Part shown: positions 1 through 64,000 of the stretch, one piece after another
Position numbering within the stretch: position 1 is the first letter of the stretch
Layout: every line of letters starts with the position of its first letter
DNA from: Dehalococcoidia bacterium
GTDB lineage: Bacteria; Chloroflexota; Dehalococcoidia; UBA6926
Direction of reading: 5' to 3'
Assembly (NCBI GenBank): GCA_965243495.1
Contig: CBDEUZ010000007.1
Location: 154,450-218,449 of the forward strand
DNA: 64,000 bases
Program-made: the position numbers and the translations under genes
The notes under the pieces: generated by a model
Databases searched by the model: none
Told to the model about the DNA's origin: nothing
The model's input: only the letters and a program-made list of their open reading frames with translations

Positions 1-805
1 CGCCGAACCGGTCGCCGAATTTGATCCGGATGAGTTTTTCAACTTCACGGACTACCGCCCAATCGTAAACGTCGATGACTCCGGCGTACGGTCTCTCACG
101 TGGCCGCAGAACCGCTTCAACCTCGCCCCCGGCACGGACGCGACGGAGCCCCTTTTGCTCTTCTCCGGCATTGAGCCGCATCTGCGGTGGAAGCGATTCA
201 GCGACCAGTTCGTTGATTTTCTCCTCGAGTGTGGCGTTGAGCACATGATCTCATTCGGCGCGCTGCTGAACGCCGTGCCCCACACCCGCAAGCCGTTCGT
301 GAACGGCAGCAGCAGGAGGCCGGAGATCAAGGCAACAATGGAACGCCTCGGAATCTCGCGCGGCGGCTCCTACAACGGCCCGACGGGAATTTCGTCCGCC
401 ATCGCGGAGGCATGCCAACGGCGCGGCATCAGCACCTCCGGCTTCTGGGGTCATGTGCCGCACTACATCCAGACGTCGCCGAACCCCACCATGATCCACG
501 CCATTCTGGACACGTTGCGTCAGTCAATCGGGATCGGCGCGGATCTCCGTGAGCTGGAGGGCGAGTCCGCGGCGTTCTATGAGCAATGCGAAGAGGCCAT
601 CGAGGAAGAGCCGTCCATGCGCCAGTACGTTCGGAAACTTGAGCAGTACTACGACGAGACGGAGGCGGAACAGCAGACCGGTCGCCCAAGCAGCACGGGA
701 ATTATCACCCCCGGCTCGCCGGAATTCCCTGACGCGCAGGACCTCGTCGACGACCTTGAAGATTTCCTCCGCCGCCGCCCACCCTTCAACGGCTCCTCTT
801 CCTAG
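1..805 (+). CDS. PAC2 (proteasome assembly chaperone-like) family protein, 5' partial
   Basis: Frame 2 is open from the window edge. The translation (...DPDEFFNFTDYRPIVNVDDSGVRSLTWPQNRF...GIEPHLRWKRFSDQF...) resembles actinobacterial/Chloroflexi PAC2 family proteins. It ends with an acidic tail. Confidence 0.55.
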   Translation, partial: AEPVAEFDPDEFFNFTDYRPIVNVDDSGVRSLTWPQNRFNLAPGTDATEPLLLFSGIEPHLRWKRFSDQFVDFLLECGVEHMISFGALLNAVPHTRKPFVNGSSRRPEIKATMERLGISRGGSYNGPTGISSAIAEACQRRGISTSGFWGHVPHYIQTSPNPTMIHAILDTLRQSIGIGADLRELEGESAAFYEQCEEAIEEEPSMRQYVRKLEQYYDETEAEQQTGRPSSTGIITPGSPEFPDAQDLVDDLEDFLRRRPPFNGSSS

Positions 806-853
806 ACCCCAACACCCCACCCCGCTCCCTACCCCGCGCTAGAATGGGATGGA

Positions 854-927
854 CGGGGCGTAGCGCAGCCCGGCAGCGCGCCTGCTTTGGGAGCAGGAAG
901 TCCCCGGTTCAAATCCGGGCGCCCCGA
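854..927 (+). tRNA. tRNA-Pro (anticodon TGG)
   Basis: Cloverleaf folded by hand. Acceptor CGGGGCG/CGCCCCG, D-stem GCGC, anticodon stem CCTGC/GCAGG with loop TTTGGGA, T-arm CCCGG-TTCAAAT-CCGGG, discriminator A. CCA is not encoded. Confidence 0.85.
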
Positions 928-937
928 CTTTTCTAGT

Positions 938-966
938 CGTCATTCCCGCGAAAGCGGGAATCTGAA
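938..966 (+). repeat. Isolated copy of repeat module A (gtcattcccgcgaaagcgggaatc) just downstream of tRNA-Pro
   Basis: Exact match to the CCCGC-GAAA-GCGGG hairpin module seen more than 15 times in the window. Confidence 0.8.
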
Positions 967-990
967 TCTTGTTGGGCAGGTCAGACCACC

Positions 991-2226
991 CTACGCCGCC
1001 CCACCCTCACCCCTCACCGCCCCGATCCCACGACTCATGGCGGCTAAGGAAACAACAATGCTGACCACAACGATCAGAGCCGCAACCGTGTACGGCGTTC
1101 CGGTTAGCCCATCTGCCGCGTCCGCGATGCGGCCGCTCATAGCTGCTCCGGCAGCCACACCCAGTGAGTACGCGCCGTAGAAAATGCCGAACGCTCGGCC
1201 CCGATGGCGGGTTCCGCCTGAATCCGCCACCAGAGCGGCAGCGGCGGGAAACAGGAGCCCGAACCCCAGCCCGACAACACCCATACCCAGGAACACTGCC
1301 CACACGTCCTGGTTGGCTGCCATAAGCACAAGGCCCGCCCCGAAGAGCAACAGTCCTCCGCTAACGATGGCGAGTCGGTTGAAGCGGTCGCCAAAGACAC
1401 CCATCGCGCCCACCATCATAATCAGCGCCATCACAGCGTACAGGGTGAAAGCCGTCCCTGACGTCCTCGACGTCTCCCCCAACTCCTCAACGTGCAGCGG
1501 CAGATAGGCCGCAAGCGTGCCGATACCAATCGTCAGCGCAACAACAACCACAGACGCTACCGTCAGACCCACAGCGTCCAAACGGCTGCCTTCTGGTTCG
1601 TCAACAGGTTCGGCAATCTCTTGCGTGGTAGGTATCTCTCCCACCCCGCGCGACCCAATCACATAGATCACTGCCGTCGCCGCCATCAACCCTGCTGCAA
1701 TGAGAAACACTGGTTCATATCCAAACCTGTCGGCGAGGATTCCGGCAGACGCCGGACCAACCACAGCGGCGACCGCGATGCCTGCCGCGCTGCGCCCCAT
1801 TCTCCTGGCACGTTGGCCCTGCTGGGTGGAATCTCCAAGCATGGCGAATGCTCCGGGAGTCAGTACAGCGGCTGCGATTCCATGCAGTCCCCTGACAGCA
1901 AGAAGTACTTCCGCGCTGTTGGCCACGGCATATCCTGCAAGAGCGAGCGAAGTGACTACCAAGCCCGTCGTGATGGGGATTCTCCGACCAAACCGATCCA
2001 AAAAATATCCCGCCACGACATTGCCCGGAAGGTTCGTGATTGAGTACGCCGCGACGATGATGCCGACCATCGTGGCAGACGCGCCCAGATCATCGGCATA
2101 CGTCGGAACAAGCGGCAGTCCAATGAAGAAATCAAGGAATGCGACGAAGACAACAAGTGTCGCGAGTTGAGCGCTGCGCTGCCCGGTCATTCCCGGTGCG
2201 ACAGCAATGTGATTCGATGAAGACAT
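991..2226 (-). CDS. MFS transporter
   Basis: 12-TM hydrophobic profile with MFS signature (GYFLDRFGRR...). The likely start is MSSSNHIAV at 2226; the longest ORF extends to 2274. Confidence 0.8.
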   Translation of the reverse strand: MSSSNHIAVAPGMTGQRSAQLATLVVFVAFLDFFIGLPLVPTYADDLGASATMVGIIVAAYSITNLPGNVVAGYFLDRFGRRIPITTGLVVTSLALAGYAVANSAEVLLAVRGLHGIAAAVLTPGAFAMLGDSTQQGQRARRMGRSAAGIAVAAVVGPASAGILADRFGYEPVFLIAAGLMAATAVIYVIGSRGVGEIPTTQEIAEPVDEPEGSRLDAVGLTVASVVVVALTIGIGTLAAYLPLHVEELGETSRTSGTAFTLYAVMALIMMVGAMGVFGDRFNRLAIVSGGLLLFGAGLVLMAANQDVWAVFLGMGVVGLGFGLLFPAAAALVADSGGTRHRGRAFGIFYGAYSLGVAAGAAMSGRIADAADGLTGTPYTVAALIVVVSIVVSLAAMSRGIGAVRGEGGAA

Positions 2227-2339
2227 GGCGTATAGTCTGACCCTGCGCTGACGCGCGTTGAGGCGATGCCACACTAACGTATCACGGACGACGCTCGGGC
2301 TATCATCAATAAGAGTCCACAGAGAGATAGGGAGGCGTT

Positions 2340-2705
2340 GTGGCGGCGGTTCGATACATCGTCAGAGACGTAGAGCAGGCGGTGACGTTTTATACGTCTC
2401 TACTGGGTTTCTCGGTGGCCGAACAATACGGCCCCGCAATGGCAATCGTGACGCGCGGCGATCTGAGCCTTTGGCTGGCAGGGCCGCGCGCATCCGCCTC
2501 CCGCCCCATGCCGGACGGCCGCCAACCTGAGCCGGGCGGCTGGGCACGCATCGTCATCGAAACCGACGATATCGAGTCCACCACCGCCGCCCTCCATGAC
2601 GCGGGCGCGGCTTTCCGCAATGACATCATCAGCGGCCCGGGAGGTAGACAGGTCATCGTGGAAGACCCCTCCGGCAACCCAATCGAGATATTCCAACCCA
2701 GCTGA
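2340..2705 (+). CDS. VOC family protein (glyoxalase/bleomycin-resistance fold)
   Basis: 121-aa product MAAVRYIVRDVEQAVTFYTSLLGF... GTG start preceded by GGGAGG. Confidence 0.7.
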   Translation: MAAVRYIVRDVEQAVTFYTSLLGFSVAEQYGPAMAIVTRGDLSLWLAGPRASASRPMPDGRQPEPGGWARIVIETDDIESTTAALHDAGAAFRNDIISGPGGRQVIVEDPSGNPIEIFQPS

Positions 2706-3075
2706 GGCCGCCGTCATTCCCGCGAAAGCCCCCGTTCGCCCTGAGCCTGTCGAAGGGGGCTCCCGAACGGGGACCTATCATACCCATGTCATTCCGAGCG
2801 CAGTCGAGGAATCTAAAGTCTCAATTGCCCACCCAAGAAGGAACGCGGCACACCAAACACAGCGGCCACCCGCGCCGGACCGCGAACCGAGAGCCGTAAC
2901 GCAGTTACCCCGTTCGCCCTGAGCTTGTCGAAGGGTGAACCCCGCGCCACCCCTAATCCTTCAGTCGAAGCACTTCCCCACTGTCATTCTGAACGCAGCG
3001 CAGCGGAGTGAAGAATCCAAAGACTCATTGAGCTTCCCAACACGGCTTTAGATTCCTCGCTCCGCTCGGAATGAC
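2706..3075. repeat. Mosaic intergenic repeat array (modules A-partial, B, C, F, B, C, inverted C)
   Basis: Module B at 2730-2773 and 2911-2945. Module C at 2797-2835 and 2983-3025, with an inverted copy at 3040-3072. Module F (gagagccgtaacgcagttacccc) at about 2885-2910. Confidence 0.85.
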
Positions 3076-3136
3076 ATGCGCAGTAGTATTGTCAGAGAGC
3101 AGCACGACTGCATTTCGAACCAATAGTGGAGGAACT

Positions 3137-3934
3137 ATGCCCGGCCTGAACGAATTCAGCCTTGACGGAAAGACGGCAATCGTCACCGGCGCCGGTCAGG
3201 GAATCGGCAAGGGCATCGCCCTCGCGCTGGCTGAGGCCGGAGCAGACGTGGTCGTCGCCGGCATCACCGTCGCGGACCGCTCGCGTTCCGAAGCCGACCT
3301 CGAAGCAACGGCGGACGAGATCCGCCTCCTTGGCCGCTCTGCCCTGCCCGTCGTCGCGGACGCCCGCGATGACGCCGATGTCCGCGCGTTGGTTGACGCC
3401 ACTCTTGCGGAGTTCGGCGGGTTGGACATCATGGTCAACAACGCGGGCGGAAGCTTCTATGCCCGCTTTCCGGACATCAGCGAGGGTGGCTTTGAGGCGA
3501 TTGTCCGGAACAACCTCAAAAGCACCTTCCTCTGCTGTCAGGCCGCAGGGGCCGTCATGAGGGAAAGGCAGACCGGAGTAATCATCAACCTCTCGTCCGG
3601 CGCGGCCTTCGCAGGTTCCATTGCCCAGCCTGTCTACGCCGCAACGAAAGCGGGCATCACCAACCTGACACAGACGCTGGCCGCTGAGTTCGCCCCTCAC
3701 GTCCGCGTTGTCTCCCTCGCCCCCGGCCTCACGGATACCGTCGGGATGAGAGCGGGCTACGGCGACGAGGCCGAAGCGAGGGTCGCGGCGCAGGCCCAGA
3801 CCATGGCCGCCAAACGTCTCGCCACGCCGCGTGACATGGGGCTGGCCTGTGTCTTCCTTGCCAGCGACGCGGCCTCCTACGTCAGCGGCATCACCCTGCG
3901 CGTTGATGGCGGCGGACGCGCGGCAGATGACTAA
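3137..3934 (+). CDS. SDR family NAD(P)-dependent oxidoreductase
   Basis: TGAGQGIGKGIALALAEAGADVVV Rossmann motif and NNAG motif. RBS GGAGGA 5 nt before ATG 3137. The ORF track start at 3071 lies inside a repeat. Confidence 0.85.
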   Translation: MPGLNEFSLDGKTAIVTGAGQGIGKGIALALAEAGADVVVAGITVADRSRSEADLEATADEIRLLGRSALPVVADARDDADVRALVDATLAEFGGLDIMVNNAGGSFYARFPDISEGGFEAIVRNNLKSTFLCCQAAGAVMRERQTGVIINLSSGAAFAGSIAQPVYAATKAGITNLTQTLAAEFAPHVRVVSLAPGLTDTVGMRAGYGDEAEARVAAQAQTMAAKRLATPRDMGLACVFLASDAASYVSGITLRVDGGGRAADD

Positions 3935-3965
3935 GAGGCGTACGAGTCCATAAGGTCACGACGGC

Positions 3966-5189
3966 ATGACCCTCGACGATACCCTTTCCGAAGAGCTGCG
4001 CCTGCTGCGCCATTCCGTGCGTGAGCCTGTGCGCGATAAGGTCGCTCCCCGCGCATGGCAGATCGACCAGGATCGCGAATACCCGCAAGACATCTTTGAG
4101 ACCTTTCGCGACCAGGGCTTGTTCGCCTTGGCGCTCCCTGAGAACGAGGGTGGAACCGGCGCGGGAACAATGGGATTGGCCATCGCCGTTGAAGAGGTCG
4201 CGCGGGCCTGTGCCTCGTCGGCTCAGATGCTCATCCTCTCCGCCCTTGTCACGTGGCCCATGCGCCTGTTCGGCACGGACGCCATGCGGCAAAACGACGT
4301 CCGCGCCGTTGCGGACGGCAGCAAACGCGGCTCCTTCGCCCTGACGGAACCCAACGCCTCCTCGGATCTCGGCTCCATGGTCACTCGCGCCGAAAAAGCA
4401 GGCTCCGACTACATCATCAGCGGAGAAAAAGATTTCATCAGCGGCTCCCCTCAGGCTGATTTCTTCATCGTCTTTGCCGGAGCAGGCGATAACTCAGACA
4501 TGCGAGAAAGCATGACCGCGTTCCTCGTCGACGTGCCCCAGCCCGGCGTCATCTTTCTCCGGCGCGACGAGGGTATGGGTCTCAAGGGAATGCCCCACTG
4601 CGATTGGTCTTTTGACGGCTGCCGCACACCGGAGTCGCACGTGATCGGCGATATCGGACAGGGAGAGGAGATTGCCCGCCTGAGCATGAACGCCATCCAG
4701 CCGCTACTCGCCGCCCGCGGACTCGGCGCGGCGGAGGAGGCGCTGGCATTCGCGCGAGACTACGCCAACACGCGCCGCATCTACGACGGACTGCTCGCAG
4801 ACCTGCAGACCACCCAACTCCACCTCGCCGAAATGGCCGTCAACGTTGAAGCGACGCGTCTGCTGACGTACCAGGCGGCACGCATGGTGGATGAAAATCG
4901 ATTCCGTGACGAGGGTGATGCCGCTTACCTAAACGCCGCCAAGCTCATGTCCGCCCGCACTGCCGCCCACGCCACCGATCACGCCATGCAGGCCGTCGGC
5001 GGCCACGGCTACATGGAAGTCCACCCGCTTGAGCGTATGTATCGTGACGCCCGCCACCTGAGCCTCTACATGGGAACAAGCGAGGTGCTCAGCCTGCGTG
5101 TGGCCCGCGCAGTTCTGGACGGCTCGCTCGGCTACGGCCCGTCCGTCTCTCGCCAATCAACCGAGGAACGTTCGCGGCGGCAGGGGTAG
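3966..5189 (+). CDS. acyl-CoA dehydrogenase family protein
   Basis: 407-aa product with ACAD-like N-terminal, middle and C-terminal regions (..FALTEPNASSDLGSM.., ..GGHGYMEVHPLERMYRDAR..). Confidence 0.85.
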   Translation: MTLDDTLSEELRLLRHSVREPVRDKVAPRAWQIDQDREYPQDIFETFRDQGLFALALPENEGGTGAGTMGLAIAVEEVARACASSAQMLILSALVTWPMRLFGTDAMRQNDVRAVADGSKRGSFALTEPNASSDLGSMVTRAEKAGSDYIISGEKDFISGSPQADFFIVFAGAGDNSDMRESMTAFLVDVPQPGVIFLRRDEGMGLKGMPHCDWSFDGCRTPESHVIGDIGQGEEIARLSMNAIQPLLAARGLGAAEEALAFARDYANTRRIYDGLLADLQTTQLHLAEMAVNVEATRLLTYQAARMVDENRFRDEGDAAYLNAAKLMSARTAAHATDHAMQAVGGHGYMEVHPLERMYRDARHLSLYMGTSEVLSLRVARAVLDGSLGYGPSVSRQSTEERSRRQG

Positions 5190-5210
5190 GATAGGGGTGG
5201 AGGGGGTAGC

Positions 5211-6086
5211 ATGTCTGAATTCACGATGCATGTCGGCAACGCTGAAATCATCGCCGTGACGGACATGAACATCATCTATCCGAGGCCCCTGTCGGAACTA
5301 TTCCCTGCCGTGCCTGTGGAGGCATGGGACGACTATCGCGACGAATTTGCGGACACGTTCGCAGGCAACCACATCCGGCTGGAGATTGGGTGCTACGTCG
5401 TCCGCTCGCAGGGACAGACAATCCTCATTGACACCGGCTACGGCCCCGGCCCCATCGAGGGAGAGGATGGCCAGCTCATGGACAATCTCTCAGCCGCCGG
5501 CGTTGAAGCTGCGGATGTGGATGTTGTCTTCTTCTCGCACCTGCACCCCGATCACACCGGCTGGAACATGGTTTGGGGAGAAGAGATTCCCACTGAGCCG
5601 ACCTTTCCAAACGCGCGCTACGTCGTCCACGAGCTTGACCTCGAGCACTTCCGCAAGCCGGAAACGCAGGCGGCAATGTCGTTCCCCTTCATGCACCATG
5701 ATGTGGAGCCGCTGGACACGCTCGGCATACTCGACACGATCGATGAAGATACGGACCTCACGCCTGAGGTGAGAGCCGTCCACACGCCCGGCCACACCCC
5801 GGGTCACATGAGCGTCGTGGTTGAGTCCGGCGGCCAGGACGCCATCATCCAGGGCGATGTGTTCATCCACCCGGCGCAGGTTGTCGAGGACGACTGGAAT
5901 TGCATCTTTGACGTCGATTGGCCGTTGGCGACCGAGGGGCGTCGCAAGATGCTGGACGAGGCCGCTGACAAGGGTACGCCACTGATTTCATGCCACTTCC
6001 CCCTGCCCGGTTTCGGACGAATCGGACGCAGGGGAGGCAAGAGATACTACCAGGTCGGCCTGGACATCATGCCGGTCAACAACTAG
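5211..6086 (+). CDS. MBL-fold metallo-hydrolase
   Basis: HLHPDHTGW (HxHxDH) motif plus downstream His/Asp ligands. 291 aa. Confidence 0.8.
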   Translation: MSEFTMHVGNAEIIAVTDMNIIYPRPLSELFPAVPVEAWDDYRDEFADTFAGNHIRLEIGCYVVRSQGQTILIDTGYGPGPIEGEDGQLMDNLSAAGVEAADVDVVFFSHLHPDHTGWNMVWGEEIPTEPTFPNARYVVHELDLEHFRKPETQAAMSFPFMHHDVEPLDTLGILDTIDEDTDLTPEVRAVHTPGHTPGHMSVVVESGGQDAIIQGDVFIHPAQVVEDDWNCIFDVDWPLATEGRRKMLDEAADKGTPLISCHFPLPGFGRIGRRGGKRYYQVGLDIMPVNN

Positions 6087-6097
6087 GAGAAATCGAC

Positions 6098-7345
6098 ATG
6101 GCAACCGACGCAGAGCAACGGGTTCTCGACAGCATCAATACCGCCGAGATGACGAGTCTTGCGGAACAGCTTGTCAGCATTCCTAGCTTCAAGACGGAGG
6201 AGACGGAAGTCGCTCGTTTTCTGGAGGGATATTTCTCAGATCGCGGCTACGAAGTCCAGGTGCAGGAGGTGGAGCCCGGACGCCTTCAGACCATCGCTAT
6301 CCTTCGCGGTTCAGGCGGCGGCAAGTCCTTCATGCTCAACGGCCATACGGACATCGACCCACTCGCCATGGGCTGGAAACGCGATCCGTGGACGCCCAGC
6401 GTCGAGGATGACCGCATCTACGGCGCAGGCATCCGCAACATGAAGGCCGGCGTTGCCTCCATGATTACCGCGGCGGAGGCGCTGCGAACATCAGGCGTAG
6501 AACGGCGCGGCGACATCGTCATCGCGTGTGTCGTCGGCGAACTGCAGGGCGGCGTGGGGACCATCTACCTCTGTGAGAACGGCCCGCTTGCGGACATGGC
6601 CGTCATCCCGGAACCGCACGGCGCGAACAATATCCTGACCACCCACGCAGGCGTCGTCGAATTCGCAGTCCACATCATCGGCAACTCGCGTCACATCGTT
6701 CGCAAGGATGAAGCGGTGGACGCCATCGCCAACATGGCCAAGGCCGTCCCTGCCCTCAACAGCGTCGAATTCACCCACACACCGCGTGAAGACCTGCCCG
6801 GCCTCCCTCGCATCAACGTCGGTGCCATCATCGGCGGCCGCGGACGCGACTATGACCTCCGCGGCCCCAACTGGGTCGCGGACTTCTGCACCGCCCTTGT
6901 CGACGTGCGATTCCTGCCCGGCATGTCCTCGGAATCCGTCAGGGCTGACATCGAGCGCGCTCTGGACGCCATCAAGAGTGACGACCCCGATTTCAACTAT
7001 GAAATCGAGATGCCGCCCGACCCGAAATACCGCGTGTTCACGCGTGTGATGGAGCCGTTCGATCTACCGAAGGACGAGTACATCGTGGACGCCGTTTTGC
7101 GGAGTTTCCGTGCCGTCACGGGGCGCGAACCGGACGGATTCGGCACGGTGCTGCCCGGCTCCTACACCGGCGACGACACCACGCACCTCTGGCGCGCCGG
7201 CGTCTCGTGCCTCCTCTATGGCGCTGGTGGGGCATCTGAATCCGAGACCATCCCGGATGAATACGTCCGCATCCCTGACATGGACCAAGTCGCCCGCGTC
7301 CTCGCGCTCACCGCCCTGGACGTAATCAGCTTGCCCAGCGATTAG
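6098..7345 (+). CDS. M20 family metallopeptidase (ArgE/DapE-like deacylase)
   Basis: LVSIPSFKTEE..NGHTDIDP motifs. RBS AGGAG before ATG 6098. The ORF track start at 5990 overlaps the upstream gene. Confidence 0.8.
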   Translation: MATDAEQRVLDSINTAEMTSLAEQLVSIPSFKTEETEVARFLEGYFSDRGYEVQVQEVEPGRLQTIAILRGSGGGKSFMLNGHTDIDPLAMGWKRDPWTPSVEDDRIYGAGIRNMKAGVASMITAAEALRTSGVERRGDIVIACVVGELQGGVGTIYLCENGPLADMAVIPEPHGANNILTTHAGVVEFAVHIIGNSRHIVRKDEAVDAIANMAKAVPALNSVEFTHTPREDLPGLPRINVGAIIGGRGRDYDLRGPNWVADFCTALVDVRFLPGMSSESVRADIERALDAIKSDDPDFNYEIEMPPDPKYRVFTRVMEPFDLPKDEYIVDAVLRSFRAVTGREPDGFGTVLPGSYTGDDTTHLWRAGVSCLLYGAGGASESETIPDEYVRIPDMDQVARVLALTALDVISLPSD

Positions 7346-7640
7346 ACCATCATCCCCGTCTTCATCTCGTCATTCCCGCGAAAGCGGAAATCCAGTGCGG
7401 CGCACAGCGCCGTCTCCTCCACTCAGGCTGAAGCCCGCCGCCTCCCCCGTTCGCCCTGAGCTTGTCGAAGGGGGCTCCCGAACGGGGAAATATACCTTCC
7501 CTCATTCCCGCGAAAGCGGGAATCCAGTGCGGCGCACAGCGCCGCCTCCCCCGTTCGCCCTGAGCTTGTCGAAGGGGGCTCCCGAACAGGGGAATATACC
7601 ACCCCTCATTCCACTGCCACGCCGGAACGTCCAGCACGAA
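7346..7640. repeat. Mosaic repeat array with internal tandem duplication of an A+B composite (about 105-125 nt unit x2)
   Basis: Unit 1 at 7371-7496 and unit 2 at 7497-7601 share A (cattcccgcgaaagcgg[g/a]aatccagtgcggcgcacagcgccg) followed by B (ccccgttcgccctgagcttgtcgaagggggctcccgaac). Unit 1 carries a 25-nt extra insert. Confidence 0.85.
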
Positions 7641-7754
7641 CTCACTGACCCATCAACACAGCTCGCGAACCCCAGAATCCACACATCAGTTACGCCGGAA
7701 CGCGGCGGACCAACTGATTCCTAAACCAAAGCCGGATCGCGAACTCCAAAAAAC

Positions 7755-9308
7755 TCACATCATGCGGGCGTCATCAGGGCCCATGCCGGGCGGCGGGCTT
7801 TCCTCGTGTGGCCGGAGGTCCGGACGGACACGCATCCAGCGCGGCAACGGGGCGCGAACCGGACCTTCTTCGGTTGCCGTAGCAGCGGGCTTCCTCTCCG
7901 GTCGATGGCGCGGAGGCGGATACAGTTCTCGGATGTTAGACCAGATGGCACGGAGCTGCCCAACGTCCTCACGGGACGGCGGGATGCCGCCGTACCGCGC
8001 CCGCACGAACGAGTCCGTGAAGATGGCGATATCCTGCCCCACGAAGAGTCGACTGAGTTCCGGATGAAACTCCTCCGGCGTCTCCCACCCCTCGCGTGCC
8101 ACTCCGTGGTCGTCGGCCAGTGCTACCAGTCCCCGGTACGCGCCCAGCGCAACGGAAACTGGGTTGTTGGGGTCCAGATCAGTCGTAATGTCGGCATGCT
8201 TGGGTGAGCGTCGGAATCGGGCGGCCAGTGCTGACATCGCGGAAGAAAGGTCTTCAACAATCGTCGTCTCGCCCTGCAGCCGCTCGCGCTCTTCGCCCAT
8301 CTCTGCTTGCGAGCGCCGCCCCCGAAAACCGCTGAACAGCCGCCACAGGAACCACGCCACCCCAACGACGGCTGCCGTAACGGCCGCCCAGCCGAATATT
8401 CTGGACAGCCAATACAGCAGCCTGTTCTCTTCTTCGTCGCGTGTGAAGATCCGCTCAAAATCCGGCGCGGACGGCAGTTGAAGTTCGGGGCTCTCTCCCT
8501 CCGTGGCGAAGAGGCCTATCACCTGAAAGAACGCCCAGACGAACGCCTGGATGACTATCTCAAAGACCCAGCCGACAACAACCAACACGGGTATGAACAG
8601 CCGCCCTGCGAACCCGAATACCGTCGCTGCGACTCGCCCCAGTTCGCCCTCCGCCAGAACGGCCAGCAGAACACTGCCGATGAGGATGCCACCCACGGTA
8701 AGCGCCATCATGCGCGGCCAGTCTTTCAGTCCGGCGCTCTGCTCCGGGTCCATTGACGTGATATGGATCAACGCAAATGATGCGATACCCATCCCAAAGA
8801 AGAGGAACGTGGGAATCGGCGCGCCGGAATAGCTCTCGATTAAGACATCGATTACCACCCCCACCACCACAACGGCAACACCGATGCGGAAGGACTGCGC
8901 TAGTGAATTGACCCAAACGGATTCCTGTCCAAGATGTGTGCCGCGCCACCAGAAAACGCCGAGCATGATGCCGCCGACGATTGGGTGGCGGCCCTCCTGC
9001 CAGTCCTGCCAGAACCACAGCGGCCATGAAAAATCCCAGCCCACCTGCGGAAGCATGGCAATACCGAGATAGATGACGATTGCGCCGCCCCCGGCCACGA
9101 TACCCCGCGCCGCGGGCATGGTCGCGCCCGCGGGCACAATCCAGCGGGTGAGGATATACCCGGAAGCGGCGACGATCAAAGCCAGCCACACGGGCACCAG
9201 GCTCTCCCCCGCCCCGATCATCAGCAGAGCGAGAGCGCCGGCAATGGTGATCCACGCCACCTCCATCGTGAGGCGCGCCCCCTCCAATGCCAGCGGCGCC
9301 CATCTCAT
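7755..9308 (-). CDS. Polytopic membrane protein with C-terminal DUF4129-like domain (MoxR/DUF58-associated)
   Basis: Multiple TM helices, then a soluble C-terminal region (..ETPEEFHPELSRLF..DSFVRARYGG..). It sits as third gene of a MoxR-DUF58 operon; its start overlaps the DUF58 stop. Confidence 0.55.
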   Translation of the reverse strand: MRWAPLALEGARLTMEVAWITIAGALALLMIGAGESLVPVWLALIVAASGYILTRWIVPAGATMPAARGIVAGGGAIVIYLGIAMLPQVGWDFSWPLWFWQDWQEGRHPIVGGIMLGVFWWRGTHLGQESVWVNSLAQSFRIGVAVVVVGVVIDVLIESYSGAPIPTFLFFGMGIASFALIHITSMDPEQSAGLKDWPRMMALTVGGILIGSVLLAVLAEGELGRVAATVFGFAGRLFIPVLVVVGWVFEIVIQAFVWAFFQVIGLFATEGESPELQLPSAPDFERIFTRDEEENRLLYWLSRIFGWAAVTAAVVGVAWFLWRLFSGFRGRRSQAEMGEERERLQGETTIVEDLSSAMSALAARFRRSPKHADITTDLDPNNPVSVALGAYRGLVALADDHGVAREGWETPEEFHPELSRLFVGQDIAIFTDSFVRARYGGIPPSREDVGQLRAIWSNIRELYPPPRHRPERKPAATATEEGPVRAPLPRWMRVRPDLRPHEESPPPGMGPDDARMM

Positions 9309-10591
9309 TCCATCACCGCCTGTGCCGGAACGACGTGCTCAACACGACGAGTCACACCCGGTCGGAAGACCGATTCGTGCTCTAATTGCGCCATCTGATG
9401 ACCAATCTCATGCACGATGATGTCCGGATCAGACAGTAGCGGCGATGGTGTTTCCGATGTCCAGACCACACTCGGCTTAGCCCCTGCTCGCCGCAGGCTG
9501 TGCAGCGCATCGATGGTTTCCTCGTCCATCACGCTTGTGACCAAAACAACAGTCGCGCCAACCGGTAGTCGACGTGTCTGCTCCAGCAGGAACTGCCCCA
9601 TAGCTTGGCGTCCCAGCGGTGTCACGACCGCGAGGTTTTCAAGGACCGTCGCCAGCTGCTCCCGCCTGCGATTCGGCAGCACCCGGATTGGCTCATCTGT
9701 TAAAGGTGAAACGCTATTCGTCATCAGCCCGAATGACATCTTTTGCGCATACGCCCATTCCGCAATGGACGCCGCCGCCGTCACTCCCCGCTCCAACAGC
9801 AGGGGCGAATAACCCCATTGCCCCTCCGCTGCAGTTAGCGTCTGGGCGTTCAGGGCAAGAATCATGGTCTCCGAGACGGACGGAGAAAAGAGCCGCACAG
9901 TCAGCGCCTGCGAACGCGCCGTAGCTTTCCAATCCACGCGTCTCAGCGAGTCGCCCGCCTCATACGGCCGCAGACCCCGCAGTCTGCTCGGATCCTCGTG
10001 ATACGGCTGACCTCCGCGCTGCTCCCCGAACGGGCGCCTCGCGGGAATCCCCAGCGCAGGCAGCGGCAGCGTCTGCGGATAGACGATGACGTGATCCCAC
10101 TTCGGCTCAAGACGCTCAGAGAAGAAGAACCCGAACACGTCTCCGCTCGTCACGCTTGCCGGGCCGAATCGATACAGCCCACGCTTCCTGCACTCCATCG
10201 TGAATCGCCATGTGACCCGTTCATACCGCGCCAATGATGTTGAGCGCGTCGTGGTGTACGTCCCCTGCTCCACGCGAATCGTGCGCGGCTTGTCCGCCTC
10301 CTCAAGTCCGGATGGGAATTGATCCTCAAGCGTGATCCACGGCATGGGAATCGCCTTGCGGTTGGTCACCCGCAACTGAACGGTCACGTCATCACCGACA
10401 AACGCCCGCGTCTCGGAGAGCGACCGTTCAAACGTCACCCGCCCCAGTGAAACGCGATTCCACCCATACGCAACCAGGTACGTCAGGATAATCAGCGCGC
10501 CCAGTCCCACCAACAGCCCCTGCCCCGTCGCGAGGCCGATAATTAGCAGCAGGCCGAACGTGGCTACCCAGCCCCCGGTGAGCGTGAGCAT
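9305..10591 (-). CDS. DUF58 domain-containing protein (vWA-like, MoxR partner)
   Basis: N-terminal 2 TM, RRVDWKATARS motif typical of DUF58. Directly downstream of MoxR with a 3-nt gap. Confidence 0.75.
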   Translation of the reverse strand: MLTLTGGWVATFGLLLIIGLATGQGLLVGLGALIILTYLVAYGWNRVSLGRVTFERSLSETRAFVGDDVTVQLRVTNRKAIPMPWITLEDQFPSGLEEADKPRTIRVEQGTYTTTRSTSLARYERVTWRFTMECRKRGLYRFGPASVTSGDVFGFFFSERLEPKWDHVIVYPQTLPLPALGIPARRPFGEQRGGQPYHEDPSRLRGLRPYEAGDSLRRVDWKATARSQALTVRLFSPSVSETMILALNAQTLTAAEGQWGYSPLLLERGVTAAASIAEWAYAQKMSFGLMTNSVSPLTDEPIRVLPNRRREQLATVLENLAVVTPLGRQAMGQFLLEQTRRLPVGATVVLVTSVMDEETIDALHSLRRAGAKPSVVWTSETPSPLLSDPDIIVHEIGHQMAQLEHESVFRPGVTRRVEHVVPAQAVME

Positions 10592-10593
10592 CT

Positions 10594-11550
10594 CTAGCGG
10601 TCCGCGGCTACCTCTTCGGCCACGGCATCGTCCTCCGGCTGCCCGCTGATCGGCACGGGCACAGTGCGGAGAACGTCGTCCACTACATCAATGGACGTCA
10701 GACCGCGCAGCCGCGCCTGCGCATTCAGGATGACGCGATGGGTCAACACGTATGGCGCAAGACGCTTCACATCATCAGGTGTCACATAGTCCCGCCCCTG
10801 CTGCAGCGCCAATGCCTGCGAGGTGTGATGAAGCGCCAGCGACGCCCGCGGGCTCGCGCCGAGATCCAGTGACGGATGGTCGCGCGTCGAGTGAACGATA
10901 CCGATGATGTAGTCCTCCAGCGCCGGCTCCACCCGCGCGGTTGCAATCTGGTCCTGCATGGACAGAAGCTCCTGTGTCGAAAGAACCGGCCGCACCCGTT
11001 CAAGCGGGTCGTCTGCGTTGAACCGGTGAATCATCCGCGCCTCTTCCTCCGGCGAGGGCAAGCCGAGGCTTAGCCGCATCAGGAACCGATCCAACTGTGC
11101 TTCCGGCAGCGGGAATGTCCCCTCAAGTTCGATAGGATTCTGGGTGGCCATCACAAGGAACGGCGCGGGCAGCGGCAGGGTCTCCCCCTCAATAGTCACC
11201 TGCCCTTCCTGCATCGCCTCCAGCAGCGCCGACTGCGTCCGCGGCGTCGCGCGATTCACCTCATCGGCCAGCATGACCTGCGAGAATATCGGCCCGTTCC
11301 GTAGCTCGAAATCCCCGGACCGCTGATTGTAGTAGTTGATGCCCGTGATGTCCGCGGGCATCAGGTCCGGCGTGAACTGTACGCGGCTGAACGTGCATCC
11401 CAATGAGGCGGCCAACGCCTTGGCCAGCGTCGTCTTCCCGCTCCCCGGCACATCCTCAAAGAGCAGGTGGCCACGGCACAACAACGCTGTGATGGCCAAC
11501 TCGATGACGTTATCCTTGCCGACGATGACCGAGGCCACGCTCTCTGCCAC
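10594..11550 (-). CDS. MoxR family AAA+ ATPase
   Basis: GKDNVIELAITALLCRGHLLFEDVPGSGKTTLAKALA Walker A; whole-length MoxR signature. 318 aa. Confidence 0.9.
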   Translation of the reverse strand: MAESVASVIVGKDNVIELAITALLCRGHLLFEDVPGSGKTTLAKALAASLGCTFSRVQFTPDLMPADITGINYYNQRSGDFELRNGPIFSQVMLADEVNRATPRTQSALLEAMQEGQVTIEGETLPLPAPFLVMATQNPIELEGTFPLPEAQLDRFLMRLSLGLPSPEEEARMIHRFNADDPLERVRPVLSTQELLSMQDQIATARVEPALEDYIIGIVHSTRDHPSLDLGASPRASLALHHTSQALALQQGRDYVTPDDVKRLAPYVLTHRVILNAQARLRGLTSIDVVDDVLRTVPVPISGQPEDDAVAEEVAADR

Positions 11551-11779
11551 ACGCCGCGCGGCCTCTTGAACAGTTAAGGATTGGTTAGCGATTGCACGCC
11601 CCCTCCTGTTGGTTCACACAAGTCTACGGGCTGCCCTGCCAAGCGGCAAGGAACCGCACTGCTTCTCTCTATACACTCCCATCGCTGACTGCTAGGATGA
11701 GGCGTGGTGGGGGAATGTCTACGCGTGGCGTGGCGTCTGGCCCGCACGAGAAACGAGCCAAAGATTCTGGGAGGAAGAA

Positions 11780-12442
11780 ATGCCGGACACGATTGTCTCT
11801 CACGACGTTGACCTGGTGAAGGGCTACGCTGCCTATCCGATGGCGGAGGGCAAGTACCCGGGCATCGTCGTGATCCAGGAGTGGTGGGGACTTGATGAGC
11901 ACATCCGGGACGTAACCCGCCGATTCGCTCGACAGGGCTACACCGCCATCGCGCCTGACCTGTTCCACGGCGACGTGGTAAATGAGCCGTCCGAGGCGCA
12001 GAAGCTGGCGATGGGTCTTGATCGCGGCCGTGCGGTTCGCGACACCCGCGCAGCTATCGATTACATCAAGAGTTGCGAATCTTCAAACGGCAGCGTGGCT
12101 GTCATCGGCTACTGCCTCGGCGGCGGCGTTTCCCTGCTGACCGCAACGGAGGACGACGGCGTCTCCGCGACCATCGTCTACTACGGCGGCATCCCTGATC
12201 CCGCCGACCTGCTGGACAACGTGAATTCGCCTGTGCTCTCCGTCTATGGCAGCGACGAGGCGGACCGCGCCAACCAGCTGGAAAGCGAGTTGAACGCGCG
12301 CGGCAAGTCCGTCGAGACGCACATCTATGAGGGCGCGACGCACGGCTTCTTCAACGACTCCGGCCAGGGCCACCACGCAGAGGCCTCCGCCGACGCATGG
12401 GAGAAGACCCTCGCCTTCCTCAAGGCAAACGTCCCGGCCTAG
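11780..12442 (+). CDS. dienelactone hydrolase family protein
   Basis: 220 aa. IVVIQEWWGLDEHIRDVTRRFARQGYTAIAPDLFHG and GYCLGGG nucleophile elbow. RBS GGGAGGAAG. Confidence 0.85.
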   Translation: MPDTIVSHDVDLVKGYAAYPMAEGKYPGIVVIQEWWGLDEHIRDVTRRFARQGYTAIAPDLFHGDVVNEPSEAQKLAMGLDRGRAVRDTRAAIDYIKSCESSNGSVAVIGYCLGGGVSLLTATEDDGVSATIVYYGGIPDPADLLDNVNSPVLSVYGSDEADRANQLESELNARGKSVETHIYEGATHGFFNDSGQGHHAEASADAWEKTLAFLKANVPA

Positions 12443-12466
12443 CAGCCGTAATCCCGACTAAACAAG

Positions 12467-12498
12467 GCGGGGCGGGTCAATGACCCGCCCCGCCTTTG
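12467..12498 (+). terminator. Rho-independent terminator after the dienelactone hydrolase gene
   Basis: Perfect GC-rich palindrome GGCGGGGCGGGTCA / TGACCCGCCCCGCC followed by TTTG. Confidence 0.6.
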
Positions 12499-12850
12499 TC
12501 ATTCTGAGCATGTCGAAGAATCCCCGTTCGCCCTGAGCCTGTCGAAGGGGGCTCCTGAACGGGGAATCACTTATCCGTCATTCCGCGCCCCCATTCGTCA
12601 TTCCCGCGAAAGCGGGAATCCAGTGCCGCCCATAGGGCGGCCTCCCCTCTCCCTCGGGGAGAGGGCTAGGGTGAGGGCCCTGTCATTCCAGGCGCCCCTC
12701 CGTCATTCCGAGCGCAGCCGAGGAATCTAAAAACTCATTTGGCAAACATGCCGGAACGCGGTGCCAAACTTGGATGCCATTCAACCCTAATCGCGAACCT
12801 TGGCTGTAGGCACTGCCTACCCCACTCCAGCCACCCTTCCCTATAATGTC
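12497..12850. repeat. Mosaic repeat array (C-variant, B, A, D, C, E)
   Basis: Module C variant at 12497-12525, B at 12524-12570, A at 12596-12650, D (ctctccctcggggagagggctagggtgaggg) at 12650-12690, C at 12700-12740, E (..cttggctgtaggcactgcctaccc) at 12745-12840. Confidence 0.85.
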
Positions 12851-12908
12851 CCTTAACGTGCCCGACTAACACGCAGCAAACCTTGTCGGGATAAGCCGGA
12901 GAATCGCA

Positions 12909-15900
12909 ATGGCGAGAACCCCCCGTTCTGGCTTGATTATTCTTTTGATTGCCGCGGCAATCATTCTTATCGTCTTCGCTTGCGAAAGACCAAGCCCCAC
13001 CCCTACCCCGCCGCCTCCCTCCCCTACACCGACGCCCGAGCCGACACCCGAACCAACCGCCATAGAGCGCCTTGCCTGGTTCGATGCCCGACCTGACACC
13101 GCCCATTGGATCGCGTGGAACGCTCTCCGTCGGATGGCCATCGATGACGAACCGCTCACCCAGCAGATCGCCTCTCTCGACTGGGTGGTTGACGGCATAA
13201 CTGCTGAAGAAGCCGGTGCCCTCGATGATGTGTCGTGGCTCCTTCGGGAGAATCCTGCCATCGCCGACACAGCCCTGAACTTGCCGTGGATGGCGACGGA
13301 CAGCGTCATAAGCGCGGAAGACCGGCGCGCCCTCCGTGCAATTCGCGCCGCAGCGTCCACCGACGAGGACCTTGGCGCAACCCTCGCCGGGTATGAGTGG
13401 CTGACGAACGGACTCACGCAGGATGAGGCAGAGGCGCTGGAAACCATTGGAGAAATCGTCACTCCCGGCTTCACCACCCAAACCGCAACTGGCATCGGCG
13501 CAATCCGGTTAGACCGCTCCGGTACCGCAACACCGCCGTCGGTCTCCCCACGAACGCTTCAGTTCGCCACGTCTGTCTCTCAATTTCCCTGGATGCAAGA
13601 CGACGTCACCTCGCTTGAGACCGTGTTCATTGCCAACCTCAATGGACTAGTTGAAACGGCTGGCAGCATGCACGCAGGTGCAGCGGACACCATCGTGTCC
13701 TATGACTGGATACAGGACGGGATAGAGCTGAATGAGTCGCGTTCACCGCTTCTCTACGAACCGCTCTTCAGGGCGGCAGGTGTGGAAGATACCGACATCC
13801 TGCCGATCATGCTCGAATATGAGTGGATTGCGGATGGACTGGGTTCTAACGAATCACGCGCTATCAGCGGGCTCACACCCCTCCTCAACGCCAGTTCTTC
13901 GGATGACGTAGACGTTATGCGAACCATGGTGAGCTACCCATGGCTCACGGATTCAATCGAAGGCCCTGAATATACTTTGCTAGATGAATTCGCTTACCTC
14001 CTGCGCTTGGAAGAGTCTGCAGGCGCGACATATCGCCAGACCGTACTCGGCTATGACTGGCTCCTAGACGACGTCACCCCAACGGAAATCGCATTCATTC
14101 ATGAACTAACCGAACTCACCCGGACGGCCGATGATTTCCACGCAGAGTCTCTTGACATCGTCGCGTCATACGACTGGGCAGTAGACGGCATTGACGAGCC
14201 AGAGGTTGCTTTCTTGCGGCGCCTCACCCTCCTGTTTGAACACGCAGGAACCGAAGACGCAGTAGCCCTGCAAACCGTGCTTGGATACGAGTGGATCACG
14301 GATGGCGTGATTGTGTCCGAGTTAGACTTTGTGAGGAAAATTGCCTACCTCTTTAACGCAAGTTCTCAGGAAGATGCTCAGGCAATAACCATTATCTCTG
14401 AGTACCCGTGGCTGGCAGATTCTGTGGAGGGCTTTTATGAGAGGGACGCGTTGCGAGCGTTCGATGCTCTGTTGCGACCACAGGGAAGCCAGTACGTAGT
14501 CCCCCAGGAAACGATTCTCGCTTTCGATTGGGTATCCGACGGCATGAGCGTCTATGGGGACGTCTATGAGCATATTGCTCTGGCTGATCTTGTGGAAACG
14601 ATACTTCTCCTTGCCTCGGAACGACCGGAACTCATGGTTTCTTTTGTGGAATCCGAATGGCTCTTGGACAGTCTCTCATTTGAGGAACGTGATGGCCTAT
14701 CCAGAGTCAGAGACATAGTTCCTGACATAAAACTGTTGAACCGATTGGTAGACGCCCTTCCTTACACTGTCAACGATGAGCTGACGAACATATCGGTTGG
14801 AGACGAATGGTTGCAGGGTCAATTCTCCGACTCATTCCTTGAGGAACTTCACTCGACCCAACAGATACTGGCGCAACGCATTTCTCTTATCGATCGAGTC
14901 AGCAACGCCTTGGATGTCGCCCCCGAATTTGCTTGGTTGCAAGACGGACTTTCGCCTATGGAAATGGAATGGCTGCTGGCTTTCAATGAATTGTTTGATG
15001 TAATCGGCCAACCGGAAGCTCTTAACTTCGCTTCCCTGCCATGGTTTCAGGACAACATTGATGCCTTTGACATGAGTGTTATGAACCTCTTGATGTGGAG
15101 AAAACTTATCTTGAGGCCGGAAATTGCCGACTTGAATCTGTCTGCTGATGGTATCTCTGAAAATGATGGTTTCTACTTGATGGCTCTCGGCGATGCCCTG
15201 AACCGTTCCGAGCACCAATATCAGGATCTCCTCAACCAACATCACATCGCCAGCCGAACGCTCACCATGCCCTTGGCGGGAGACATTGACGTTACAGTGG
15301 TTCGTCACACACCTTTTCCAAACAACGACCCTACCCTTGATCTGACAGAGGACATCGCACTCCAGCTAGAAGAGTTCATGGGAGTACCCTTCCCTTTGGA
15401 CAACATCCTGATACTCATACTGGAAGCCAGTGTCCGCAACGGAGAGAGACCGATGATCGGCGTCGCCTATGCCATCTGGGGTCATCTCGTCATGGTTCCC
15501 CCTCGCCATAATCCCGGCTTCCACCTTGCCGTCTTCCATGAGGTTAGTCACTTGTACTGGGGCGGCCACACCGGAGCTCCACCCTGGTGGACGGAGGGGG
15601 CCGCAGGCTTTCTGCCGGACATCGCGCGAGACGCCCTGGGGCATGAAACCCTGGAAGAGCGACGCAAGCAATTGCTCTGGGACACGAGCCGTGAATGTTG
15701 GAATCAGGGCATCAGAACTGTTTCCACTTACTACCATTTACAGAGAACTCAACCCCACGTTGCGCAAGATCGCGGCATCTGCATATACGCCTTGGGAGAG
15801 ATTTTCCTGGTGGAGATGTACCTCCTGCTCGGCCATGACGCCACCTCCACCGCCATGCGACAGCTCTACGTCGATGCCCGTGATTCCGGGTGGCTTGACC

Positions 15901-16031
15901 CCATCACCGATCAGAAAATCTATGATGCCTTTCGGGCCAACACCCCGGATGACAAGGTGGAAGAGTTCCGCAAACTGTTCCTCCGCCTCCACGGCGGCGC
16001 CAACGTCAACCTCTCCGAATCAACCACCTAG
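12909..16031 (+). CDS. Large lipoprotein: signal peptide/lipobox, PT-rich linker, about 16 tandem ~40-aa repeats, C-terminal M1-like (gluzincin) zinc-metallopeptidase domain
   Basis: N-terminus MARTPRSGLIILLIAAAIILIVFAC has lipobox VFAC, followed by PSPTPTPPPPSPTPTPEPTPEPT. The repeat motif x-Y-[DEP]-W-[ILV]-x-D-[GSD]-[ILV]-x3-E recurs about 16 times between aa 95-710. The C-terminus has AVFHEVSHLYWGGHTGAPPWWTEGAAGF, i.e. HExxH(x)nWWxEG as in M1 aminopeptidases. GC is visibly lower than flanking DNA over about 13.9-15.4 kb. Confidence 0.7.
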   Translation: MARTPRSGLIILLIAAAIILIVFACERPSPTPTPPPPSPTPTPEPTPEPTAIERLAWFDARPDTAHWIAWNALRRMAIDDEPLTQQIASLDWVVDGITAEEAGALDDVSWLLRENPAIADTALNLPWMATDSVISAEDRRALRAIRAAASTDEDLGATLAGYEWLTNGLTQDEAEALETIGEIVTPGFTTQTATGIGAIRLDRSGTATPPSVSPRTLQFATSVSQFPWMQDDVTSLETVFIANLNGLVETAGSMHAGAADTIVSYDWIQDGIELNESRSPLLYEPLFRAAGVEDTDILPIMLEYEWIADGLGSNESRAISGLTPLLNASSSDDVDVMRTMVSYPWLTDSIEGPEYTLLDEFAYLLRLEESAGATYRQTVLGYDWLLDDVTPTEIAFIHELTELTRTADDFHAESLDIVASYDWAVDGIDEPEVAFLRRLTLLFEHAGTEDAVALQTVLGYEWITDGVIVSELDFVRKIAYLFNASSQEDAQAITIISEYPWLADSVEGFYERDALRAFDALLRPQGSQYVVPQETILAFDWVSDGMSVYGDVYEHIALADLVETILLLASERPELMVSFVESEWLLDSLSFEERDGLSRVRDIVPDIKLLNRLVDALPYTVNDELTNISVGDEWLQGQFSDSFLEELHSTQQILAQRISLIDRVSNALDVAPEFAWLQDGLSPMEMEWLLAFNELFDVIGQPEALNFASLPWFQDNIDAFDMSVMNLLMWRKLILRPEIADLNLSADGISENDGFYLMALGDALNRSEHQYQDLLNQHHIASRTLTMPLAGDIDVTVVRHTPFPNNDPTLDLTEDIALQLEEFMGVPFPLDNILILILEASVRNGERPMIGVAYAIWGHLVMVPPRHNPGFHLAVFHEVSHLYWGGHTGAPPWWTEGAAGFLPDIARDALGHETLEERRKQLLWDTSRECWNQGIRTVSTYYHLQRTQPHVAQDRGICIYALGEIFLVEMYLLLGHDATSTAMRQLYVDARDSGWLDPITDQKIYDAFRANTPDDKVEEFRKLFLRLHGGANVNLSESTT

Positions 16032-16035
16032 CCCC

Positions 16036-17538
16036 ATGCTGCCATTCCGACCGCCTCCGTCCGTCATTCTGCTGGCACTGTGCATCCAGTTGGCTCTTCT
16101 TGCAGGGTGCGAGTCAGATGACGCTCCAAGCTCAGGCCGTGATCCGGCGAGCCAGTTGATCCCCACACCAACCCCCCATGCGGATGTCCTGCCCTACTTG
16201 CCCTACACGGTTCCCCCCTCACTGGAAGAGCAGGTCGGCTCAGCAGTGATCGTGCGCGCCACTCTTGTGTCGGTGACACCGGATGCTGAGACGATGCCCA
16301 GCGGCGAGGGTGTCGCCCCCACCTACCGTCCGATGCAGACACTCCGATTCAGGGTTCACGAGTACCTGAGAGGCAGCGGTCCAACAGAAGCCATCGTGGT
16401 GGTGCGTGGCGACCACACGTACCTGACGGAAGCAGAGGCGCGTCGTGCGGCCAGCCGGCGCAACAGCACATGGGACGAACGGGAAGCGGTGCTGTTCTTG
16501 GATCCACCATTCGGAGCTGCGGGCGGCGCCTCCGGTATGTCGCAGTCTACGAGGGAACTCACATTCTTTCTGAACAATCACACGGACACACCGTTTGATT
16601 ACTCAGTGGACACGCTGAGCCGCGTTTGGCTGCCTGCAAGGGACGCCCCGAGGTCCAGGGGCGCTGCTGGTGAATCATCGACGCCTGGGCCGTACATCAC
16701 CGACGGCGCGGCGTCCCAACCGCCGACCGTCTCACTGGCCGACATCAAGGCCGCTATCGCCAACCTGGAGGCGGAGATCGAGCGAGGAGCGGGCATAGAG
16801 GGTTACTACGACTGCATGAGCTACAGGACTCTCTACAAGCGGACTCGCCGCGCCGCGCCGTGGGTGCCGATCCGGGAGTCAACGGCGTTGGTGTCCGGTT
16901 CAGCCGCCGGGATCAAGTTCTACACGCATGACTACACTTACAGGGATCCACAGTACGATCGGTTCTGGCTCTCCGGCCCCGACGGGAACCTTTTCACGGC
17001 CCCCATCGACGACGATGACACCGACCCTTCCAACGGCTATCACTTCGCGCTTGCCGCCGCACGTCCGTTGCCTGCGGGCAGCTATCAAATCCATCACCAC
17101 CTTCAGATCTCCGAGTACATCCCCTGCAACTTCAAGCCAACCGATGCTTACGACGTCTTTACGGTGACTGTGACATCGTCTGCTGGCACCCTGCATGAAG
17201 CCTTCTTTGATCCGGTGACCATCGGCACGACGGTCGGCGCGGACGCTTCCAACGGCGTTATTGATCCGGATGAGTTCACCGTCGGCAGCGATGACTATGA
17301 GATCGAGAGCATCGTGTGGGATAACGATGACGATGAGGTCGTCCTGACACTGGATGACCATGTCTCGTTGTCCGGGAAGACGCTGGACTTCATCGAGTTG
17401 GACGGCTCCATCGACACCTCCCTGGACGTTTCGGACGCCACCGTTAACAAGACAGCGACCACGTGGACATGGAGCCTCACAAGCGCGCCATGGGAAGACG
17501 GCGACACCTTGATGCTCCGCATCCGCGACACGGAGTGA
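16036..17538 (+). CDS. Hypothetical lipoprotein (translationally coupled to the upstream repeat-peptidase gene)
   Basis: ATG is 5 nt after the upstream stop. MLPFRPPPSVILLALCIQLALLAGC has lipobox LLAGC, followed by a PT-rich stretch. No recognisable catalytic motif. The ORF track version from 15469 is an artefactual upstream extension overlapping the previous gene. Confidence 0.6.
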   Translation: MLPFRPPPSVILLALCIQLALLAGCESDDAPSSGRDPASQLIPTPTPHADVLPYLPYTVPPSLEEQVGSAVIVRATLVSVTPDAETMPSGEGVAPTYRPMQTLRFRVHEYLRGSGPTEAIVVVRGDHTYLTEAEARRAASRRNSTWDEREAVLFLDPPFGAAGGASGMSQSTRELTFFLNNHTDTPFDYSVDTLSRVWLPARDAPRSRGAAGESSTPGPYITDGAASQPPTVSLADIKAAIANLEAEIERGAGIEGYYDCMSYRTLYKRTRRAAPWVPIRESTALVSGSAAGIKFYTHDYTYRDPQYDRFWLSGPDGNLFTAPIDDDDTDPSNGYHFALAAARPLPAGSYQIHHHLQISEYIPCNFKPTDAYDVFTVTVTSSAGTLHEAFFDPVTIGTTVGADASNGVIDPDEFTVGSDDYEIESIVWDNDDDEVVLTLDDHVSLSGKTLDFIELDGSIDTSLDVSDATVNKTATTWTWSLTSAPWEDGDTLMLRIRDTE

Positions 17539-17545
17539 CAGACCG

Positions 17546-18553
17546 CTAATTCGGCCGATTGATCAGATAATCCCCGATCTCGAGCAGCGCCGCTGCGCCG
17601 CTCTCCGGCAGCCCCGCCGACTCAATCAGCGCGCGCGCCTGAGCCCAGTGCGAGGCCGCCTCCGCCGCGCAGAAGTCGGACGCGCCCAACGACTCCAATA
17701 GAGTAACGATGTCACCCACCGCATCCGGGCCAAACCCACTCCGATACATCTCGCGGAGCCGCTCAGCTTCCGGCGAGTCCCCCTGCATGAGACCATAGAT
17801 GACGGGAAGGCTCTTTTTGCCGTCCCGTATATCCAGCGCGGTCTCCTTGCCGATGATGTCCCCACCCCAGATATCAAGCACGTCGTCATGGATCTGGAAT
17901 GCGATTCCCATCTCGAACCCCGCCTCGCCAAGCAGCCTTCCCCGCTCCGCTGATCCGCCTGCAAACGCGCTGCCGATCTCCAGGGCGCACCGGAACGCCT
18001 CAGCCGTCTTGTTGCCGATCATCCCCTTATAGTCGTCAACTGTCACGTCGGTTCGGCTCTCAAACTCCATGTCCGATGTCTGTCCCTCACACAGCGCAAG
18101 GCACGTCTCATCCAGCATCTTTACGGCGTGGAGAACACTCTGTGGCGGCGCGCCGTCCTCCGCCATCCGGAGCACCACAAGCTGCGAGAGAGCGTGCATC
18201 GCGTCCCCCGCGTTGATGGCCTGTGACGCCCCCCATCGGCTCCACACCGTTGGGCGATTGCGCCGATACGTGCTTTCATCCTGGATATCATCGTGGATCA
18301 GTGAGAAGTTGTGCAGCAGCTCCAGCCCAACCGCGGCCGGCAGCGCGTCCTCCCACTTCCCGCCGCACGCCTCCGCGGTCACCAGCGCAAGAGTAGGCCG
18401 AAGGTATTTGCCGCCCTGCGTCAACTCGCCGTCCTCCCACCCAAGGTGGTGGCGCATCATGTCGAAAAGCTGGCCCTGACGACCGGTCAGAATACGAGCG
18501 ATAGCCTCATCTATGGTGGAGCGGAATCTGTCGAGAGACGTCGGGGCTTCCAT
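17546..18553 (-). CDS. polyprenyl synthetase family protein (short-chain trans-prenyl diphosphate synthase, e.g. GGPP synthase-like)
   Basis: First aspartate-rich motif LIHDDIQDES and second FQIHDDVLD. 335 aa. Confidence 0.85.
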   Translation of the reverse strand: MEAPTSLDRFRSTIDEAIARILTGRQGQLFDMMRHHLGWEDGELTQGGKYLRPTLALVTAEACGGKWEDALPAAVGLELLHNFSLIHDDIQDESTYRRNRPTVWSRWGASQAINAGDAMHALSQLVVLRMAEDGAPPQSVLHAVKMLDETCLALCEGQTSDMEFESRTDVTVDDYKGMIGNKTAEAFRCALEIGSAFAGGSAERGRLLGEAGFEMGIAFQIHDDVLDIWGGDIIGKETALDIRDGKKSLPVIYGLMQGDSPEAERLREMYRSGFGPDAVGDIVTLLESLGASDFCAAEAASHWAQARALIESAGLPESGAAALLEIGDYLINRPN

Positions 18554-18612
18554 CGGAACGTCCCTCCCACACCGGTTCGTCCGTCCGGATGAAACCCGCT
18601 CGTCGCCGATGC

Positions 18613-19311
18613 CTAGCTGACGCGCGTCCGCCTGCCCCGCGGATTCTGCCCCTCGTTGGAGTCGGAATCGGCGATGGCGGCAATGACTTCATCCGACGGG
18701 ATCGCGCCCTCGCGAAGCACTTGGGGCCGGCTGGTTGTCAGATCAACGATGGTAGACGGCTGACCGGCGGGCAGAGTTCCCTCACCCACCGCATAGTCCA
18801 GCCACGGGCCAAGCTCCTCCAGGACATCATCAAGTGAGCGGGCATCCGACGAGCCGGAGCGATTGGCGCTCGTGCCAATAACAGGCCGCCCAAATTCCTG
18901 GATCAGGTCGCGTGCGATTGGATGATCCGGTACGCGAACAGCGACGGTTGTCGCCCCGCCGCTCACGATATCCGGTAGGTCCGGCGAGCGCTTCACGACC
19001 ATCGTCAGCGCGCCCGGCCAATACCGATTCGCCAGCTTCCATGCGCTGTCAGGCAGGTCGATGGCTACTTTGTTGAGCTGCTCGGCGTCCGCAAGAAGTA
19101 CGGGCAGTCCCTGCCCATGGTCGCGGCCCTTTGCTCGATAAACCCGTTCGACCGCCTCGGCATTAAAAGCGTCAGCGCCAAGCGCGAAAAGGGTATCCGT
19201 CGGAAAGCACACAATCCCGCCAACCCGAAGCATCACGACTGCTGCGCGAATCTGAAGCTCTGGGTCGGTTGCCTTGACTTCTGCCTCGTCTACGACGGTT
19301 TGATCGGTCAC
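18613..19311 (-). CDS. tsaC: L-threonylcarbamoyladenylate synthase (TsaC/YrdC/Sua5 family)
   Basis: YrdC fold motifs (..CFPTDTLFALGADAFN..AVERVYRAKGR..LPVLL.., ..GTSANRSG..). GTG start at 19311 is preceded by AAGGAG; the longest ORF reaches 19482. Confidence 0.75.
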   Translation of the reverse strand: MTDQTVVDEAEVKATDPELQIRAAVVMLRVGGIVCFPTDTLFALGADAFNAEAVERVYRAKGRDHGQGLPVLLADAEQLNKVAIDLPDSAWKLANRYWPGALTMVVKRSPDLPDIVSGGATTVAVRVPDHPIARDLIQEFGRPVIGTSANRSGSSDARSLDDVLEELGPWLDYAVGEGTLPAGQPSTIVDLTTSRPQVLREGAIPSDEVIAAIADSDSNEGQNPRGRRTRVS

Positions 19312-19441
19312 GTTGTGACTCCTTGACCAAGTATAGCACCGGTTAGTAGGCTGAGCGTCAATGGGGACGCTGTGATGGTCACGGCGTCGGCGTGGCGCGG
19401 GAGTCGGTTCCGCGAACGCCTCTGGGGGACTGGCAGCGCAC

Positions 19442-21112
19442 GTGAGCAATGAGCAACCTGGGGTGAGCCACCGCATCGCCACGGGCGATGATCGCGAAAT
19501 CGCGACCTACCTTGAGATTGCCCAGCACGCCGAGGCGCGCCACCCTGACGCAGACACGGAACAGCCCCCTGCCCGTGACCTCATCATCGTCATTGATTTC
19601 GGCTCCCAGTACAGCCGTCTTATCGCCCGACGCATCCGTGAACTGAACGTCTATTGCGAGGTGGTGCCTGCCACGACGCCATGGACAGAAATCCAACGGC
19701 TGCGTCCAAAGGGATTCATCTTCTCCGGTGGTCCGGCAAGTGTCTATGAGCCGGACGCGCCCATGGCTCCTGCAGAGGTCTATGAGGCGGGCGTGCCGAT
19801 CCTCGGCATCTGCTACGGAATGCAGCTCCTTGCCCACCAGCTTGGCGGAGCCGTCGAGAACTCCACCCACCGCGAATACGGCCACTCCGTGCTTCACCGC
19901 GCCGCCACGATTACCGATCCGCTCCTCGAAGACCTGCCGCCAACCATGCCCGTTTGGATGAGCCACGGCGACCACGTGACGACCCCTCCGGCGGGTTTCC
20001 AGACGCTGGCATTCACGGACAACTCCCCCATCGCGGCAATGGCCAATGAGTCCGGCTACTACGGCATCCAATTCCACCCAGAAGTCGTGCACACGCCCAA
20101 CGGCAAGCAGCTGCTTGAGAATTTTCTGTTCAGGGTCTGCAAGTGCGAGCCGACGTGGACCGCGGCCAACTTCGTCGAGGCCACGGTGGCGCACATCCAC
20201 GAGCAGGTGGGAGACGGCCACGCAATCTGCGCCCTCTCCGGCGGGGTCGATTCAGCAGTAGCCGCCGCCCTCGTCCACCGCGCCATCGGAGACCGGCTCA
20301 CCTGCATCTTCGTCAATAACGGCCTCCTTCGTAAGGATGAACCGGAACGACTGCGCGAGACGTTCGAGCGCAACCTCCACATGAATCTCATCGTCAGCGA
20401 GTCCACGGACAGGTTTCTTGACCGCCTTGAGGGAATCACCGACCCGGAAACAAAGCGAAAGACCATCGGCGAGGAGTTCATCTGGGTGTTCGAGGAGGAG
20501 GCGGGCAAGCTCGGCGAGGTCGATTTCCTCGTGCAGGGCACCACCTACCCTGATGTCATCGAGAGCCTGACCGCGGACAACACCGCCTCCGCCGTCATCA
20601 AGACCCACCACAACGTCGGCGGCCTGCCGGAGGAGATGCGACTGGAACTGGTTGAGCCGCTGCGCTACCTCTTTAAGGACGAGGTTCGCGCTGTCGGCTC
20701 TGAGTTGGGTCTGCCCGATGAAATCGTCTGGCGGCAGCCGTTCCCCGGACCGGGCCTGGCCATCCGCATCCTCGGCGAGGTGACACGCGAAGGATTGCAT
20801 ACGCTCCGCGAGGCCGACGCCATCGTCAACGAGGAGATCCGCAACGCCAACCTGACACGGGAGCTCTGGCAGTCGTTTGCCGTCCTGACCGCCTCCCGAA
20901 CCGTCGGCGTGCAGGGCGACTTTCGGACGTATGGAAACGTCATCGCCATCCGCGCCGTCACCTCTGAAGACGCCATGACCGCCGATTGGGCGCGCCTGCC
21001 CTACGACCTGCTGGCCCGTATATCTTCGCGAATCGCCAACGAGGCCCCAAACGTCAACCGCGTCGTCTACGACATCACCAGCAAACCCCCGGGAACAATA
21101 GAGTGGGAATAG
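19442..21112 (+). CDS. guaA: GMP synthase (glutamine-hydrolysing)
   Basis: Class I GATase domain ([11 protein letters not shown], catalytic Cys) plus ATP-pyrophosphatase domain ([14 protein letters not shown]-loop) and C-terminal dimerisation domain. There is a roughly 45-aa N-terminal extension if ATG 19442 is used. Confidence 0.9.
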
Positions 21113-21117
21113 CTGCT

Positions 21118-21165
21118 CCCTACTGTCATTCTGAGCGCAGCGAAGAATCTAAAGACTCATTGCCC
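21118..21165 (+). repeat. Single module C copy (gtcattctgagcgcagcgaagaatctaaagactcattg)
   Basis: Exact family C consensus between guaA and purD. Confidence 0.8.
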
Positions 21166-21199
21166 AACCACCTCTGCCCCCTCCTGATATGGTGACCCC

Positions 21200-23077
21200 A
21201 TGTTAAAAACAATCCTGCTGCGCGTGACCCTCATGGCGCTTGCCGTCGTGTTCATGCTCATCGGCGTCGTCACCGCCCTTTTCCCGCGACCCGTCATCGA
21301 ACTCCTGGATCTCGGGCAGGTAAATGTCATCCTCCTCGGGATGTGGGGCGCTATGCTCGTTCTGCTCGGCGTCGGCGCATTCCTTGCAAACCGTGACCCC
21401 ATACGACACATCCTTTGGCTGCGGCTCACAATTGGATTCCTCTTTGGCATCGCGCTCTACGCCGGACTCGTGTACTGGGGCGGCGGCATCTCCCGGGACA
21501 CGGCAATCGTCCTAGCCGTCATCGGCATCGTCCCCGGCGTCGGGTTGCTTATCCTCTTCCCGCGCTCCCCGCGTTTCGTTTCCACCCGTGTTCGCTCCCC
21601 CGACGGTGTGCTCTTCACGGACGCGGACGACGGCGGCCTCTTCGTGCGCCGGAGCGGCGGCAGGTTCAACCCCTATGTCATCCGCCTCCCTCGCGAGCCC
21701 GCCATGCCGGACACGCATCACCGCCTCCACCCGACTACGGTCACAAACCCCTCCCGCGTCATGGTCGTCGGCGGCGGCGCGCGAGAACACGCCATCGCCG
21801 TCAAACTCCGGCAGAGCGCCGGACTCGAAGAACTCTACATGGCCCCAGGCAACGGCGGCACGGCATCGATCGCCGAGAATCTCCCCATATCAGCCACCGA
21901 CACCGAAGCCATCGTGCAGGCGGCACAGGAACGAAACGTCGAGCTTGTCATCATCGGCCCCGAAGCTCCGCTGGCCCTCGGCCTCGGCGACGCCGTCCGT
22001 GAGGCCGGTATCCTCTGCCTCGGCCCCTCACAAGAGGCGGCGCGCATTGAGTGGAGCAAGTCTTTCGCCAAGCAGGTCATGGACGACGCCGGAGTTCCCA
22101 CCGCCGCATGGACGAAATTTGACAACTACTCACAGGCCACGGAGTACGTCCGCGCGCACCCCGCTCCCCACGTCATCAAGGCGGACGGCCTCACAGCCGG
22201 AAAGGGCGTTGCCGTCTGCGAAACGGAACAGGATGCCGTCACATTCCTGCACCACGTCATGCGACTCCGCGACTTCGGCGAGTCAGGAGATTCCGTGGTG
22301 ATCGAGGAGACACTGTCGGGCGTCGAACTCTCCGTCTTTGCGTTCTGCGACGGCGAGCAGATGCTGCTCGTTCCCCCCGCCTGCGACTACAAGCGCATCT
22401 ACGACGACGATGAAGGTCCCAACACCGGCGGCATGGGATCATATAGCCCGCCGGAGTTCGTCACGGACAAACTCATGGCGGACATCCGTGACACCATCAT
22501 CCGCCCCGTCCTGCGCCGCATGGTTGAACTCGGCACGCCTTACAGCGGCATCCTTTACGCCGGACTCATGCTCACAGACGATGGCCCCAAGGTCATTGAA
22601 TTCAACTCCCGCATGGGCGACCCCGAGGCTCAGGTCGTCCTGCCCCGTATCACGTCCGATTTCCTGCAGCTCGCCGCCGCAACGGCCGCAGGCAAACTTG
22701 AAGACGTGCATCTTGAGTGGACGCCCCAGCCCGCCGTCGGCATCGCCATCGCTTCCGAGGGCTACCCCGGCGACTACCCAACCGGCCTGGAAATCACCGG
22801 ACTCAACACCCTTGACTACGATGCAATTGCCTTCCATGCCGGCACCCGCCTCGAACCCGCCCCTTCCGCTCACCCTGAGCCTGTCGAAGGGCCCAAACTC
22901 GTAACCGCCGGAGGCCGTGTCCTCACCATCACCGCGCTCGGCGACACGATGGAGCAGGCACGCGAGAAAGCCTACGCGAACGCCGCCCGCGTCCAGTTCC
23001 AGGGCGCGCACTACCGCAAAGACATCGCCCTCCGCGCCGTACCCGCTAAGCCCACCGAAGAACACCCTTCACCCTGA
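21200..23077 (+). CDS. purD: Phosphoribosylamine--glycine ligase with in-frame N-terminal 4-TM membrane extension
   Basis: Residues from MVVGGGAREHAIAV (ATG 21761) to the end are a complete PurD (438 aa). Upstream, the same frame is open back to ATG 21200 and encodes about 120 aa of clear TM helices with coding-like GC3. There is no stop between the two parts. A family B repeat fragment is embedded at 22855-22895 (..AHPEPVEG..). Confidence 0.8.
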   Translation: MLKTILLRVTLMALAVVFMLIGVVTALFPRPVIELLDLGQVNVILLGMWGAMLVLLGVGAFLANRDPIRHILWLRLTIGFLFGIALYAGLVYWGGGISRDTAIVLAVIGIVPGVGLLILFPRSPRFVSTRVRSPDGVLFTDADDGGLFVRRSGGRFNPYVIRLPREPAMPDTHHRLHPTTVTNPSRVMVVGGGAREHAIAVKLRQSAGLEELYMAPGNGGTASIAENLPISATDTEAIVQAAQERNVELVIIGPEAPLALGLGDAVREAGILCLGPSQEAARIEWSKSFAKQVMDDAGVPTAAWTKFDNYSQATEYVRAHPAPHVIKADGLTAGKGVAVCETEQDAVTFLHHVMRLRDFGESGDSVVIEETLSGVELSVFAFCDGEQMLLVPPACDYKRIYDDDEGPNTGGMGSYSPPEFVTDKLMADIRDTIIRPVLRRMVELGTPYSGILYAGLMLTDDGPKVIEFNSRMGDPEAQVVLPRITSDFLQLAAATAAGKLEDVHLEWTPQPAVGIAIASEGYPGDYPTGLEITGLNTLDYDAIAFHAGTRLEPAPSAHPEPVEGPKLVTAGGRVLTITALGDTMEQAREKAYANAARVQFQGAHYRKDIALRAVPAKPTEEHPSP

Positions 23078-23079
23078 AC

Positions 23080-23345
23080 CCATTTGAAAAGTCCCCGTTC
23101 GCCCTGAGCGTAGTCGAAGGGGGCTCTCGAACGGGGAGCCGCTCCCACTCTTACTTCGTCATTCCCGCGAAAGCGGGAATCCAGTACGGCGCGCAGCGCC
23201 GTCTAACTTGTCATTCCGAGCGTAGCCGAGGAATCTAAAGCCTCAATTGACCGCCAAAGCCGGAACGCGGCGGACAAACGCCACAAACCAACCTCACCTG
23301 AACGCGAACTTTGGCCGTAGGCACTGCCTACCCCACCCCCACTAA
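23080..23345. repeat. Mosaic repeat array (B, A, C, E)
   Basis: B at 23095-23140, A at 23155-23205, C at 23208-23250, E (..cgcgaactttggccgtaggcactgcctaccc) at 23255-23335. Confidence 0.85.
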
Positions 23346-23388
23346 TGCCATAATCTCTGTAGGTGCATCACCAAAGGGGGTAACACGA

Positions 23389-23850
23389 ATGGCCGCAATC
23401 GTTGGCATTCTCATGGGCAGCCGCTCCGATGAAGAGCTCGTTCAACAGACGCAGAAAGTCCTTGAGGACCTCGGCATCGAGTACGAGACAAACGTCCACT
23501 CCGCGCACCGCACCCCGGACAAGGTCGCCGAATACGTCCGAACCGCCCAGGATCGCGGCATCGATGTCCTCATCGGCGTCGCAGGCGCAGCAGCGCACCT
23601 ACCGGGTGTTATGTCTGCCTACACCACCCTGCCCGTCATCGGCGTCCCCGCCACCGGCAGCGCCCTCAACGGCCTCGACGCCCTCTACTCCATCGTCCAG
23701 ATGCCGCCCGGCGTCCCCGTCGCATCCGTCGCCGTCGGCTCAATGGGCGCGCGCAACGCCGCCTACCTAGCCGCGTCCATCCTCGCCCTCAAACATCCTC
23801 ACGTCCGTGAAAGCTATGAAGCGTTCCGCCGAAAGCAGTCAGAGGGCTAA
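23389..23850 (+). CDS. purE: 5-(carboxyamino)imidazole ribonucleotide mutase
   Basis: Classic PurE sequence (IVGILMGSRSD..HRTP..AGAAAHLPGVMSAYTTLPVIGVP). RBS AAGGGGG before ATG 23389. Confidence 0.9.
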   Translation: MAAIVGILMGSRSDEELVQQTQKVLEDLGIEYETNVHSAHRTPDKVAEYVRTAQDRGIDVLIGVAGAAAHLPGVMSAYTTLPVIGVPATGSALNGLDALYSIVQMPPGVPVASVAVGSMGARNAAYLAASILALKHPHVRESYEAFRRKQSEG

Positions 23851-23928
23851 ATCAACAGTCGGACCCGAAGAAGGAACAACCCAAGAGTCCCTCTCCCACT
23901 GAGAGAGGGTTAGGGTGAGGGCAACAGA

Positions 23929-25218
23929 ATGATCGACCGCTACGCCCGGGACGCCATGAAGGCCGTCTGGCAGGACCAATTCAAGTTCGAAACATGGCTT
24001 GAGGTGGAGCTTGCCGTCTGCAGGGCGTGGGCGGAGCATGGCGAGATTCCTGCCGAGGACATTCCCCTGCTGGAACGCGCCACTTTTGACATGCCCCACT
24101 GGCAAGAGGCGTTCAAGACGACGCGCCATGACGTGACCGCGTTTCTCTCCTCCATCTCCCGCGATCTCGGCCCGGAGAGCCGCCACATCCACAAGGGCCT
24201 CACGTCCAACGACGTGTGGGACACGGCCACCGCGCTGCAGCTCCGCGCCGCCGCCAACATCCTCCTTGAGGACATCGACAAGCTCGAAGAAGCCATCACC
24301 CGCCGCGCCGTCGAGCACAAGAACACCCTGATGATGGGGCGAACACACGGCGTCCACGCGGAGCCCACCACCCTTGGCCTCAAACTTGCCCTCTGGGTGG
24401 AAGAGACGCGCCGCATGAAGCAGCGACTTGAGCAGGCCGCGCGCGGTGTCAGCGTCGGCAAGTTCTCGGGCGCAGTCGGCACCCACGCCACCCTGCCGCC
24501 CGAGGTCGAGAAAACGGCCTGCCGATTCCTGGGGTTGGAAGTTGAAAATATCTCGAGCCAGATCGTGCCGCGTGATCGCCACGCCGAGTTCGTCACAGCG
24601 CTCGCCCTCTGTGCCGCCTCCCTTGAGAAATTCGCCACGGAGATCCGCAGCCTCCAGCGCACGGAGGTGCTTGAGCTGGAAGAACCGTTCCATGCAGGTC
24701 AGACCGGCTCATCCGCCATGCCCCACAAGCGCAACCCCGAGTTGTCCGAGCGCATCTGCGGTCTTGCCCGGCTCATCCGCGGCCATGCTGTCACCGCTCT
24801 CGAGAACGTCGCTCTCTGGCATGAGCGGGATATCTCCCACTCCTCCGCCGAGCGCATCATCCTGCCCGACGCCACCATGGCCCTCGACTACATCCTCGAC
24901 CTCGCCACCTATGTCATCGGCGGCATGGTTGTGTACCCCGACAACATGATGGCGAACGTAGAAAAGACACATGGCCTCGTCTTTTCCCAGCGCGTCATGC
25001 TCGCACTCATCGACAAAGGTCTCACCCGTGACGAGGCCTACAAGGTCACCCAGACCGCCTCCATGGAGAGTTGGAACACCGGCCAGGACTTCCGCGACCT
25101 CCTCCGCCAGAACGCGGATGTCGCCCAACACCTCACCCCGAACGAACTCGAATCCCTCTTCGACTACACCTACTACACCCGCTACGTAGACCAGTCCTTC
25201 GAGAGGATTGGGCTGTAA
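23929..25218 (+). CDS. purB: adenylosuccinate lyase
   Basis: Full-length PurB (MIDRYARDAMKAVWQDQFKFETWLEVELAV..., fumarate-lyase signature GSSAMPHKRNP). Confidence 0.9.
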   Translation: MIDRYARDAMKAVWQDQFKFETWLEVELAVCRAWAEHGEIPAEDIPLLERATFDMPHWQEAFKTTRHDVTAFLSSISRDLGPESRHIHKGLTSNDVWDTATALQLRAAANILLEDIDKLEEAITRRAVEHKNTLMMGRTHGVHAEPTTLGLKLALWVEETRRMKQRLEQAARGVSVGKFSGAVGTHATLPPEVEKTACRFLGLEVENISSQIVPRDRHAEFVTALALCAASLEKFATEIRSLQRTEVLELEEPFHAGQTGSSAMPHKRNPELSERICGLARLIRGHAVTALENVALWHERDISHSSAERIILPDATMALDYILDLATYVIGGMVVYPDNMMANVEKTHGLVFSQRVMLALIDKGLTRDEAYKVTQTASMESWNTGQDFRDLLRQNADVAQHLTPNELESLFDYTYYTRYVDQSFERIGL

Positions 25219-25323
25219 TTGCCCATGCCCACCACCCGCATGTCATTCTGAGCGTAGCGAAGAATCCAAAGACTCGCCCTGCATGTCGACGGGACTCTCA
25301 CACGAACGCCAGGAGCGCTGACC

Positions 25324-25506
25324 ATGCCCGCCAGAGAGGATAATGGTGGCCACGCGCCCACCCGTGGTGAAAAACGCCAGGACAAAAGGCGCCGAGCCCG
25401 CAAGATGGGCGTCAGCGGCAAGAGCTACGTCAACGCCGTCCGCAACGCCATGCTCAAACGCAAAGCCGAGATCGAAGTCCGCGACCGTGAGAATAAATCC
25501 CAATAG
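25324..25506 (+). CDS. Hypothetical small basic protein (60 aa)
   Basis: ORF in a short lower-GC patch after a module C repeat; product is Lys/Arg-rich. Weak evidence and no recognisable family. Confidence 0.25.
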   Translation: MPAREDNGGHAPTRGEKRQDKRRRARKMGVSGKSYVNAVRNAMLKRKAEIEVRDRENKSQ

Positions 25507-25600
25507 GACAATCTATTATTCTGTTGAAACCCGCAAACCATCAATTGCCGTAGAAAAACAATAACTCTGTAGATATTCCCAATACAGAAACAATAAAGAA

Positions 25601-25640
25601 GCGCCCCCGCCGTACGGCGGGGGCGCTTTCGTCGTTCTTG
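25601..25640. terminator. Bidirectional rho-independent terminator
   Basis: GCGCCCCCGCCG-TA-CGGCGGGGGCGC hairpin with T-rich runs on both sides (TTTCGTCGTTCTT plus strand; TTCTTTATTGTTTCTG minus strand). It lies at the 3' end of the minus-strand ABC ATPase pair. Confidence 0.6.
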
Positions 25641-25653
25641 TCAGGGTAGTACT

Positions 25654-26676
25654 TTACACCCGGTGGCACGCCACCCAGTGGTCGCCGCCCATATCCCGGA
25701 ACTCCGGATCCTCCTCATTGCACACATCGATCGCGATGGGGCAGCGGGTGTGGAACCGGCAGCCGGACGGCGGGCGGATCGGGCTCGGCACGTCGCCTGT
25801 AAGCACGATGCGCTCTCGCTGACGCTCAACGATTGGGTCCGGAATCGGCACCGCTGACATCAGCGCGCGCGTGTACGGGTGAAGCGGGTTCTCATACAGC
25901 TCCTCGCGCGTCGCAATCTCCACAATCTTGCCGAGGTACATCACGGCGACCCGGTCGCTGATGTGCCGGACGACGGAAAGATCGTGCGCGATGAAGATGT
26001 ATGTCAGGTCGAACTGCTCCTGCAACTCTTCCAGAAGGTTGATGACCTGCGCCTGGATGGACACGTCGAGCGCCGACACCGGCTCGTCGCAGATGATCAG
26101 GCTTGGTCGCACCGCCAAAGCGCGTGCGATGCCGATGCGCTGCCGCTGGCCGCCGGAGAACTCGTGGGGATAGCGATCGCGCATGTACGGGTTCAGTCCC
26201 ACAACGCGCAGCAGTTCCTCCACCTGGTCCACGTAGTCACCGCGGCTACTCGACATATTGTGGATGCGGATCGGCTCTCCAATGATGGAACCGGCGGTCA
26301 TGCGTGGATTGAGGGAGCTGTACGGATCCTGGAAGATCATCTGCAGTCGACGGCGCATGCGGCGCATCCGACCCGGGCTCAGCTTGGCGAGGTCAGTTCC
26401 TTCGAAAATGACCTCGCCCTGTGTGATGTTGTAGACCTGCATGATGCAGCGCCCCACGGTGGTCTTGCCGCAGCCGGACTCACCCACCACGCCCAGCGTC
26501 TCGCCCTTGCGGACGAAGAAGCTGATGTCATCAACCGCCTTCACGTCGGCGACGTGGCGCGGAATGATTCCCCGGGAATTCACCGGAAAATACATCTTCA
26601 GATTGTTGACTTGAAGAAGAGTATCGTCGGCCAAATTGGTTGCTTCAGCCGAGGCTGCGCTGTCTGCCTGCGTCAT
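25654..26676 (-). CDS. ABC transporter ATP-binding protein (Opp/Dpp F-type)
   Basis: Walker [10 protein letters not shown], signature LSGGQRQR, Walker B, C-terminal oligopeptide-type extension. ATG at 26676 (RBS AGGGAG) overlaps the upstream stop (TAATG). Confidence 0.85.
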
Positions 26677-27698
26677 TAGTTGCTCCCTGCCTGCGCGCCG
26701 GACACCTGCGTCACGTCCACCCAGCACGCCTTGTGTTGATCTGTCGTTCCCTCCACCAGTTCGAAGGGCGGGTATTCGGCGCAACGATCGATTGCGAACG
26801 GACACCGTGGGCGGAAAGAGCATCCACCCGGAAGATTCATGAGATCAGGGGGCATCCCCTCAATCGGATCAAGCTTCGCCCTGCGCGGTTCATCCAGCCG
26901 CGGAACCGAAGAGAGCAGCCCGATCGTATACGGATGCCGCGGGTCCTTGAAGATTTTCTCAGCCGGACCGGACTCGACGATCTTTCCGGCGTACATCACA
27001 TTGATCCAGTGCGCGTAGCGCGCCACCACGCCAAGGTTGTGCGTGATGATGATGACAGCCGTACCCAACTCTTCATTCAGCCGCTGCATCAACTCAAGAA
27101 TCTGCGCCTGAATCGTCACGTCCAGCGCCGTTGTCGGCTCGTCCGCAATCAGCAGGCGTGGCTCGCAGCTCAGCCCCATCGCGATCATCACACGCTGCCT
27201 CATCCCGCCGCTGAACTGGTGCGGGTAGTCGCTCAGGCGATTTCGCCCGTCGGGGATGCCGACCATTTCCAGCAGTTCACCGGCGCGGCTTGAAGCCTGC
27301 TCCCGGTTCATCCCCAAGTGCGTCTCAAGCGCCTCTGTCAACTGGCGGCCGATGGTGAGAACGGGATTGAGAGAGGTCATCGGCTCCTGGAAAATCATGG
27401 CGATCTTCGCGCCGCGCACCTCAAGAACACGCTCCTCGCTCATCTTCAGCATGTCCTCGCCGTCAAGAAGTGCCTCGCCGGCCTCAATGCGCCCCCCGGG
27501 CGGGGGGATCAGCCTCATCACGGAGAGCGCAGTCACGCTCTTGCCGGAGCCACTCTCACCCACGACGCCGACGATCTCGCCCGCATGCACGTCGTAGCTA
27601 ACGCCATCAACGGCCTTGACGATGCCGTCTGTCGTATAAAACCTCGTTACCAGGTCCTTGATTTCCAGAACCTTGGTCTGAGACGTCTCGGTTGCCAC
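26676..27698 (-). CDS. ABC transporter ATP-binding protein (Opp/Dpp D-type)
   Basis: Walker [10 protein letters not shown], signature [11 protein letters not shown] start at 27698 is preceded by GAGGAGG; the longest ORF reaches 27749. Confidence 0.85.
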
Positions 27699-27795
27699 AG
27701 AGCCTCCTCGCTGCACTCCCCCAGGGCACGCATGCCCGCTGCTTACCAACCTTGACCGAACAATCCGGTCGCCACACCTGCCGGTTTCGTTCTCG

Positions 27796-27877
27796 TGGGG
27801 AAGAGGAGACTCGAACTCCTACGCCTTGCGGCACATGATCCTAAATCATGCTCGTCTGCCAGTTCCGACACTTCCCC
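27796..27877 (-). tRNA. tRNA-Leu (anticodon TAG), type II with long variable arm
   Basis: Reverse complement folds as GGGGAAG / D-arm / CATGA-TTTAGGA-TCATG / long variable arm TGCCGCAAGGCGT / AGGAG-TTCGAGT-CTCCT / CTTCCCC + A. Confidence 0.8.
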
Positions 27878-27892
27878 CATTTATTCACCGTG

Positions 27893-27966
<74 letters not shown>

Positions 27967-28149
27967 GCAGTGAATATCTATTGTATGCGTGTTTCGGTCG
28001 GATGACGACAGTACGCCCCGAGTTTCCTCTCCTCCCCATACGTCCATAAGAACGATGCCGTAGCGCCTTCCAAGCGTTACGACAATGCGCGGACGGTAGC
28101 ATACCCCCCGTTCACCGTCAAGCAGCGCACCCACATCCCCACCATTAAA

Positions 28150-28520
28150 GAACCTCTCACCCTAACCCCGTCGAAGGACTTTCGTCATTCCCGCGAAAGC
28201 GGGAATCCAGTGCGGCGCGCAGCGCCGTCTAACTTGTCATTCAGAGCGCAGCGAAGAATCTAAGGAGACTCATCTGGCAAGCATGCCGGAACGCGGCTAG
28301 CCGACTGCAGAGGCAAGACAACCCGGAACGCGAACCTTGGCCGTAGGCACTGCCTACCACGTTCGCCCTGAGCCTGTCGAAGGGGGCTCCCGAACGGGGA
28401 CCTAGTCCCGCCTCCCATGTCATTCCGAGCGCAGTCGAGGAATCCAAAGCCTCACCTGTGCCTTCCCCCTCATTCCGAGCGCAGCCGCGTAATCCGAAAT
28501 CGGATTCCTCAGCCCAAACC
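28150..28520. repeat. Mosaic repeat array (A, C, E, B, C, C-variant)
   Basis: A at 28185-28232, C at 28238-28275, E at 28280-28350, B at 28360-28410, C at 28420-28455. A variant C at 28462-28500 has a different internal hairpin (aatccgaaatcggatt). Confidence 0.85.
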
Positions 28521-28552
28521 GTCACGCCGTATGTATTATCATTTCCCTGCTC

Positions 28553-29509
28553 ATGCTCTCCATATGGTGGGACGGCCTTACCCTCAATGCCCTGGCGCTT
28601 CTTCTGGCTGTTGGGTTGGATCGCGTTTTGCCGGAGCCCCCTGCGAGAATCCACCCGGTCGTTTGGATAGGACGCACCATCGCCGCCCTGGAACGCGCGG
28701 CGCCCCGGAGGCCGACGCCTGCATTCATTTATGGGTGCATCATCGTCATCACGGTGACCGTAATTTCGACAGCTTTAGCATGGCTCGCGGTGATTGCGCT
28801 CGCCTCCATACACCCACTGGTTTACGTGACGGGCAGCGCAATAATCCTGCGCACCACCTTTACGGTAAGGGGTCTCTCCTCCGCGGCAAGGCAGACCCGG
28901 GAGGCCCTGCGAGAGGGTCGACTGGAACCGGCGCAGGCCAGCCTGCGTAACTTGGTCAGTCGCGACCCGACAACCCTGACCCCGCCACTGGTGGCTGCAT
29001 CCGCCATAGAGTCCGTGGCTGAGAACACCACGGACAGCTTCGTGGGTCCCTGGCTGGCATTCGCAGTGTTCGGGGTGCCGGGCGCAGTGGCCTATAGAGC
29101 CGTAAACACGCTGGACAGCATGCTGGGATATCGCGGCAGGTATGAGTACCTTGGCAAGGCCTCCGCTCGTCTGGACGACGCCCTCAACTTTGTACCGGCG
29201 CGGCTGAGCGCCCTCTTCCTATTGCTCGGTGGGGCGCTGGGTCGCCTGCCCGTGCGCCGCGCGTGGTTGATCATGCTGAGAGACCGTCAAAGCACCGCCA
29301 GTCCCAACGCAGGGTGGACTATGAGCGTAATGGCAGGGCTCCTGGGAGTACGGCTGGAGAAGCCGGAGCACTACGTCCTCGGCGAGGGCATGCGAGAGCC
29401 AAACACCGAGGACATTGGCGCGGCAATCAGACTCGCTGAGTGGACTGCGATACTGGGAATATTAGCGGCGCTGGGCTTGCTGACGATGAGGCACGCCATC
29501 ATGGGCTAG
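28553..29509 (+). CDS. cbiB: adenosylcobinamide-phosphate synthase CbiB/CobD
   Basis: 318-aa membrane protein with characteristic N-terminus (LLLAVGLDRVLPEPPARIHPVVWIGRTI) and full-length similarity to CobD/CbiB. Confidence 0.85.
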   Translation: MLSIWWDGLTLNALALLLAVGLDRVLPEPPARIHPVVWIGRTIAALERAAPRRPTPAFIYGCIIVITVTVISTALAWLAVIALASIHPLVYVTGSAIILRTTFTVRGLSSAARQTREALREGRLEPAQASLRNLVSRDPTTLTPPLVAASAIESVAENTTDSFVGPWLAFAVFGVPGAVAYRAVNTLDSMLGYRGRYEYLGKASARLDDALNFVPARLSALFLLLGGALGRLPVRRAWLIMLRDRQSTASPNAGWTMSVMAGLLGVRLEKPEHYVLGEGMREPNTEDIGAAIRLAEWTAILGILAALGLLTMRHAIMG

Positions 29510-29516
29510 GGCGAGG

Positions 29517-30584
29517 TTGATGGGGTTGAAAATGATTCATGGGGGTTTGGACGAAGGAGAGTTGCGCTCTCTGGGCCTACGGCCGGAGCGGGTGCTCGAC
29601 TTTAGCGCCAACATCAACCCCTTGGGCCCGTCCCTCGGCGTTAGCCGCGCCGCAGCTCAGGCGAACGTGTCTGCCTACCCGGACCGCCATAGCTTGGCCT
29701 TGCGTGAGGCTCTTGCGGAAAGGCTGGGGGTTGGTATCGACAACCTCATCATCGGTAACGGCTCCACGGAGCTCATCCATCTTCTGGCCCGCGCTTATCT
29801 TGGACCTGGAGTCACGTCCCTGATCTTTGCTCCGACGTTCGGGGAATACGAAACTGCCGCAGCACTGGCCGGAGCCAACGTATGCCACTTTCACGCCGAT
29901 GAGTCTCAGGACTTTCGATGGCCGCTTAATGAAGCGGTAAAGACAATCGAACGGACGCGACCCGCCCTGGTCTTCCTCTGTAATCCCAACAATCCAACAG
30001 GCGTCTATCTGGATCGCAGCGATGTCGAGAAGATTCATGGAGCTTTGAGAGGGGACTCGTTGCTGGTGTTGGACGACGCCTATAGCTCCCTGGCAGATCG
30101 CGCATGGGATCCCATCCCACTGCTCCGCAAAGGCAACATCGCGATATTGCGTTCCATGACAAAGGATCACGCGCTTGCAGGCGTAAGGCTCGGGTACATG
30201 GTCGCCGAGCCTCATGTCATCTCAAGCGTGCGTCGACTTCAACCGGCCTGGAGCGTCAACGCCGTCGCTCAGGCGGCGGGCATTGCCGCGTTGAATGATC
30301 AGCAGCATGTTGCCGCGGCGAGAAAAATCATCGCGGAGGCGAAAGAATATCTTTCGGGTCAGCTTGCAGCATTGGGGATTCCGGTAACCGTCTCTGCCGC
30401 CAATTTCGTGCTTGCAAAAGTGGGGGCGGCATCGGAAGTGCGCCAGGAGCTGCTGCGCCGACACATCGCCGTGCGTGACTGCGCATCCTTCGGTCTTCCC
30501 GAACACATACGCATCGCCGTCCGGCGGCGCGAGGACTGCGACAGGCTCATAGAATCGCTGCGAGAGGTGTTGGGGCATGAGTAG
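29517..30584 (+). CDS. PLP-dependent aminotransferase-fold enzyme, HisC/CobD family (candidate L-threonine-O-3-phosphate decarboxylase)
   Basis: HisC-like class II aminotransferase fold (..LDFSANINPLGPS.., conserved Lys region ..LRSMTKDHALAGVRLGY..). Its position directly after cbiB suggests the CobD decarboxylase role. Confidence 0.7.
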   Translation: MMGLKMIHGGLDEGELRSLGLRPERVLDFSANINPLGPSLGVSRAAAQANVSAYPDRHSLALREALAERLGVGIDNLIIGNGSTELIHLLARAYLGPGVTSLIFAPTFGEYETAAALAGANVCHFHADESQDFRWPLNEAVKTIERTRPALVFLCNPNNPTGVYLDRSDVEKIHGALRGDSLLVLDDAYSSLADRAWDPIPLLRKGNIAILRSMTKDHALAGVRLGYMVAEPHVISSVRRLQPAWSVNAVAQAAGIAALNDQQHVAAARKIIAEAKEYLSGQLAALGIPVTVSAANFVLAKVGAASEVRQELLRRHIAVRDCASFGLPEHIRIAVRRREDCDRLIESLREVLGHE

Positions 30585-31479
30585 TCGCCAACGTGCCGGA
30601 GGCATCGGAGTAGCCTCAGCTCCCGCAACCTGCGGCGAGTTGGCACAAGGAATCCTGGACGGAACGCCGGTCATGGCAACCTGCCCCATCAACATGTTCT
30701 CAACAGTCACCGTCGACCTGGTGAAAGGCTCGGGTCGCGTTCATGGCTCGGCCAACTCTCGTAAAGCCTGCCGCGCCGTGGAGCTGACGCTGGCGCTCAT
30801 GGAACGGACTGACGTGGATGCCCGTCTGAACATTGAGAGCTGCATCCCGCGCAAGAAGGGAATGGCAAGCAGCACCGCGGACATCATTGCAGCCATCGCA
30901 GCGACGGGTGCTGCGCTCGACACTGACATATCGGTCTCCCAGCAAGCCGAGTTGGCCCTTTCCATCGAACCGAGCGACGGGACAATGCTGCCGGGTATTG
31001 CGCTCTTTGATTACAGGCATGGAAGCATCGCGCGATCCCTGGGGCACCCGCCTGGCATGCGAATCCTGGTGTTGGAGTTCGAGGGAGACCTTGACACTGA
31101 ATCATTCAATGCAGTGAACCGGGAGGCTGAACTCCGGGGGCAGTCGCCGCGTCTCCGCGACGCGCTTGAGTTGATCACAGAGGGGTTGGAGTCATGCGAC
31201 GCCGAGGCCGTTGGCCGCGGCGCGACACTGAGCGCCCTGACATACCAGGCGGTGCTCCCCAAGCCGCAACTGCCCACAGTGCTCTCACTTGCACAGGACG
31301 CCGGGGCAGTAGGTGTGAACGTCGCCCATAGCGGTACCGTCATCGGGCTGCTCTTCAGAGACGACTCGGATCGGACAGCATGGGCAGCAACTGAAGCCTC
31401 GAAGCGCCTCCCCAACCTCACAGCGATACACAACTGCAAGCTCATAGGCGGCGGTGTACAACAAACCGTCCCGCGCTAG
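30577..31479 (+). CDS. GHMP kinase family protein (candidate L-threonine kinase, PduX/BluE-like)
   Basis: GHMP motif KGMASSTADIIAAIAA. Overlaps the preceding gene by 8 nt. The functional call rests on its position after cbiB and the decarboxylase. Confidence 0.6.
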   Translation: MSSRQRAGGIGVASAPATCGELAQGILDGTPVMATCPINMFSTVTVDLVKGSGRVHGSANSRKACRAVELTLALMERTDVDARLNIESCIPRKKGMASSTADIIAAIAATGAALDTDISVSQQAELALSIEPSDGTMLPGIALFDYRHGSIARSLGHPPGMRILVLEFEGDLDTESFNAVNREAELRGQSPRLRDALELITEGLESCDAEAVGRGATLSALTYQAVLPKPQLPTVLSLAQDAGAVGVNVAHSGTVIGLLFRDDSDRTAWAATEASKRLPNLTAIHNCKLIGGGVQQTVPR

Positions 31480-31484
31480 GCACG

Positions 31485-32095
31485 CTCTCCCCCATCGTCA
31501 TTCCCGCGAAAGCATGCCCCGTACTCTGATACGGGGCGGCAATGGATTCTCGCCCGCAGGACGGCCTCTTCCGTCATTCCGAGCGCAGTCGAGAAATCCA
31601 AAGGCTCAATAGACCGCCAAAGCGGGAACGCGGTGTGCAACATACACAGGTCATTCAGAGTTCGACCGCGAACCTTGGCTGTAGGCACTGCCTACCCGAG
31701 AGCCGTAGCGCAGCTACCCGTTCGCCCTGAGCCTGTCGAAGGGGGCTCCCGAACGGGGATCTAGCCCCCCTCGTCATTCCCGCTAAAGCATGTCCCGTAC
31801 TTGATACGGGGCGGGAATCCAGTGCGGTCCGTAGGGCAGCCTCTTCTGTCATTCCGAGCGCAGTCGAGGAATCCAAAGACTCATATGGCAAGCATGCTGG
31901 AACGCGGGTGCCAGACTGCACTGGCCAGACGACCCGGAACGCGAACTAAAAGCCGTAGCGCAGCTACCCGTTCGCCCTGAGCCTGTCGAAGGGGGATCCC
32001 GAACGGGGGTCTAGCCCCTCTTCGTCATTCCCGCGAAAGCGGGAATCCAGTGCGGCGCGCAGCGCCGCCCAACCTCACCCCTTTGCTATCATCAC
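31485..32095. repeat. Mosaic repeat array, about 610 nt, the longest in the window (A-variants with nested hairpin, C, E, F, B, A ...)
   Basis: A-variant at 31497-31545 and 31785-31850 carries a second hairpin (atg[c/t]cccgtact[c]tgatacgggg) inserted in the A loop. C at 31562-31600 and 31845-31885, E at 31620-31700, B at 31720-31765 and 31965-32010, A at 32025-32080. Confidence 0.85.
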
Positions 32096-32099
32096 CAAT

Positions 32100-33371
32100 A
32101 TGAAAAAGACGGTCAGCGATATCGACGTGTCCGGCGCGCGATGCCTCGTGCGCGTCGATTTCAACGTTCCGTTCGAACCCGGCACAACCACAATCTCCGA
32201 CGACTCCCGCATCCGCGCCGCCCTACCAACCATCAACTACCTTCGTGAGCGGGGCGCGCGCGTCATCCTCGCAACCCATGTGGGCAGACCAAAGGGCATC
32301 GACGACGGCTTGCGCGTAGCGCCCATGGCCGCACGGCTCTCCGAACTCCTCTCATCGCCCGTCACTGTCGCGCCCGACTCCATCGGCGAGGAAACCGAAA
32401 AGCTCGCCGCCGCGCTCGGCCCCGGTGATGTCCTCTTCCTTGAAAACACGAGGTTCCACCCCGAAGAGGAGAAGAACGCTCCTGATCACTCAGCCGCCCT
32501 CGCCCGTCTTGCGGACTTCTATGTGAACGATGCCTTTGGGTCCGCCCACCGCGCCCACGCCTCCACGGAGGGCGTCGCCCATCTCCTGCCCGCCGTCGCG
32601 GGGTTCCTCCTTGATAAGGAGATCCGCATGTTGGGCGGCATCCTTGAATCGCCCCGCCGTCCGCTGGCAACGCTCATGGGCGGCGCAAAGGTCGGCGACA
32701 AGATGGCCGTCATGGAGCGACTCATCGAGAGCTCGGACATGCTCATCGTCGGCGGTGGCATGGCCGCCGCGTTCCTGGAAGCCCGTGGAATGCGAACCGG
32801 TAAGAGCCTGCTCGAAGCGGACGGCCCGCAGATGGCAGGGCGAATCGAAAGCGCCGCAAGGGCCCGAGGCATCCAACTGCTGATTCCGACGGACGTGATC
32901 GTGGCAACCGAACTCTCCGCCGATGCCCCCGTGTCCGCCGTAAGCAGCGACGCCATCCCTGCAGATGGAATGCTCCTGGACATCGGCCCCGAGACGCGCG
33001 ATACCTACACGCGCGCCTTGCGACTCTGCCAGACAGTACTTTGGAACGGCCCGATGGGTGTATTCGAGTACGACCAATTCGCCGGAGGCACACGCGCTAT
33101 CGCCGAATGCCTCGCCCAACACGCCGGCGCTCCCACCTCCCTTCGTCATTCCCGCGAAAGCGGGAATCCAGTGCGGCGCGCAGCGCCGCCACCTTCTCAC
33201 GCCCCACACGGCGCAACCGTCGTCGTTGGCGGCGGCTCGACGGCTGAGGCCGTCGACGCCCTCGGATATGCCGACGCCATGACCCATGTGTCCACCGGCG
33301 GCGGCGCGGCCCTCGAATTCCTTGAAGGCCGTGTCCTCCCCGGCATCGCCGCCCTCCAGGACATGGACTGA
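32100..33371 (+). CDS. pgk: phosphoglycerate kinase carrying an in-frame repeat-element insertion
   Basis: Full-length PGK (..VRVDFNVP.., ..VWNGPMGVFE.., ..GGGSTAEAV..STGGGAALEFLEG..). Between ..ECLAQHAGA and TVVVGGG, 27 extra residues (PTSLRHSRESGNPVRRAAPPPSHAPHG) are encoded by an exact copy of repeat module A at 33143-33189. Confidence 0.9.
   Translation: MKKTVSDIDVSGARCLVRVDFNVPFEPGTTTISDDSRIRAALPTINYLRERGARVILATHVGRPKGIDDGLRVAPMAARLSELLSSPVTVAPDSIGEETEKLAAALGPGDVLFLENTRFHPEEEKNAPDHSAALARLADFYVNDAFGSAHRAHASTEGVAHLLPAVAGFLLDKEIRMLGGILESPRRPLATLMGGAKVGDKMAVMERLIESSDMLIVGGGMAAAFLEARGMRTGKSLLEADGPQMAGRIESAARARGIQLLIPTDVIVATELSADAPVSAVSSDAIPADGMLLDIGPETRDTYTRALRLCQTVLWNGPMGVFEYDQFAGGTRAIAECLAQHAGAPTSLRHSRESGNPVRRAAPPPSHAPHGATVVVGGGSTAEAVDALGYADAMTHVSTGGGAALEFLEGRVLPGIAALQDMD
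33143..33189 (+). repeat. Module A copy inside the pgk coding frame
   Basis: cgtcattcccgcgaaagcgggaatccagtgcggcgcgcagcgccgcc is identical to the intergenic copy at 32035-32080. Total inserted length keeps the frame open. Confidence 0.9.
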
Positions 33372-34140
33372 ACTTTTCTCTGCCATTCCAAGCGCAACTA
33401 AAGGGTCCCCGTTCGGGAGCCCCCTCGTCATTCCCGCGAAAGCGGGAATCCAGTGCGGCGCGTAGCGCCGCCATTAATCCCCTCTCCCTGAGGGGGAGGG
33501 TTAGGGTGGGGGTGACTCCCCCGTCATTCCGAGCGCAGCCGAGGAATCCAAAGACTCCACAGACCGCCAAAACCGGAACGCGGCACACCAAACCCAACGA
33601 CGACCCTCCCCGGCATCGCCGCCCTCCAGGACGCGGACTAGTCCCCGTTCGCCCTGAGCCTGTCGAAGGGGGCTCCCGAACGGGGAACCAACATCCCCTC
33701 CCCCTCGTCATTCCCGCGAAAGCGGGAATCCAGTGCGGCGCGCTGCGCCGCCATTAATCCCCTCTCCCTCAGGGAGAGGGTTAGGGTGAGGGGGGCTGTA
33801 ATTCCGAGCGCCCTTACTGTCATTCCGAGCGCAGTCGAGGAATCCAAAGCCTCAATAGACCGCCAGAGCAGGAACGCGCATCCGAACCCAACGGCCGCCC
33901 GCACCGGAACGTGAACTTTGGCCGTAGCGCAGCTACCGAGAGCCGTAACGCAGTTACCCCGTTCGCCCTGAGCTTGTCGAAGGGGGCTCCCGAACGGGGA
34001 CCTAGCTCCCCTTCGTCATTCCGGCGCAGGCCGGAATCCACCCCGTGGCCCGTAGGGCCACAACACTCTCCTGCAAACCTTTGTGCTATTCTCAAATTCG
34101 GTGTACAGCGGCATCAAGAGTACAAAGGAATAATTTGAGG
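33372..34140. repeat. Mosaic repeat array (A, D, C, E, B, A, D, C, E, F, B, A-variant)
   Basis: Two successive composite blocks A-D-C-E at about 33420-33600 and 33705-33900, then F+B at 33911-34005 and an A-variant (cgtcattccggcgcaggccggaatcc) at 34015-34045. The D copies contain (G3N3)3G3 tracts. Confidence 0.85.
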
Positions 34141-35196
34141 ATGGAAACCTTTGACGAAGTAATACGGGCAGCGCTGGAGGCAGCCCGGCAGCGTGAAGGC
34201 TATATCGGCCCGCTTGAGGACTTTACGATTGCCCTTGCTAGCAGAGACTGGCAGGAGAGAGACCCCGTTATTGAAGGAATACTCACCGACATCAGGGCTG
34301 GCTCACAAGAACCTCTGACACTATGGCATGCACAGCATCATGGTGTTGAGGACACGATTCTCCAGAAGTGGAACGAACCCCTGCGACTTCTTGATCTCCT
34401 GATTGTCCTTGCTGGGCAATTCGGCACAGATTTCTACAGGGAACGCATAGCAACAGTGGAAGACGGTGGTGAGCGTTTACTGCTCACGGTGCTCACTGAG
34501 CTACACGCCAGAGCTTGCCAAATATCCTCCGCTATACATCTGCTGCTGCGTTCAGGATATGCGGATGACGCTCACGCGCGATGGCGCACACTGCACGAGA
34601 TTTCAGTAATAGCCAATTTTGTGAAGGACGGCGGGGCATCACTTGCTGAAAGATACCAAGAGCATGGAACCATACAGCGGTGCAAGGAATTACGTGCATT
34701 CCGTGAACGTAGTCAGTTATTCGGGAACGAGCCGGAATGGACTGTTGCTGACCATTGGTTCGAGGAACGCTATGAATTGCTTATACAAAAGTATGGCTCG
34801 TCCTTCAAGGAGGACTACGGCTGGGCTGCGGATGCACTCGGCAAGAAGAAGCCAACTTTCAGAGACATTGAGAATAACGTGAAGATAGCCGATACAGTGC
34901 CTATGGCGCTGATGCGCGCGCAATACAGGATGGCAAGCGCAAATGTTCATGCATCCGCACACGGCACTCAATTTCGGTTAGGACTGGGTAAGCATAGTAG
35001 CACTGGAATCCTGTTTGGCCCTAGTATTCAAGGTCTAGGTGACCCAGGGTTTGCGACTGCAAATGCTCTTTGTGAAACGGCACTTACGCTTCTTCAGACA
35101 AGATCGAATGAAGACGATGTCGTGCGCATCTCGATACTGACGAATCTCACCGAGACAACTTCGAACGTATTCCTCACAACGCCGGACGATGATTAG
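34141..35196 (+). CDS. Hypothetical protein (351 aa), lower-GC, first gene of the two-gene island
   Basis: RBS GAGG before ATG 34141. No recognisable catalytic family from sequence. It contains an R-x4-H stretch (RWRTLHE), weakly reminiscent of HEPN-type motifs. GC is about 52% against about 65% in flanking DNA. Confidence 0.55.
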   Translation: METFDEVIRAALEAARQREGYIGPLEDFTIALASRDWQERDPVIEGILTDIRAGSQEPLTLWHAQHHGVEDTILQKWNEPLRLLDLLIVLAGQFGTDFYRERIATVEDGGERLLLTVLTELHARACQISSAIHLLLRSGYADDAHARWRTLHEISVIANFVKDGGASLAERYQEHGTIQRCKELRAFRERSQLFGNEPEWTVADHWFEERYELLIQKYGSSFKEDYGWAADALGKKKPTFRDIENNVKIADTVPMALMRAQYRMASANVHASAHGTQFRLGLGKHSSTGILFGPSIQGLGDPGFATANALCETALTLLQTRSNEDDVVRISILTNLTETTSNVFLTTPDDD

Positions 35197-35240
35197 GCTG
35201 GTAACCGTCCTGAACTTGTCCATGAAAGAGGCAGCACCCT

Positions 35241-36884
35241 ATGACGACCGACTGGAAAAACAAACTCTACTTCGGCGATAACCTCCCCATCATGCGGGAG
35301 CACATCCCGGACGAGTCCGTCGATCTCATCTACCTCGATCCGCCCTTCAACTCCAACGCCACCTACAACGTCCTCTTCCGCGAGCACGATTCCTCGGAGT
35401 CCGCCGCCCAGATTCAGGCATTCGACGATACCTGGCACTGGAGCACGGACGCCGAATGGCATTACCAGCAGGTCGTCACCACCGGCCCGCGAAAACTCGC
35501 GGACATGCTTGGGGCCATGCGCACATTCCTCGGCCAGAACGACATGATGGCCTACCTCACCATGATGGCCCCGCGCATGGTGGAACTGCACCGCGTCCTC
35601 AAGCCCACCGGCAGCATCTACCTCCATTGCGACCCCACCGCCAGCCACTACCTCAAGCTCCTCATGGACGCCGTGTTCGGGCCGACAAGGTTCAGGAACG
35701 AAATCACGTGGAAACGCTCTCATCCCAAGGGATTAGCATTCACTCGCTTCGCATCAAACCATGACGTGATTTTGGTGTACGGCTCCACCAGCGATGCCAC
35801 CTGGAATGCAATGTATACGGAGAACCCTCGCGCCCACGAGCAATACAACCTCATTGAAGAAGGCACAGGACGTAGATACCAGTTGACCAGTCTATTGAAT
35901 CCAAATCCAGATCGCCCAAACCTGACATACGAATTCAAGGGCGTAACGAGAGTATGGCGATGGACAAAAGAACGCATGGAACAAGCTGATAAAGACGGGC
36001 TAATCGTTGTTCCGCGTGAGGGACAAGGGGTTCCGAGACTGAAGAGGTATCTTGATAAACAGGAAGGGATTCCAGTAGGCGACACTTGGGATGACATCCC
36101 AATTGCGGCTGGCAAAGAGCGCCTCGGCTATCCCACCCAGAAGCCCGAGGCCCTGCTTGAACGCATCATCTCCGCCTCCAGCAACGAGGGCGATGTCATC
36201 CTCGACCCCTTCTGCGGCTGCGGCACCGCCGTCGCCGTCGCGGAACGCCTGAACCGCAAGTGGATCGGCATCGACGTCACCCATCTCGCCATCTCCCTCA
36301 TGCGCAGCCGCCTGCGTGACTCGTTCGGCGATGACCTGTCCGACTATGAGGTCGTCGGCTCCCCCGCGGACGCGGAGAGCGCCCGCGCACTGTCGCTTGA
36401 GGGCGGCAACACCGGCCGATACCAGTTCGAATACTGGGCGCTCGGCCTGGTTGAGGCCCGCCCTGCCCGCGACATGAAGAGGGGCGCGGACGCCGGTATC
36501 GACGGCTACATCAACTTCTTTGACGACAACTCCGGCAAAGCCAAGTCCGTCATCGTCCAGGTCAAGAGCGGTAACGTGGGCCGCAACGTCATCGCCACCC
36601 TGAAGGGCGACATGGAACGCGAAAACGCCGAAATGTCTCTGCTGATCACCTTGCGTCCGCCCACCAAACCGATGCTTGATGAGGCTGCGTCCGCCGGATT
36701 CTACACGCCGGAGGCCTACCCGGACCGACAATTTCCCCGCGTCCAGATCGCCACCATTGAGGACATCCTCAACGGCAACGGCCCCGCGATACCCCAACTC
36801 GGCCTCTCCCAACCCCCGACCTTCCGCCGCGCCCCCCGCCGCCGCCGAACAGACTCCACATCCCCCCGCATGAACATCGGCTAG
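35241..36884 (+). CDS. Beta-class N6-adenine/N4-cytosine DNA methyltransferase fused to a C-terminal Mrr-like (PD-(D/E)xK) nuclease-type domain
   Basis: Motif IV LIYLDPPFNS near the N-terminus, motif I/X ..GYPTQKPEALLERII..VILDPFCGCGTAV.. after a central target-recognition region (beta-class order). The C-terminal approximately 190 aa carry ..DAGIDGYINFF..SVIVQVKSGNVGRNVIATLKG..LLITL.., matching the Mrr catalytic-domain pattern. The central TRD segment (about 35700-36110) is about 48% GC while both flanks are about 65%. Confidence 0.8.
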   Translation: MTTDWKNKLYFGDNLPIMREHIPDESVDLIYLDPPFNSNATYNVLFREHDSSESAAQIQAFDDTWHWSTDAEWHYQQVVTTGPRKLADMLGAMRTFLGQNDMMAYLTMMAPRMVELHRVLKPTGSIYLHCDPTASHYLKLLMDAVFGPTRFRNEITWKRSHPKGLAFTRFASNHDVILVYGSTSDATWNAMYTENPRAHEQYNLIEEGTGRRYQLTSLLNPNPDRPNLTYEFKGVTRVWRWTKERMEQADKDGLIVVPREGQGVPRLKRYLDKQEGIPVGDTWDDIPIAAGKERLGYPTQKPEALLERIISASSNEGDVILDPFCGCGTAVAVAERLNRKWIGIDVTHLAISLMRSRLRDSFGDDLSDYEVVGSPADAESARALSLEGGNTGRYQFEYWALGLVEARPARDMKRGADAGIDGYINFFDDNSGKAKSVIVQVKSGNVGRNVIATLKGDMERENAEMSLLITLRPPTKPMLDEAASAGFYTPEAYPDRQFPRVQIATIEDILNGNGPAIPQLGLSQPPTFRRAPRRRRTDSTSPRMNIG

Positions 36885-37277
36885 CCCTGCCCACCCTGAG
36901 CCTGTCGAAAGGCCTTCCACTTCCCGTTCGCCCTGAGCCTGTCGAAGGGGGCTCCCGAACGGGTACCTAGCCCCCTCGTCATTCCCGCGAAAGCGGGAAT
37001 CCAGTGCGGCGCGCAGCGCCGCCTCTCATGTCATTCCGAGCACAGCCGAGGAATCTAAAGACTCCACAGACCGCCAAAGCCGGAACGCGACACACCAGCC
37101 TCACGCACAAATCGACGCTGATCGCGAGCTATGGTTGTAGGCACTGCCTACCCGCCCAAAGCCGGAACGCGGCACACCAAACCCACGAACCGTTCTCGCC
37201 GGAACGTGAACTTTGGCCGTAGCGCAGCTACCCGAGAGCCGTAACGCAGTTACCCCCGCTATACTGTCCACACGCAT
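36885..37277. repeat. Mosaic repeat array (B-partial, B, A, C, E, E, F)
   Basis: B fragments at 36895-36965, A at 36975-37020, C at 37025-37065, E at 37065-37200, F (gaactttggccgtagcgcagctacccgagagccgtaacgcagttacccc) at 37198-37255. The F copy is a direct repeat of 33905-33961 on the other side of the island. Confidence 0.85.
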
Positions 37278-38495
37278 ATGGCCGACTTTGAACTGATCAA
37301 GAGCCTCGCCCGCAAGACGGACACAAAGGTCGTCCTGCTTGTCATGGACGGCTTGGGTGGCATTCCACACCCAAAGACACTGCGCACCGAACTGGAGGTT
37401 GCCGAGAAGGATAATCTCGATCGCCTCGCGCGCTCCTCACAGACCGGCCTGTCCATCCCCGTCGCGCACGGCATCACGCCCGGCAGTGGACCTGGCCACC
37501 TTGCCCTCTTCGGGTATGACCCCATCAAGTACCTCATCGGCCGTGGCATCCTTGAAGCTCTTGGGTTGGACATGGATGTCCGCGACGGAGACGTTGCCGC
37601 CCGAGGAAACTTCTGCACCATCGGCGAAGACGGCACCATTACCGACCGCCGCGCCGGGCGCATCGCAACCGATCTCAACCGTGAGCTGACCGAGCAGCTG
37701 AATGCCATCTCCGTCGAAAATGCGCAGCCCATCATCGCCTCGGGCCGCGAGCATCGCTTTGCCCTGCTTTTTCGACCGGAGGACGGAGGCCCCCAGCTCA
37801 GCGATGCCCTGACGGACAGTGACCCCCAAAGAGAAGGTTTGGCTCCCTTAGCGGTCACCCCAACTGAGCCATGGGCGGATAACACCGCCAACATTGTGAA
37901 TTCCTTCCTTAGGGCTGCAATGTCCGTTATTGCCGACGCCCACCCCGCAAACGGCCTTGTTCTACGCGGTTTTGCGACAATACCGGACCTCCCGCAAATG
38001 TCGGACGTTTACGCCCTGAATCCTGCCGCAATCGCCGCCTATCCAATGTACCGGGGCCTCGCGCAGCTGGTGGGCATGAACGTCGTGCCAACCGGCGAAA
38101 CATTCGAAGACGAAATCCAAACCGCCCGAGACATCTGGGACGATCACGACTTCTTTTTCATCCACTACAAGTACACGGACAGCACCGGCGAGGACGGCGA
38201 CTACGATGCTAAGGTAGCCGCCATCGAGCAGCTGGATCGCGCCCTGCCCGCCCTGCTGGACCTGGATCCTGATGTGTTGATCGTGGCGGGGGATCATTCA
38301 ACTCCCAGCGCCATGGCCGCCCACAGCTGGCACCCGGTTCCCGTGATGATTCGGTCGCGGCACATTGCTGCCGGCTTTTCGGAGGCGTTCACGGAACGGG
38401 AATGCGCGAAGGGAATGCTGGGAACCATGGCGGCAACAGACATCATGCCGATAGCCCTCGCAAATGCCGGGAAACTGGACAAATTCGGCGCTTAG
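37278..38495 (+). CDS. apgM: 2,3-bisphosphoglycerate-independent phosphoglycerate mutase, archaeal type
   Basis: 405 aa with ..VVLLVMDGLGG.. N-terminus and ..LIVAGDHSTPS.. metal-binding region characteristic of ApgM-type iPGM. Confidence 0.85.
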   Translation: MADFELIKSLARKTDTKVVLLVMDGLGGIPHPKTLRTELEVAEKDNLDRLARSSQTGLSIPVAHGITPGSGPGHLALFGYDPIKYLIGRGILEALGLDMDVRDGDVAARGNFCTIGEDGTITDRRAGRIATDLNRELTEQLNAISVENAQPIIASGREHRFALLFRPEDGGPQLSDALTDSDPQREGLAPLAVTPTEPWADNTANIVNSFLRAAMSVIADAHPANGLVLRGFATIPDLPQMSDVYALNPAAIAAYPMYRGLAQLVGMNVVPTGETFEDEIQTARDIWDDHDFFFIHYKYTDSTGEDGDYDAKVAAIEQLDRALPALLDLDPDVLIVAGDHSTPSAMAAHSWHPVPVMIRSRHIAAGFSEAFTERECAKGMLGTMAATDIMPIALANAGKLDKFGA

Positions 38496-38521
38496 AGACC
38501 CTGCATTGTGAAAAAGTGAAC

Positions 38522-39292
38522 ATGACATCTGAACGCAGGCCGCTGATTGCCGGCAATTGGAAAATGAACACGACGCTGGCAGAGGCGCGAATACTTGCCT
38601 ACAACATCGTTCATATGGTTGGCGTTCCCAAGGACGTTGACGTGGCCGTGTGCCCGCCCTTCGTTTCCCTACCCATCGTTGCCGAGGCATTGCGTGGATC
38701 ACCAGTTGCGCTTGGCGCGCAGAACCTGTATCCGGCAGAGTCAGGCGCCTACACGGGAGAGGTTGCGCCCAACATGCTGCAAGGATTGTGCCGTTACGTG
38801 ATTGTTGGACACTCCGAGCGCCGCGCCTATTTCGCTGAGGCTGACGAATTCGTCAATGCAAAGGTTCGCACGGCCCTTGAATACGACCTCACTCCAATCA
38901 TGTGCGTCGGCGAAACCCTACAACAGCGAGAGGCGGGCGAAACGGAAGACGTCCTCAGGACACAAACATCCGGTGGTTTGGCTGACGTGGACGATGTACC
39001 GGCAGTTGTCATCGCCTACGAACCCGTGTGGGCTATCGGCACCGGTGTGGCTGCGACGCCCGACGATGCGCGCGAGGGAATCGCCGTCATCCGCAACACA
39101 GTTGCCGAGGCGCATGGGCAAGACACAGCTGACTCCGTCCGCATCCTGTACGGCGGCTCCATGAACCCGCAGAACGTTGCATCACTGCTTGAACAATCGG
39201 GCATTGACGGTGGGCTGATCGGCGGCGCGGCGCTCAACGCAGAGCAGTTCGTTGCACTCGTGCGGGCGGCGGAAGAACACGAGCGCGAATAA
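38522..39292 (+). CDS. tpiA: triose-phosphate isomerase
   Basis: MTSERRPLIAGNWKMN.., ..VGHSERR.., ..AYEPVWAIGTG.. The ORF track start at 38402 is an upstream extension. Confidence 0.9.
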   Translation: MTSERRPLIAGNWKMNTTLAEARILAYNIVHMVGVPKDVDVAVCPPFVSLPIVAEALRGSPVALGAQNLYPAESGAYTGEVAPNMLQGLCRYVIVGHSERRAYFAEADEFVNAKVRTALEYDLTPIMCVGETLQQREAGETEDVLRTQTSGGLADVDDVPAVVIAYEPVWAIGTGVAATPDDAREGIAVIRNTVAEAHGQDTADSVRILYGGSMNPQNVASLLEQSGIDGGLIGGAALNAEQFVALVRAAEEHERE

Positions 39293-39315
39293 CCCTTGCT
39301 CCATCCCAATTCCAG

Positions 39316-39344
39316 TTAGAACAGTCCGTTCCGTTGTCTATACT
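39316..39344 (+). promoter_or_regulatory. Putative sigma-70-type promoter for the Gfo/Idh/MocA gene
   Basis: TTAGAA - 17 nt - TATACT in an unusually AT-rich spacer about 100 nt upstream of ATG 39451. Confidence 0.3.
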
Positions 39345-39450
39345 GAACGCAGGCAAATTGCATAGCCAAACAACATCCATAGCAACCTGACTCACTACTA
39401 CTGCCACATCGTTCTTAGAGAGCAGTCATTTCCAGGAGGAAAGCATCAGC

Positions 39451-40452
39451 ATGTCCACAGGATCCACTCTTCGTATCGGCCTCGTTGGCGCAGGTCGATT
39501 CTCTCAGCGGCGTGTCGTTCCGGAACTCGCAAAGGTTCCGGGGATTGAGTTCGTAGCTGTCGCGAATAACAGCGCCGAGTCCACTGCTCGTGTCGCCGAG
39601 CAATTCAACGTTGCCACACAAGCATCCTCCTGGCAGGACGTTGTTTCCTCGCCGGATGTGGATCTTGTCTTCAACGGGACCCAGGCGCCGCAGCATCGCG
39701 ATATCCTGCTTGGCGCACTGGAGAACGATAAACATCTGCTCACAATGAACCCGCTGGCCATGACAGGCGCGGAGGGACGTGAAATCGTGGCGGCGCTTGA
39801 GGCACGTCCGCAGCTAAAGGCGCGGCAATATCCGGCATTTCCCGGCGGCCCATATGACCGTGAAGATGCGCTTGTCCTGCGGCTTCTGTCTGAGGGGCGC
39901 ATCGGACGCGTTTTGAGCGCGGAGATGCAGTGGCACACACCCTTCCTCGCCTTCGGCAGCTACTTTGACATCCTGAATCGATGGCTTGGACGGCACCGCC
40001 GTTTGCTGGTCGTTCGCAAGCAGCACGAGGTGGATAACCGGCGCGTCGGATTCTCAGCCATCGTGGCCGAACTCGATGATGACGTTGCCGTGCGGTATTT
40101 GCATGACAACCTCGCGCCGAAAGCCACACACAATGCCCACATCGCCCTGCACGGCGAGGAGGGCTCCATCATTATTGAGGGTTATCCTGCCGACCCTTTC
40201 TCGTCTGTACGGATCGCTTCAGGCGACGGCGAGGCTGAGGTCGTGCCGGTGCCGGACGACCTACGGCAGGCGTATGAAGATGAACGACGCGTCAATATCG
40301 AGGAGCAGTTCCTTGGATGGGTGACGGGCGGCGCCGAACCGACTCCACTCCTCCTGACCTTACAGGAGGGCCTGCAATCCATTGACGCGGCGGAGGCGTT
40401 TGTCTCCTCAATGCGGCAGGGCGGCGCGTGGGTGGAGCTGCCACAAGACTAG
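39451..40452 (+). CDS. Gfo/Idh/MocA family oxidoreductase
   Basis: N-terminal Rossmann LRIGLVGAGRFSQRRVVPEL. 333 aa. RBS AGGAGGA. Confidence 0.85.
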   Translation: MSTGSTLRIGLVGAGRFSQRRVVPELAKVPGIEFVAVANNSAESTARVAEQFNVATQASSWQDVVSSPDVDLVFNGTQAPQHRDILLGALENDKHLLTMNPLAMTGAEGREIVAALEARPQLKARQYPAFPGGPYDREDALVLRLLSEGRIGRVLSAEMQWHTPFLAFGSYFDILNRWLGRHRRLLVVRKQHEVDNRRVGFSAIVAELDDDVAVRYLHDNLAPKATHNAHIALHGEEGSIIIEGYPADPFSSVRIASGDGEAEVVPVPDDLRQAYEDERRVNIEEQFLGWVTGGAEPTPLLLTLQEGLQSIDAAEAFVSSMRQGGAWVELPQD

Positions 40453-40496
40453 GTTCCCCCGCATCGCGCGCCATCAAGCAAAGTCAGATCTCAGCC

Positions 40497-41414
40497 ATGG
40501 GCACACCAGTCATTGCGCTTGTCGGGGCAACGGCGGTTGGAAAGTCGGCCGTCGCAGTAGAACTTGCTCGACGCATTGGCGGAGAAATCATCAACGCGGA
40601 TAGCCGACAGGTCTACCGTGGCATGGCAATCGGTACAGGCGTGCCGCCTGAGGATGAACGGGGCGACGTGCCACACCATCTCTATGGCATATCTGAGCCC
40701 GATGACGACTTTTCATTGGGGCGGTTTCTCACTGCCGCCACGTGCGCCATACAGGACATCCTTGAGCGGGAAAAGACACCAATCGTCGTGGGCGGCACCG
40801 GCCAATACGTGTGGGCTCTCCTTGAAGGATGGAACGTTCCTGAGGTGGCTCCAAACCCGGACTTGCGGCAGGAGTTGATGGAGCGCGCCGAAGCCGAAGG
40901 GCGAGACGCCCTGCACGAGGAACTCCGCCGTCTTGATCCTGCCGCCGCCGAACTCATCCACCCTAACAATCTGATCCGCACTGTGCGCGCGCTGGAAGTT
41001 GTCGTGACGACTGGCCGCCCTTTCTCCGAGCAGCGGACCCAGACTGTCCCGCCTTGGAACACACACATCAGCGGAGTCAGCATGGAGCGCGCGGCGCTGG
41101 ACGCCCGCATAGAACAGCGCATCGACCACCAGTTGCAGGACGGCTGGGGCGACGAGGTCAAAAATCTCCTGGAGCAGGGCTACTCACCGTCGCTGTCGTC
41201 TTTCCGCAGCATCGGCTACAGGGAGATCTCTGCGCATCTTGAAGGTCGCATGCCGTTTGAAGAAATGCGGCAAGCCATCATTAACAAGACACGTCGATTC
41301 GCCCGAACACAATTCGCGTGGTTCCGTCATGATGACGAACGCATCACATGGATCGATGCAAGCGAGGACTCAAGACAAATGGCGGAACAGATACAGGCTA
41401 CGCTGGGACTATGA
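40497..41414 (+). CDS. miaA: tRNA dimethylallyltransferase
   Basis: P-loop VIALVGATAVGKSAVAVELA, ..INADSRQVYRGMAIGT.. The longest ORF starts at 40428, overlapping the upstream gene. Confidence 0.85.
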   Translation: MGTPVIALVGATAVGKSAVAVELARRIGGEIINADSRQVYRGMAIGTGVPPEDERGDVPHHLYGISEPDDDFSLGRFLTAATCAIQDILEREKTPIVVGGTGQYVWALLEGWNVPEVAPNPDLRQELMERAEAEGRDALHEELRRLDPAAAELIHPNNLIRTVRALEVVVTTGRPFSEQRTQTVPPWNTHISGVSMERAALDARIEQRIDHQLQDGWGDEVKNLLEQGYSPSLSSFRSIGYREISAHLEGRMPFEEMRQAIINKTRRFARTQFAWFRHDDERITWIDASEDSRQMAEQIQATLGL

Positions 41415-41439
41415 CAGCGGACAACGGTATACTTGGCGC

Positions 41440-42315
41440 ATGAACTTCACAAAGATGCACGGTACAGGCAACGACTTCATTGTTGTCGAAGGCGGTTCTG
41501 CTGAGGCCGATTCCACGAATTGGCCGAAGGTCGCGCGGGAGGCGTGCAGCCGCCGATTCGGCGTGGGCGCGGACGGAATCCTTGTCATTCGCCCCTCAGA
41601 TGACGCCGCCCTGCGCATGCAAATCTTCAACCCGGACGGCTCCGAGGCGGAGATGTGCGGCAACGGCATCCGCTGCGTCACCAAATACGCCATCGAGCGC
41701 GGTGTTGTCGACAGCTCGGCGCTCCGCAACGAGGCCGGTCTGCCAATCGAGACCCTTGGCGGGCTGATGACTGTTTGGCCACAGAACGGAAGCGTGGGCG
41801 GAGCCATCGAGGCCGTTCGCGTCGGAATGGGCGCGCCGATACTTCAACCCCGTGAAATCCCCGTCGCCGTGGATGGTCCGGGACCTGTACAGGGCCACGC
41901 GCTAGAGATAGGCGGCTATGCCCTGAACCTTTCCTTTGTTTCCATGGGGAATCCCCACGCCGTCGCATTCATCGACACGCCGGTTGCGGACTTCCCGCTC
42001 GAGACCATCGGGCCGATGGTGGAGAATCACTCCCTGTTCCCAGAGCGCGTCAACTTTGAGATTGTCAATGTCCAGTCTCGCGAAGAGATAACCATGCGTG
42101 TGTGGGAGCGTGGCGCGGGCCTCACCATGGCGTGCGGCACAGGCGCTTGCGCCACGGTTGTCGCGGCGCGTATCGCCGGTTTCGTGGATGATTGCGTGTC
42201 AGTGGAGTTGCCGGGTGGATCGCTCACCATCGAGTGGGACGGCAACCCGGACAGCCAGGTCTACATGACCGGCCCCGCCACAACGGTCTACGCCGGCCAG
42301 TTGCTCACGAGCTAG
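41440..42315 (+). CDS. dapF: diaminopimelate epimerase
   Basis: MNFTKMHGTGNDFIVV.., active-site Cys motifs ..EMCGNGIRC.. and ..MACGTGACA.. The ORF track start at 41239 overlaps miaA. Confidence 0.85.
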   Translation: MNFTKMHGTGNDFIVVEGGSAEADSTNWPKVAREACSRRFGVGADGILVIRPSDDAALRMQIFNPDGSEAEMCGNGIRCVTKYAIERGVVDSSALRNEAGLPIETLGGLMTVWPQNGSVGGAIEAVRVGMGAPILQPREIPVAVDGPGPVQGHALEIGGYALNLSFVSMGNPHAVAFIDTPVADFPLETIGPMVENHSLFPERVNFEIVNVQSREEITMRVWERGAGLTMACGTGACATVVAARIAGFVDDCVSVELPGGSLTIEWDGNPDSQVYMTGPATTVYAGQLLTS

Positions 42316-43588
42316 AGCGCTCTCCGGTTCCGGTTTCGGCGGTAGTTCCTGATTCGACGTACGTTTGCCGGAGGCGGGCAGGTAGCTGCGGCCGCTTCAT
42401 CGTCATATACATGTACAGCGAGATAATGGCCATCATCCCGAGCGCGAAGAATGCCCAACGGTAGCCGTCAGCGCCGAATTCGTCATACATGAAACCGGCG
42501 AAGACGGGAGCAAAGATCCCTCCGAGCGCCGTGAAAGTAAATTGAAGTCCTAGCAACTGCCCGTACACCTGGCGTCCAAAGAGTTCGCCCAGGAGAGCAG
42601 ACCGCGGCGGGTTGCCGAGGCCGAACCCGAATCCAAAGAACACTGCAAAGAGCACGGCGGTAATCGGATCCCGCGCCAGGAAGAGCAGCACTGCGCCGAT
42701 TATCTGCATCGTGAACGAGATCGAGACAATCTTACGCTTGTCATACATATCGGCAAGAATGCCGCCCAGGATACGAGCCGGGAAACTGGAGAGCGGGAGG
42801 AGTGTCACTAGAAACGTGACCCACCCTGTAGAAAAACCAAACGACTCCCACAACACAAACTGGTGAATGATGAACGAGCCGAAGAAGATGAACCCGAAAA
42901 TGTTCGCCACAACGTACTTCCAGTACGTCGTCGTTCTAATCGCTTCCTTTACCGTGAACGTCGTATCGGAGTAGCGCTCGTCCGTGTCCATTTCCGCGTG
43001 TCGAGCGGCCTCCTCATCGCTCATGCCATCCGGCCTCAGCCCGTACTTCTCGGGAGCGTCACGCATCATGAGGCCGAGCGGCAGCCCGACGACAAACGTC
43101 GCTATCCCGAGATAGAACAGCGCATCTCTCCACGCGAAGAGGGCGATCAGGCCCACGACGAGCGGCACAATCAGGGCACTCACTCCCGCTCCGTAGGACA
43201 CGATGGCCATGGCAGTGCCACGCCGACGGATGAACCAGGCGTTGACGGCGGTGTTGACGGTAAGGAAGGAGCCGAATGCGAGGCCAAGGGCCATCACTGC
43301 AAAGGCCGCAAAGAATTGCCAGAGCTCCTGCACGAAACTCAACCCAATGAATCCACAGCCGAGAATAAACATCCCGCCAAGGACGGACTTTCTGGGCCCA
43401 AATCGATCGACGACGTATCCAACCAGGGGCCCGAAGATGCCCTGCTCCATGCGCTGAAACGCAAAGGCGATGGAGGCCACGCCCGCCGGCCACCCAAACT
43501 CGTCAAGAATTTCCGCAAAGAACGGCGAGAAGCCGTAGAAGAACACACCGGCTGTGTAAAAGAGGACGCCGAAACTGGCAATCGCCAA
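42305..43588 (-). CDS. MFS transporter (OFA-like)
   Basis: 12 TM with MFS motifs; N-terminal region similar to the four upstream paralogs. Confidence 0.8.
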   Translation of the reverse strand: MAIASFGVLFYTAGVFFYGFSPFFAEILDEFGWPAGVASIAFAFQRMEQGIFGPLVGYVVDRFGPRKSVLGGMFILGCGFIGLSFVQELWQFFAAFAVMALGLAFGSFLTVNTAVNAWFIRRRGTAMAIVSYGAGVSALIVPLVVGLIALFAWRDALFYLGIATFVVGLPLGLMMRDAPEKYGLRPDGMSDEEAARHAEMDTDERYSDTTFTVKEAIRTTTYWKYVVANIFGFIFFGSFIIHQFVLWESFGFSTGWVTFLVTLLPLSSFPARILGGILADMYDKRKIVSISFTMQIIGAVLLFLARDPITAVLFAVFFGFGFGLGNPPRSALLGELFGRQVYGQLLGLQFTFTALGGIFAPVFAGFMYDEFGADGYRWAFFALGMMAIISLYMYMTMKRPQLPARLRQTYVESGTTAETGTGERSSS

Positions 43589-43745
43589 CCACCAGCCGTA
43601 GAAAACGCGGTTGGGGTGGATCAGAACCGATAATGCAGCGTTTACGGCGACCTCCCAACAAAAACCAAAGCCCGCGAACGGGCGGATTGAATAAGTATAG
43701 CCCCGCTACGCTATCGGGCGGGCATTTCCTATGTAACCAGTCTGA

Positions 43746-45044
43746 CTATGGGGATGCCGGTGGCGGCGCAGTGGATTGCCTCGGCCGAGTAACGGTTAGT
43801 GTCAACGGTACCGAAAGACTCAGAATCGCGGCTACAATTACGAACCCGATCACGTAGCTGTCCGTCTGATCGTAGAGCCAGCCGATAGCAACGGGCGACA
43901 AGATGGCCGGTAGCGAGGCCAGACCCTGTTGGATACCGGCTACACGTCCGAATATTGCGAGTCCCCAATATTCGGCTTGGAGCGCCAGCCGTACCGATGA
44001 TTGTGAGCCGATGGCGCTCCCCAGGAGAAATCCAGCGAGTATCGTCAGCCACGGAATGGTAGACAAGGGTATTAGCACAATTGCGATCCCCTGCACGGTA
44101 ATTCCGATTGCAAGCACCACTCGCTTGTCCACATAGTCGGCTATCGTCCCGGCGATGACGCGGATGGGAATGCTGGAAGCTGTTTGCCAAGCGAACATGA
44201 AGGCGATGAATTCTTTGGAGAATCCATTCTTCTGCAGGATGAGCGCCTCATACGTGACGATTGCCCAGGACCCTCCCAACAACGCGCTCGCGATGACGTA
44301 CTGCCAATAACCCCGGCTGCGAAGCACATCCCGCAGTGTGAAGTTGGCTTCCGGCAAAACGTTCGCGCGAGACGACGGCGCGGTTTGGTTCTCGGGAGCT
44401 TCGCCGCCGTCAGGTTCCATCCCATAGTCCTGCGGCCTGTTGCGGATGAGGGGAATCAGGAGCATCCCGACAACCCAGAACCCCACACCCGCGCCAAACA
44501 AGACAGACCGCCATCCAAACTCTGGGATTATCCAGGCCCACACCCCTGCCAGCAGCCCGGACATGCCCGGCCCAACAATCATGATGCCGTTGGCACGTCC
44601 TCGAAATCGCCTAAACCATGCGTTGATCGCCGCAGCCGTGACGATGAACGACCCCGCGCTCAAACCGAACGCAAAGACGATGAAGACACCGTAGTACTGC
44701 CAAATATTGTTGACCTGGCTCATCAGCATGCAGCCGCCACCGGACACGAAGTAGCCGACTATCAGAATCTTGCGAGCGCCATATCGATCGACCAGGTAAC
44801 CGGTCAAGGGAGCTGTGATGCCGGATTCAAGCCGTTGTAACGAGGGGCCAATGCCTGCCAGCGCTTGCGACCATCCAAAGTGCGTCACCATCGCCGCGAA
44901 GAAGTTTGAGAAGCCCCAGAAGCCGATGCCGTCTGTGTAGGCGGCGAGGCCCGTGCCCGACAGCGTCACCCACCAGCCGTAGAAAACCTGCCGCGGATGT
45001 CTGGCGAACATCCACGCCGTCATAACGGTTTTCTGGGTCCTCAT
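43746..45044 (-). CDS. MFS transporter (OFA-like), tandem paralog 1
   Basis: MRTQKTVMTAWMFARHPRQVFYGWWVTLSGTGLAAYTDGIGFWGFSNFFAAMV.. is near-identical at the N-terminus to the next gene upstream. Confidence 0.8.
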   Translation of the reverse strand: MRTQKTVMTAWMFARHPRQVFYGWWVTLSGTGLAAYTDGIGFWGFSNFFAAMVTHFGWSQALAGIGPSLQRLESGITAPLTGYLVDRYGARKILIVGYFVSGGGCMLMSQVNNIWQYYGVFIVFAFGLSAGSFIVTAAAINAWFRRFRGRANGIMIVGPGMSGLLAGVWAWIIPEFGWRSVLFGAGVGFWVVGMLLIPLIRNRPQDYGMEPDGGEAPENQTAPSSRANVLPEANFTLRDVLRSRGYWQYVIASALLGGSWAIVTYEALILQKNGFSKEFIAFMFAWQTASSIPIRVIAGTIADYVDKRVVLAIGITVQGIAIVLIPLSTIPWLTILAGFLLGSAIGSQSSVRLALQAEYWGLAIFGRVAGIQQGLASLPAILSPVAIGWLYDQTDSYVIGFVIVAAILSLSVPLTLTVTRPRQSTAPPPASP

Positions 45045-46342
45045 GTCCTGGCAAGCCTCGTTCCATCAGCGGTGCTGCTCTTCGGGCGTGTCATCGTGAG
45101 CGTCAACGGAACGGAGATGCTCAGAACCGCAGCAACAATCATGAATCCAACAAGGTAGCTGCCCGTCTCGTCGTAGAGCCAGCCGATGGCGAACGGCGCA
45201 ATGATGGACGGTATGGACGCCAGTCCCTGCTGAATGCCAACGACACGCCCAAAGATTGCCAGGCCCCAATACTCAGCTTGTAAAGCAAGCCTCACAGATG
45301 ACTGTGAACCGATCGCGCTGCCCAGCAAGAACCCCGCTATCATCGCGATCCACAGTTCAGTCGCCAGAGGGAACAGCACAATAGCTACACCCTGCACGAT
45401 GATGGCAACGGCAAGGACAACGCGCTTGTCTATGTAGTCGGCGACTGTGCCTGCAACCACACGGATCGGAATACTGGAGGAGGTCTGCCAGATGAAAACG
45501 AGTGCAATTGCCCTGTCCGTTAAGCCATTCTCACTCAGCATCAGAGCCTCGAACGTGATGACCGACCAGGACGCGCCGAGCAGTGAACTAGCGATTACGA
45601 ACTGCCAGTATCCCCGGCTTCGTAGCACATCCCGCAGGGCATAGTTGGCATCAGGCAGTACGCTGCTGCGGGCAGTCGGAGCGGTCTCACTTTCGGGCGC
45701 CGGGCCGCCGTCCGGTTCCATCCCATAGTTCTCCGGCCTGTTGCGAATCAGGGGAATCAAAGCCATACCGACGATCCAGAATCCGATACCGGCGGCAAAC
45801 AGCACCGTGCGCCAACCGAATTCCGGTATCACCAGCGCCCAGAATCCAGACAACACTCCCGACAGTCCCGGTCCCACAAGCATGATGCCGTTCGCGCGTC
45901 CCCGATAACGACGGAACCATGCATTGATCGCCGCCGACGTCACAGTGAAAGCGCCCGCGCTGAGACCGAACGCAAGAATGATGAATGAACCATAGTATTG
46001 CCACAGGTTTTCGATCTGGCTCATCAGGATGCAGCCGCACCCCGCCGCGATGTAGCCGATAACCAGCACCTTTCGAGCTCCGTAGCGATCCACCATCGCG
46101 CCGGTGATTGGCGCGGCAATGCCGGATTCAAGCCGATGCAGGGACGGACCGATAGCCGCGATGGCTTGAGGCCAGCCGAAATGGCGGACTATTGCCGCAA
46201 AGAAATTGGTGAATCCCCAGAAGCCGATGCCGTCCGTGTAGGCGGCGAGACCGGTTCCCGCCAGCGTTACCCACCAGCCGTAGAAGACCTGCCGCGGATG
46301 CCGCGCGAACATCCACGCCGTCATAACGACCATTTCGGTTCT
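45041..46342 (-). CDS. MFS transporter (OFA-like), tandem paralog 2
   Basis: (V)RTEMVVMTAWMFARHPRQVFYGWWVTLAGTGLAAYTDGIGFWGFTNFFAAIV.. GTG start at 46342 or ATG at 46333; the longest ORF extends to 46609. Confidence 0.8.
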   Translation of the reverse strand, partial: RTEMVVMTAWMFARHPRQVFYGWWVTLAGTGLAAYTDGIGFWGFTNFFAAIVRHFGWPQAIAAIGPSLHRLESGIAAPITGAMVDRYGARKVLVIGYIAAGCGCILMSQIENLWQYYGSFIILAFGLSAGAFTVTSAAINAWFRRYRGRANGIMLVGPGLSGVLSGFWALVIPEFGWRTVLFAAGIGFWIVGMALIPLIRNRPENYGMEPDGGPAPESETAPTARSSVLPDANYALRDVLRSRGYWQFVIASSLLGASWSVITFEALMLSENGLTDRAIALVFIWQTSSSIPIRVVAGTVADYIDKRVVLAVAIIVQGVAIVLFPLATELWIAMIAGFLLGSAIGSQSSVRLALQAEYWGLAIFGRVVGIQQGLASIPSIIAPFAIGWLYDETGSYLVGFMIVAAVLSISVPLTLTMTRPKSSTADGTRLART

Positions 46343-47634
46343 CACGCGGCGAGTCTCACAGTATCGGCAGCGCCTCTCTGTGGGCGGGTCATGAGAAGAA
46401 CCATGATTACGGCTAGAGCAAGCGGAATCACGACGGTCATAAACGCTATGCGGTAATCGTAAACATCCGCGAGCCAGCCGACCAGCACGGGTGAGATCAA
46501 ACCGCCCACCGCCCCTGCCCCAACCTGCAAACCCATCAGCGAGCCGAATATGCCACGGCCCCAATAGTCGCCTTGTAATGACAGCCGCGCCGCGTTGCTG
46601 CCTCCCCACCCCGTGCCATAGATGATCTCAAAGATGATTGCCACCCAGATGTTGGCGATGAAGATGAACAGAATGCCCCCTGCAAGCTGGAAGCTCAGCA
46701 TCGTTGCGACCACTAACTTCTTGTTGAACCTGTCCGCGAGCGCGCCGGAGAAGAAACGCATCGGGATGCTGGCGACGGTGAACACAACGACCATCGCACC
46801 GGCTGTTTCCATGGAGAAGCCGTAGCTGACAAGCGCAGGGATGTGGTGGACGACCATCGCAGTGATGGCCACCTGCTGCATGGAGAGAGCGCCGACATAG
46901 AGCAAGTATGACCGACTCAGCAGGATGGAGCGCACCGCTCCGGGCGACGGTTCAGGCTCAGCCGCCTCTCCGGCCTGACCTGATTCCGAGTCGGCTGTTT
47001 CCGGTGGATCACCATCCATACGCAAGCCGTAGTGCTCCGGCCGTCTCCTCAGAACCATCGCAAGCGGGATGCACGTTATCCATGTGCCAATTCCCGTGAA
47101 CAGGGCGGCGTCGCGCCAGCCATACTCGCGTATCAGCACGACCAGCAGCGCCGTCATGATGCCCCCAAAGCCCGGCCCGATGAAGGTCAGGCCCAGCGCC
47201 TTGCCGCGATTGCGCAGGAACCAGTTGCTGATTGCCGTCGCCACCATGACGTAGGATGTTGCGCCCATGCCGCTGCCGATGAGAACGAACGCGACATAGT
47301 ATTGCCACGCATGCTCAACTTGGCTCAGGACAATGAATCCCGTCCCGCCGCTGAACATCGCTACGGCCGTGACAAAGCGAGGCCCTAACCGGTCCGTAAG
47401 GGCGCCAATCGTTGGACTCAAAATCGCCGTGAACACTGCCATCATCGCGGGTCCGCGTGAGACCTGCTCACGCGTCCAGTTGAGATCGAGGCGGATGCTG
47501 TCAAAGAACGCGCTGAACCCAAAGAAACTGACGCCCGTCGTATAGAACATCAGGTACATGCCGGACAGCGCCATCCACCACCCATAGAAAAGGCGTGGAC
47601 GACGCCGGCGCGGGGTTGAGACACCGGCACTCAT
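46342..47634 (-). CDS. MFS transporter (OFA-like)
   Basis: ..RLFYGWWMALSGMYLMFYTTGVSFFGFSAFF.. 12 TM. Confidence 0.8.
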   Translation of the reverse strand: MSAGVSTPRRRRPRLFYGWWMALSGMYLMFYTTGVSFFGFSAFFDSIRLDLNWTREQVSRGPAMMAVFTAILSPTIGALTDRLGPRFVTAVAMFSGGTGFIVLSQVEHAWQYYVAFVLIGSGMGATSYVMVATAISNWFLRNRGKALGLTFIGPGFGGIMTALLVVLIREYGWRDAALFTGIGTWITCIPLAMVLRRRPEHYGLRMDGDPPETADSESGQAGEAAEPEPSPGAVRSILLSRSYLLYVGALSMQQVAITAMVVHHIPALVSYGFSMETAGAMVVVFTVASIPMRFFSGALADRFNKKLVVATMLSFQLAGGILFIFIANIWVAIIFEIIYGTGWGGSNAARLSLQGDYWGRGIFGSLMGLQVGAGAVGGLISPVLVGWLADVYDYRIAFMTVVIPLALAVIMVLLMTRPQRGAADTVRLAA

Positions 47635-49043
47635 GCCGCCACCTGCGGCTCGTTCTCAGCCGACGGGGTTCTGTCCCGAGGCTTCTTCATTAGCAGGACA
47701 AGGAGGAGGGCGATGGAGAGAAGGGCAACGACGACATAAGGGATAACTTCACTTTGTGTCTCCGGTGTGACAAATGACAGTAATTCTCTGAAAAGCACAA
47801 ACACACCAAGTGAAGTAGCGGCCAGTATACCCAGAGCCAGACCGAAACGTTCGATACCCCAATATTCGACTTGCAGCACAATAATTGGAACACAGAGGAT
47901 TCCAGCGCCAGTGCCGATCACTACAGCAAGTGCCAAAGTACTCCAATCCCCGATGCCTATGTATATTGCAGTCACACATATCAGTTGCGTAACCATCGCG
48001 CCCATCACAACTCGTCGAGCGCCATATAAATCCACCAAAACACCAGTTACGACTACTGCAAGAACACCCACCAACACCACTTCGGGTTGAGGCTCTTGAA
48101 ATAGCCAAAGTCCTTCCGCCAACCGCGCCGGAAAGTAGTGTGGGGAGAAACTATAGAGACCTGCTCCAATGAGGACACGAGGAAGCAACAGAATCGCGCT
48201 TGTCTGACAGGCGCTAGCCAAGAGTAGGAGCAGGTGGGGATGATTAAGTAAAACTGAACGCAATGGTAATGACGATTCAGGAGTTATCTGAACAGTTGGC
48301 TTCTGTTCTTTCGCTACCTCAGGATCATCTGAGACAAACTGCCCTTTGCTATGAGCGAATACATCATTGGCGAGGAGGCGTCTTAGCAGCAAATAGGCAA
48401 GTATGATGCCCGGAACGAACAAAAAAGCAATATCGATGAGCGAAAGGGGCTGGAATCCGGGTACATCAGGCCGGACAACCCGAGCGAGATCGGAAGGCAG
48501 AATCCAGTACAGAAAACGATGAATACGTGGCAAAGGAAGTATCGTCGCAAGAATGACGGCGGCCAACAACGCTGAAAGAGCCCTTCCACGATTCGAAATG
48601 AACAGCGCTGTGGTCGCCTTGGCAAATCCAATCAGCAGTGCCCCTGCCAGAGCGCCATCAATTACTAGCCAGGCGAGGTACAGTACCCAGTTATCCTCGA
48701 TCAATTCAGCAGCTACAAATATGACTGCCGCTCCGCTCATGATTGGAATGACCGCAGAGACCAGTCTCATACGATCCGCCGCATACCCGGCAATGGCAGC
48801 CACAATGATTGCGAGCGAGAGAAACAGGTAGATGTCGAACGCTGATGGAAACGCGTCGGACCCCGCTCTTGTGCTGGCTCTATCCATTTCAAAGATAAGG
48901 TCCGTATGTGTCTGTGCCCTGATCGCCACAGCCAACAAGAAGAAACCAACCAGCACCACCCACCAGCCGCGATAGAGGCGGCGGCTGGTCAGCCACTCAG
49001 GAAGCAGGGGCTCGGTTCGATAATCCCTATCCTGCTCGTTCAT
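47631..49043 (-). CDS. MFS-like polytopic membrane protein (divergent fifth member of the array)
   Basis: ..RRLYRGWWVVLVGFF.. resembles the FYGWW N-terminal motif of the neighbours, with many TM helices. The ATG at 49043 was chosen; the longest ORF reaches 49187. Confidence 0.55.
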   Translation of the reverse strand: MNEQDRDYRTEPLLPEWLTSRRLYRGWWVVLVGFFLLAVAIRAQTHTDLIFEMDRASTRAGSDAFPSAFDIYLFLSLAIIVAAIAGYAADRMRLVSAVIPIMSGAAVIFVAAELIEDNWVLYLAWLVIDGALAGALLIGFAKATTALFISNRGRALSALLAAVILATILPLPRIHRFLYWILPSDLARVVRPDVPGFQPLSLIDIAFLFVPGIILAYLLLRRLLANDVFAHSKGQFVSDDPEVAKEQKPTVQITPESSLPLRSVLLNHPHLLLLLASACQTSAILLLPRVLIGAGLYSFSPHYFPARLAEGLWLFQEPQPEVVLVGVLAVVVTGVLVDLYGARRVVMGAMVTQLICVTAIYIGIGDWSTLALAVVIGTGAGILCVPIIVLQVEYWGIERFGLALGILAATSLGVFVLFRELLSFVTPETQSEVIPYVVVALLSIALLLVLLMKKPRDRTPSAENEPQVAA

Positions 49044-49165
49044 GCCCCATGCTAGGCGCGGGCGTATCCCAAACACAAACATAAGGTGGCAGTCAGAAGG
49101 ATTGCTACAATAGGTTTCAGCGCGCAGTTCACTCGTCAAACCAGATACAGAGGAGACCCAGCCAA

Positions 49166-50347
49166 ATGCCCCTACCTGAGCAGGCACGTCGCGTCGCGCA
49201 GCTACCCCCGTACCTCTTTGTGGAGGTCACACGCAAGATCAACGAGAAGCGCGCCCGCGGCGAGGACGTCATCTCGCTCGCCATCGGCGACCCTGACCTG
49301 CCCTCCGCCCCGCACGTCATCAGCGCGCTCGTCACATCACTGGAGGATGTAGCCAACCACCGCTACCCGGAATCCGACGGCCTGCCGGCCTTCAGGCGCT
49401 CAGTCGCCGACTGGTACAAGAAGCGGTTTGGTGTGGAGTTTGATCCCGATACAGAAGTCCTGCCCACCATCGGCTCGAAGGAAGGCATCGCCCACATCGC
49501 ATGGTGTTACATCGACCAGGGAGACATCGCGCTGGTGCCGGACCCCGGCTACCCCGTCTACAGTGTCGGCACCATGCTGGCTGGGGGCGAGTCGTACTAC
49601 ATGCCGCTCCACCGGGAGACAGGCTTCCTGCCAGACCTTGATGCCATCCCTGAGGACGTGGCCCGGAAAGCCAAGCTCCTATGGATCAACTACCCCAACA
49701 ACCCGACGGCTGCGGTGGCCGAGCTGGATTTCTATGAGCGGGTCGTCGAGTTCGCCAAGAAGTACGATATCGTCGTCTGTCACGACGGCCCCTACACAGA
49801 GGTCGCTTTTGACGGATACAAACCCGTGAGCTTCATGCAGGTGGACGGGGCAAAGGATGTGGGCATTGAGTTCCACTCACTGTCCAAGTCGTACAACATG
49901 ACAGGCTGGCGAATCGGCATGACCGTCGGCAACGCGGAGGTCACCAACGCGCTGATGCGTATCAAGTCCAACGTGGACTCCGGCGTGTTCCAGGCCGTGC
50001 AGTTGGCAGGGATCGCTGCGATTGAGGGACCGCAGGACATCATCGACCACCACAACGCCGTCTACCAGGCAAGGCGAGACAAGCTTATCCCTGCCCTGCG
50101 CAAGATGGGCCTCGAGGTCGATCCTCCCAAGGCGAGCCTCTACGTCTGGGCTAAACTGCCGGATGGTGTCTTATCCGGCGACTTCGCGTCACGCCTCATC
50201 GAAGAGGCGAACGTCGTTGTGACGCCCGGCCGCGGCTACGGCGAGGCGGGCGAGGGATATATCCGCTGCTCACTGACCGTCAGTGACGACGCCCTTGATC
50301 GCGCGCTGGAGCGGCTAAGCAACGTCAACATCTCTGATCTTGTCTAG
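49166..50347 (+). CDS. Class I/II PLP aminotransferase, LL-diaminopimelate aminotransferase-like
   Basis: ..[34 protein letters not shown].. pattern typical of DapL-type enzymes. PLP Lys region ..[14 protein letters not shown].. dapF lies 7 kb upstream. Confidence 0.75.
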
Positions 50348-50355
50348 GTATACGA

Positions 50356-50697
50356 ATGGATATGGCACAAGTGAACAACACGCGGCACACAGAGAACGCT
50401 GTCAGCCCATTTCACGTTGACGAGGAGCGTGTGATACTCGTTTTGGCGTGGGCGGAGCGCTCTATGACGTTGCGTGAGTTGTCTGCGAGCCTTGAGACCT
50501 CTGCGGAGAGTTTACGCGAAGCGATGCGTTCGCTTTACCGACGTCATTTCATCCTGGTATCACGGGGCATCGGTCAGATTGAAGATACGTACCTGCTTTC
50601 GCAATCTGCCCGCTTGTATGCCCGCCGTTACCTGCTCCCCGAAACGCCGCGTGATCTGCCGATAGAGACTCTCTCTACCCCGAACAAGCGGCGCTAA
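50356..50697 (+). CDS. Hypothetical protein (113 aa)
   Basis: ORF with a reasonable codon pattern. It may be a small winged-helix-like regulator (..LRELSASLETSAESLREAMRSLYRRHFI..), which is speculative. Confidence 0.4.
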   Translation: MDMAQVNNTRHTENAVSPFHVDEERVILVLAWAERSMTLRELSASLETSAESLREAMRSLYRRHFILVSRGIGQIEDTYLLSQSARLYARRYLLPETPRDLPIETLSTPNKRR

Positions 50698-51413
50698 AGG
50701 TCCGCGTTGAACGCGAACCAGTTGACCCACCAGTAGTAGGTGATATACGCGCCCGCGCCGATGAGCATGACCGGGCTCGCCCACTCCACGATCGGCATCG
50801 CCTGGCGAATCACCACGCGGATAAGATCCTTGAAGACTGCGGCTCCCAGCGTCAGGCCAATCAGGCCCACACCCATCCCCGCGCCATAGATCAGGAACAT
50901 GATGAAAGCCGCATAGCCGCCGATGACCTGCCCCTGCGCGAGAATGGCCAGGAAGATGGGAAACGTGCAGCTTAACGTGGCGAGCGCATAAGCCAGCCCG
51001 AACAGGAAAACGGACGTCAACCCCCGGCTCCCTGTGCCCCAATTGACTCCAATGGTCGGAATGAGCGCGATGGAGCGCTTGTTCACCAGCATGAATACGA
51101 TCATGTACGCGCCCAAAAGCGCGAGCGCCACCCCGACGATGATCGCGATATAGGGGATGATGTCGCGCAGGATAGTTCCCACCGCACTCCACACGACGCC
51201 GAAAGCGCCGAACAAAAACAGGAACGCGAGTGCCGCTGTGCCACCGACAAGCATCGCCTGCCCTAGGCGAAGCGCAATGGGACGCTCCTCGTAGCCTTCT
51301 TCGCGTGAGCCGATGTAGTAGCCGATGTACGCCGGCAGCATCGCCACGCCGCATGGACTCGCCAATGCGACAAAACCGGCGCTGAAAGCAAAGGCAAAGG
51401 GGAGGTTGAACAT
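50694..51413 (-). CDS. ccdA: cytochrome c-type biogenesis / thiol-disulfide transmembrane electron transfer protein CcdA
   Basis: 6 TM with the two conserved Cys motifs (..ALASPCGVAMLPAY.. and ..LATLSCTFPIFL..). Confidence 0.75.
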   Translation of the reverse strand: MFNLPFAFAFSAGFVALASPCGVAMLPAYIGYYIGSREEGYEERPIALRLGQAMLVGGTAALAFLFLFGAFGVVWSAVGTILRDIIPYIAIIVGVALALLGAYMIVFMLVNKRSIALIPTIGVNWGTGSRGLTSVFLFGLAYALATLSCTFPIFLAILAQGQVIGGYAAFIMFLIYGAGMGVGLIGLTLGAAVFKDLIRVVIRQAMPIVEWASPVMLIGAGAYITYYWWVNWFAFNADL

Positions 51414-51503
51414 TATCCGGCCCTCATATACCAAAAGTATACGGGCGCGGCATTATCCCTTGTCGGCTTGCGCCAACGACGTTCGTTGAGAAAGAGGCTG
51501 CTC

Positions 51504-51887
51504 CTAGACGTTTACAGCCTCTTGGTCAATGACCGCGCAGGACATCAGGCGCTCTGTCGTCTCCGTAAGCATGGCATCACCTAGGGCAAGGATGTCCTTC
51601 ACACGCTGATCCGTTACTGAATAGAAGACGTTGCGGCCACGCCGATCCGCGTCAACGAAACCACACCAGCGAAGGCAGGAAAGGTGACTGGAAACGCGGC
51701 CCTGCGGTGCGCCCAGCATCTCTACAAGTTCAGAGACGCTGCGCTCTGACTCCAAAAGGATATGGAGGATCCGCAGCCTCGTTGGGTCTCCAAGTCCGCG
51801 GAAGAATCGGGCGGTCGCCTCTGCGCCGGAGGGCGCAGCAATCATAGGGCCTGTTTGCGTGAGGGTCATTGCGTGCATTGCGCTCAT
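51504..51887 (-). CDS. ArsR/SmtB family transcriptional regulator
   Basis: ..GLGDPTRLRILHILLESERSVSELVEMLGAPQGRVSSHLSCLRWCGFV..GRNVFYS.. winged-helix motif. The longest ORF extends to 51968. Confidence 0.7.
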   Translation of the reverse strand: MSAMHAMTLTQTGPMIAAPSGAEATARFFRGLGDPTRLRILHILLESERSVSELVEMLGAPQGRVSSHLSCLRWCGFVDADRRGRNVFYSVTDQRVKDILALGDAMLTETTERLMSCAVIDQEAVNV

Positions 51888-52033
51888 TACGTGAGTCCGT
51901 CCAATCCCGGTTCTTCCGCTCGTCCTACCCTGTCCATTTCGGAGGGCGCACAATGCACCGCTCCTCACACGTCATGGACTTCTTAACTATATCGTATGTC
52001 ACAGAGTGAGTCCGCCCGTACAATTGAAAGCAG

Positions 52034-53200
52034 ATGCACACGCCCAGTTATGCTCAGACCCTCCTTCGACGCTTGTTGACCCCGTTGCGACACGCGGCCA
52101 TTCTCACCGTGGGCATTGTTGCCATACTCGCGGCGTCCTGCGCCAGCGAGCCAACTCCAACACCCACCCCACAGCCCACTCACACAAGCACTCCAACGGC
52201 GACATCGATCCCAACAGCAATCCCGATCCCCACTACCTTCCACACACCACGCCCGATCAGCCTGCCCGCGGATGAAGCGTCACACACCGATCCGGTGGAG
52301 TGGTGGTACTACAGCGGCGTCATGGAGGATGAGGATGATGCCGGTTATGGATTCCACTTCGTCATATTCCAGGTGACGAACCCGGAAAACGGCGATGCGG
52401 GCTACATGTCCCACGCCTCCGTGTTTGATGTGGGCTCGGGACTCAGGGAACAGTCGGTGCGCTTCGGGACGGGCGCACAGGCGCAACCGCCTTCGGGATT
52501 TGATTTCTCCGTGGCGGACTGGACGCTCAGCGGCGACGATGGCAAACACTCATTCGCCGCAACGACGGACACGTTCGCATTCAATCTCTCCGTGGAGGCC
52601 AACAAGCCTGCCATTCTCCACAACAAGACAGGCTACCTGGAGGCGCTGAACGGCTGGACCTACTACTACAGCTGGACAGACATGGACGTGCGCGGCACGC
52701 TCACCGTCAATGGGCAAGAGCTGGATGTCACTGGCGAAGCCTGGATGGACCACCAATGGGGCGATTTTGTCGTCAGGGGATACCCGAGCGGCTGGCAGTG
52801 GTTCGCCGTCTCCATGGACAACAACTACGAGTTGATGGTGGCCGAGGCCCGTGAGTCCGATGGGCAGGTCATCACGTACGGCACGCTGGTTGACCCGTCC
52901 GGTGTGACAACGCACATCGACGCCGAGGACATCGAAATCGAAGTTCTCAGCACATGGACAAGCCCCCATACCGGTGGGGAATATCCTGCAGGATGGCTCA
53001 TCACGATCTTCGAGCATGAACTCTCCATAAAGCTCACGCCCTTGCTGGATGACCAGGAATTCACGCTCGCCTTTCCGCCGAACACCATCTACTGGGAAGG
53101 GCTGACGGAAACGGACATCACATTCGGCGGCCAGCCCGTTGGCGGTTCTGCTTACGTAGAACTTGTCGGATACGCGCCGCTCCCGACTCCGACTTCCTGA
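52034..53200 (+). CDS. AttH/CrtC-like (lipocalin-like hydratase superfamily) lipoprotein
   Basis: Lipobox ILAASC, PT-rich linker, then ..PVEWWYYSGVM.. and ..WMDHQWGDF.. motifs characteristic of the hydroxyneurosporene-synthase/AttH fold. Confidence 0.55.
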   Translation: MHTPSYAQTLLRRLLTPLRHAAILTVGIVAILAASCASEPTPTPTPQPTHTSTPTATSIPTAIPIPTTFHTPRPISLPADEASHTDPVEWWYYSGVMEDEDDAGYGFHFVIFQVTNPENGDAGYMSHASVFDVGSGLREQSVRFGTGAQAQPPSGFDFSVADWTLSGDDGKHSFAATTDTFAFNLSVEANKPAILHNKTGYLEALNGWTYYYSWTDMDVRGTLTVNGQELDVTGEAWMDHQWGDFVVRGYPSGWQWFAVSMDNNYELMVAEARESDGQVITYGTLVDPSGVTTHIDAEDIEIEVLSTWTSPHTGGEYPAGWLITIFEHELSIKLTPLLDDQEFTLAFPPNTIYWEGLTETDITFGGQPVGGSAYVELVGYAPLPTPTS

Positions 53201-53230
53201 ATCACTGTAAGGAGATTCGGGGAACCTGCG

Positions 53231-53956
53231 CTATTCGTCGTCCTCATCCTCCATCCCGTATGTGCGAAATGTTGCGCCCCAACGGTCTGAATGCTTGTAC
53301 GTGAGATCTTCAAATAGCCCGGTGAATTGTGGGGTGTCGATTGGGTCTGTCGTCATGACGTAAGCATCCTCACCGTTGTCGGAGTAGTAGCGCTTGCGTC
53401 GCCCAACAATTCTGAATCCGTACTTCTTATAGAGATTCTGAGCGACTTCATTGGATACCCGAACCTCAAGCGTCACAGCACGGCAATTGAGCAGCTTGCT
53501 CGCCTCCACTGCGCCGATGATCAACAGTTCACCGATTCCCTGTCCTCGATGCGACTTACGAACGCCTACGCTTGTCACGTGCCCTTCATCAATGACAGCC
53601 CACAAGCCGAGATAACCGGCGATCAACTCCTCAGTTGGAGGCGGCAAGTCTGTACTGACCCTGAGCAGCCTCTTGACAGTGTTCGTGATGCCTCCACCAC
53701 GTCCCCGGCCATTACCGCCGGATCCCCCGATACGTGGTAGTTCGTGCGTGAGGGCATAATCGTTATAGGCCGCATCATGGGCAACCGCAACCAGATAATG
53801 TGCATACTTCCGATCACGGATATCGCGCCGGAACGGCGGCGGGTACCTGTTCTCCGGAAATGCGTCGCGGTCAATCTGGGCGGCTTGAGTGATATCACCC
53901 TCATGCATGGGGCGAAGCAGCCAGGGCATTTCGTCAAACGCGTTGTTGTCCACCAT
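53231..53956 (-). CDS. GNAT family N-acetyltransferase (RimI-like) with internal Gly/Arg-rich insertion
   Basis: ..YLGLWAVIDEGHVTSVGVRKSHRGQGIGELLI..NEVAQNLYKKYGFRIVGRRKRYY.. acetyl-CoA binding motifs. A GSGGNGRGRGGG insertion sits in the N-terminal half. Confidence 0.7.
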   Translation of the reverse strand: MVDNNAFDEMPWLLRPMHEGDITQAAQIDRDAFPENRYPPPFRRDIRDRKYAHYLVAVAHDAAYNDYALTHELPRIGGSGGNGRGRGGGITNTVKRLLRVSTDLPPPTEELIAGYLGLWAVIDEGHVTSVGVRKSHRGQGIGELLIIGAVEASKLLNCRAVTLEVRVSNEVAQNLYKKYGFRIVGRRKRYYSDNGEDAYVMTTDPIDTPQFTGLFEDLTYKHSDRWGATFRTYGMEDEDDE

Positions 53957-54050
53957 TGATCTCTCGTCGCCTGCAAAGAGGATAAAGTGAAACAGTCGTC
54001 AACGCGCAGCTAACCCTGAGAGGAACCTAAACGTTATCTGGATGTAGTGA

Positions 54051-54665
54051 ATGAACCAGGAGCCAGCACGCATTCACTCGGGGACGGAAACATCACTGAC
54101 AGATGGTGACATCGCAGCCATTGTTCAGAGGGCACAGAACGGGGAGGCAGCTGCGTTTGGTCAACTCTATGAAATCTATTCCGACAGGGTCTTTCGATAC
54201 GTCGCATATCGCGTAGATAGTGACGCGGACGCGGAGGACATCACGGAGGATGTGTTCATTCGTATGTTAGAGGCAATCGGCTCATTCAAATGGAGGGCCG
54301 TACCGTTCTCGGCGTGGCTTATGCGCATAGCGCACAACCGAGTCATTGACCACTACCGTCGTGGCCGGCTCCGAACGGCAACGCCGCTTGATGATGCGCC
54401 GCCTCTTCCCTCCCGCGACCGAGACCCCCAGGAAAGAGTGGACACATTCTCAGATCTCCAGGAATTGCGCGTGGCGATGGCCGGCCTTACTGACCTGCAG
54501 CGGCAGGTGATATCCCTCAGATTCGGCTCGGATCTGTCAATCGCTGAAACCGCTCATGTGATGAATCGCAATGAGGGCGCGGTGAAGGCGCTGCAGCACA
54601 GCGCGATTCGGGCTCTGCGTCGGCTCATGTTGCCAAGAAGTGCAGAAGGCGGTGCAACGCCATGA
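54051..54665 (+). CDS. RNA polymerase sigma-70 factor, ECF subfamily
   Basis: Region 2 (..FGQLYEIYSDRVFRYVAYRV..AEDITEDVFIRM..) and region 4 (..LQRQVISLRFGSDLSIAETAHVM..). Confidence 0.85.
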   Translation: MNQEPARIHSGTETSLTDGDIAAIVQRAQNGEAAAFGQLYEIYSDRVFRYVAYRVDSDADAEDITEDVFIRMLEAIGSFKWRAVPFSAWLMRIAHNRVIDHYRRGRLRTATPLDDAPPLPSRDRDPQERVDTFSDLQELRVAMAGLTDLQRQVISLRFGSDLSIAETAHVMNRNEGAVKALQHSAIRALRRLMLPRSAEGGATP

Positions 54666-56035
54666 CAACGCTGCCTCCTGACGACCCTGCCCTTGCGGAA
54701 GTCGTAAATGACTGCCTGGAAGCGCTCCGACACGGTGAGTCGATTGACGACTGTCTGAGCCGTCATCCTGACATCGCGGATGAGCTACGGCCTCTACTGA
54801 CCGCCGCCCTGGCAATGGCCGAAGTTGCTCCGGCTCGTGATGGCACAGCACGCCGTATGGCACACACCCGCTTCGAGGGTGCCGTAAGGCATCACCTCGC
54901 CACAAACCGGCGGATTGCTGCGAGATTCTCAATTCGTGACTGGTGGAACACACGCGCCTCAGGGTGGAGACGTGTTTGGGCCGCTGGATTCGCCAGCATG
55001 GCGCTGTTTGTCATCCTCAGTACGGGAGCTGCGTATGCCTCCAACGACGCACTGCCTGATAGCCCGCTCTACCCTGTCAAGCGCGCGACTGAGCACGCGC
55101 GGCTCGCGATCACGTTCTCAGACGAGAGCCGGGCCATCTATCACCTGGAACTTATAGAACGCCGCACTTTGGAACTGGCAGCTGTCGCTGAATCCGGCGA
55201 TCAGACAAGGGCGGAGGCGCTCAGTCGTGACGTGCTCAAGAACATTGAATTCGCGCGCGTGGAAGCAGGGTACACAGAGGCTGGTGTTGCACAGCAAGAG
55301 GCCGTGCAACAGACAGAGGCTACTGACCAATTGGCCGGCGAGACAGCGGCGACAATCACGCTTGCTCCTGACGACAGTGACGCAAGCTCTGCCGAGGTCA
55401 CCGATATCGTGCAGGTCCGCGTGGATCCGCGTCTTCATGCATACATTGAAGCCGAGCGAGAAACCGCCGCCCGCGCGTACGCCACGCTCCAAATCGCCCA
55501 CCAACTCGCTCCGCCACATATGCGACCGCATGTCTTGAACGCGCTAACTCTCGCAGAGCAGCGCTATAGAACAACCCGTTTCCCCGGCGAGCCGGCCCCA
55601 ATCTCCCGCACACTCTTTGCGCAGGGAATCGCCCGTATCACCGACCGTGGTATGACCATCAGCGGCAAACTTCCGTTTGAAATCTCCCACAATGCTCTCG
55701 GTAATCGTCCGCCGCAGGATGGTGATGCTGTAACCGTCGGAGGATACGTTCGGGACGATGGCGTCCTCCTTGTACTGCGCCTGTATGCATTCGAGGCGGG
55801 GGAAATTACAGAGGATCAAATCTGGCTACAGTCTGAAGCGCTTGGCCGGAACGAAGGTGTCCTCTTTATCCCCGGGTTCAACGTCTCAGTGGACGACTGG
55901 GCACAGGTGGGGAACCCGGCAACCAATCAAGGTAGCTGGGTCTACGTAGAAGGAACGGTGAGGGACTACGGCGAAGTTGATGGGGAGGACATTCACCTGC
56001 TCGGGGAAGGCCCTATTCTCTTCCCACGCCCATAA
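54662..56035 (+). CDS. Putative anti-sigma factor (single TM, DUF5667-like extracytoplasmic domain)
   Basis: Overlaps the sigma gene stop (ATGA). N-terminal cytoplasmic segment, TM (WAAGFASMALFVILSTGAAYA), then ..PDSPLYPVKRATEHARL.. Confidence 0.6.
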   Translation: MTTLPPDDPALAEVVNDCLEALRHGESIDDCLSRHPDIADELRPLLTAALAMAEVAPARDGTARRMAHTRFEGAVRHHLATNRRIAARFSIRDWWNTRASGWRRVWAAGFASMALFVILSTGAAYASNDALPDSPLYPVKRATEHARLAITFSDESRAIYHLELIERRTLELAAVAESGDQTRAEALSRDVLKNIEFARVEAGYTEAGVAQQEAVQQTEATDQLAGETAATITLAPDDSDASSAEVTDIVQVRVDPRLHAYIEAERETAARAYATLQIAHQLAPPHMRPHVLNALTLAEQRYRTTRFPGEPAPISRTLFAQGIARITDRGMTISGKLPFEISHNALGNRPPQDGDAVTVGGYVRDDGVLLVLRLYAFEAGEITEDQIWLQSEALGRNEGVLFIPGFNVSVDDWAQVGNPATNQGSWVYVEGTVRDYGEVDGEDIHLLGEGPILFPRP

Positions 56036-56085
56036 TGCTTTGCCTGGCGTACAGGCGGGCAAACGTAACGTAACTCGCGCTATAC

Positions 56086-57912
56086 TTGGATGTTATGAAC
56101 CGTCCCGCCCAAAAGTCGGGCGTTTGGTATAACGTTCGGATCTTTCTGCGACTGCAGACTTTCCTCCTGCCGTATTGGCATCGGGCGACCCTGACGTATG
56201 TCCTTTTGTTCGTCTCCAGCGCCAGCGCCCTGGTGATCCCTTGGCTCTTTGGACGAGCAGTCGATCGACTCGTTGAGCAGGCTTCCTTAGGAACGATTCT
56301 CACCGTCGCTGGATGGATCCTGGCTGCCGCCATCGTCCGTGGAGCCACGTCGTACGGGCAGAGCTATTTCAGCCAGGCCGTTTCGCAGCTCGTTGCGTAC
56401 GACCTACGCAACGCCATGTACGACCGATTCCAACGGCAGAGTTTCTCGTTCTTCGATACGTCGCGGACGGCCGAGCTAATGTCACGGGCAACGGCGGACG
56501 TGGAGTCCGTACGCATGCTGATGAGCTTCGCGCTGGTTCGCATCGTCCAAGTCGCCGTGATGCTCTTAATGGTGACCGTCGTACTGCTCCAATCCAATTG
56601 GCAGTTGGCATTGGTCACGCTGGCCGTCCTGCCGTTCATCGCCTACCGCACGACGCGAACAAGCCGCCGCCTGCGCCCTGTTTGGCTCTCCGTGCAGCAG
56701 GAAATGGCGGCCTTGAGCACTGTTCTTCAGGAAAGCCTGTCCGGAATGCGCGTCGTCAAGGCGTTCGGACGCGAGAAAGAGGAGACGAATCGCTTCAGCA
56801 AGCAGGCATACAAGCTCTACGAACGCAACATCACTGCGAACGATGAGCAGGCCCTCAACACGTCCCTAATGACGTTCTCCGTTTATTTCGCCGCAGGCAT
56901 CCAGTTGCTCTACGGCGGGTACATGGTCATGCAGGGTAATCTCACACCCGGCGACCTCACCGCCTTCCTCTTCTATCTGCTAACCATTACGGTCTACATT
57001 CGCATGATCGGCTGGCTCGGCAATCAGCTTTCTCGCGCCGTCGCCTCCGGTGAACGCATCTTTGAGATCCTGGACGCCCGCCCGGAGGTACGCGAGAAGC
57101 CGGATGCGACGGATAACGCCGTTCTTGACGGTCGAGTCGCGTTCAATACAGTCTCGTTCGGTTATGGCGGGCGGGACGATGTTCTGCAGGACGTGACTTT
57201 CGTGGCGGAGCCGGGCCAGGTCATCGCCGTCGTGGGAGCAACAGGCAGCGGAAAAACAACCCTCGTTAGCCTGATTCCACGGTTCTACGACCCGACGCGT
57301 GGGGCGGTCGTTATCGATGGCGAGGACGTGCGGAACATGACGCTGGACCACCTGCGCGGCTCAATCGGCCTTGTCCAGCAGGATGTCTTCCTATTCTCGG
57401 CGACGATTCGCGACAACATTGCTTACGGAGTGCCTGACGCGCCGGAGGAAGAAATCATCGCCGCGGCCAGTGCCGCCCGCCTTGACAGCTTTATCCGCAG
57501 CCTGCCCGACCAATATGACACGTGGTTGGGCGAGCGTGGCATCAACCTCTCTGGCGGACAGCGGCAGCGGCTCGCCATCGCCCGAACCCTGCTGCTCGAC
57601 CCTCGCATCCTGATCCTGGATGATTCCCTCTCCAGCGTGGACGCGGAAACAGAGAGGTCAATCCAGCAGGCTCTTGATCGCGTGATGCAAGGGCGAACGA
57701 CAATCGTTGTCGCCCAGCGGTTGGCCAGTGTTCTGCGAGCCGATCAGATACTCGTGTTGGATGAGGGCCGCATCGTCCAGCGCGGGACCCACGCGGAACT
57801 TGTCGCATACCCGGGGCCTTACCGCCAGATCTACGAATTGCAGTTGCGTCACCAGGAGGAGGCGTATGCAGCCGCTCCGGATACGATGACCGTTGGGGGA
57901 ACGCAGCCATGA
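56086..57912 (+). CDS. ABC transporter permease/ATP-binding protein (exporter half-transporter A)
   Basis: 6-TM domain plus NBD ([23 protein letters not shown]). Confidence 0.9.
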   Translation: MDVMNRPAQKSGVWYNVRIFLRLQTFLLPYWHRATLTYVLLFVSSASALVIPWLFGRAVDRLVEQASLGTILTVAGWILAAAIVRGATSYGQSYFSQAVSQLVAYDLRNAMYDRFQRQSFSFFDTSRTAELMSRATADVESVRMLMSFALVRIVQVAVMLLMVTVVLLQSNWQLALVTLAVLPFIAYRTTRTSRRLRPVWLSVQQEMAALSTVLQESLSGMRVVKAFGREKEETNRFSKQAYKLYERNITANDEQALNTSLMTFSVYFAAGIQLLYGGYMVMQGNLTPGDLTAFLFYLLTITVYIRMIGWLGNQLSRAVASGERIFEILDARPEVREKPDATDNAVLDGRVAFNTVSFGYGGRDDVLQDVTFVAEPGQVIAVVGATGSGKTTLVSLIPRFYDPTRGAVVIDGEDVRNMTLDHLRGSIGLVQQDVFLFSATIRDNIAYGVPDAPEEEIIAAASAARLDSFIRSLPDQYDTWLGERGINLSGGQRQRLAIARTLLLDPRILILDDSLSSVDAETERSIQQALDRVMQGRTTIVVAQRLASVLRADQILVLDEGRIVQRGTHAELVAYPGPYRQIYELQLRHQEEAYAAAPDTMTVGGTQP

Positions 57913-59789
57913 TGGGCGGCTACTATGACGGCTGGGACGACGAACAGCTTGGTGCGGTCTATGACCGACGCGTCGCCGTCAGGTTGATCCCCTACATCGC
58001 TCAATTCAAGCTATGGGCGGCCATCGCCGTCGTCGGTATGTTGGCCGCGACGTTCAGCAGCGTCGCCATGCCTTTGTTTATCGGCCTCACCGTCGATACT
58101 GCCATCGCCACGGGCAACACAGCGCGGCTCGCGTGGATGGCGGGCATTTTCTTCGGACTCGTCGTAATCAACGCCATCGGCCTCTGGCTCCAGTCCCGCT
58201 ACATGGCCAAGGTGGCGCACGCGATGCTCGTCAACATCCGGACGGAGCTCTTCGGCCACCTGCAGAAGCAATCGCTGAGCTTCTATGACAAGCAGCAGGT
58301 GGGACGACTCATGTCCCGCGTCGTGAGTGACGTTGAGCAGATTCAACAGGTCATGACGGGCGGAGTCATCGGGACGCTCAGTGACGTTCTTACGCTGGTA
58401 GGCATCGTTGTAATCATGTTCGTCATGGACTGGTCGCTTGCGTCAGTTACGCTCAGCGTTGTTCCTGCCCTGATCATCATCTCGATCTTCTGGCAGAAGC
58501 GTGCGCGTGTGGCGTTCCTGCGCGTCCGCCGGGCCATCTCCGTCGTGAACGGTAGTTTGCAGGAGAACGTCTCCGGTGTGCGTGTCGTCCAGAGCATGAA
58601 CCGCGAGGACGAGAACATGCGCCGCTTTGATCGGATCAACTACGACCACCTTGCCGCCAATCTGCGCGCCTCTCGTCTGACTGCCGGCATGTTCCCTGCC
58701 GTGGAAATCATGGTTGGCATCTCCATGGCCGTAGTAATCATCTACGGCGGTTGGCAGGTATTACAGGGCGCTTTGACGGTGGGCTTCCTGGTGGCGTTCA
58801 CATTGTGGGTGCAGCGGTTCTTCGATCCCATCCGCAACATCACCATGCAATACACGGAAGTCCAGCGTGCCATGGCCTCCGGTCAACGGATATTCGAGCT
58901 GTTGGACACCCGGCCCAAAGTCGCTGACAAGGAAGGCGCACAGCCAATACCGTCAATTGCAGGCCGTGTCAATTTCGAGAACGTCTCGTTCTCATATGAA
59001 GACGACATCCCCGTGCTGCGTAACGTCTCGCTCAATGCGGAGCCGGGGGAGACTATCGCGCTTGTAGGTGAGACGGGAGCAGGCAAGACGACGTTTGTAA
59101 GTCTTATCTCCCGTTTCTATGACGTCACGAGCGGCCGGCTAACCATCGACGGCCACGACGTGCGGGACGTGCAGCACGAGAGCCTGGCGCACCAGATGGG
59201 CATCGTGCCACAGGAGCCGTTCCTGTTCTCTGACACCATCGAGGAGAATATACGCTTCGGAAAGCCTGACGCGACACGCGCGGAGGTGGAGGAGGCGGCG
59301 AAGGCGGCCGGACTGCACGAGATCATCATGCACATGGACAACGGCTACGACACGGAGCTGCAGGAGCGCGGCGCGAACCTCAGCGTCGGCCATCGACAGC
59401 TCGTCAGCTTCGCCCGCGCCATCCTCGCCGACCCCCGCATCGTGATCCTGGATGAGGCGACGGCCAACATCGATACACGCACCGAGGCCCGCATACAGGA
59501 CGCGCTGCGACGGCTCCTGCCGGGCCGCACGTCATTCGTCATCGCCCACCGGCTGTCCACCATCCGTGAGGCTTCACGCATTCTGGTGATGGACAACGGC
59601 GCGATCGTTGAGAGCGGCACACACAATCAACTGCTGGCCAATGACGGCATCTACGCCCGCCTCAACGCCATCTCTTACGGCGCAGATGCGATAAATGGCC
59701 ACGTGGATGACCCGGCAACTCCTCTTCCCGCCCCGATACGCAGAATGGAGGACGAGCAGGCGTTCAGAGACCCAGGCTTACGCTTTTAG
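57909..59789 (+). CDS. ABC transporter permease/ATP-binding protein (exporter half-transporter B)
   Basis: Overlaps the previous gene by 4 nt. 6 TM plus NBD (GETGAGKTT, LSVGHRQL, IVILDE). Confidence 0.9.
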   Translation: MMGGYYDGWDDEQLGAVYDRRVAVRLIPYIAQFKLWAAIAVVGMLAATFSSVAMPLFIGLTVDTAIATGNTARLAWMAGIFFGLVVINAIGLWLQSRYMAKVAHAMLVNIRTELFGHLQKQSLSFYDKQQVGRLMSRVVSDVEQIQQVMTGGVIGTLSDVLTLVGIVVIMFVMDWSLASVTLSVVPALIIISIFWQKRARVAFLRVRRAISVVNGSLQENVSGVRVVQSMNREDENMRRFDRINYDHLAANLRASRLTAGMFPAVEIMVGISMAVVIIYGGWQVLQGALTVGFLVAFTLWVQRFFDPIRNITMQYTEVQRAMASGQRIFELLDTRPKVADKEGAQPIPSIAGRVNFENVSFSYEDDIPVLRNVSLNAEPGETIALVGETGAGKTTFVSLISRFYDVTSGRLTIDGHDVRDVQHESLAHQMGIVPQEPFLFSDTIEENIRFGKPDATRAEVEEAAKAAGLHEIIMHMDNGYDTELQERGANLSVGHRQLVSFARAILADPRIVILDEATANIDTRTEARIQDALRRLLPGRTSFVIAHRLSTIREASRILVMDNGAIVESGTHNQLLANDGIYARLNAISYGADAINGHVDDPATPLPAPIRRMEDEQAFRDPGLRF

Positions 59790-60341
59790 ATACTCCGCCA
59801 ACCGCCCCAACGCCGCTTTCCAGTAGGCGCGACGCGCCTCCACATCTTCTGTATCGGCGAGCTTCGACTGCATAACCGTGATGCGGCTCTTCGCATCACC
59901 GTTCGAGTAGAAGCTGATATCGAGGCTTGATTCAGTGCCGTCGCCGTCTGTCCACGTCGCGCGGGTCGTTTTCTCAGGGGTGTCCTTGCGAATCGTGATT
60001 GGCGCCTCCGGCAGCCATTGTCCACGGTGTGAGAGATTGGCAAACGTGCCATAGAGTTCCGATAGAGACACGGGGAGTGTCTTACTCACGCTGACCTGGT
60101 AGCCACGCGTGGTCTGATACCGCTCCCGCATCCCGCGCGCCCGTTCATAGTCAACGGTCACGTGCTGACTCCACCACGGAGTTACGCCGTGGTTCTCCCG
60201 AAGCATCGTCGCGATCTCCTTGTGCGTCAGATCCCGCGCCCCCGCCGCATCGAGGATGGAGTTCCACTCCTCCGGCGTCTTGCCCGTGGCCTTAACTACA
60301 GCCTCCGGTGAGGCTTCAGAACGGCTCTTGCGTGCAGTCAT
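59778..60341 (-). CDS. DUF4287-like hypothetical protein
   Basis: ..GKTPEEWNSILDAAGARDLTHKEIATMLRENHGVTPWWSQHVTVDYE.. resembles DUF4287 N-terminal domains. Start MTARK at 60341; the longest ORF extends to 60374. Confidence 0.5.
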   Translation of the reverse strand: MTARKSRSEASPEAVVKATGKTPEEWNSILDAAGARDLTHKEIATMLRENHGVTPWWSQHVTVDYERARGMRERYQTTRGYQVSVSKTLPVSLSELYGTFANLSHRGQWLPEAPITIRKDTPEKTTRATWTDGDGTESSLDISFYSNGDAKSRITVMQSKLADTEDVEARRAYWKAALGRLAEYLKA

Positions 60342-60518
60342 AGTGTTCAGTGTAGCGCAGGGCACTCCCCCCATTGACCACCTACACGCCCTCCAATAGA
60401 GTGGGTATAGTCACCGACCGACTGGTCAGTCGGTTTTGTATGGAGGACGAATATCTCAACGGTTTCAGACACCGGCAAGGCGTCGACGCGAGAGCGCATT
60501 CTTGAGGCGGCGGCGCAG

Positions 60519-61079
60519 GTGTTCGCAGAGTCCGGCTACCACGGCGCAAGCGTCGATGACATCGCCACCGCCTCCGGCGGCTCCAAGGGCGGCATCTATT
60601 TCCATTTCCCCGGCAAACGCGAGATTTTCTTTGCGCTTGTCAATCGCTTCGCTGATCGACTGCTTGCCGACGCAAACACATCCATCGCCAACCAAACCAG
60701 CGGTGTTGAGCAGGCCGGCGCGGTCATTGAAGCCACGCTTCAGACCTTCGCGAACCATGCCCGGCTCGCGAAGGTGCTGATGGCAGTTGGCCTGGGCCCC
60801 TCTTTTGATGAGCCGCTGCTAAATCTCCATGACAAGTTTGCTGACCTGATTCGTGAACGGCTGGACGCCGCTGTGGAAGATGGCTCAATCCCGCCGCTCG
60901 ATACTACCCTCGCCGCTTACGCGTGGATGGGGGCACTGAATGAAATCATCCTCCGGTGGCTGTACACGGGAGAGCCTTCTCCCCTCACGTCAGCCGCGCC
61001 ACAGCTGAAATCGATCCTGCTGTCAAGCGTGGGCGTGAGCAAGGCGGGCTTGCCAACCACTGACGAGGGGGCTGACTAA
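60519..61079 (+). CDS. TetR/AcrR family transcriptional regulator (start uncertain)
   Basis: ..RERILEAAAQVFAESGYHGASVDDIATASGGSKGGIYFHFPGKREIF.. HTH. The first canonical start (GTG 60519) lies inside the HTH. The same frame is open upstream to 60411 and already encodes ..SDTGKASTRERILEAA.. there. Confidence 0.7.
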   Translation: MFAESGYHGASVDDIATASGGSKGGIYFHFPGKREIFFALVNRFADRLLADANTSIANQTSGVEQAGAVIEATLQTFANHARLAKVLMAVGLGPSFDEPLLNLHDKFADLIRERLDAAVEDGSIPPLDTTLAAYAWMGALNEIILRWLYTGEPSPLTSAAPQLKSILLSSVGVSKAGLPTTDEGAD

Positions 61080-61081
61080 TC

Positions 61082-62557
61082 ATGGCGAAGGCTTTTCGAG
61101 ACCTCAGCGAGTTCATTAAGTTCCTCGAGGGACATGGCGAACTAAAGCGCATCACGGCGCCCGTGACGTGGGATCTTGAGATTACGGAGATTACCCAGCG
61201 CGTCCTGCGCGAGGGTGGTCCTGCCCTCCTTTTCGAGAACGTTGAGGGCTACAGCGACACGCCGGTGCTCATCAACCTCTATGGGACTGAGCAGCGCGCG
61301 GCGTGGGCACTCGGCGTCGATGAGCTCAACGAGCTTCCCGCGCAGATTGAGAAGATGATGGCGATGGCGCAGGGCGGCCCCCCCGAAGGCTTGATGAGCA
61401 AGCTGCGTATGCTAGGTGACCTGGTCAAGCTCGGACGCATCGGTCCGCGCACTGTGGAGCGTGAGGATGCTCCCTCTCAGGAAGTCATCATGCAGGATGA
61501 CGATGTCGATCTCCTGTCGCTGCCCATTCTCAAGACGTGGCCGCAGGACGCCGGCCGCTATATCACACTGCCGCTCGTCATCACCAAAGACCCTGACAAC
61601 GGCACCCACAACCTCGGCATGTACCGCATGCAGGTCTATGACAAGAACACCACCGGAATGCACTGGCAGACGCATAAAGTTGGAACGCAACATGAGCGAG
61701 CGTCGGCAGAGCGCGGCGCGGGACGCATGGAGGTCGCGGTAGCGCTGGGCGGCGATCCGGCTCTCATTTGGGCCGGATCCGCCCCGTTGCCCGCGGACGT
61801 CAGCGAGTACGTGCTGGCCGGATTCTTGCGGGGCCAGCCGGTGCCTGTTACGAAAGGCATCACGGTCGATCTCGATGTGCCCGCGCAAGCCGAGTACATC
61901 CTTGAGGGCTACGTCGATCCGTCGGAGCGGCGTCCTGAGGGCCCGTTCGGCGACCACACCGGCTACTATTCCATCCAGGATGGGTATCCCGTCTTTCACG
62001 TGACGGCCATCACACGCCGCCGCAGCCCAATCTACCCGACCATCGTCGTGGGCCGACCACCCCAGGAAGACTACTGGATGGGCGTTGCCACTGAGCGGCT
62101 CTTCCTACCCCTGATGCGGCTGATGCTGCCGGAGATCGTTGATGTTCACATGCCTGCGGAGGGCGTCTTTCACAACCTCGTGCTTGTCTCCGTCAAGAAG
62201 GAGTACCCCGGCCATGTGCAGAAGACGGTGAGCGGGATGTGGGGACTGGGGCTGATGTCACTGGCGCGCGCAATCGCTGTTTTTGATGATGACGTGGATA
62301 TCCATGATCCGTCAGAGGTCGTGTGGCGGCTGTCGAACAACGTTGATCCCCGGCGCGACATTTTCTTCGCAGACGGGCCGATTGACGACCTTGATGTTGC
62401 ATCACCCACCGCGCGCGTCGGCAGCAAGATCGGCATCGACGCCACGCGTAAGTCCGGCGAGGGTGAGATGGGTGAGCGTCAATGGATGCCGGACATCACT
62501 ATGGATTCGGCGATGGTCGAGCAGGTAACGCGACGCTGGAAGGAATACGGATTCTGA
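61082..62557 (+). CDS. ubiD: UbiD family decarboxylase (prenylated-FMN dependent)
   Basis: 491 aa with full-length UbiD similarity (MAKAFRDLSEFIKFLEGHGELKRITAPV..). Confidence 0.9.
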   Translation: MAKAFRDLSEFIKFLEGHGELKRITAPVTWDLEITEITQRVLREGGPALLFENVEGYSDTPVLINLYGTEQRAAWALGVDELNELPAQIEKMMAMAQGGPPEGLMSKLRMLGDLVKLGRIGPRTVEREDAPSQEVIMQDDDVDLLSLPILKTWPQDAGRYITLPLVITKDPDNGTHNLGMYRMQVYDKNTTGMHWQTHKVGTQHERASAERGAGRMEVAVALGGDPALIWAGSAPLPADVSEYVLAGFLRGQPVPVTKGITVDLDVPAQAEYILEGYVDPSERRPEGPFGDHTGYYSIQDGYPVFHVTAITRRRSPIYPTIVVGRPPQEDYWMGVATERLFLPLMRLMLPEIVDVHMPAEGVFHNLVLVSVKKEYPGHVQKTVSGMWGLGLMSLARAIAVFDDDVDIHDPSEVVWRLSNNVDPRRDIFFADGPIDDLDVASPTARVGSKIGIDATRKSGEGEMGERQWMPDITMDSAMVEQVTRRWKEYGF

Positions 62558-63459
62558 TGGATTCTGTCGGTCGCCCGCCACTCCCACGCCCTTGGTCCTT
62601 TATGGGCCGTCTTGGCATCATGCTCGATTCCATCCGGTTCGAGCACTCCATTTTCGCCCTGCCCTTCGCCTATCTCGGCATGATTCTCGCCGCTGGCGGC
62701 TGGCCGACGCTCTCACAATTCATCTGGATTACGGTGGCAATGGTCGCCGCGCGCACCGTAGCCATGAGTGCAAATCGGCTCATCGACCGTGAGATGGACG
62801 CGGAGAACCCCCGCACCGCCATGCGTGCCCTGCCCTCCAAGCTGCTTCGTCCATCCGACATGCTCGGCATGTTGCTTGTCAGTCTCGTAATCTTTTTCTT
62901 CGCCGCATACATGCTGAACACTCTTGCGCTGATTCTCGCACCCGTCGCCGCAATCATCGTCATCACGTATTCCTACGCCAAGCGATTCACGTGGACGGGA
63001 CATTACTGGCTTGGGTTCGCGGACGGCATCGCGCCGGCTGGCGGCTGGATCGGCGTTTCTGGGGAACTGCCACTTGAGGCTGTCATTCTCGCCATGGCCG
63101 TCACAACGTGGGTGGCCGGATTCGATCTCATCTACCAATGCATGGACTATGACTTCGACATCCCACGCAAGATCCACACAATCCCTGTCAAATGGGGCAT
63201 TGCCGCAGCCCTGCGGTGGGCCCGCGTCACCCATTTCTTGACGATTGCATTCCTGGTCGCGCTTGGGGTCATGATGAGCCTTGCGTGGCCGTACTACATC
63301 GGCGTTGCCATCGCCGCCGCCTTGCTCGCGTGGGAGCATTCACTCGTCAAGGCGGACGATTTCTCCCGTGTCACCATCGCCTTCTTCAATATCAACGGCG
63401 TCATCGCCATCATCGTCTTTATCTTTACGGCGGTCGCCGTCCTGATGGGTAACGCTTGA
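62557..63459 (+). CDS. ubiA: UbiA family 4-hydroxybenzoate polyprenyltransferase
   Basis: ATG overlaps the ubiD stop (TGATGG). ..AARTVAMSANRLIDREMDAENPRT.. Asp-rich motif; 8-9 TM. Confidence 0.85.
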   Translation: MDSVGRPPLPRPWSFMGRLGIMLDSIRFEHSIFALPFAYLGMILAAGGWPTLSQFIWITVAMVAARTVAMSANRLIDREMDAENPRTAMRALPSKLLRPSDMLGMLLVSLVIFFFAAYMLNTLALILAPVAAIIVITYSYAKRFTWTGHYWLGFADGIAPAGGWIGVSGELPLEAVILAMAVTTWVAGFDLIYQCMDYDFDIPRKIHTIPVKWGIAAALRWARVTHFLTIAFLVALGVMMSLAWPYYIGVAIAAALLAWEHSLVKADDFSRVTIAFFNINGVIAIIVFIFTAVAVLMGNA

Positions 63460-64000
63460 TGCAGATGCAACAAGGTCAAGATCAACTTCCGGTGGTTGTC
63501 GGAATCTCTGGTGGCAGCGGCATGGCCATCGCAGGGCGCATCATCGACTCGCTGCTGGAGGCACAGATCCCCGTGATCTGCACCATCACCTCCGGCGGGC
63601 GGCAAGTGTGGGCTCAGGAAATGGACGAGCCATTCTCACGGGCACTCGAAGCGTGGTCGGCCAATGAGTGTTTTTCTTACTACACGTCCAAGCAGCTTGG
63701 CGCGCCCATAGCGAGCGGTGGGATCCCGACACGGGGAATGATTGTCGCCGCGTGCAGTATGGCGACGGTGGCGGCCATCTCACACGGCCTCGGCGACAAT
63801 CTTCTGCGGCGCGCGGCGGACGTGACCATCAAGGAGCGTCGTCCGCTGGTGCTCATCCCTCGTGAATCGCCCTTGTCTGCCATCCACCTGGACAATATGA
63901 AACGACTGGCGGAACTGGGAGCAACAATTCTCATGCCCGCCCCTGCTTTCTATCTGAAACCGCGCACAGTCGATGACATCGTCGACTATTTTGTGGCGCG
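63459..64000 (+). CDS. ubiX: flavin prenyltransferase UbiX, 3' partial
   Basis: ATG overlaps the ubiA stop. MQMQQGQDQLPVVVGISGGSGMAIAGRIIDSL.. The gene runs off the window edge. Confidence 0.85.
   Translation, partial: MQMQQGQDQLPVVVGISGGSGMAIAGRIIDSLLEAQIPVICTITSGGRQVWAQEMDEPFSRALEAWSANECFSYYTSKQLGAPIASGGIPTRGMIVAACSMATVAAISHGLGDNLLRRAADVTIKERRPLVLIPRESPLSAIHLDNMKRLAELGATILMPAPAFYLKPRTVDDIVDYFVA

Follow-up and report, generated by a model that had tools for sequence, protein, structure and literature searches.

The systems closest to the locus described here are SfMCT of Syntrophobacter fumaroxidans (6G9X/6HCL; NF049980), a bacterial SLC16/MCT homologue, and the OFA and OxlT transporters (TIGR00890; TIGR04259, 8HPJ), the second basic residue of OxlT being a Lys in TM11. 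In SfMCT, Y119, N276, and R280 are ligand-binding residues, and R280 and N276 have ligand-binding roles (PMC6573034). Furthermore, SAR202 genomes are rich in MFS transporters, with 42 COG0477 proteins in strain JH545 (PMC10444878; PMC5596340), and because these genomes are unusually MFS-rich, paralogue expansion is a known trait of the class. On an array like the one below in sponge-associated Dehalococcoidia, our literature search found nothing, only general statements on SAR202 MFS expansion. Here we analysed a window of 64 kb (the whole stretch of DNA under study) from a Dehalococcoidia genome, in which five consecutive minus-strand MFS open reading frames (ORFs), G1 to G5, occupy 42305-49043 between dapF and the DapL gene (Table 1). 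The locus is a case of ordinary gene-family turnover, in which a three-gene ancient set is accompanied by two old extra copies that have been kept or lost.

Table 1. Features of the transporter array and its flanks (window positions)
Feature	Position	Strand	Basis or remark
dapF, diaminopimelate epimerase	41440..42315 (about)	+	TIGR00652, 276.9 bits vs cut-off 114.65; conserved right-hand flank
G1, core MFS paralogue (MCT/OFA-like)	42305..43648	-	Pfam MFS_1 1.3e-42; SfMCT structure 6g9x 1.4e-19
G2-G1 spacer	43649..43745	-	97 nt, conserved across clade
G2, core MFS paralogue	43746..45044	-	ATG 45044; orthologue in all related loci
G3, old accessory G2 paralogue, patchy	45041..46345	-	Tree and bootstrap; only L006, L011, L021
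G4, core MFS paralogue	46342..47634	-	Pfam MFS_1 6e-45; orthologues 96% down to 60% in syntenic three-gene arrays
G5, slot MFS family member	47631..49043	-	Operon's first gene in window's genome; 470 codons
Divergent DapL/MFS control region	49044..49165	.	Alignment of 21 loci
dapL, LL-diaminopimelate aminotransferase	49166..50347	+	TIGR03540, 605.2 bits vs cut-off 593.25; conserved left-hand flank

A preliminary description of this DNA had placed the array between dapF and a dapL-like gene. Both flanks were upheld, and the aminotransferase proved to be a true DapL, scoring above the TIGR03540 cut-off. We mapped synteny with tblastn over 22 loci and with gene calls, and 20 Dehalococcoidia MAG loci share the dapF-to-DapL position. 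dapF is syntenic in all 20 array-carrying loci (L001-L004 and L006-L021), and dapL, which is transcribed divergently from the array, is 77-98% identical in all syntenic loci. A G4 homologue (44% identical) in L023 also sits divergently beside an aminotransferase, but a different, MocR/MppQ-like one. Because this enzyme is only 25% identical to DapL, the shared neighbourhood is coincidental, and a functional transporter-aminotransferase link was rejected.

Copy number had been proposed as a check on the array, and it does vary among the 20 related loci, where this position holds between 3 and 7 genes. The core, G4-G2-G1, is present in every genome; G1 has an orthologue in 20/20 loci, and G2 orthologues are 73-97% identical (47% in L003). 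The preliminary description had also held that conservation with an unchanged gene count across distant relatives would mark the array as ancient rather than recent. Because the core persists even in a relative that is only about 60% identical, most of the array is ancient by that criterion, although the gene total is not constant. The variation lies partly in what we call the slot, a variable position directly 3' of the operon leader that holds G5 in the window's genome. The slot is empty in ten loci (L001, L002, L003, L007, L009, L010, L011, L014, L020, and L021), where G4 becomes the operon's first gene. It holds one gene in L004, L006, L008, L012, L013, L015, L016, and L018, four genes in L017, and a frameshifted remnant (pseudogene) in L019, and the single slot genes belong to at least four deep types. 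No further paralogues were found within the 64-kb window.

All five genes were confirmed as MFS transporters, since their Pfam MFS_1 (PF07690) scores (G1, 146 bits; G2, 124; G3, 116; G4, 154; G5, 51) exceed the gathering cut-off of 33.4 bits. G5 is the weakest match, and only in its C-terminal half. The FYGWW-type N-terminal motif reported for the five genes is indeed common to them, in the form [FY][YR]GWW, and in each half of 77/77 core and slot proteins motif A has its Asp and Arg/Lys without exception. G1, G2, and G4 align full-length to SfMCT, and the PDB matches are SfMCT, MCT1/2, and OxlT, with 20-25% identity between core proteins and structural templates. The label "OFA-like" given earlier is apt insofar as, among characterised proteins, the SfMCT/SLC16 and OFA groups are the most closely related. 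However, NF049980 (SfMCT) scores are 148 (G1), 112 (G2), 117 (G3), 125 (G4), and 26 (G5) bits against an equivalog cut-off of 320. TIGR00890 (OFA) scores are 112, 48, 80, and 70 bits for G1 to G4, with no match for G5, against 374.85, and TIGR04259 (OxlT) scores are 37-72 bits against 335. Because these values fall far below the OFA and SfMCT cut-offs, the label denotes resemblance and not membership. The array genes are an uncharacterised MCT/OFA-like MFS subfamily.

Next, we considered the age of G3, which had been described as a recent tandem duplicate nearly identical to G2 over at least the first 90 residues. G2 and G3 are not near-identical: protein identity is 75% overall and 83% over the first 90 residues, and DNA identity overall is 73%. 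The core paralogues G4, G2, and G1 are 33-36% identical to each other. In all four genomes with both genes, dS between G2 and G3 is 1.05-1.57 (about 1.5 for the window pair, with dN/dS of about 0.11), although values above 1 are near saturation and rough only. Orthologue dS among the G3-carrying genomes is 0.26-0.76. In distance-based neighbour-joining trees, G3 was monophyletic in 100% of bootstraps and grouped with the G2 of its own carrier subclade in 0%. In 83.5% it fell outside crown-group G2, the support for its exact branching point being moderate (72-84%). Judged from these sequences, G3 is an old copy of G2 and not a recent duplicate. If G3 were instead a new tandem copy of G2 that arose in the window's genome, as part of a recent adaptive expansion confined to its lineage, this might account for the first 30 codons of the pair, where identity reaches 97% for protein and 89% for DNA. 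Such an expansion would also fit a duplicated unit that takes in the junction, as the G4/G3 and G3/G2 starts lie in similar sequence, and the differing copy number between relatives. This expansion is nevertheless highly improbable given the overall divergence, the dS, the absence of nesting with carrier-subclade G2, and the occurrence of G3 at 96-98% identity in three other species, the only other genomes with an orthologue.

Probably, then, the array is an ancient core operon that underwent early tandem expansion and differential loss, with a core that carries organic anions. The clade is one of uncultured Dehalococcoidia with small genomes (about 1.6-2.4 Mb) that are probably associated with sponges. 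In it, a long-standing MCT/OFA-like MFS operon would have become fixed between dapF and dapL, with the three ancient paralogues G4-G2-G1 as its invariant core. Tandem duplication around the base of the crown group would have produced G3 from G2, and slot genes would have arisen at the operon's 5' end, probably from its first gene, G4. Lineages would then have lost different copies, leaving zero, one, or four slot genes and usually no G3, and the window's genome would be one of the few to retain both G3 and one slot gene.

Differential loss calls for at least five independent G3 losses and for the very close L013-L016 genomes to show four slot states. Because of these many losses and slot states, lateral exchange between relatives could explain part of the pattern. 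In its full form, this alternative attributes the patchiness of G3 and of the slot to homologous recombination across the conserved flanks, that is, to cassette exchange between related Dehalococcoidia, with the conserved leader and the G4 start as recombination anchors. Core dS among L013-L016 is only 0.17-0.35, the dS between the window and L011 is lower for G3 (0.26) than for G2 (0.76), and the G3 carriers are not cleanly monophyletic in core-gene trees, all as such exchange would predict. However, same-type slot pairs from distant genomes show dS similar to that of core genes (0.65-1.33 versus 0.97-1.4), as for vertical descent, and L017 demonstrates that an ancestral array could have held several genes. 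Single-gene dS estimates are also noisy, and no mobile-element genes occur in or adjoining the array. We therefore regard cassette exchange as unlikely to be the general explanation and retain early expansion with differential loss.

The slot family, which is restricted to this clade, aligns with the core family (hhalign probability, 99.9%; E, 3e-36; 403 columns), and G4 is its nearest core relative. The operon's first gene, whether slot or G4, always starts at the same leader ATG, and G4 of the outgroup L002 begins MNAQD, resembling the MNEQD of slot genes. G5 has a 100% copy in the source genome, and its nearest other relatives are at most 52% identical; only 12 G5-like representatives at E<=1e-30 were found among 1.84 billion, and the G5/slot family had no sequence match in the PDB. 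AlphaFold2 modelling of G5 with an alignment of eight sequences gave an unusable structure (pLDDT, 40.8; pTM, 0.27).

Could G5 be a decaying, dispensable paralogue on its way to loss instead of a working transporter? Its GC3 is 0.52 versus 0.69-0.80 in neighbouring genes, and slot genes in general have low GC3. Slot genes also evolve about 3-fold faster than the core, with dN/dS (0.25-0.38) 3-5 times higher than in core genes (0.03-0.11; G3 orthologues, about 0.05). Together with the loss of both cavity arginines (see below), the ten empty slots, and the L019 pseudogene, these features would suit decay. Yet the slot dN/dS is well below 1, and G5 is an intact ORF with 12 hydrophobic peaks in a 6+6 layout by a crude hydropathy scan. 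Besides the motif-A Asp/Arg pairs, about 50 further columns are invariant across the slot family, and G5 stands first in the operon behind a conserved leader and ahead of an ATGA junction. Decay is thus a doubtful reading of G5. We think it a rather remote prospect that the slot genes, as a clade-specific, rapidly diversifying MFS family that arose from the operon's first gene and lost both anion-binding arginines, supply closely related symbiont species with determinants specific to host or niche, each species keeping a different deep type and cassette-like replacement occurring between the leader ATG and the G4 start. If true, the slot could serve the uptake of a non-anionic metabolite peculiar to the host, or could act in sensing or some other role besides transport.

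The earlier statement that most of the genes are joined by overlapping stop/start codons applies to three of the four junctions (G5/G4, ATGA; G4/G3, GTGA; G3/G2, ATGA), and L001, L006, and L021 show the same 4-nt overlaps. G2 and G1 are separated by a spacer instead. With this exception, the genes have the shared strand and the conserved stop/start overlaps of an operon with translational coupling. Upstream, a conserved leader, CCCGCGCCTAGCATGGGGC (49062-49041, minus strand), runs directly into the first ATG and backs the G5 start at 49043 (MNEQD), which is predicted to be near-leaderless. By eye, we assigned a promoter-like TTGTGT-18 nt-TAGCAT in the divergent control region and, on the plus strand upstream of dapL, an extended -10, TGCTACAAT (about 49103-49111), with GAGGAGA; a sigma-70 consensus scan did not call these promoters. 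A single promoter and leader may drive [slot]-G4-[G3]-G2, with the overlaps allowing translational coupling, and G1 would follow the conserved spacer. That spacer carries a -10-like TATACT (43699-43694), a GGGAGG (43656-43651), and a terminator-like match consisting of a GCCCG-UUCG-CGGGC hairpin (43683-43670) followed by a T-run. The hairpin showed no covariation as a structured RNA, and Rfam detected no families in the 64-kb window except three tRNAs. The spacer probably sets G1 apart for separate expression or works as an attenuator.

Some gene boundaries merit comment. The start of G3 is not at 46342, as first described, but at GTG 46345, which overlaps the G4 stop, or at ATG 46333. An alternative start for G2 is ATG 45023 (MTAWMF). 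The sole canonical start codon of G1, TTG 43588, lies downstream of its FYGWW motif; there is third-position variation upstream of this TTG, and the translated region appears to begin just 3' of a Shine-Dalgarno sequence, near 43648. A frameshift or an upstream ORF as the source of the missing start codon was rejected because the stop and slippery elements needed are not conserved. At its other end, G1 converges on dapF with an 11-bp overlap of the 3' ends.

To compare substrate-binding residues, we tabulated alignment columns across the family. The TM8 and TM10 arginines are both present in 67/67 core proteins, and neither occurs in any of the 10 slot proteins, G5 included, in agreement with the hhalign comparison of slot and core. 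Hydrophobic or neutral residues replace them in slot proteins, with Val at the R280 position in G5. The S-I-P-M-R of G4 TM8 aligns with SfMCT N276..R280. Of the SfMCT ligand residues Y119, N276, and R280, only R280 is kept in G1-G4, and because Y119 and N276 are not conserved, lactate specificity is unlikely. These residues suggest that the core likely serves organic-anion transport. The four core-type proteins would bind an anionic carboxylate substrate via the TM8 Arg, as do SfMCT, MCT1, and OxlT, the TM10 Arg may contribute to substrate binding, and each paralogue probably has a different organic-acid substrate. Slot proteins keep the MFS gating motifs; under relaxed constraint, their substrate is probably non-anionic or different in some other way. 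The proposal made at the outset, that small organic acids are taken up or exported adaptively, is therefore plausible for the four core-type genes and weakened for G5, which lacks both cavity arginines.

MFS direction is unreadable from sequence, so the array might instead consist of drug or metabolite exporters and not nutrient importers. There are weak NCBIfam matches to efflux families such as Tet, EmrD, and MdtG, and the neighbourhood includes an ArsR-family regulator and a pair of ABC exporter genes. However, the efflux matches are partial, whereas the best matches are full-length SfMCT/MCT/OFA symporters or antiporters, and no TetR- or MarR-type regulator is adjacent. Exporters of this kind are improbable.

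If differential loss from an expanded operon is right, a small-genome Dehalococcoidia clade has long kept a three-transporter organic-anion operon with an end that can expand and contract. The locus would then be a compact natural example of how genes in a lineage of uncultured symbionts are born, diverge rapidly while losing their substrate-binding residues, and are differentially lost, and it offers a few concrete candidates whose transport could be assayed in a heterologous host.

Taken together, these comparisons place the array nearest to SfMCT, which is the best full-length match for G1-G4 (112-148 bits in NCBIfam; E of 1e-14 to 1e-19 in the PDB), both being 12-TM MFS proteins. Like SfMCT, the 67 core proteins have a TM8 Arg, invariant among them and equivalent to R280, which in SfMCT binds the substrate carboxylate. 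Unlike SfMCT, they have Ser for N276, Phe or Ser for Y119, and an extra invariant TM10 Arg; G4 has Trp for Y331 and Asn for F335, and G5 and the slot family are without R280. OFA and OxlT are the second-best NCBIfam family matches (G1 versus the OxlT structure, 9e-7) and, like the core proteins, follow the general logic of meeting anionic substrates with basic residues of the C-domain cavity. They differ in that array proteins reach only 48-112 bits against the OFA cut-off of 375, and they may also differ in the position of the second basic residue, which is the TM10 Arg in the core and the TM11 Lys in OxlT. The array is no new kind of system, as MFS paralogue expansion has already been described for marine Dehalococcoidia. 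Whereas the SAR202 reports are genome-wide counts, the expansion here concerns a single syntenic operon whose core is conserved and whose end varies like an accordion.

Five consecutive minus-strand ORFs (G1 to G5, with G5 first in the operon and G1 last) lie between plus-strand dapF and a plus-strand aminotransferase gene. All five share an [FY][YR]GWW motif and pass the Pfam MFS_1 cut-off, G5 weakly and through its C-terminal half only. The dapF product is a real diaminopimelate epimerase (TIGR00652). Because the aminotransferase scored 605 bits against TIGR03540 (cut-off, 593), it is a real LL-diaminopimelate aminotransferase, and the preliminary description, largely right about five MFS genes in this setting, had correctly called it dapL-like. 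G1, G2/G3, and G4 are 33 to 36% identical to each other in protein sequence, and G5 is 22 to 25% identical to the other four. No further paralogues of the array genes were found elsewhere within the 64-kb window.

Positions of the array genes and other features (window coordinates unless a related locus is named)
Feature	Position	Strand	Source or content
G1	42305 to about 43648	minus	ORF listing
G2	43746-45044	minus	ORF listing
G3	45041-46345	minus	ORF listing
G4	46342-47634	minus	ORF listing
G5	47631-49043	minus	ORF listing
G2-G1 spacer	43649-43745	minus	TATACT box, hairpin, U-run, GGGAGG
G1 start region	43588-43656	minus	no in-frame ATG, GTG, or TTG from GGGAGG to FYGWW (window genome and most relatives)
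Divergent control region	49041-49111
Palindromic repeat	942, 7372, 7504, 12600, 23161, 28187, 32027, 33148, 33430, 33710, 36981		ATTCCCGCGAAAGCGGGAAT
Low-GC island	34045-36884		52-55% GC
1040-aa ORF	12909-16031		52-55% GC at 14-16 kb
Slot genes, L017	4092-9983
Slot remnant, L019	8443-10001
Repeat insertion, L007, L008, L017, L020	around 8500-10000
G4 homologue, L023	8632-11302

Using contig look-ups and a genome-collection scan, we gathered 22 loci, all from uncultured Dehalococcoidia; L005 duplicates L001, and L022 is without flanking genes. Chloroflexota/Dehalococcoidia metagenome-assembled genomes contain a graded series of G4 orthologues, from 96% identity down to about 44%. For the relatives, the chromosome-scale record or the largest contig measures about 1.6 to 2.4 Mb. 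Some have sponge-metagenome-style bin names, from which we infer a probable sponge association. A tblastn map showed the order miaA-dapF / G1 G2 [G3] G4 [slot] / dapL at 20 of the 22 loci, the slot being the place between the dapL-side leader and G4 that G5 fills in the window genome. The core G4-G2-G1 is never missing, even in L002 (71 to 77% identical) and L003 (47 to 61%), distant loci whose flanking genes are just 51 to 77% identical. Apart from the window, G3 occurs at just three loci (L006, L011, and L021), where it is 96 to 98% identical to the window copy. The slot is empty in ten loci and holds a single G5-like gene, only 37 to 45% identical, in L006, L008, L012, and L013; a single gene of another type in L004, L015, L016, and L018; four genes in L017; and a frameshifted remnant in L019. 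Because G3 and slot content vary, the position carries 3 to 7 MFS genes, which supports the wider notion that copy number varies, and the five-gene layout is shared by L006 only.

Two of these loci deserve separate mention. In L017, G4 is preceded by four tandem slot-family genes, bringing the MFS genes to seven; three of these slot genes are each the nearest relative known for single slot genes in other genomes, and this array may resemble an ancestral expanded state. The L019 remnant is about 50% identical to the L004 slot gene, and since it is spread over three reading frames, it is a pseudogene caught during loss. On a more distant Chloroflexota contig (L023), a 44%-identical G4 homologue is divergent from an adjoining aminotransferase gene. 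With its MocR/MppQ-like character and 25% identity to DapL, this is a different enzyme, and the likeness of arrangement is coincidental.

G2 and G3 had been described as near-identical products of a recent duplication. The near identity holds only at the extreme 5' end, which takes in the coupling junction (first 30 codons, 97% protein and 89% DNA identity). Overall, the pair is 75% identical in protein and 73% in DNA; identity is 83% over the first 90 residues and varies between 57 and 100% among later 30-codon windows. For every one of the four genomes with both genes, G2-G3 dS was 1.05 to 1.57 and dN was 0.15 to 0.18 (Nei-Gojobori), whereas orthologue dS within these genomes was 0.26 to 0.76. 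The G2/G3 dS is comparable to the core-gene dS between the window and L017 and L019 (1.1 to 2.0), the deepest members of the crown group (which excludes the outgroup L002). In a neighbor-joining tree, the G3 clade (bootstrap, 100%) branches after L002 and outside all crown-group G2, with 83.5% for crown G2 excluding G3, 72.5% for G3 plus crown G2 excluding L002, and 0% for G3 with the G2 of the carrier subclade. A dN/dS of about 0.05 to 0.11 indicates purifying selection on both genes. From the dS values and tree position, we conclude that the duplication is old, which refutes the recent-duplication reading, and that the patchy presence of G3 is due to loss or exchange.

Beyond one 100%-identical entry, presumably from its own genome, G5 matched database proteins at no more than 52% identity. 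When 1.84 billion representatives were searched with a profile, only 12 proteins reached E<=1e-30 and 26 reached E<=1e-10; the first core-family match was a G4 orthologue (7e-22). Profile-profile comparison showed that the slot family is homologous to the core family over its full length (probability, 99.9%; E, 3e-36; 403 columns). G5 has 12 hydrophobic segments in a 6+6 layout; its AlphaFold model was of too poor quality for use. There are at least four deep slot types, 25 to 67% identical to each other. Same-type genes of distant genomes have a dS of 0.65 to 1.33, similar to that of core genes (0.97 to 1.4), and a dN/dS of 0.25 to 0.38 versus 0.03 to 0.11 in the core. GC3 is low in all slot genes (0.52 to 0.64 versus 0.63 to 0.88 in the core). 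L013, L014, L015, and L016, which are very close (core dS, 0.17 to 0.35), hold three slot types and one empty slot. The first MFS gene, slot gene or G4 alike, always starts at the ATG after CCCGCGCCTAGCATGGGGC, and the L002 G4 start (MNAQD) resembles the MNEQD of slot genes. Together, the distribution, divergence, fixed leader ATG, and L002 start suggest that the first gene, G4, was duplicated close to where the crown group begins and so gave rise to the slot genes, which then underwent quick divergence and differential loss; exchange between relatives may also have played a part.

The dapL-MFS intergenic region is conserved among relatives. On its dapL side, TGCTACAAT appears to serve as an extended -10 and GAGGAGA as a Shine-Dalgarno sequence. 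Just 5 nt separate the TAGCAT box of the MFS operon from the first ATG, suggesting that the first gene is leaderless or nearly so. In several relatives, but not in the window genome, this region carries an inserted 20-nt palindromic repeat, ATTCCCGCGAAAGCGGGAAT, of which the window has 11 copies (0 expected by chance) and which looks like a REP- or MITE-like family. Directly downstream of a repeat cluster, a low-GC island contains genes for a hypothetical protein of 383 aa and a DNA methyltransferase-like product of 547 aa, the latter with a DPPF motif; this island is possibly mobile or of the restriction-modification kind. GC is also low within a 1040-aa ORF that has a signal-peptide-like N terminus, many Y[DE]W...DG repeats, and, at the C terminus, an HEVSH motif (HExxH-like); the product may be a secreted repeat metalloprotease.

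Within the array, the G5/G4 and G3/G2 junctions are ATGA overlaps, and G4/G3 is a GTGA overlap provided that G3 starts at GTG 46345 (an ATG lies 12 nt downstream); such 4-nt overlaps are also found in relatives. The G2/G1 junction differs in having a spacer of about 97 nt, conserved as a whole across the clade. Its TATACT box is kept across the clade, its U-run is confined to the crown group, and GGGAGG is a Shine-Dalgarno sequence. The hairpin (GCCCG-UUCG-CGGGC) is terminator-like yet downstream of the -10-like box, and it showed no covariation and no Rfam match. The FYGWW motif of G1 lies upstream of its sole canonical start codon, TTG 43588. In 20 genomes, most of the variation in the 17 codons that lead from the Shine-Dalgarno sequence to the motif falls on third positions, so this stretch seems to be translated, and G1 initiation may be non-canonical.

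The best NCBIfam matches of G1 to G4 were the SfMCT L-lactate transporter model (112 to 148 bits; cut-off, 320) and the OFA family (48 to 112 bits; cut-off, 375), and the best PDB matches were SfMCT, MCT1/2, and OxlT. With every score under the curated cut-off, the array proteins are relatives, not members, of these families. In SfMCT, the partner of the substrate carboxylate is R280 (TM8), positioned by N276, and that of the lactate hydroxyl is Y119 (PMC6573034). We mapped alignments and tabulated residues for 77 proteins (67 core and 10 slot). The R280-equivalent Arg (in S-x-P-x-R) and a TM10 Arg are each present in 67/67 core proteins; slot proteins have Leu, Met, or Val at the former and Ala, Ile, Asn, Ser, or Val at the latter. 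Motif-A Asp and Arg/Lys are kept in both halves of both groups. The N276 position is Ser in the core and Gly, Ser, or Thr in the slot; the Y119 region (aligned column or neighbour) is Ser/Ala followed by Phe (G1 to G3) or Tyr (G4) in the core and varied, mostly Leu, in the slot. We infer from these residues that core proteins carry anionic organic acids, not specifically lactate; slot proteins probably differ in substrate class or are reduced in function.

Expanded sets of MFS paralogues have already been described in marine Dehalococcoidia/SAR202, and tandem paralogous transporters and birth-and-death turnover are ordinary. The particulars of this array are a core of three ancient genes whose place between dapF and dapL is fixed, an old duplicate (G3) retained patchily, and a fast-evolving, clade-restricted derivative family that has lost both cavity arginines. 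Taken together, they make a neat but unsurprising example, and the proteins form an uncharacterised MCT/OFA-like MFS subfamily.
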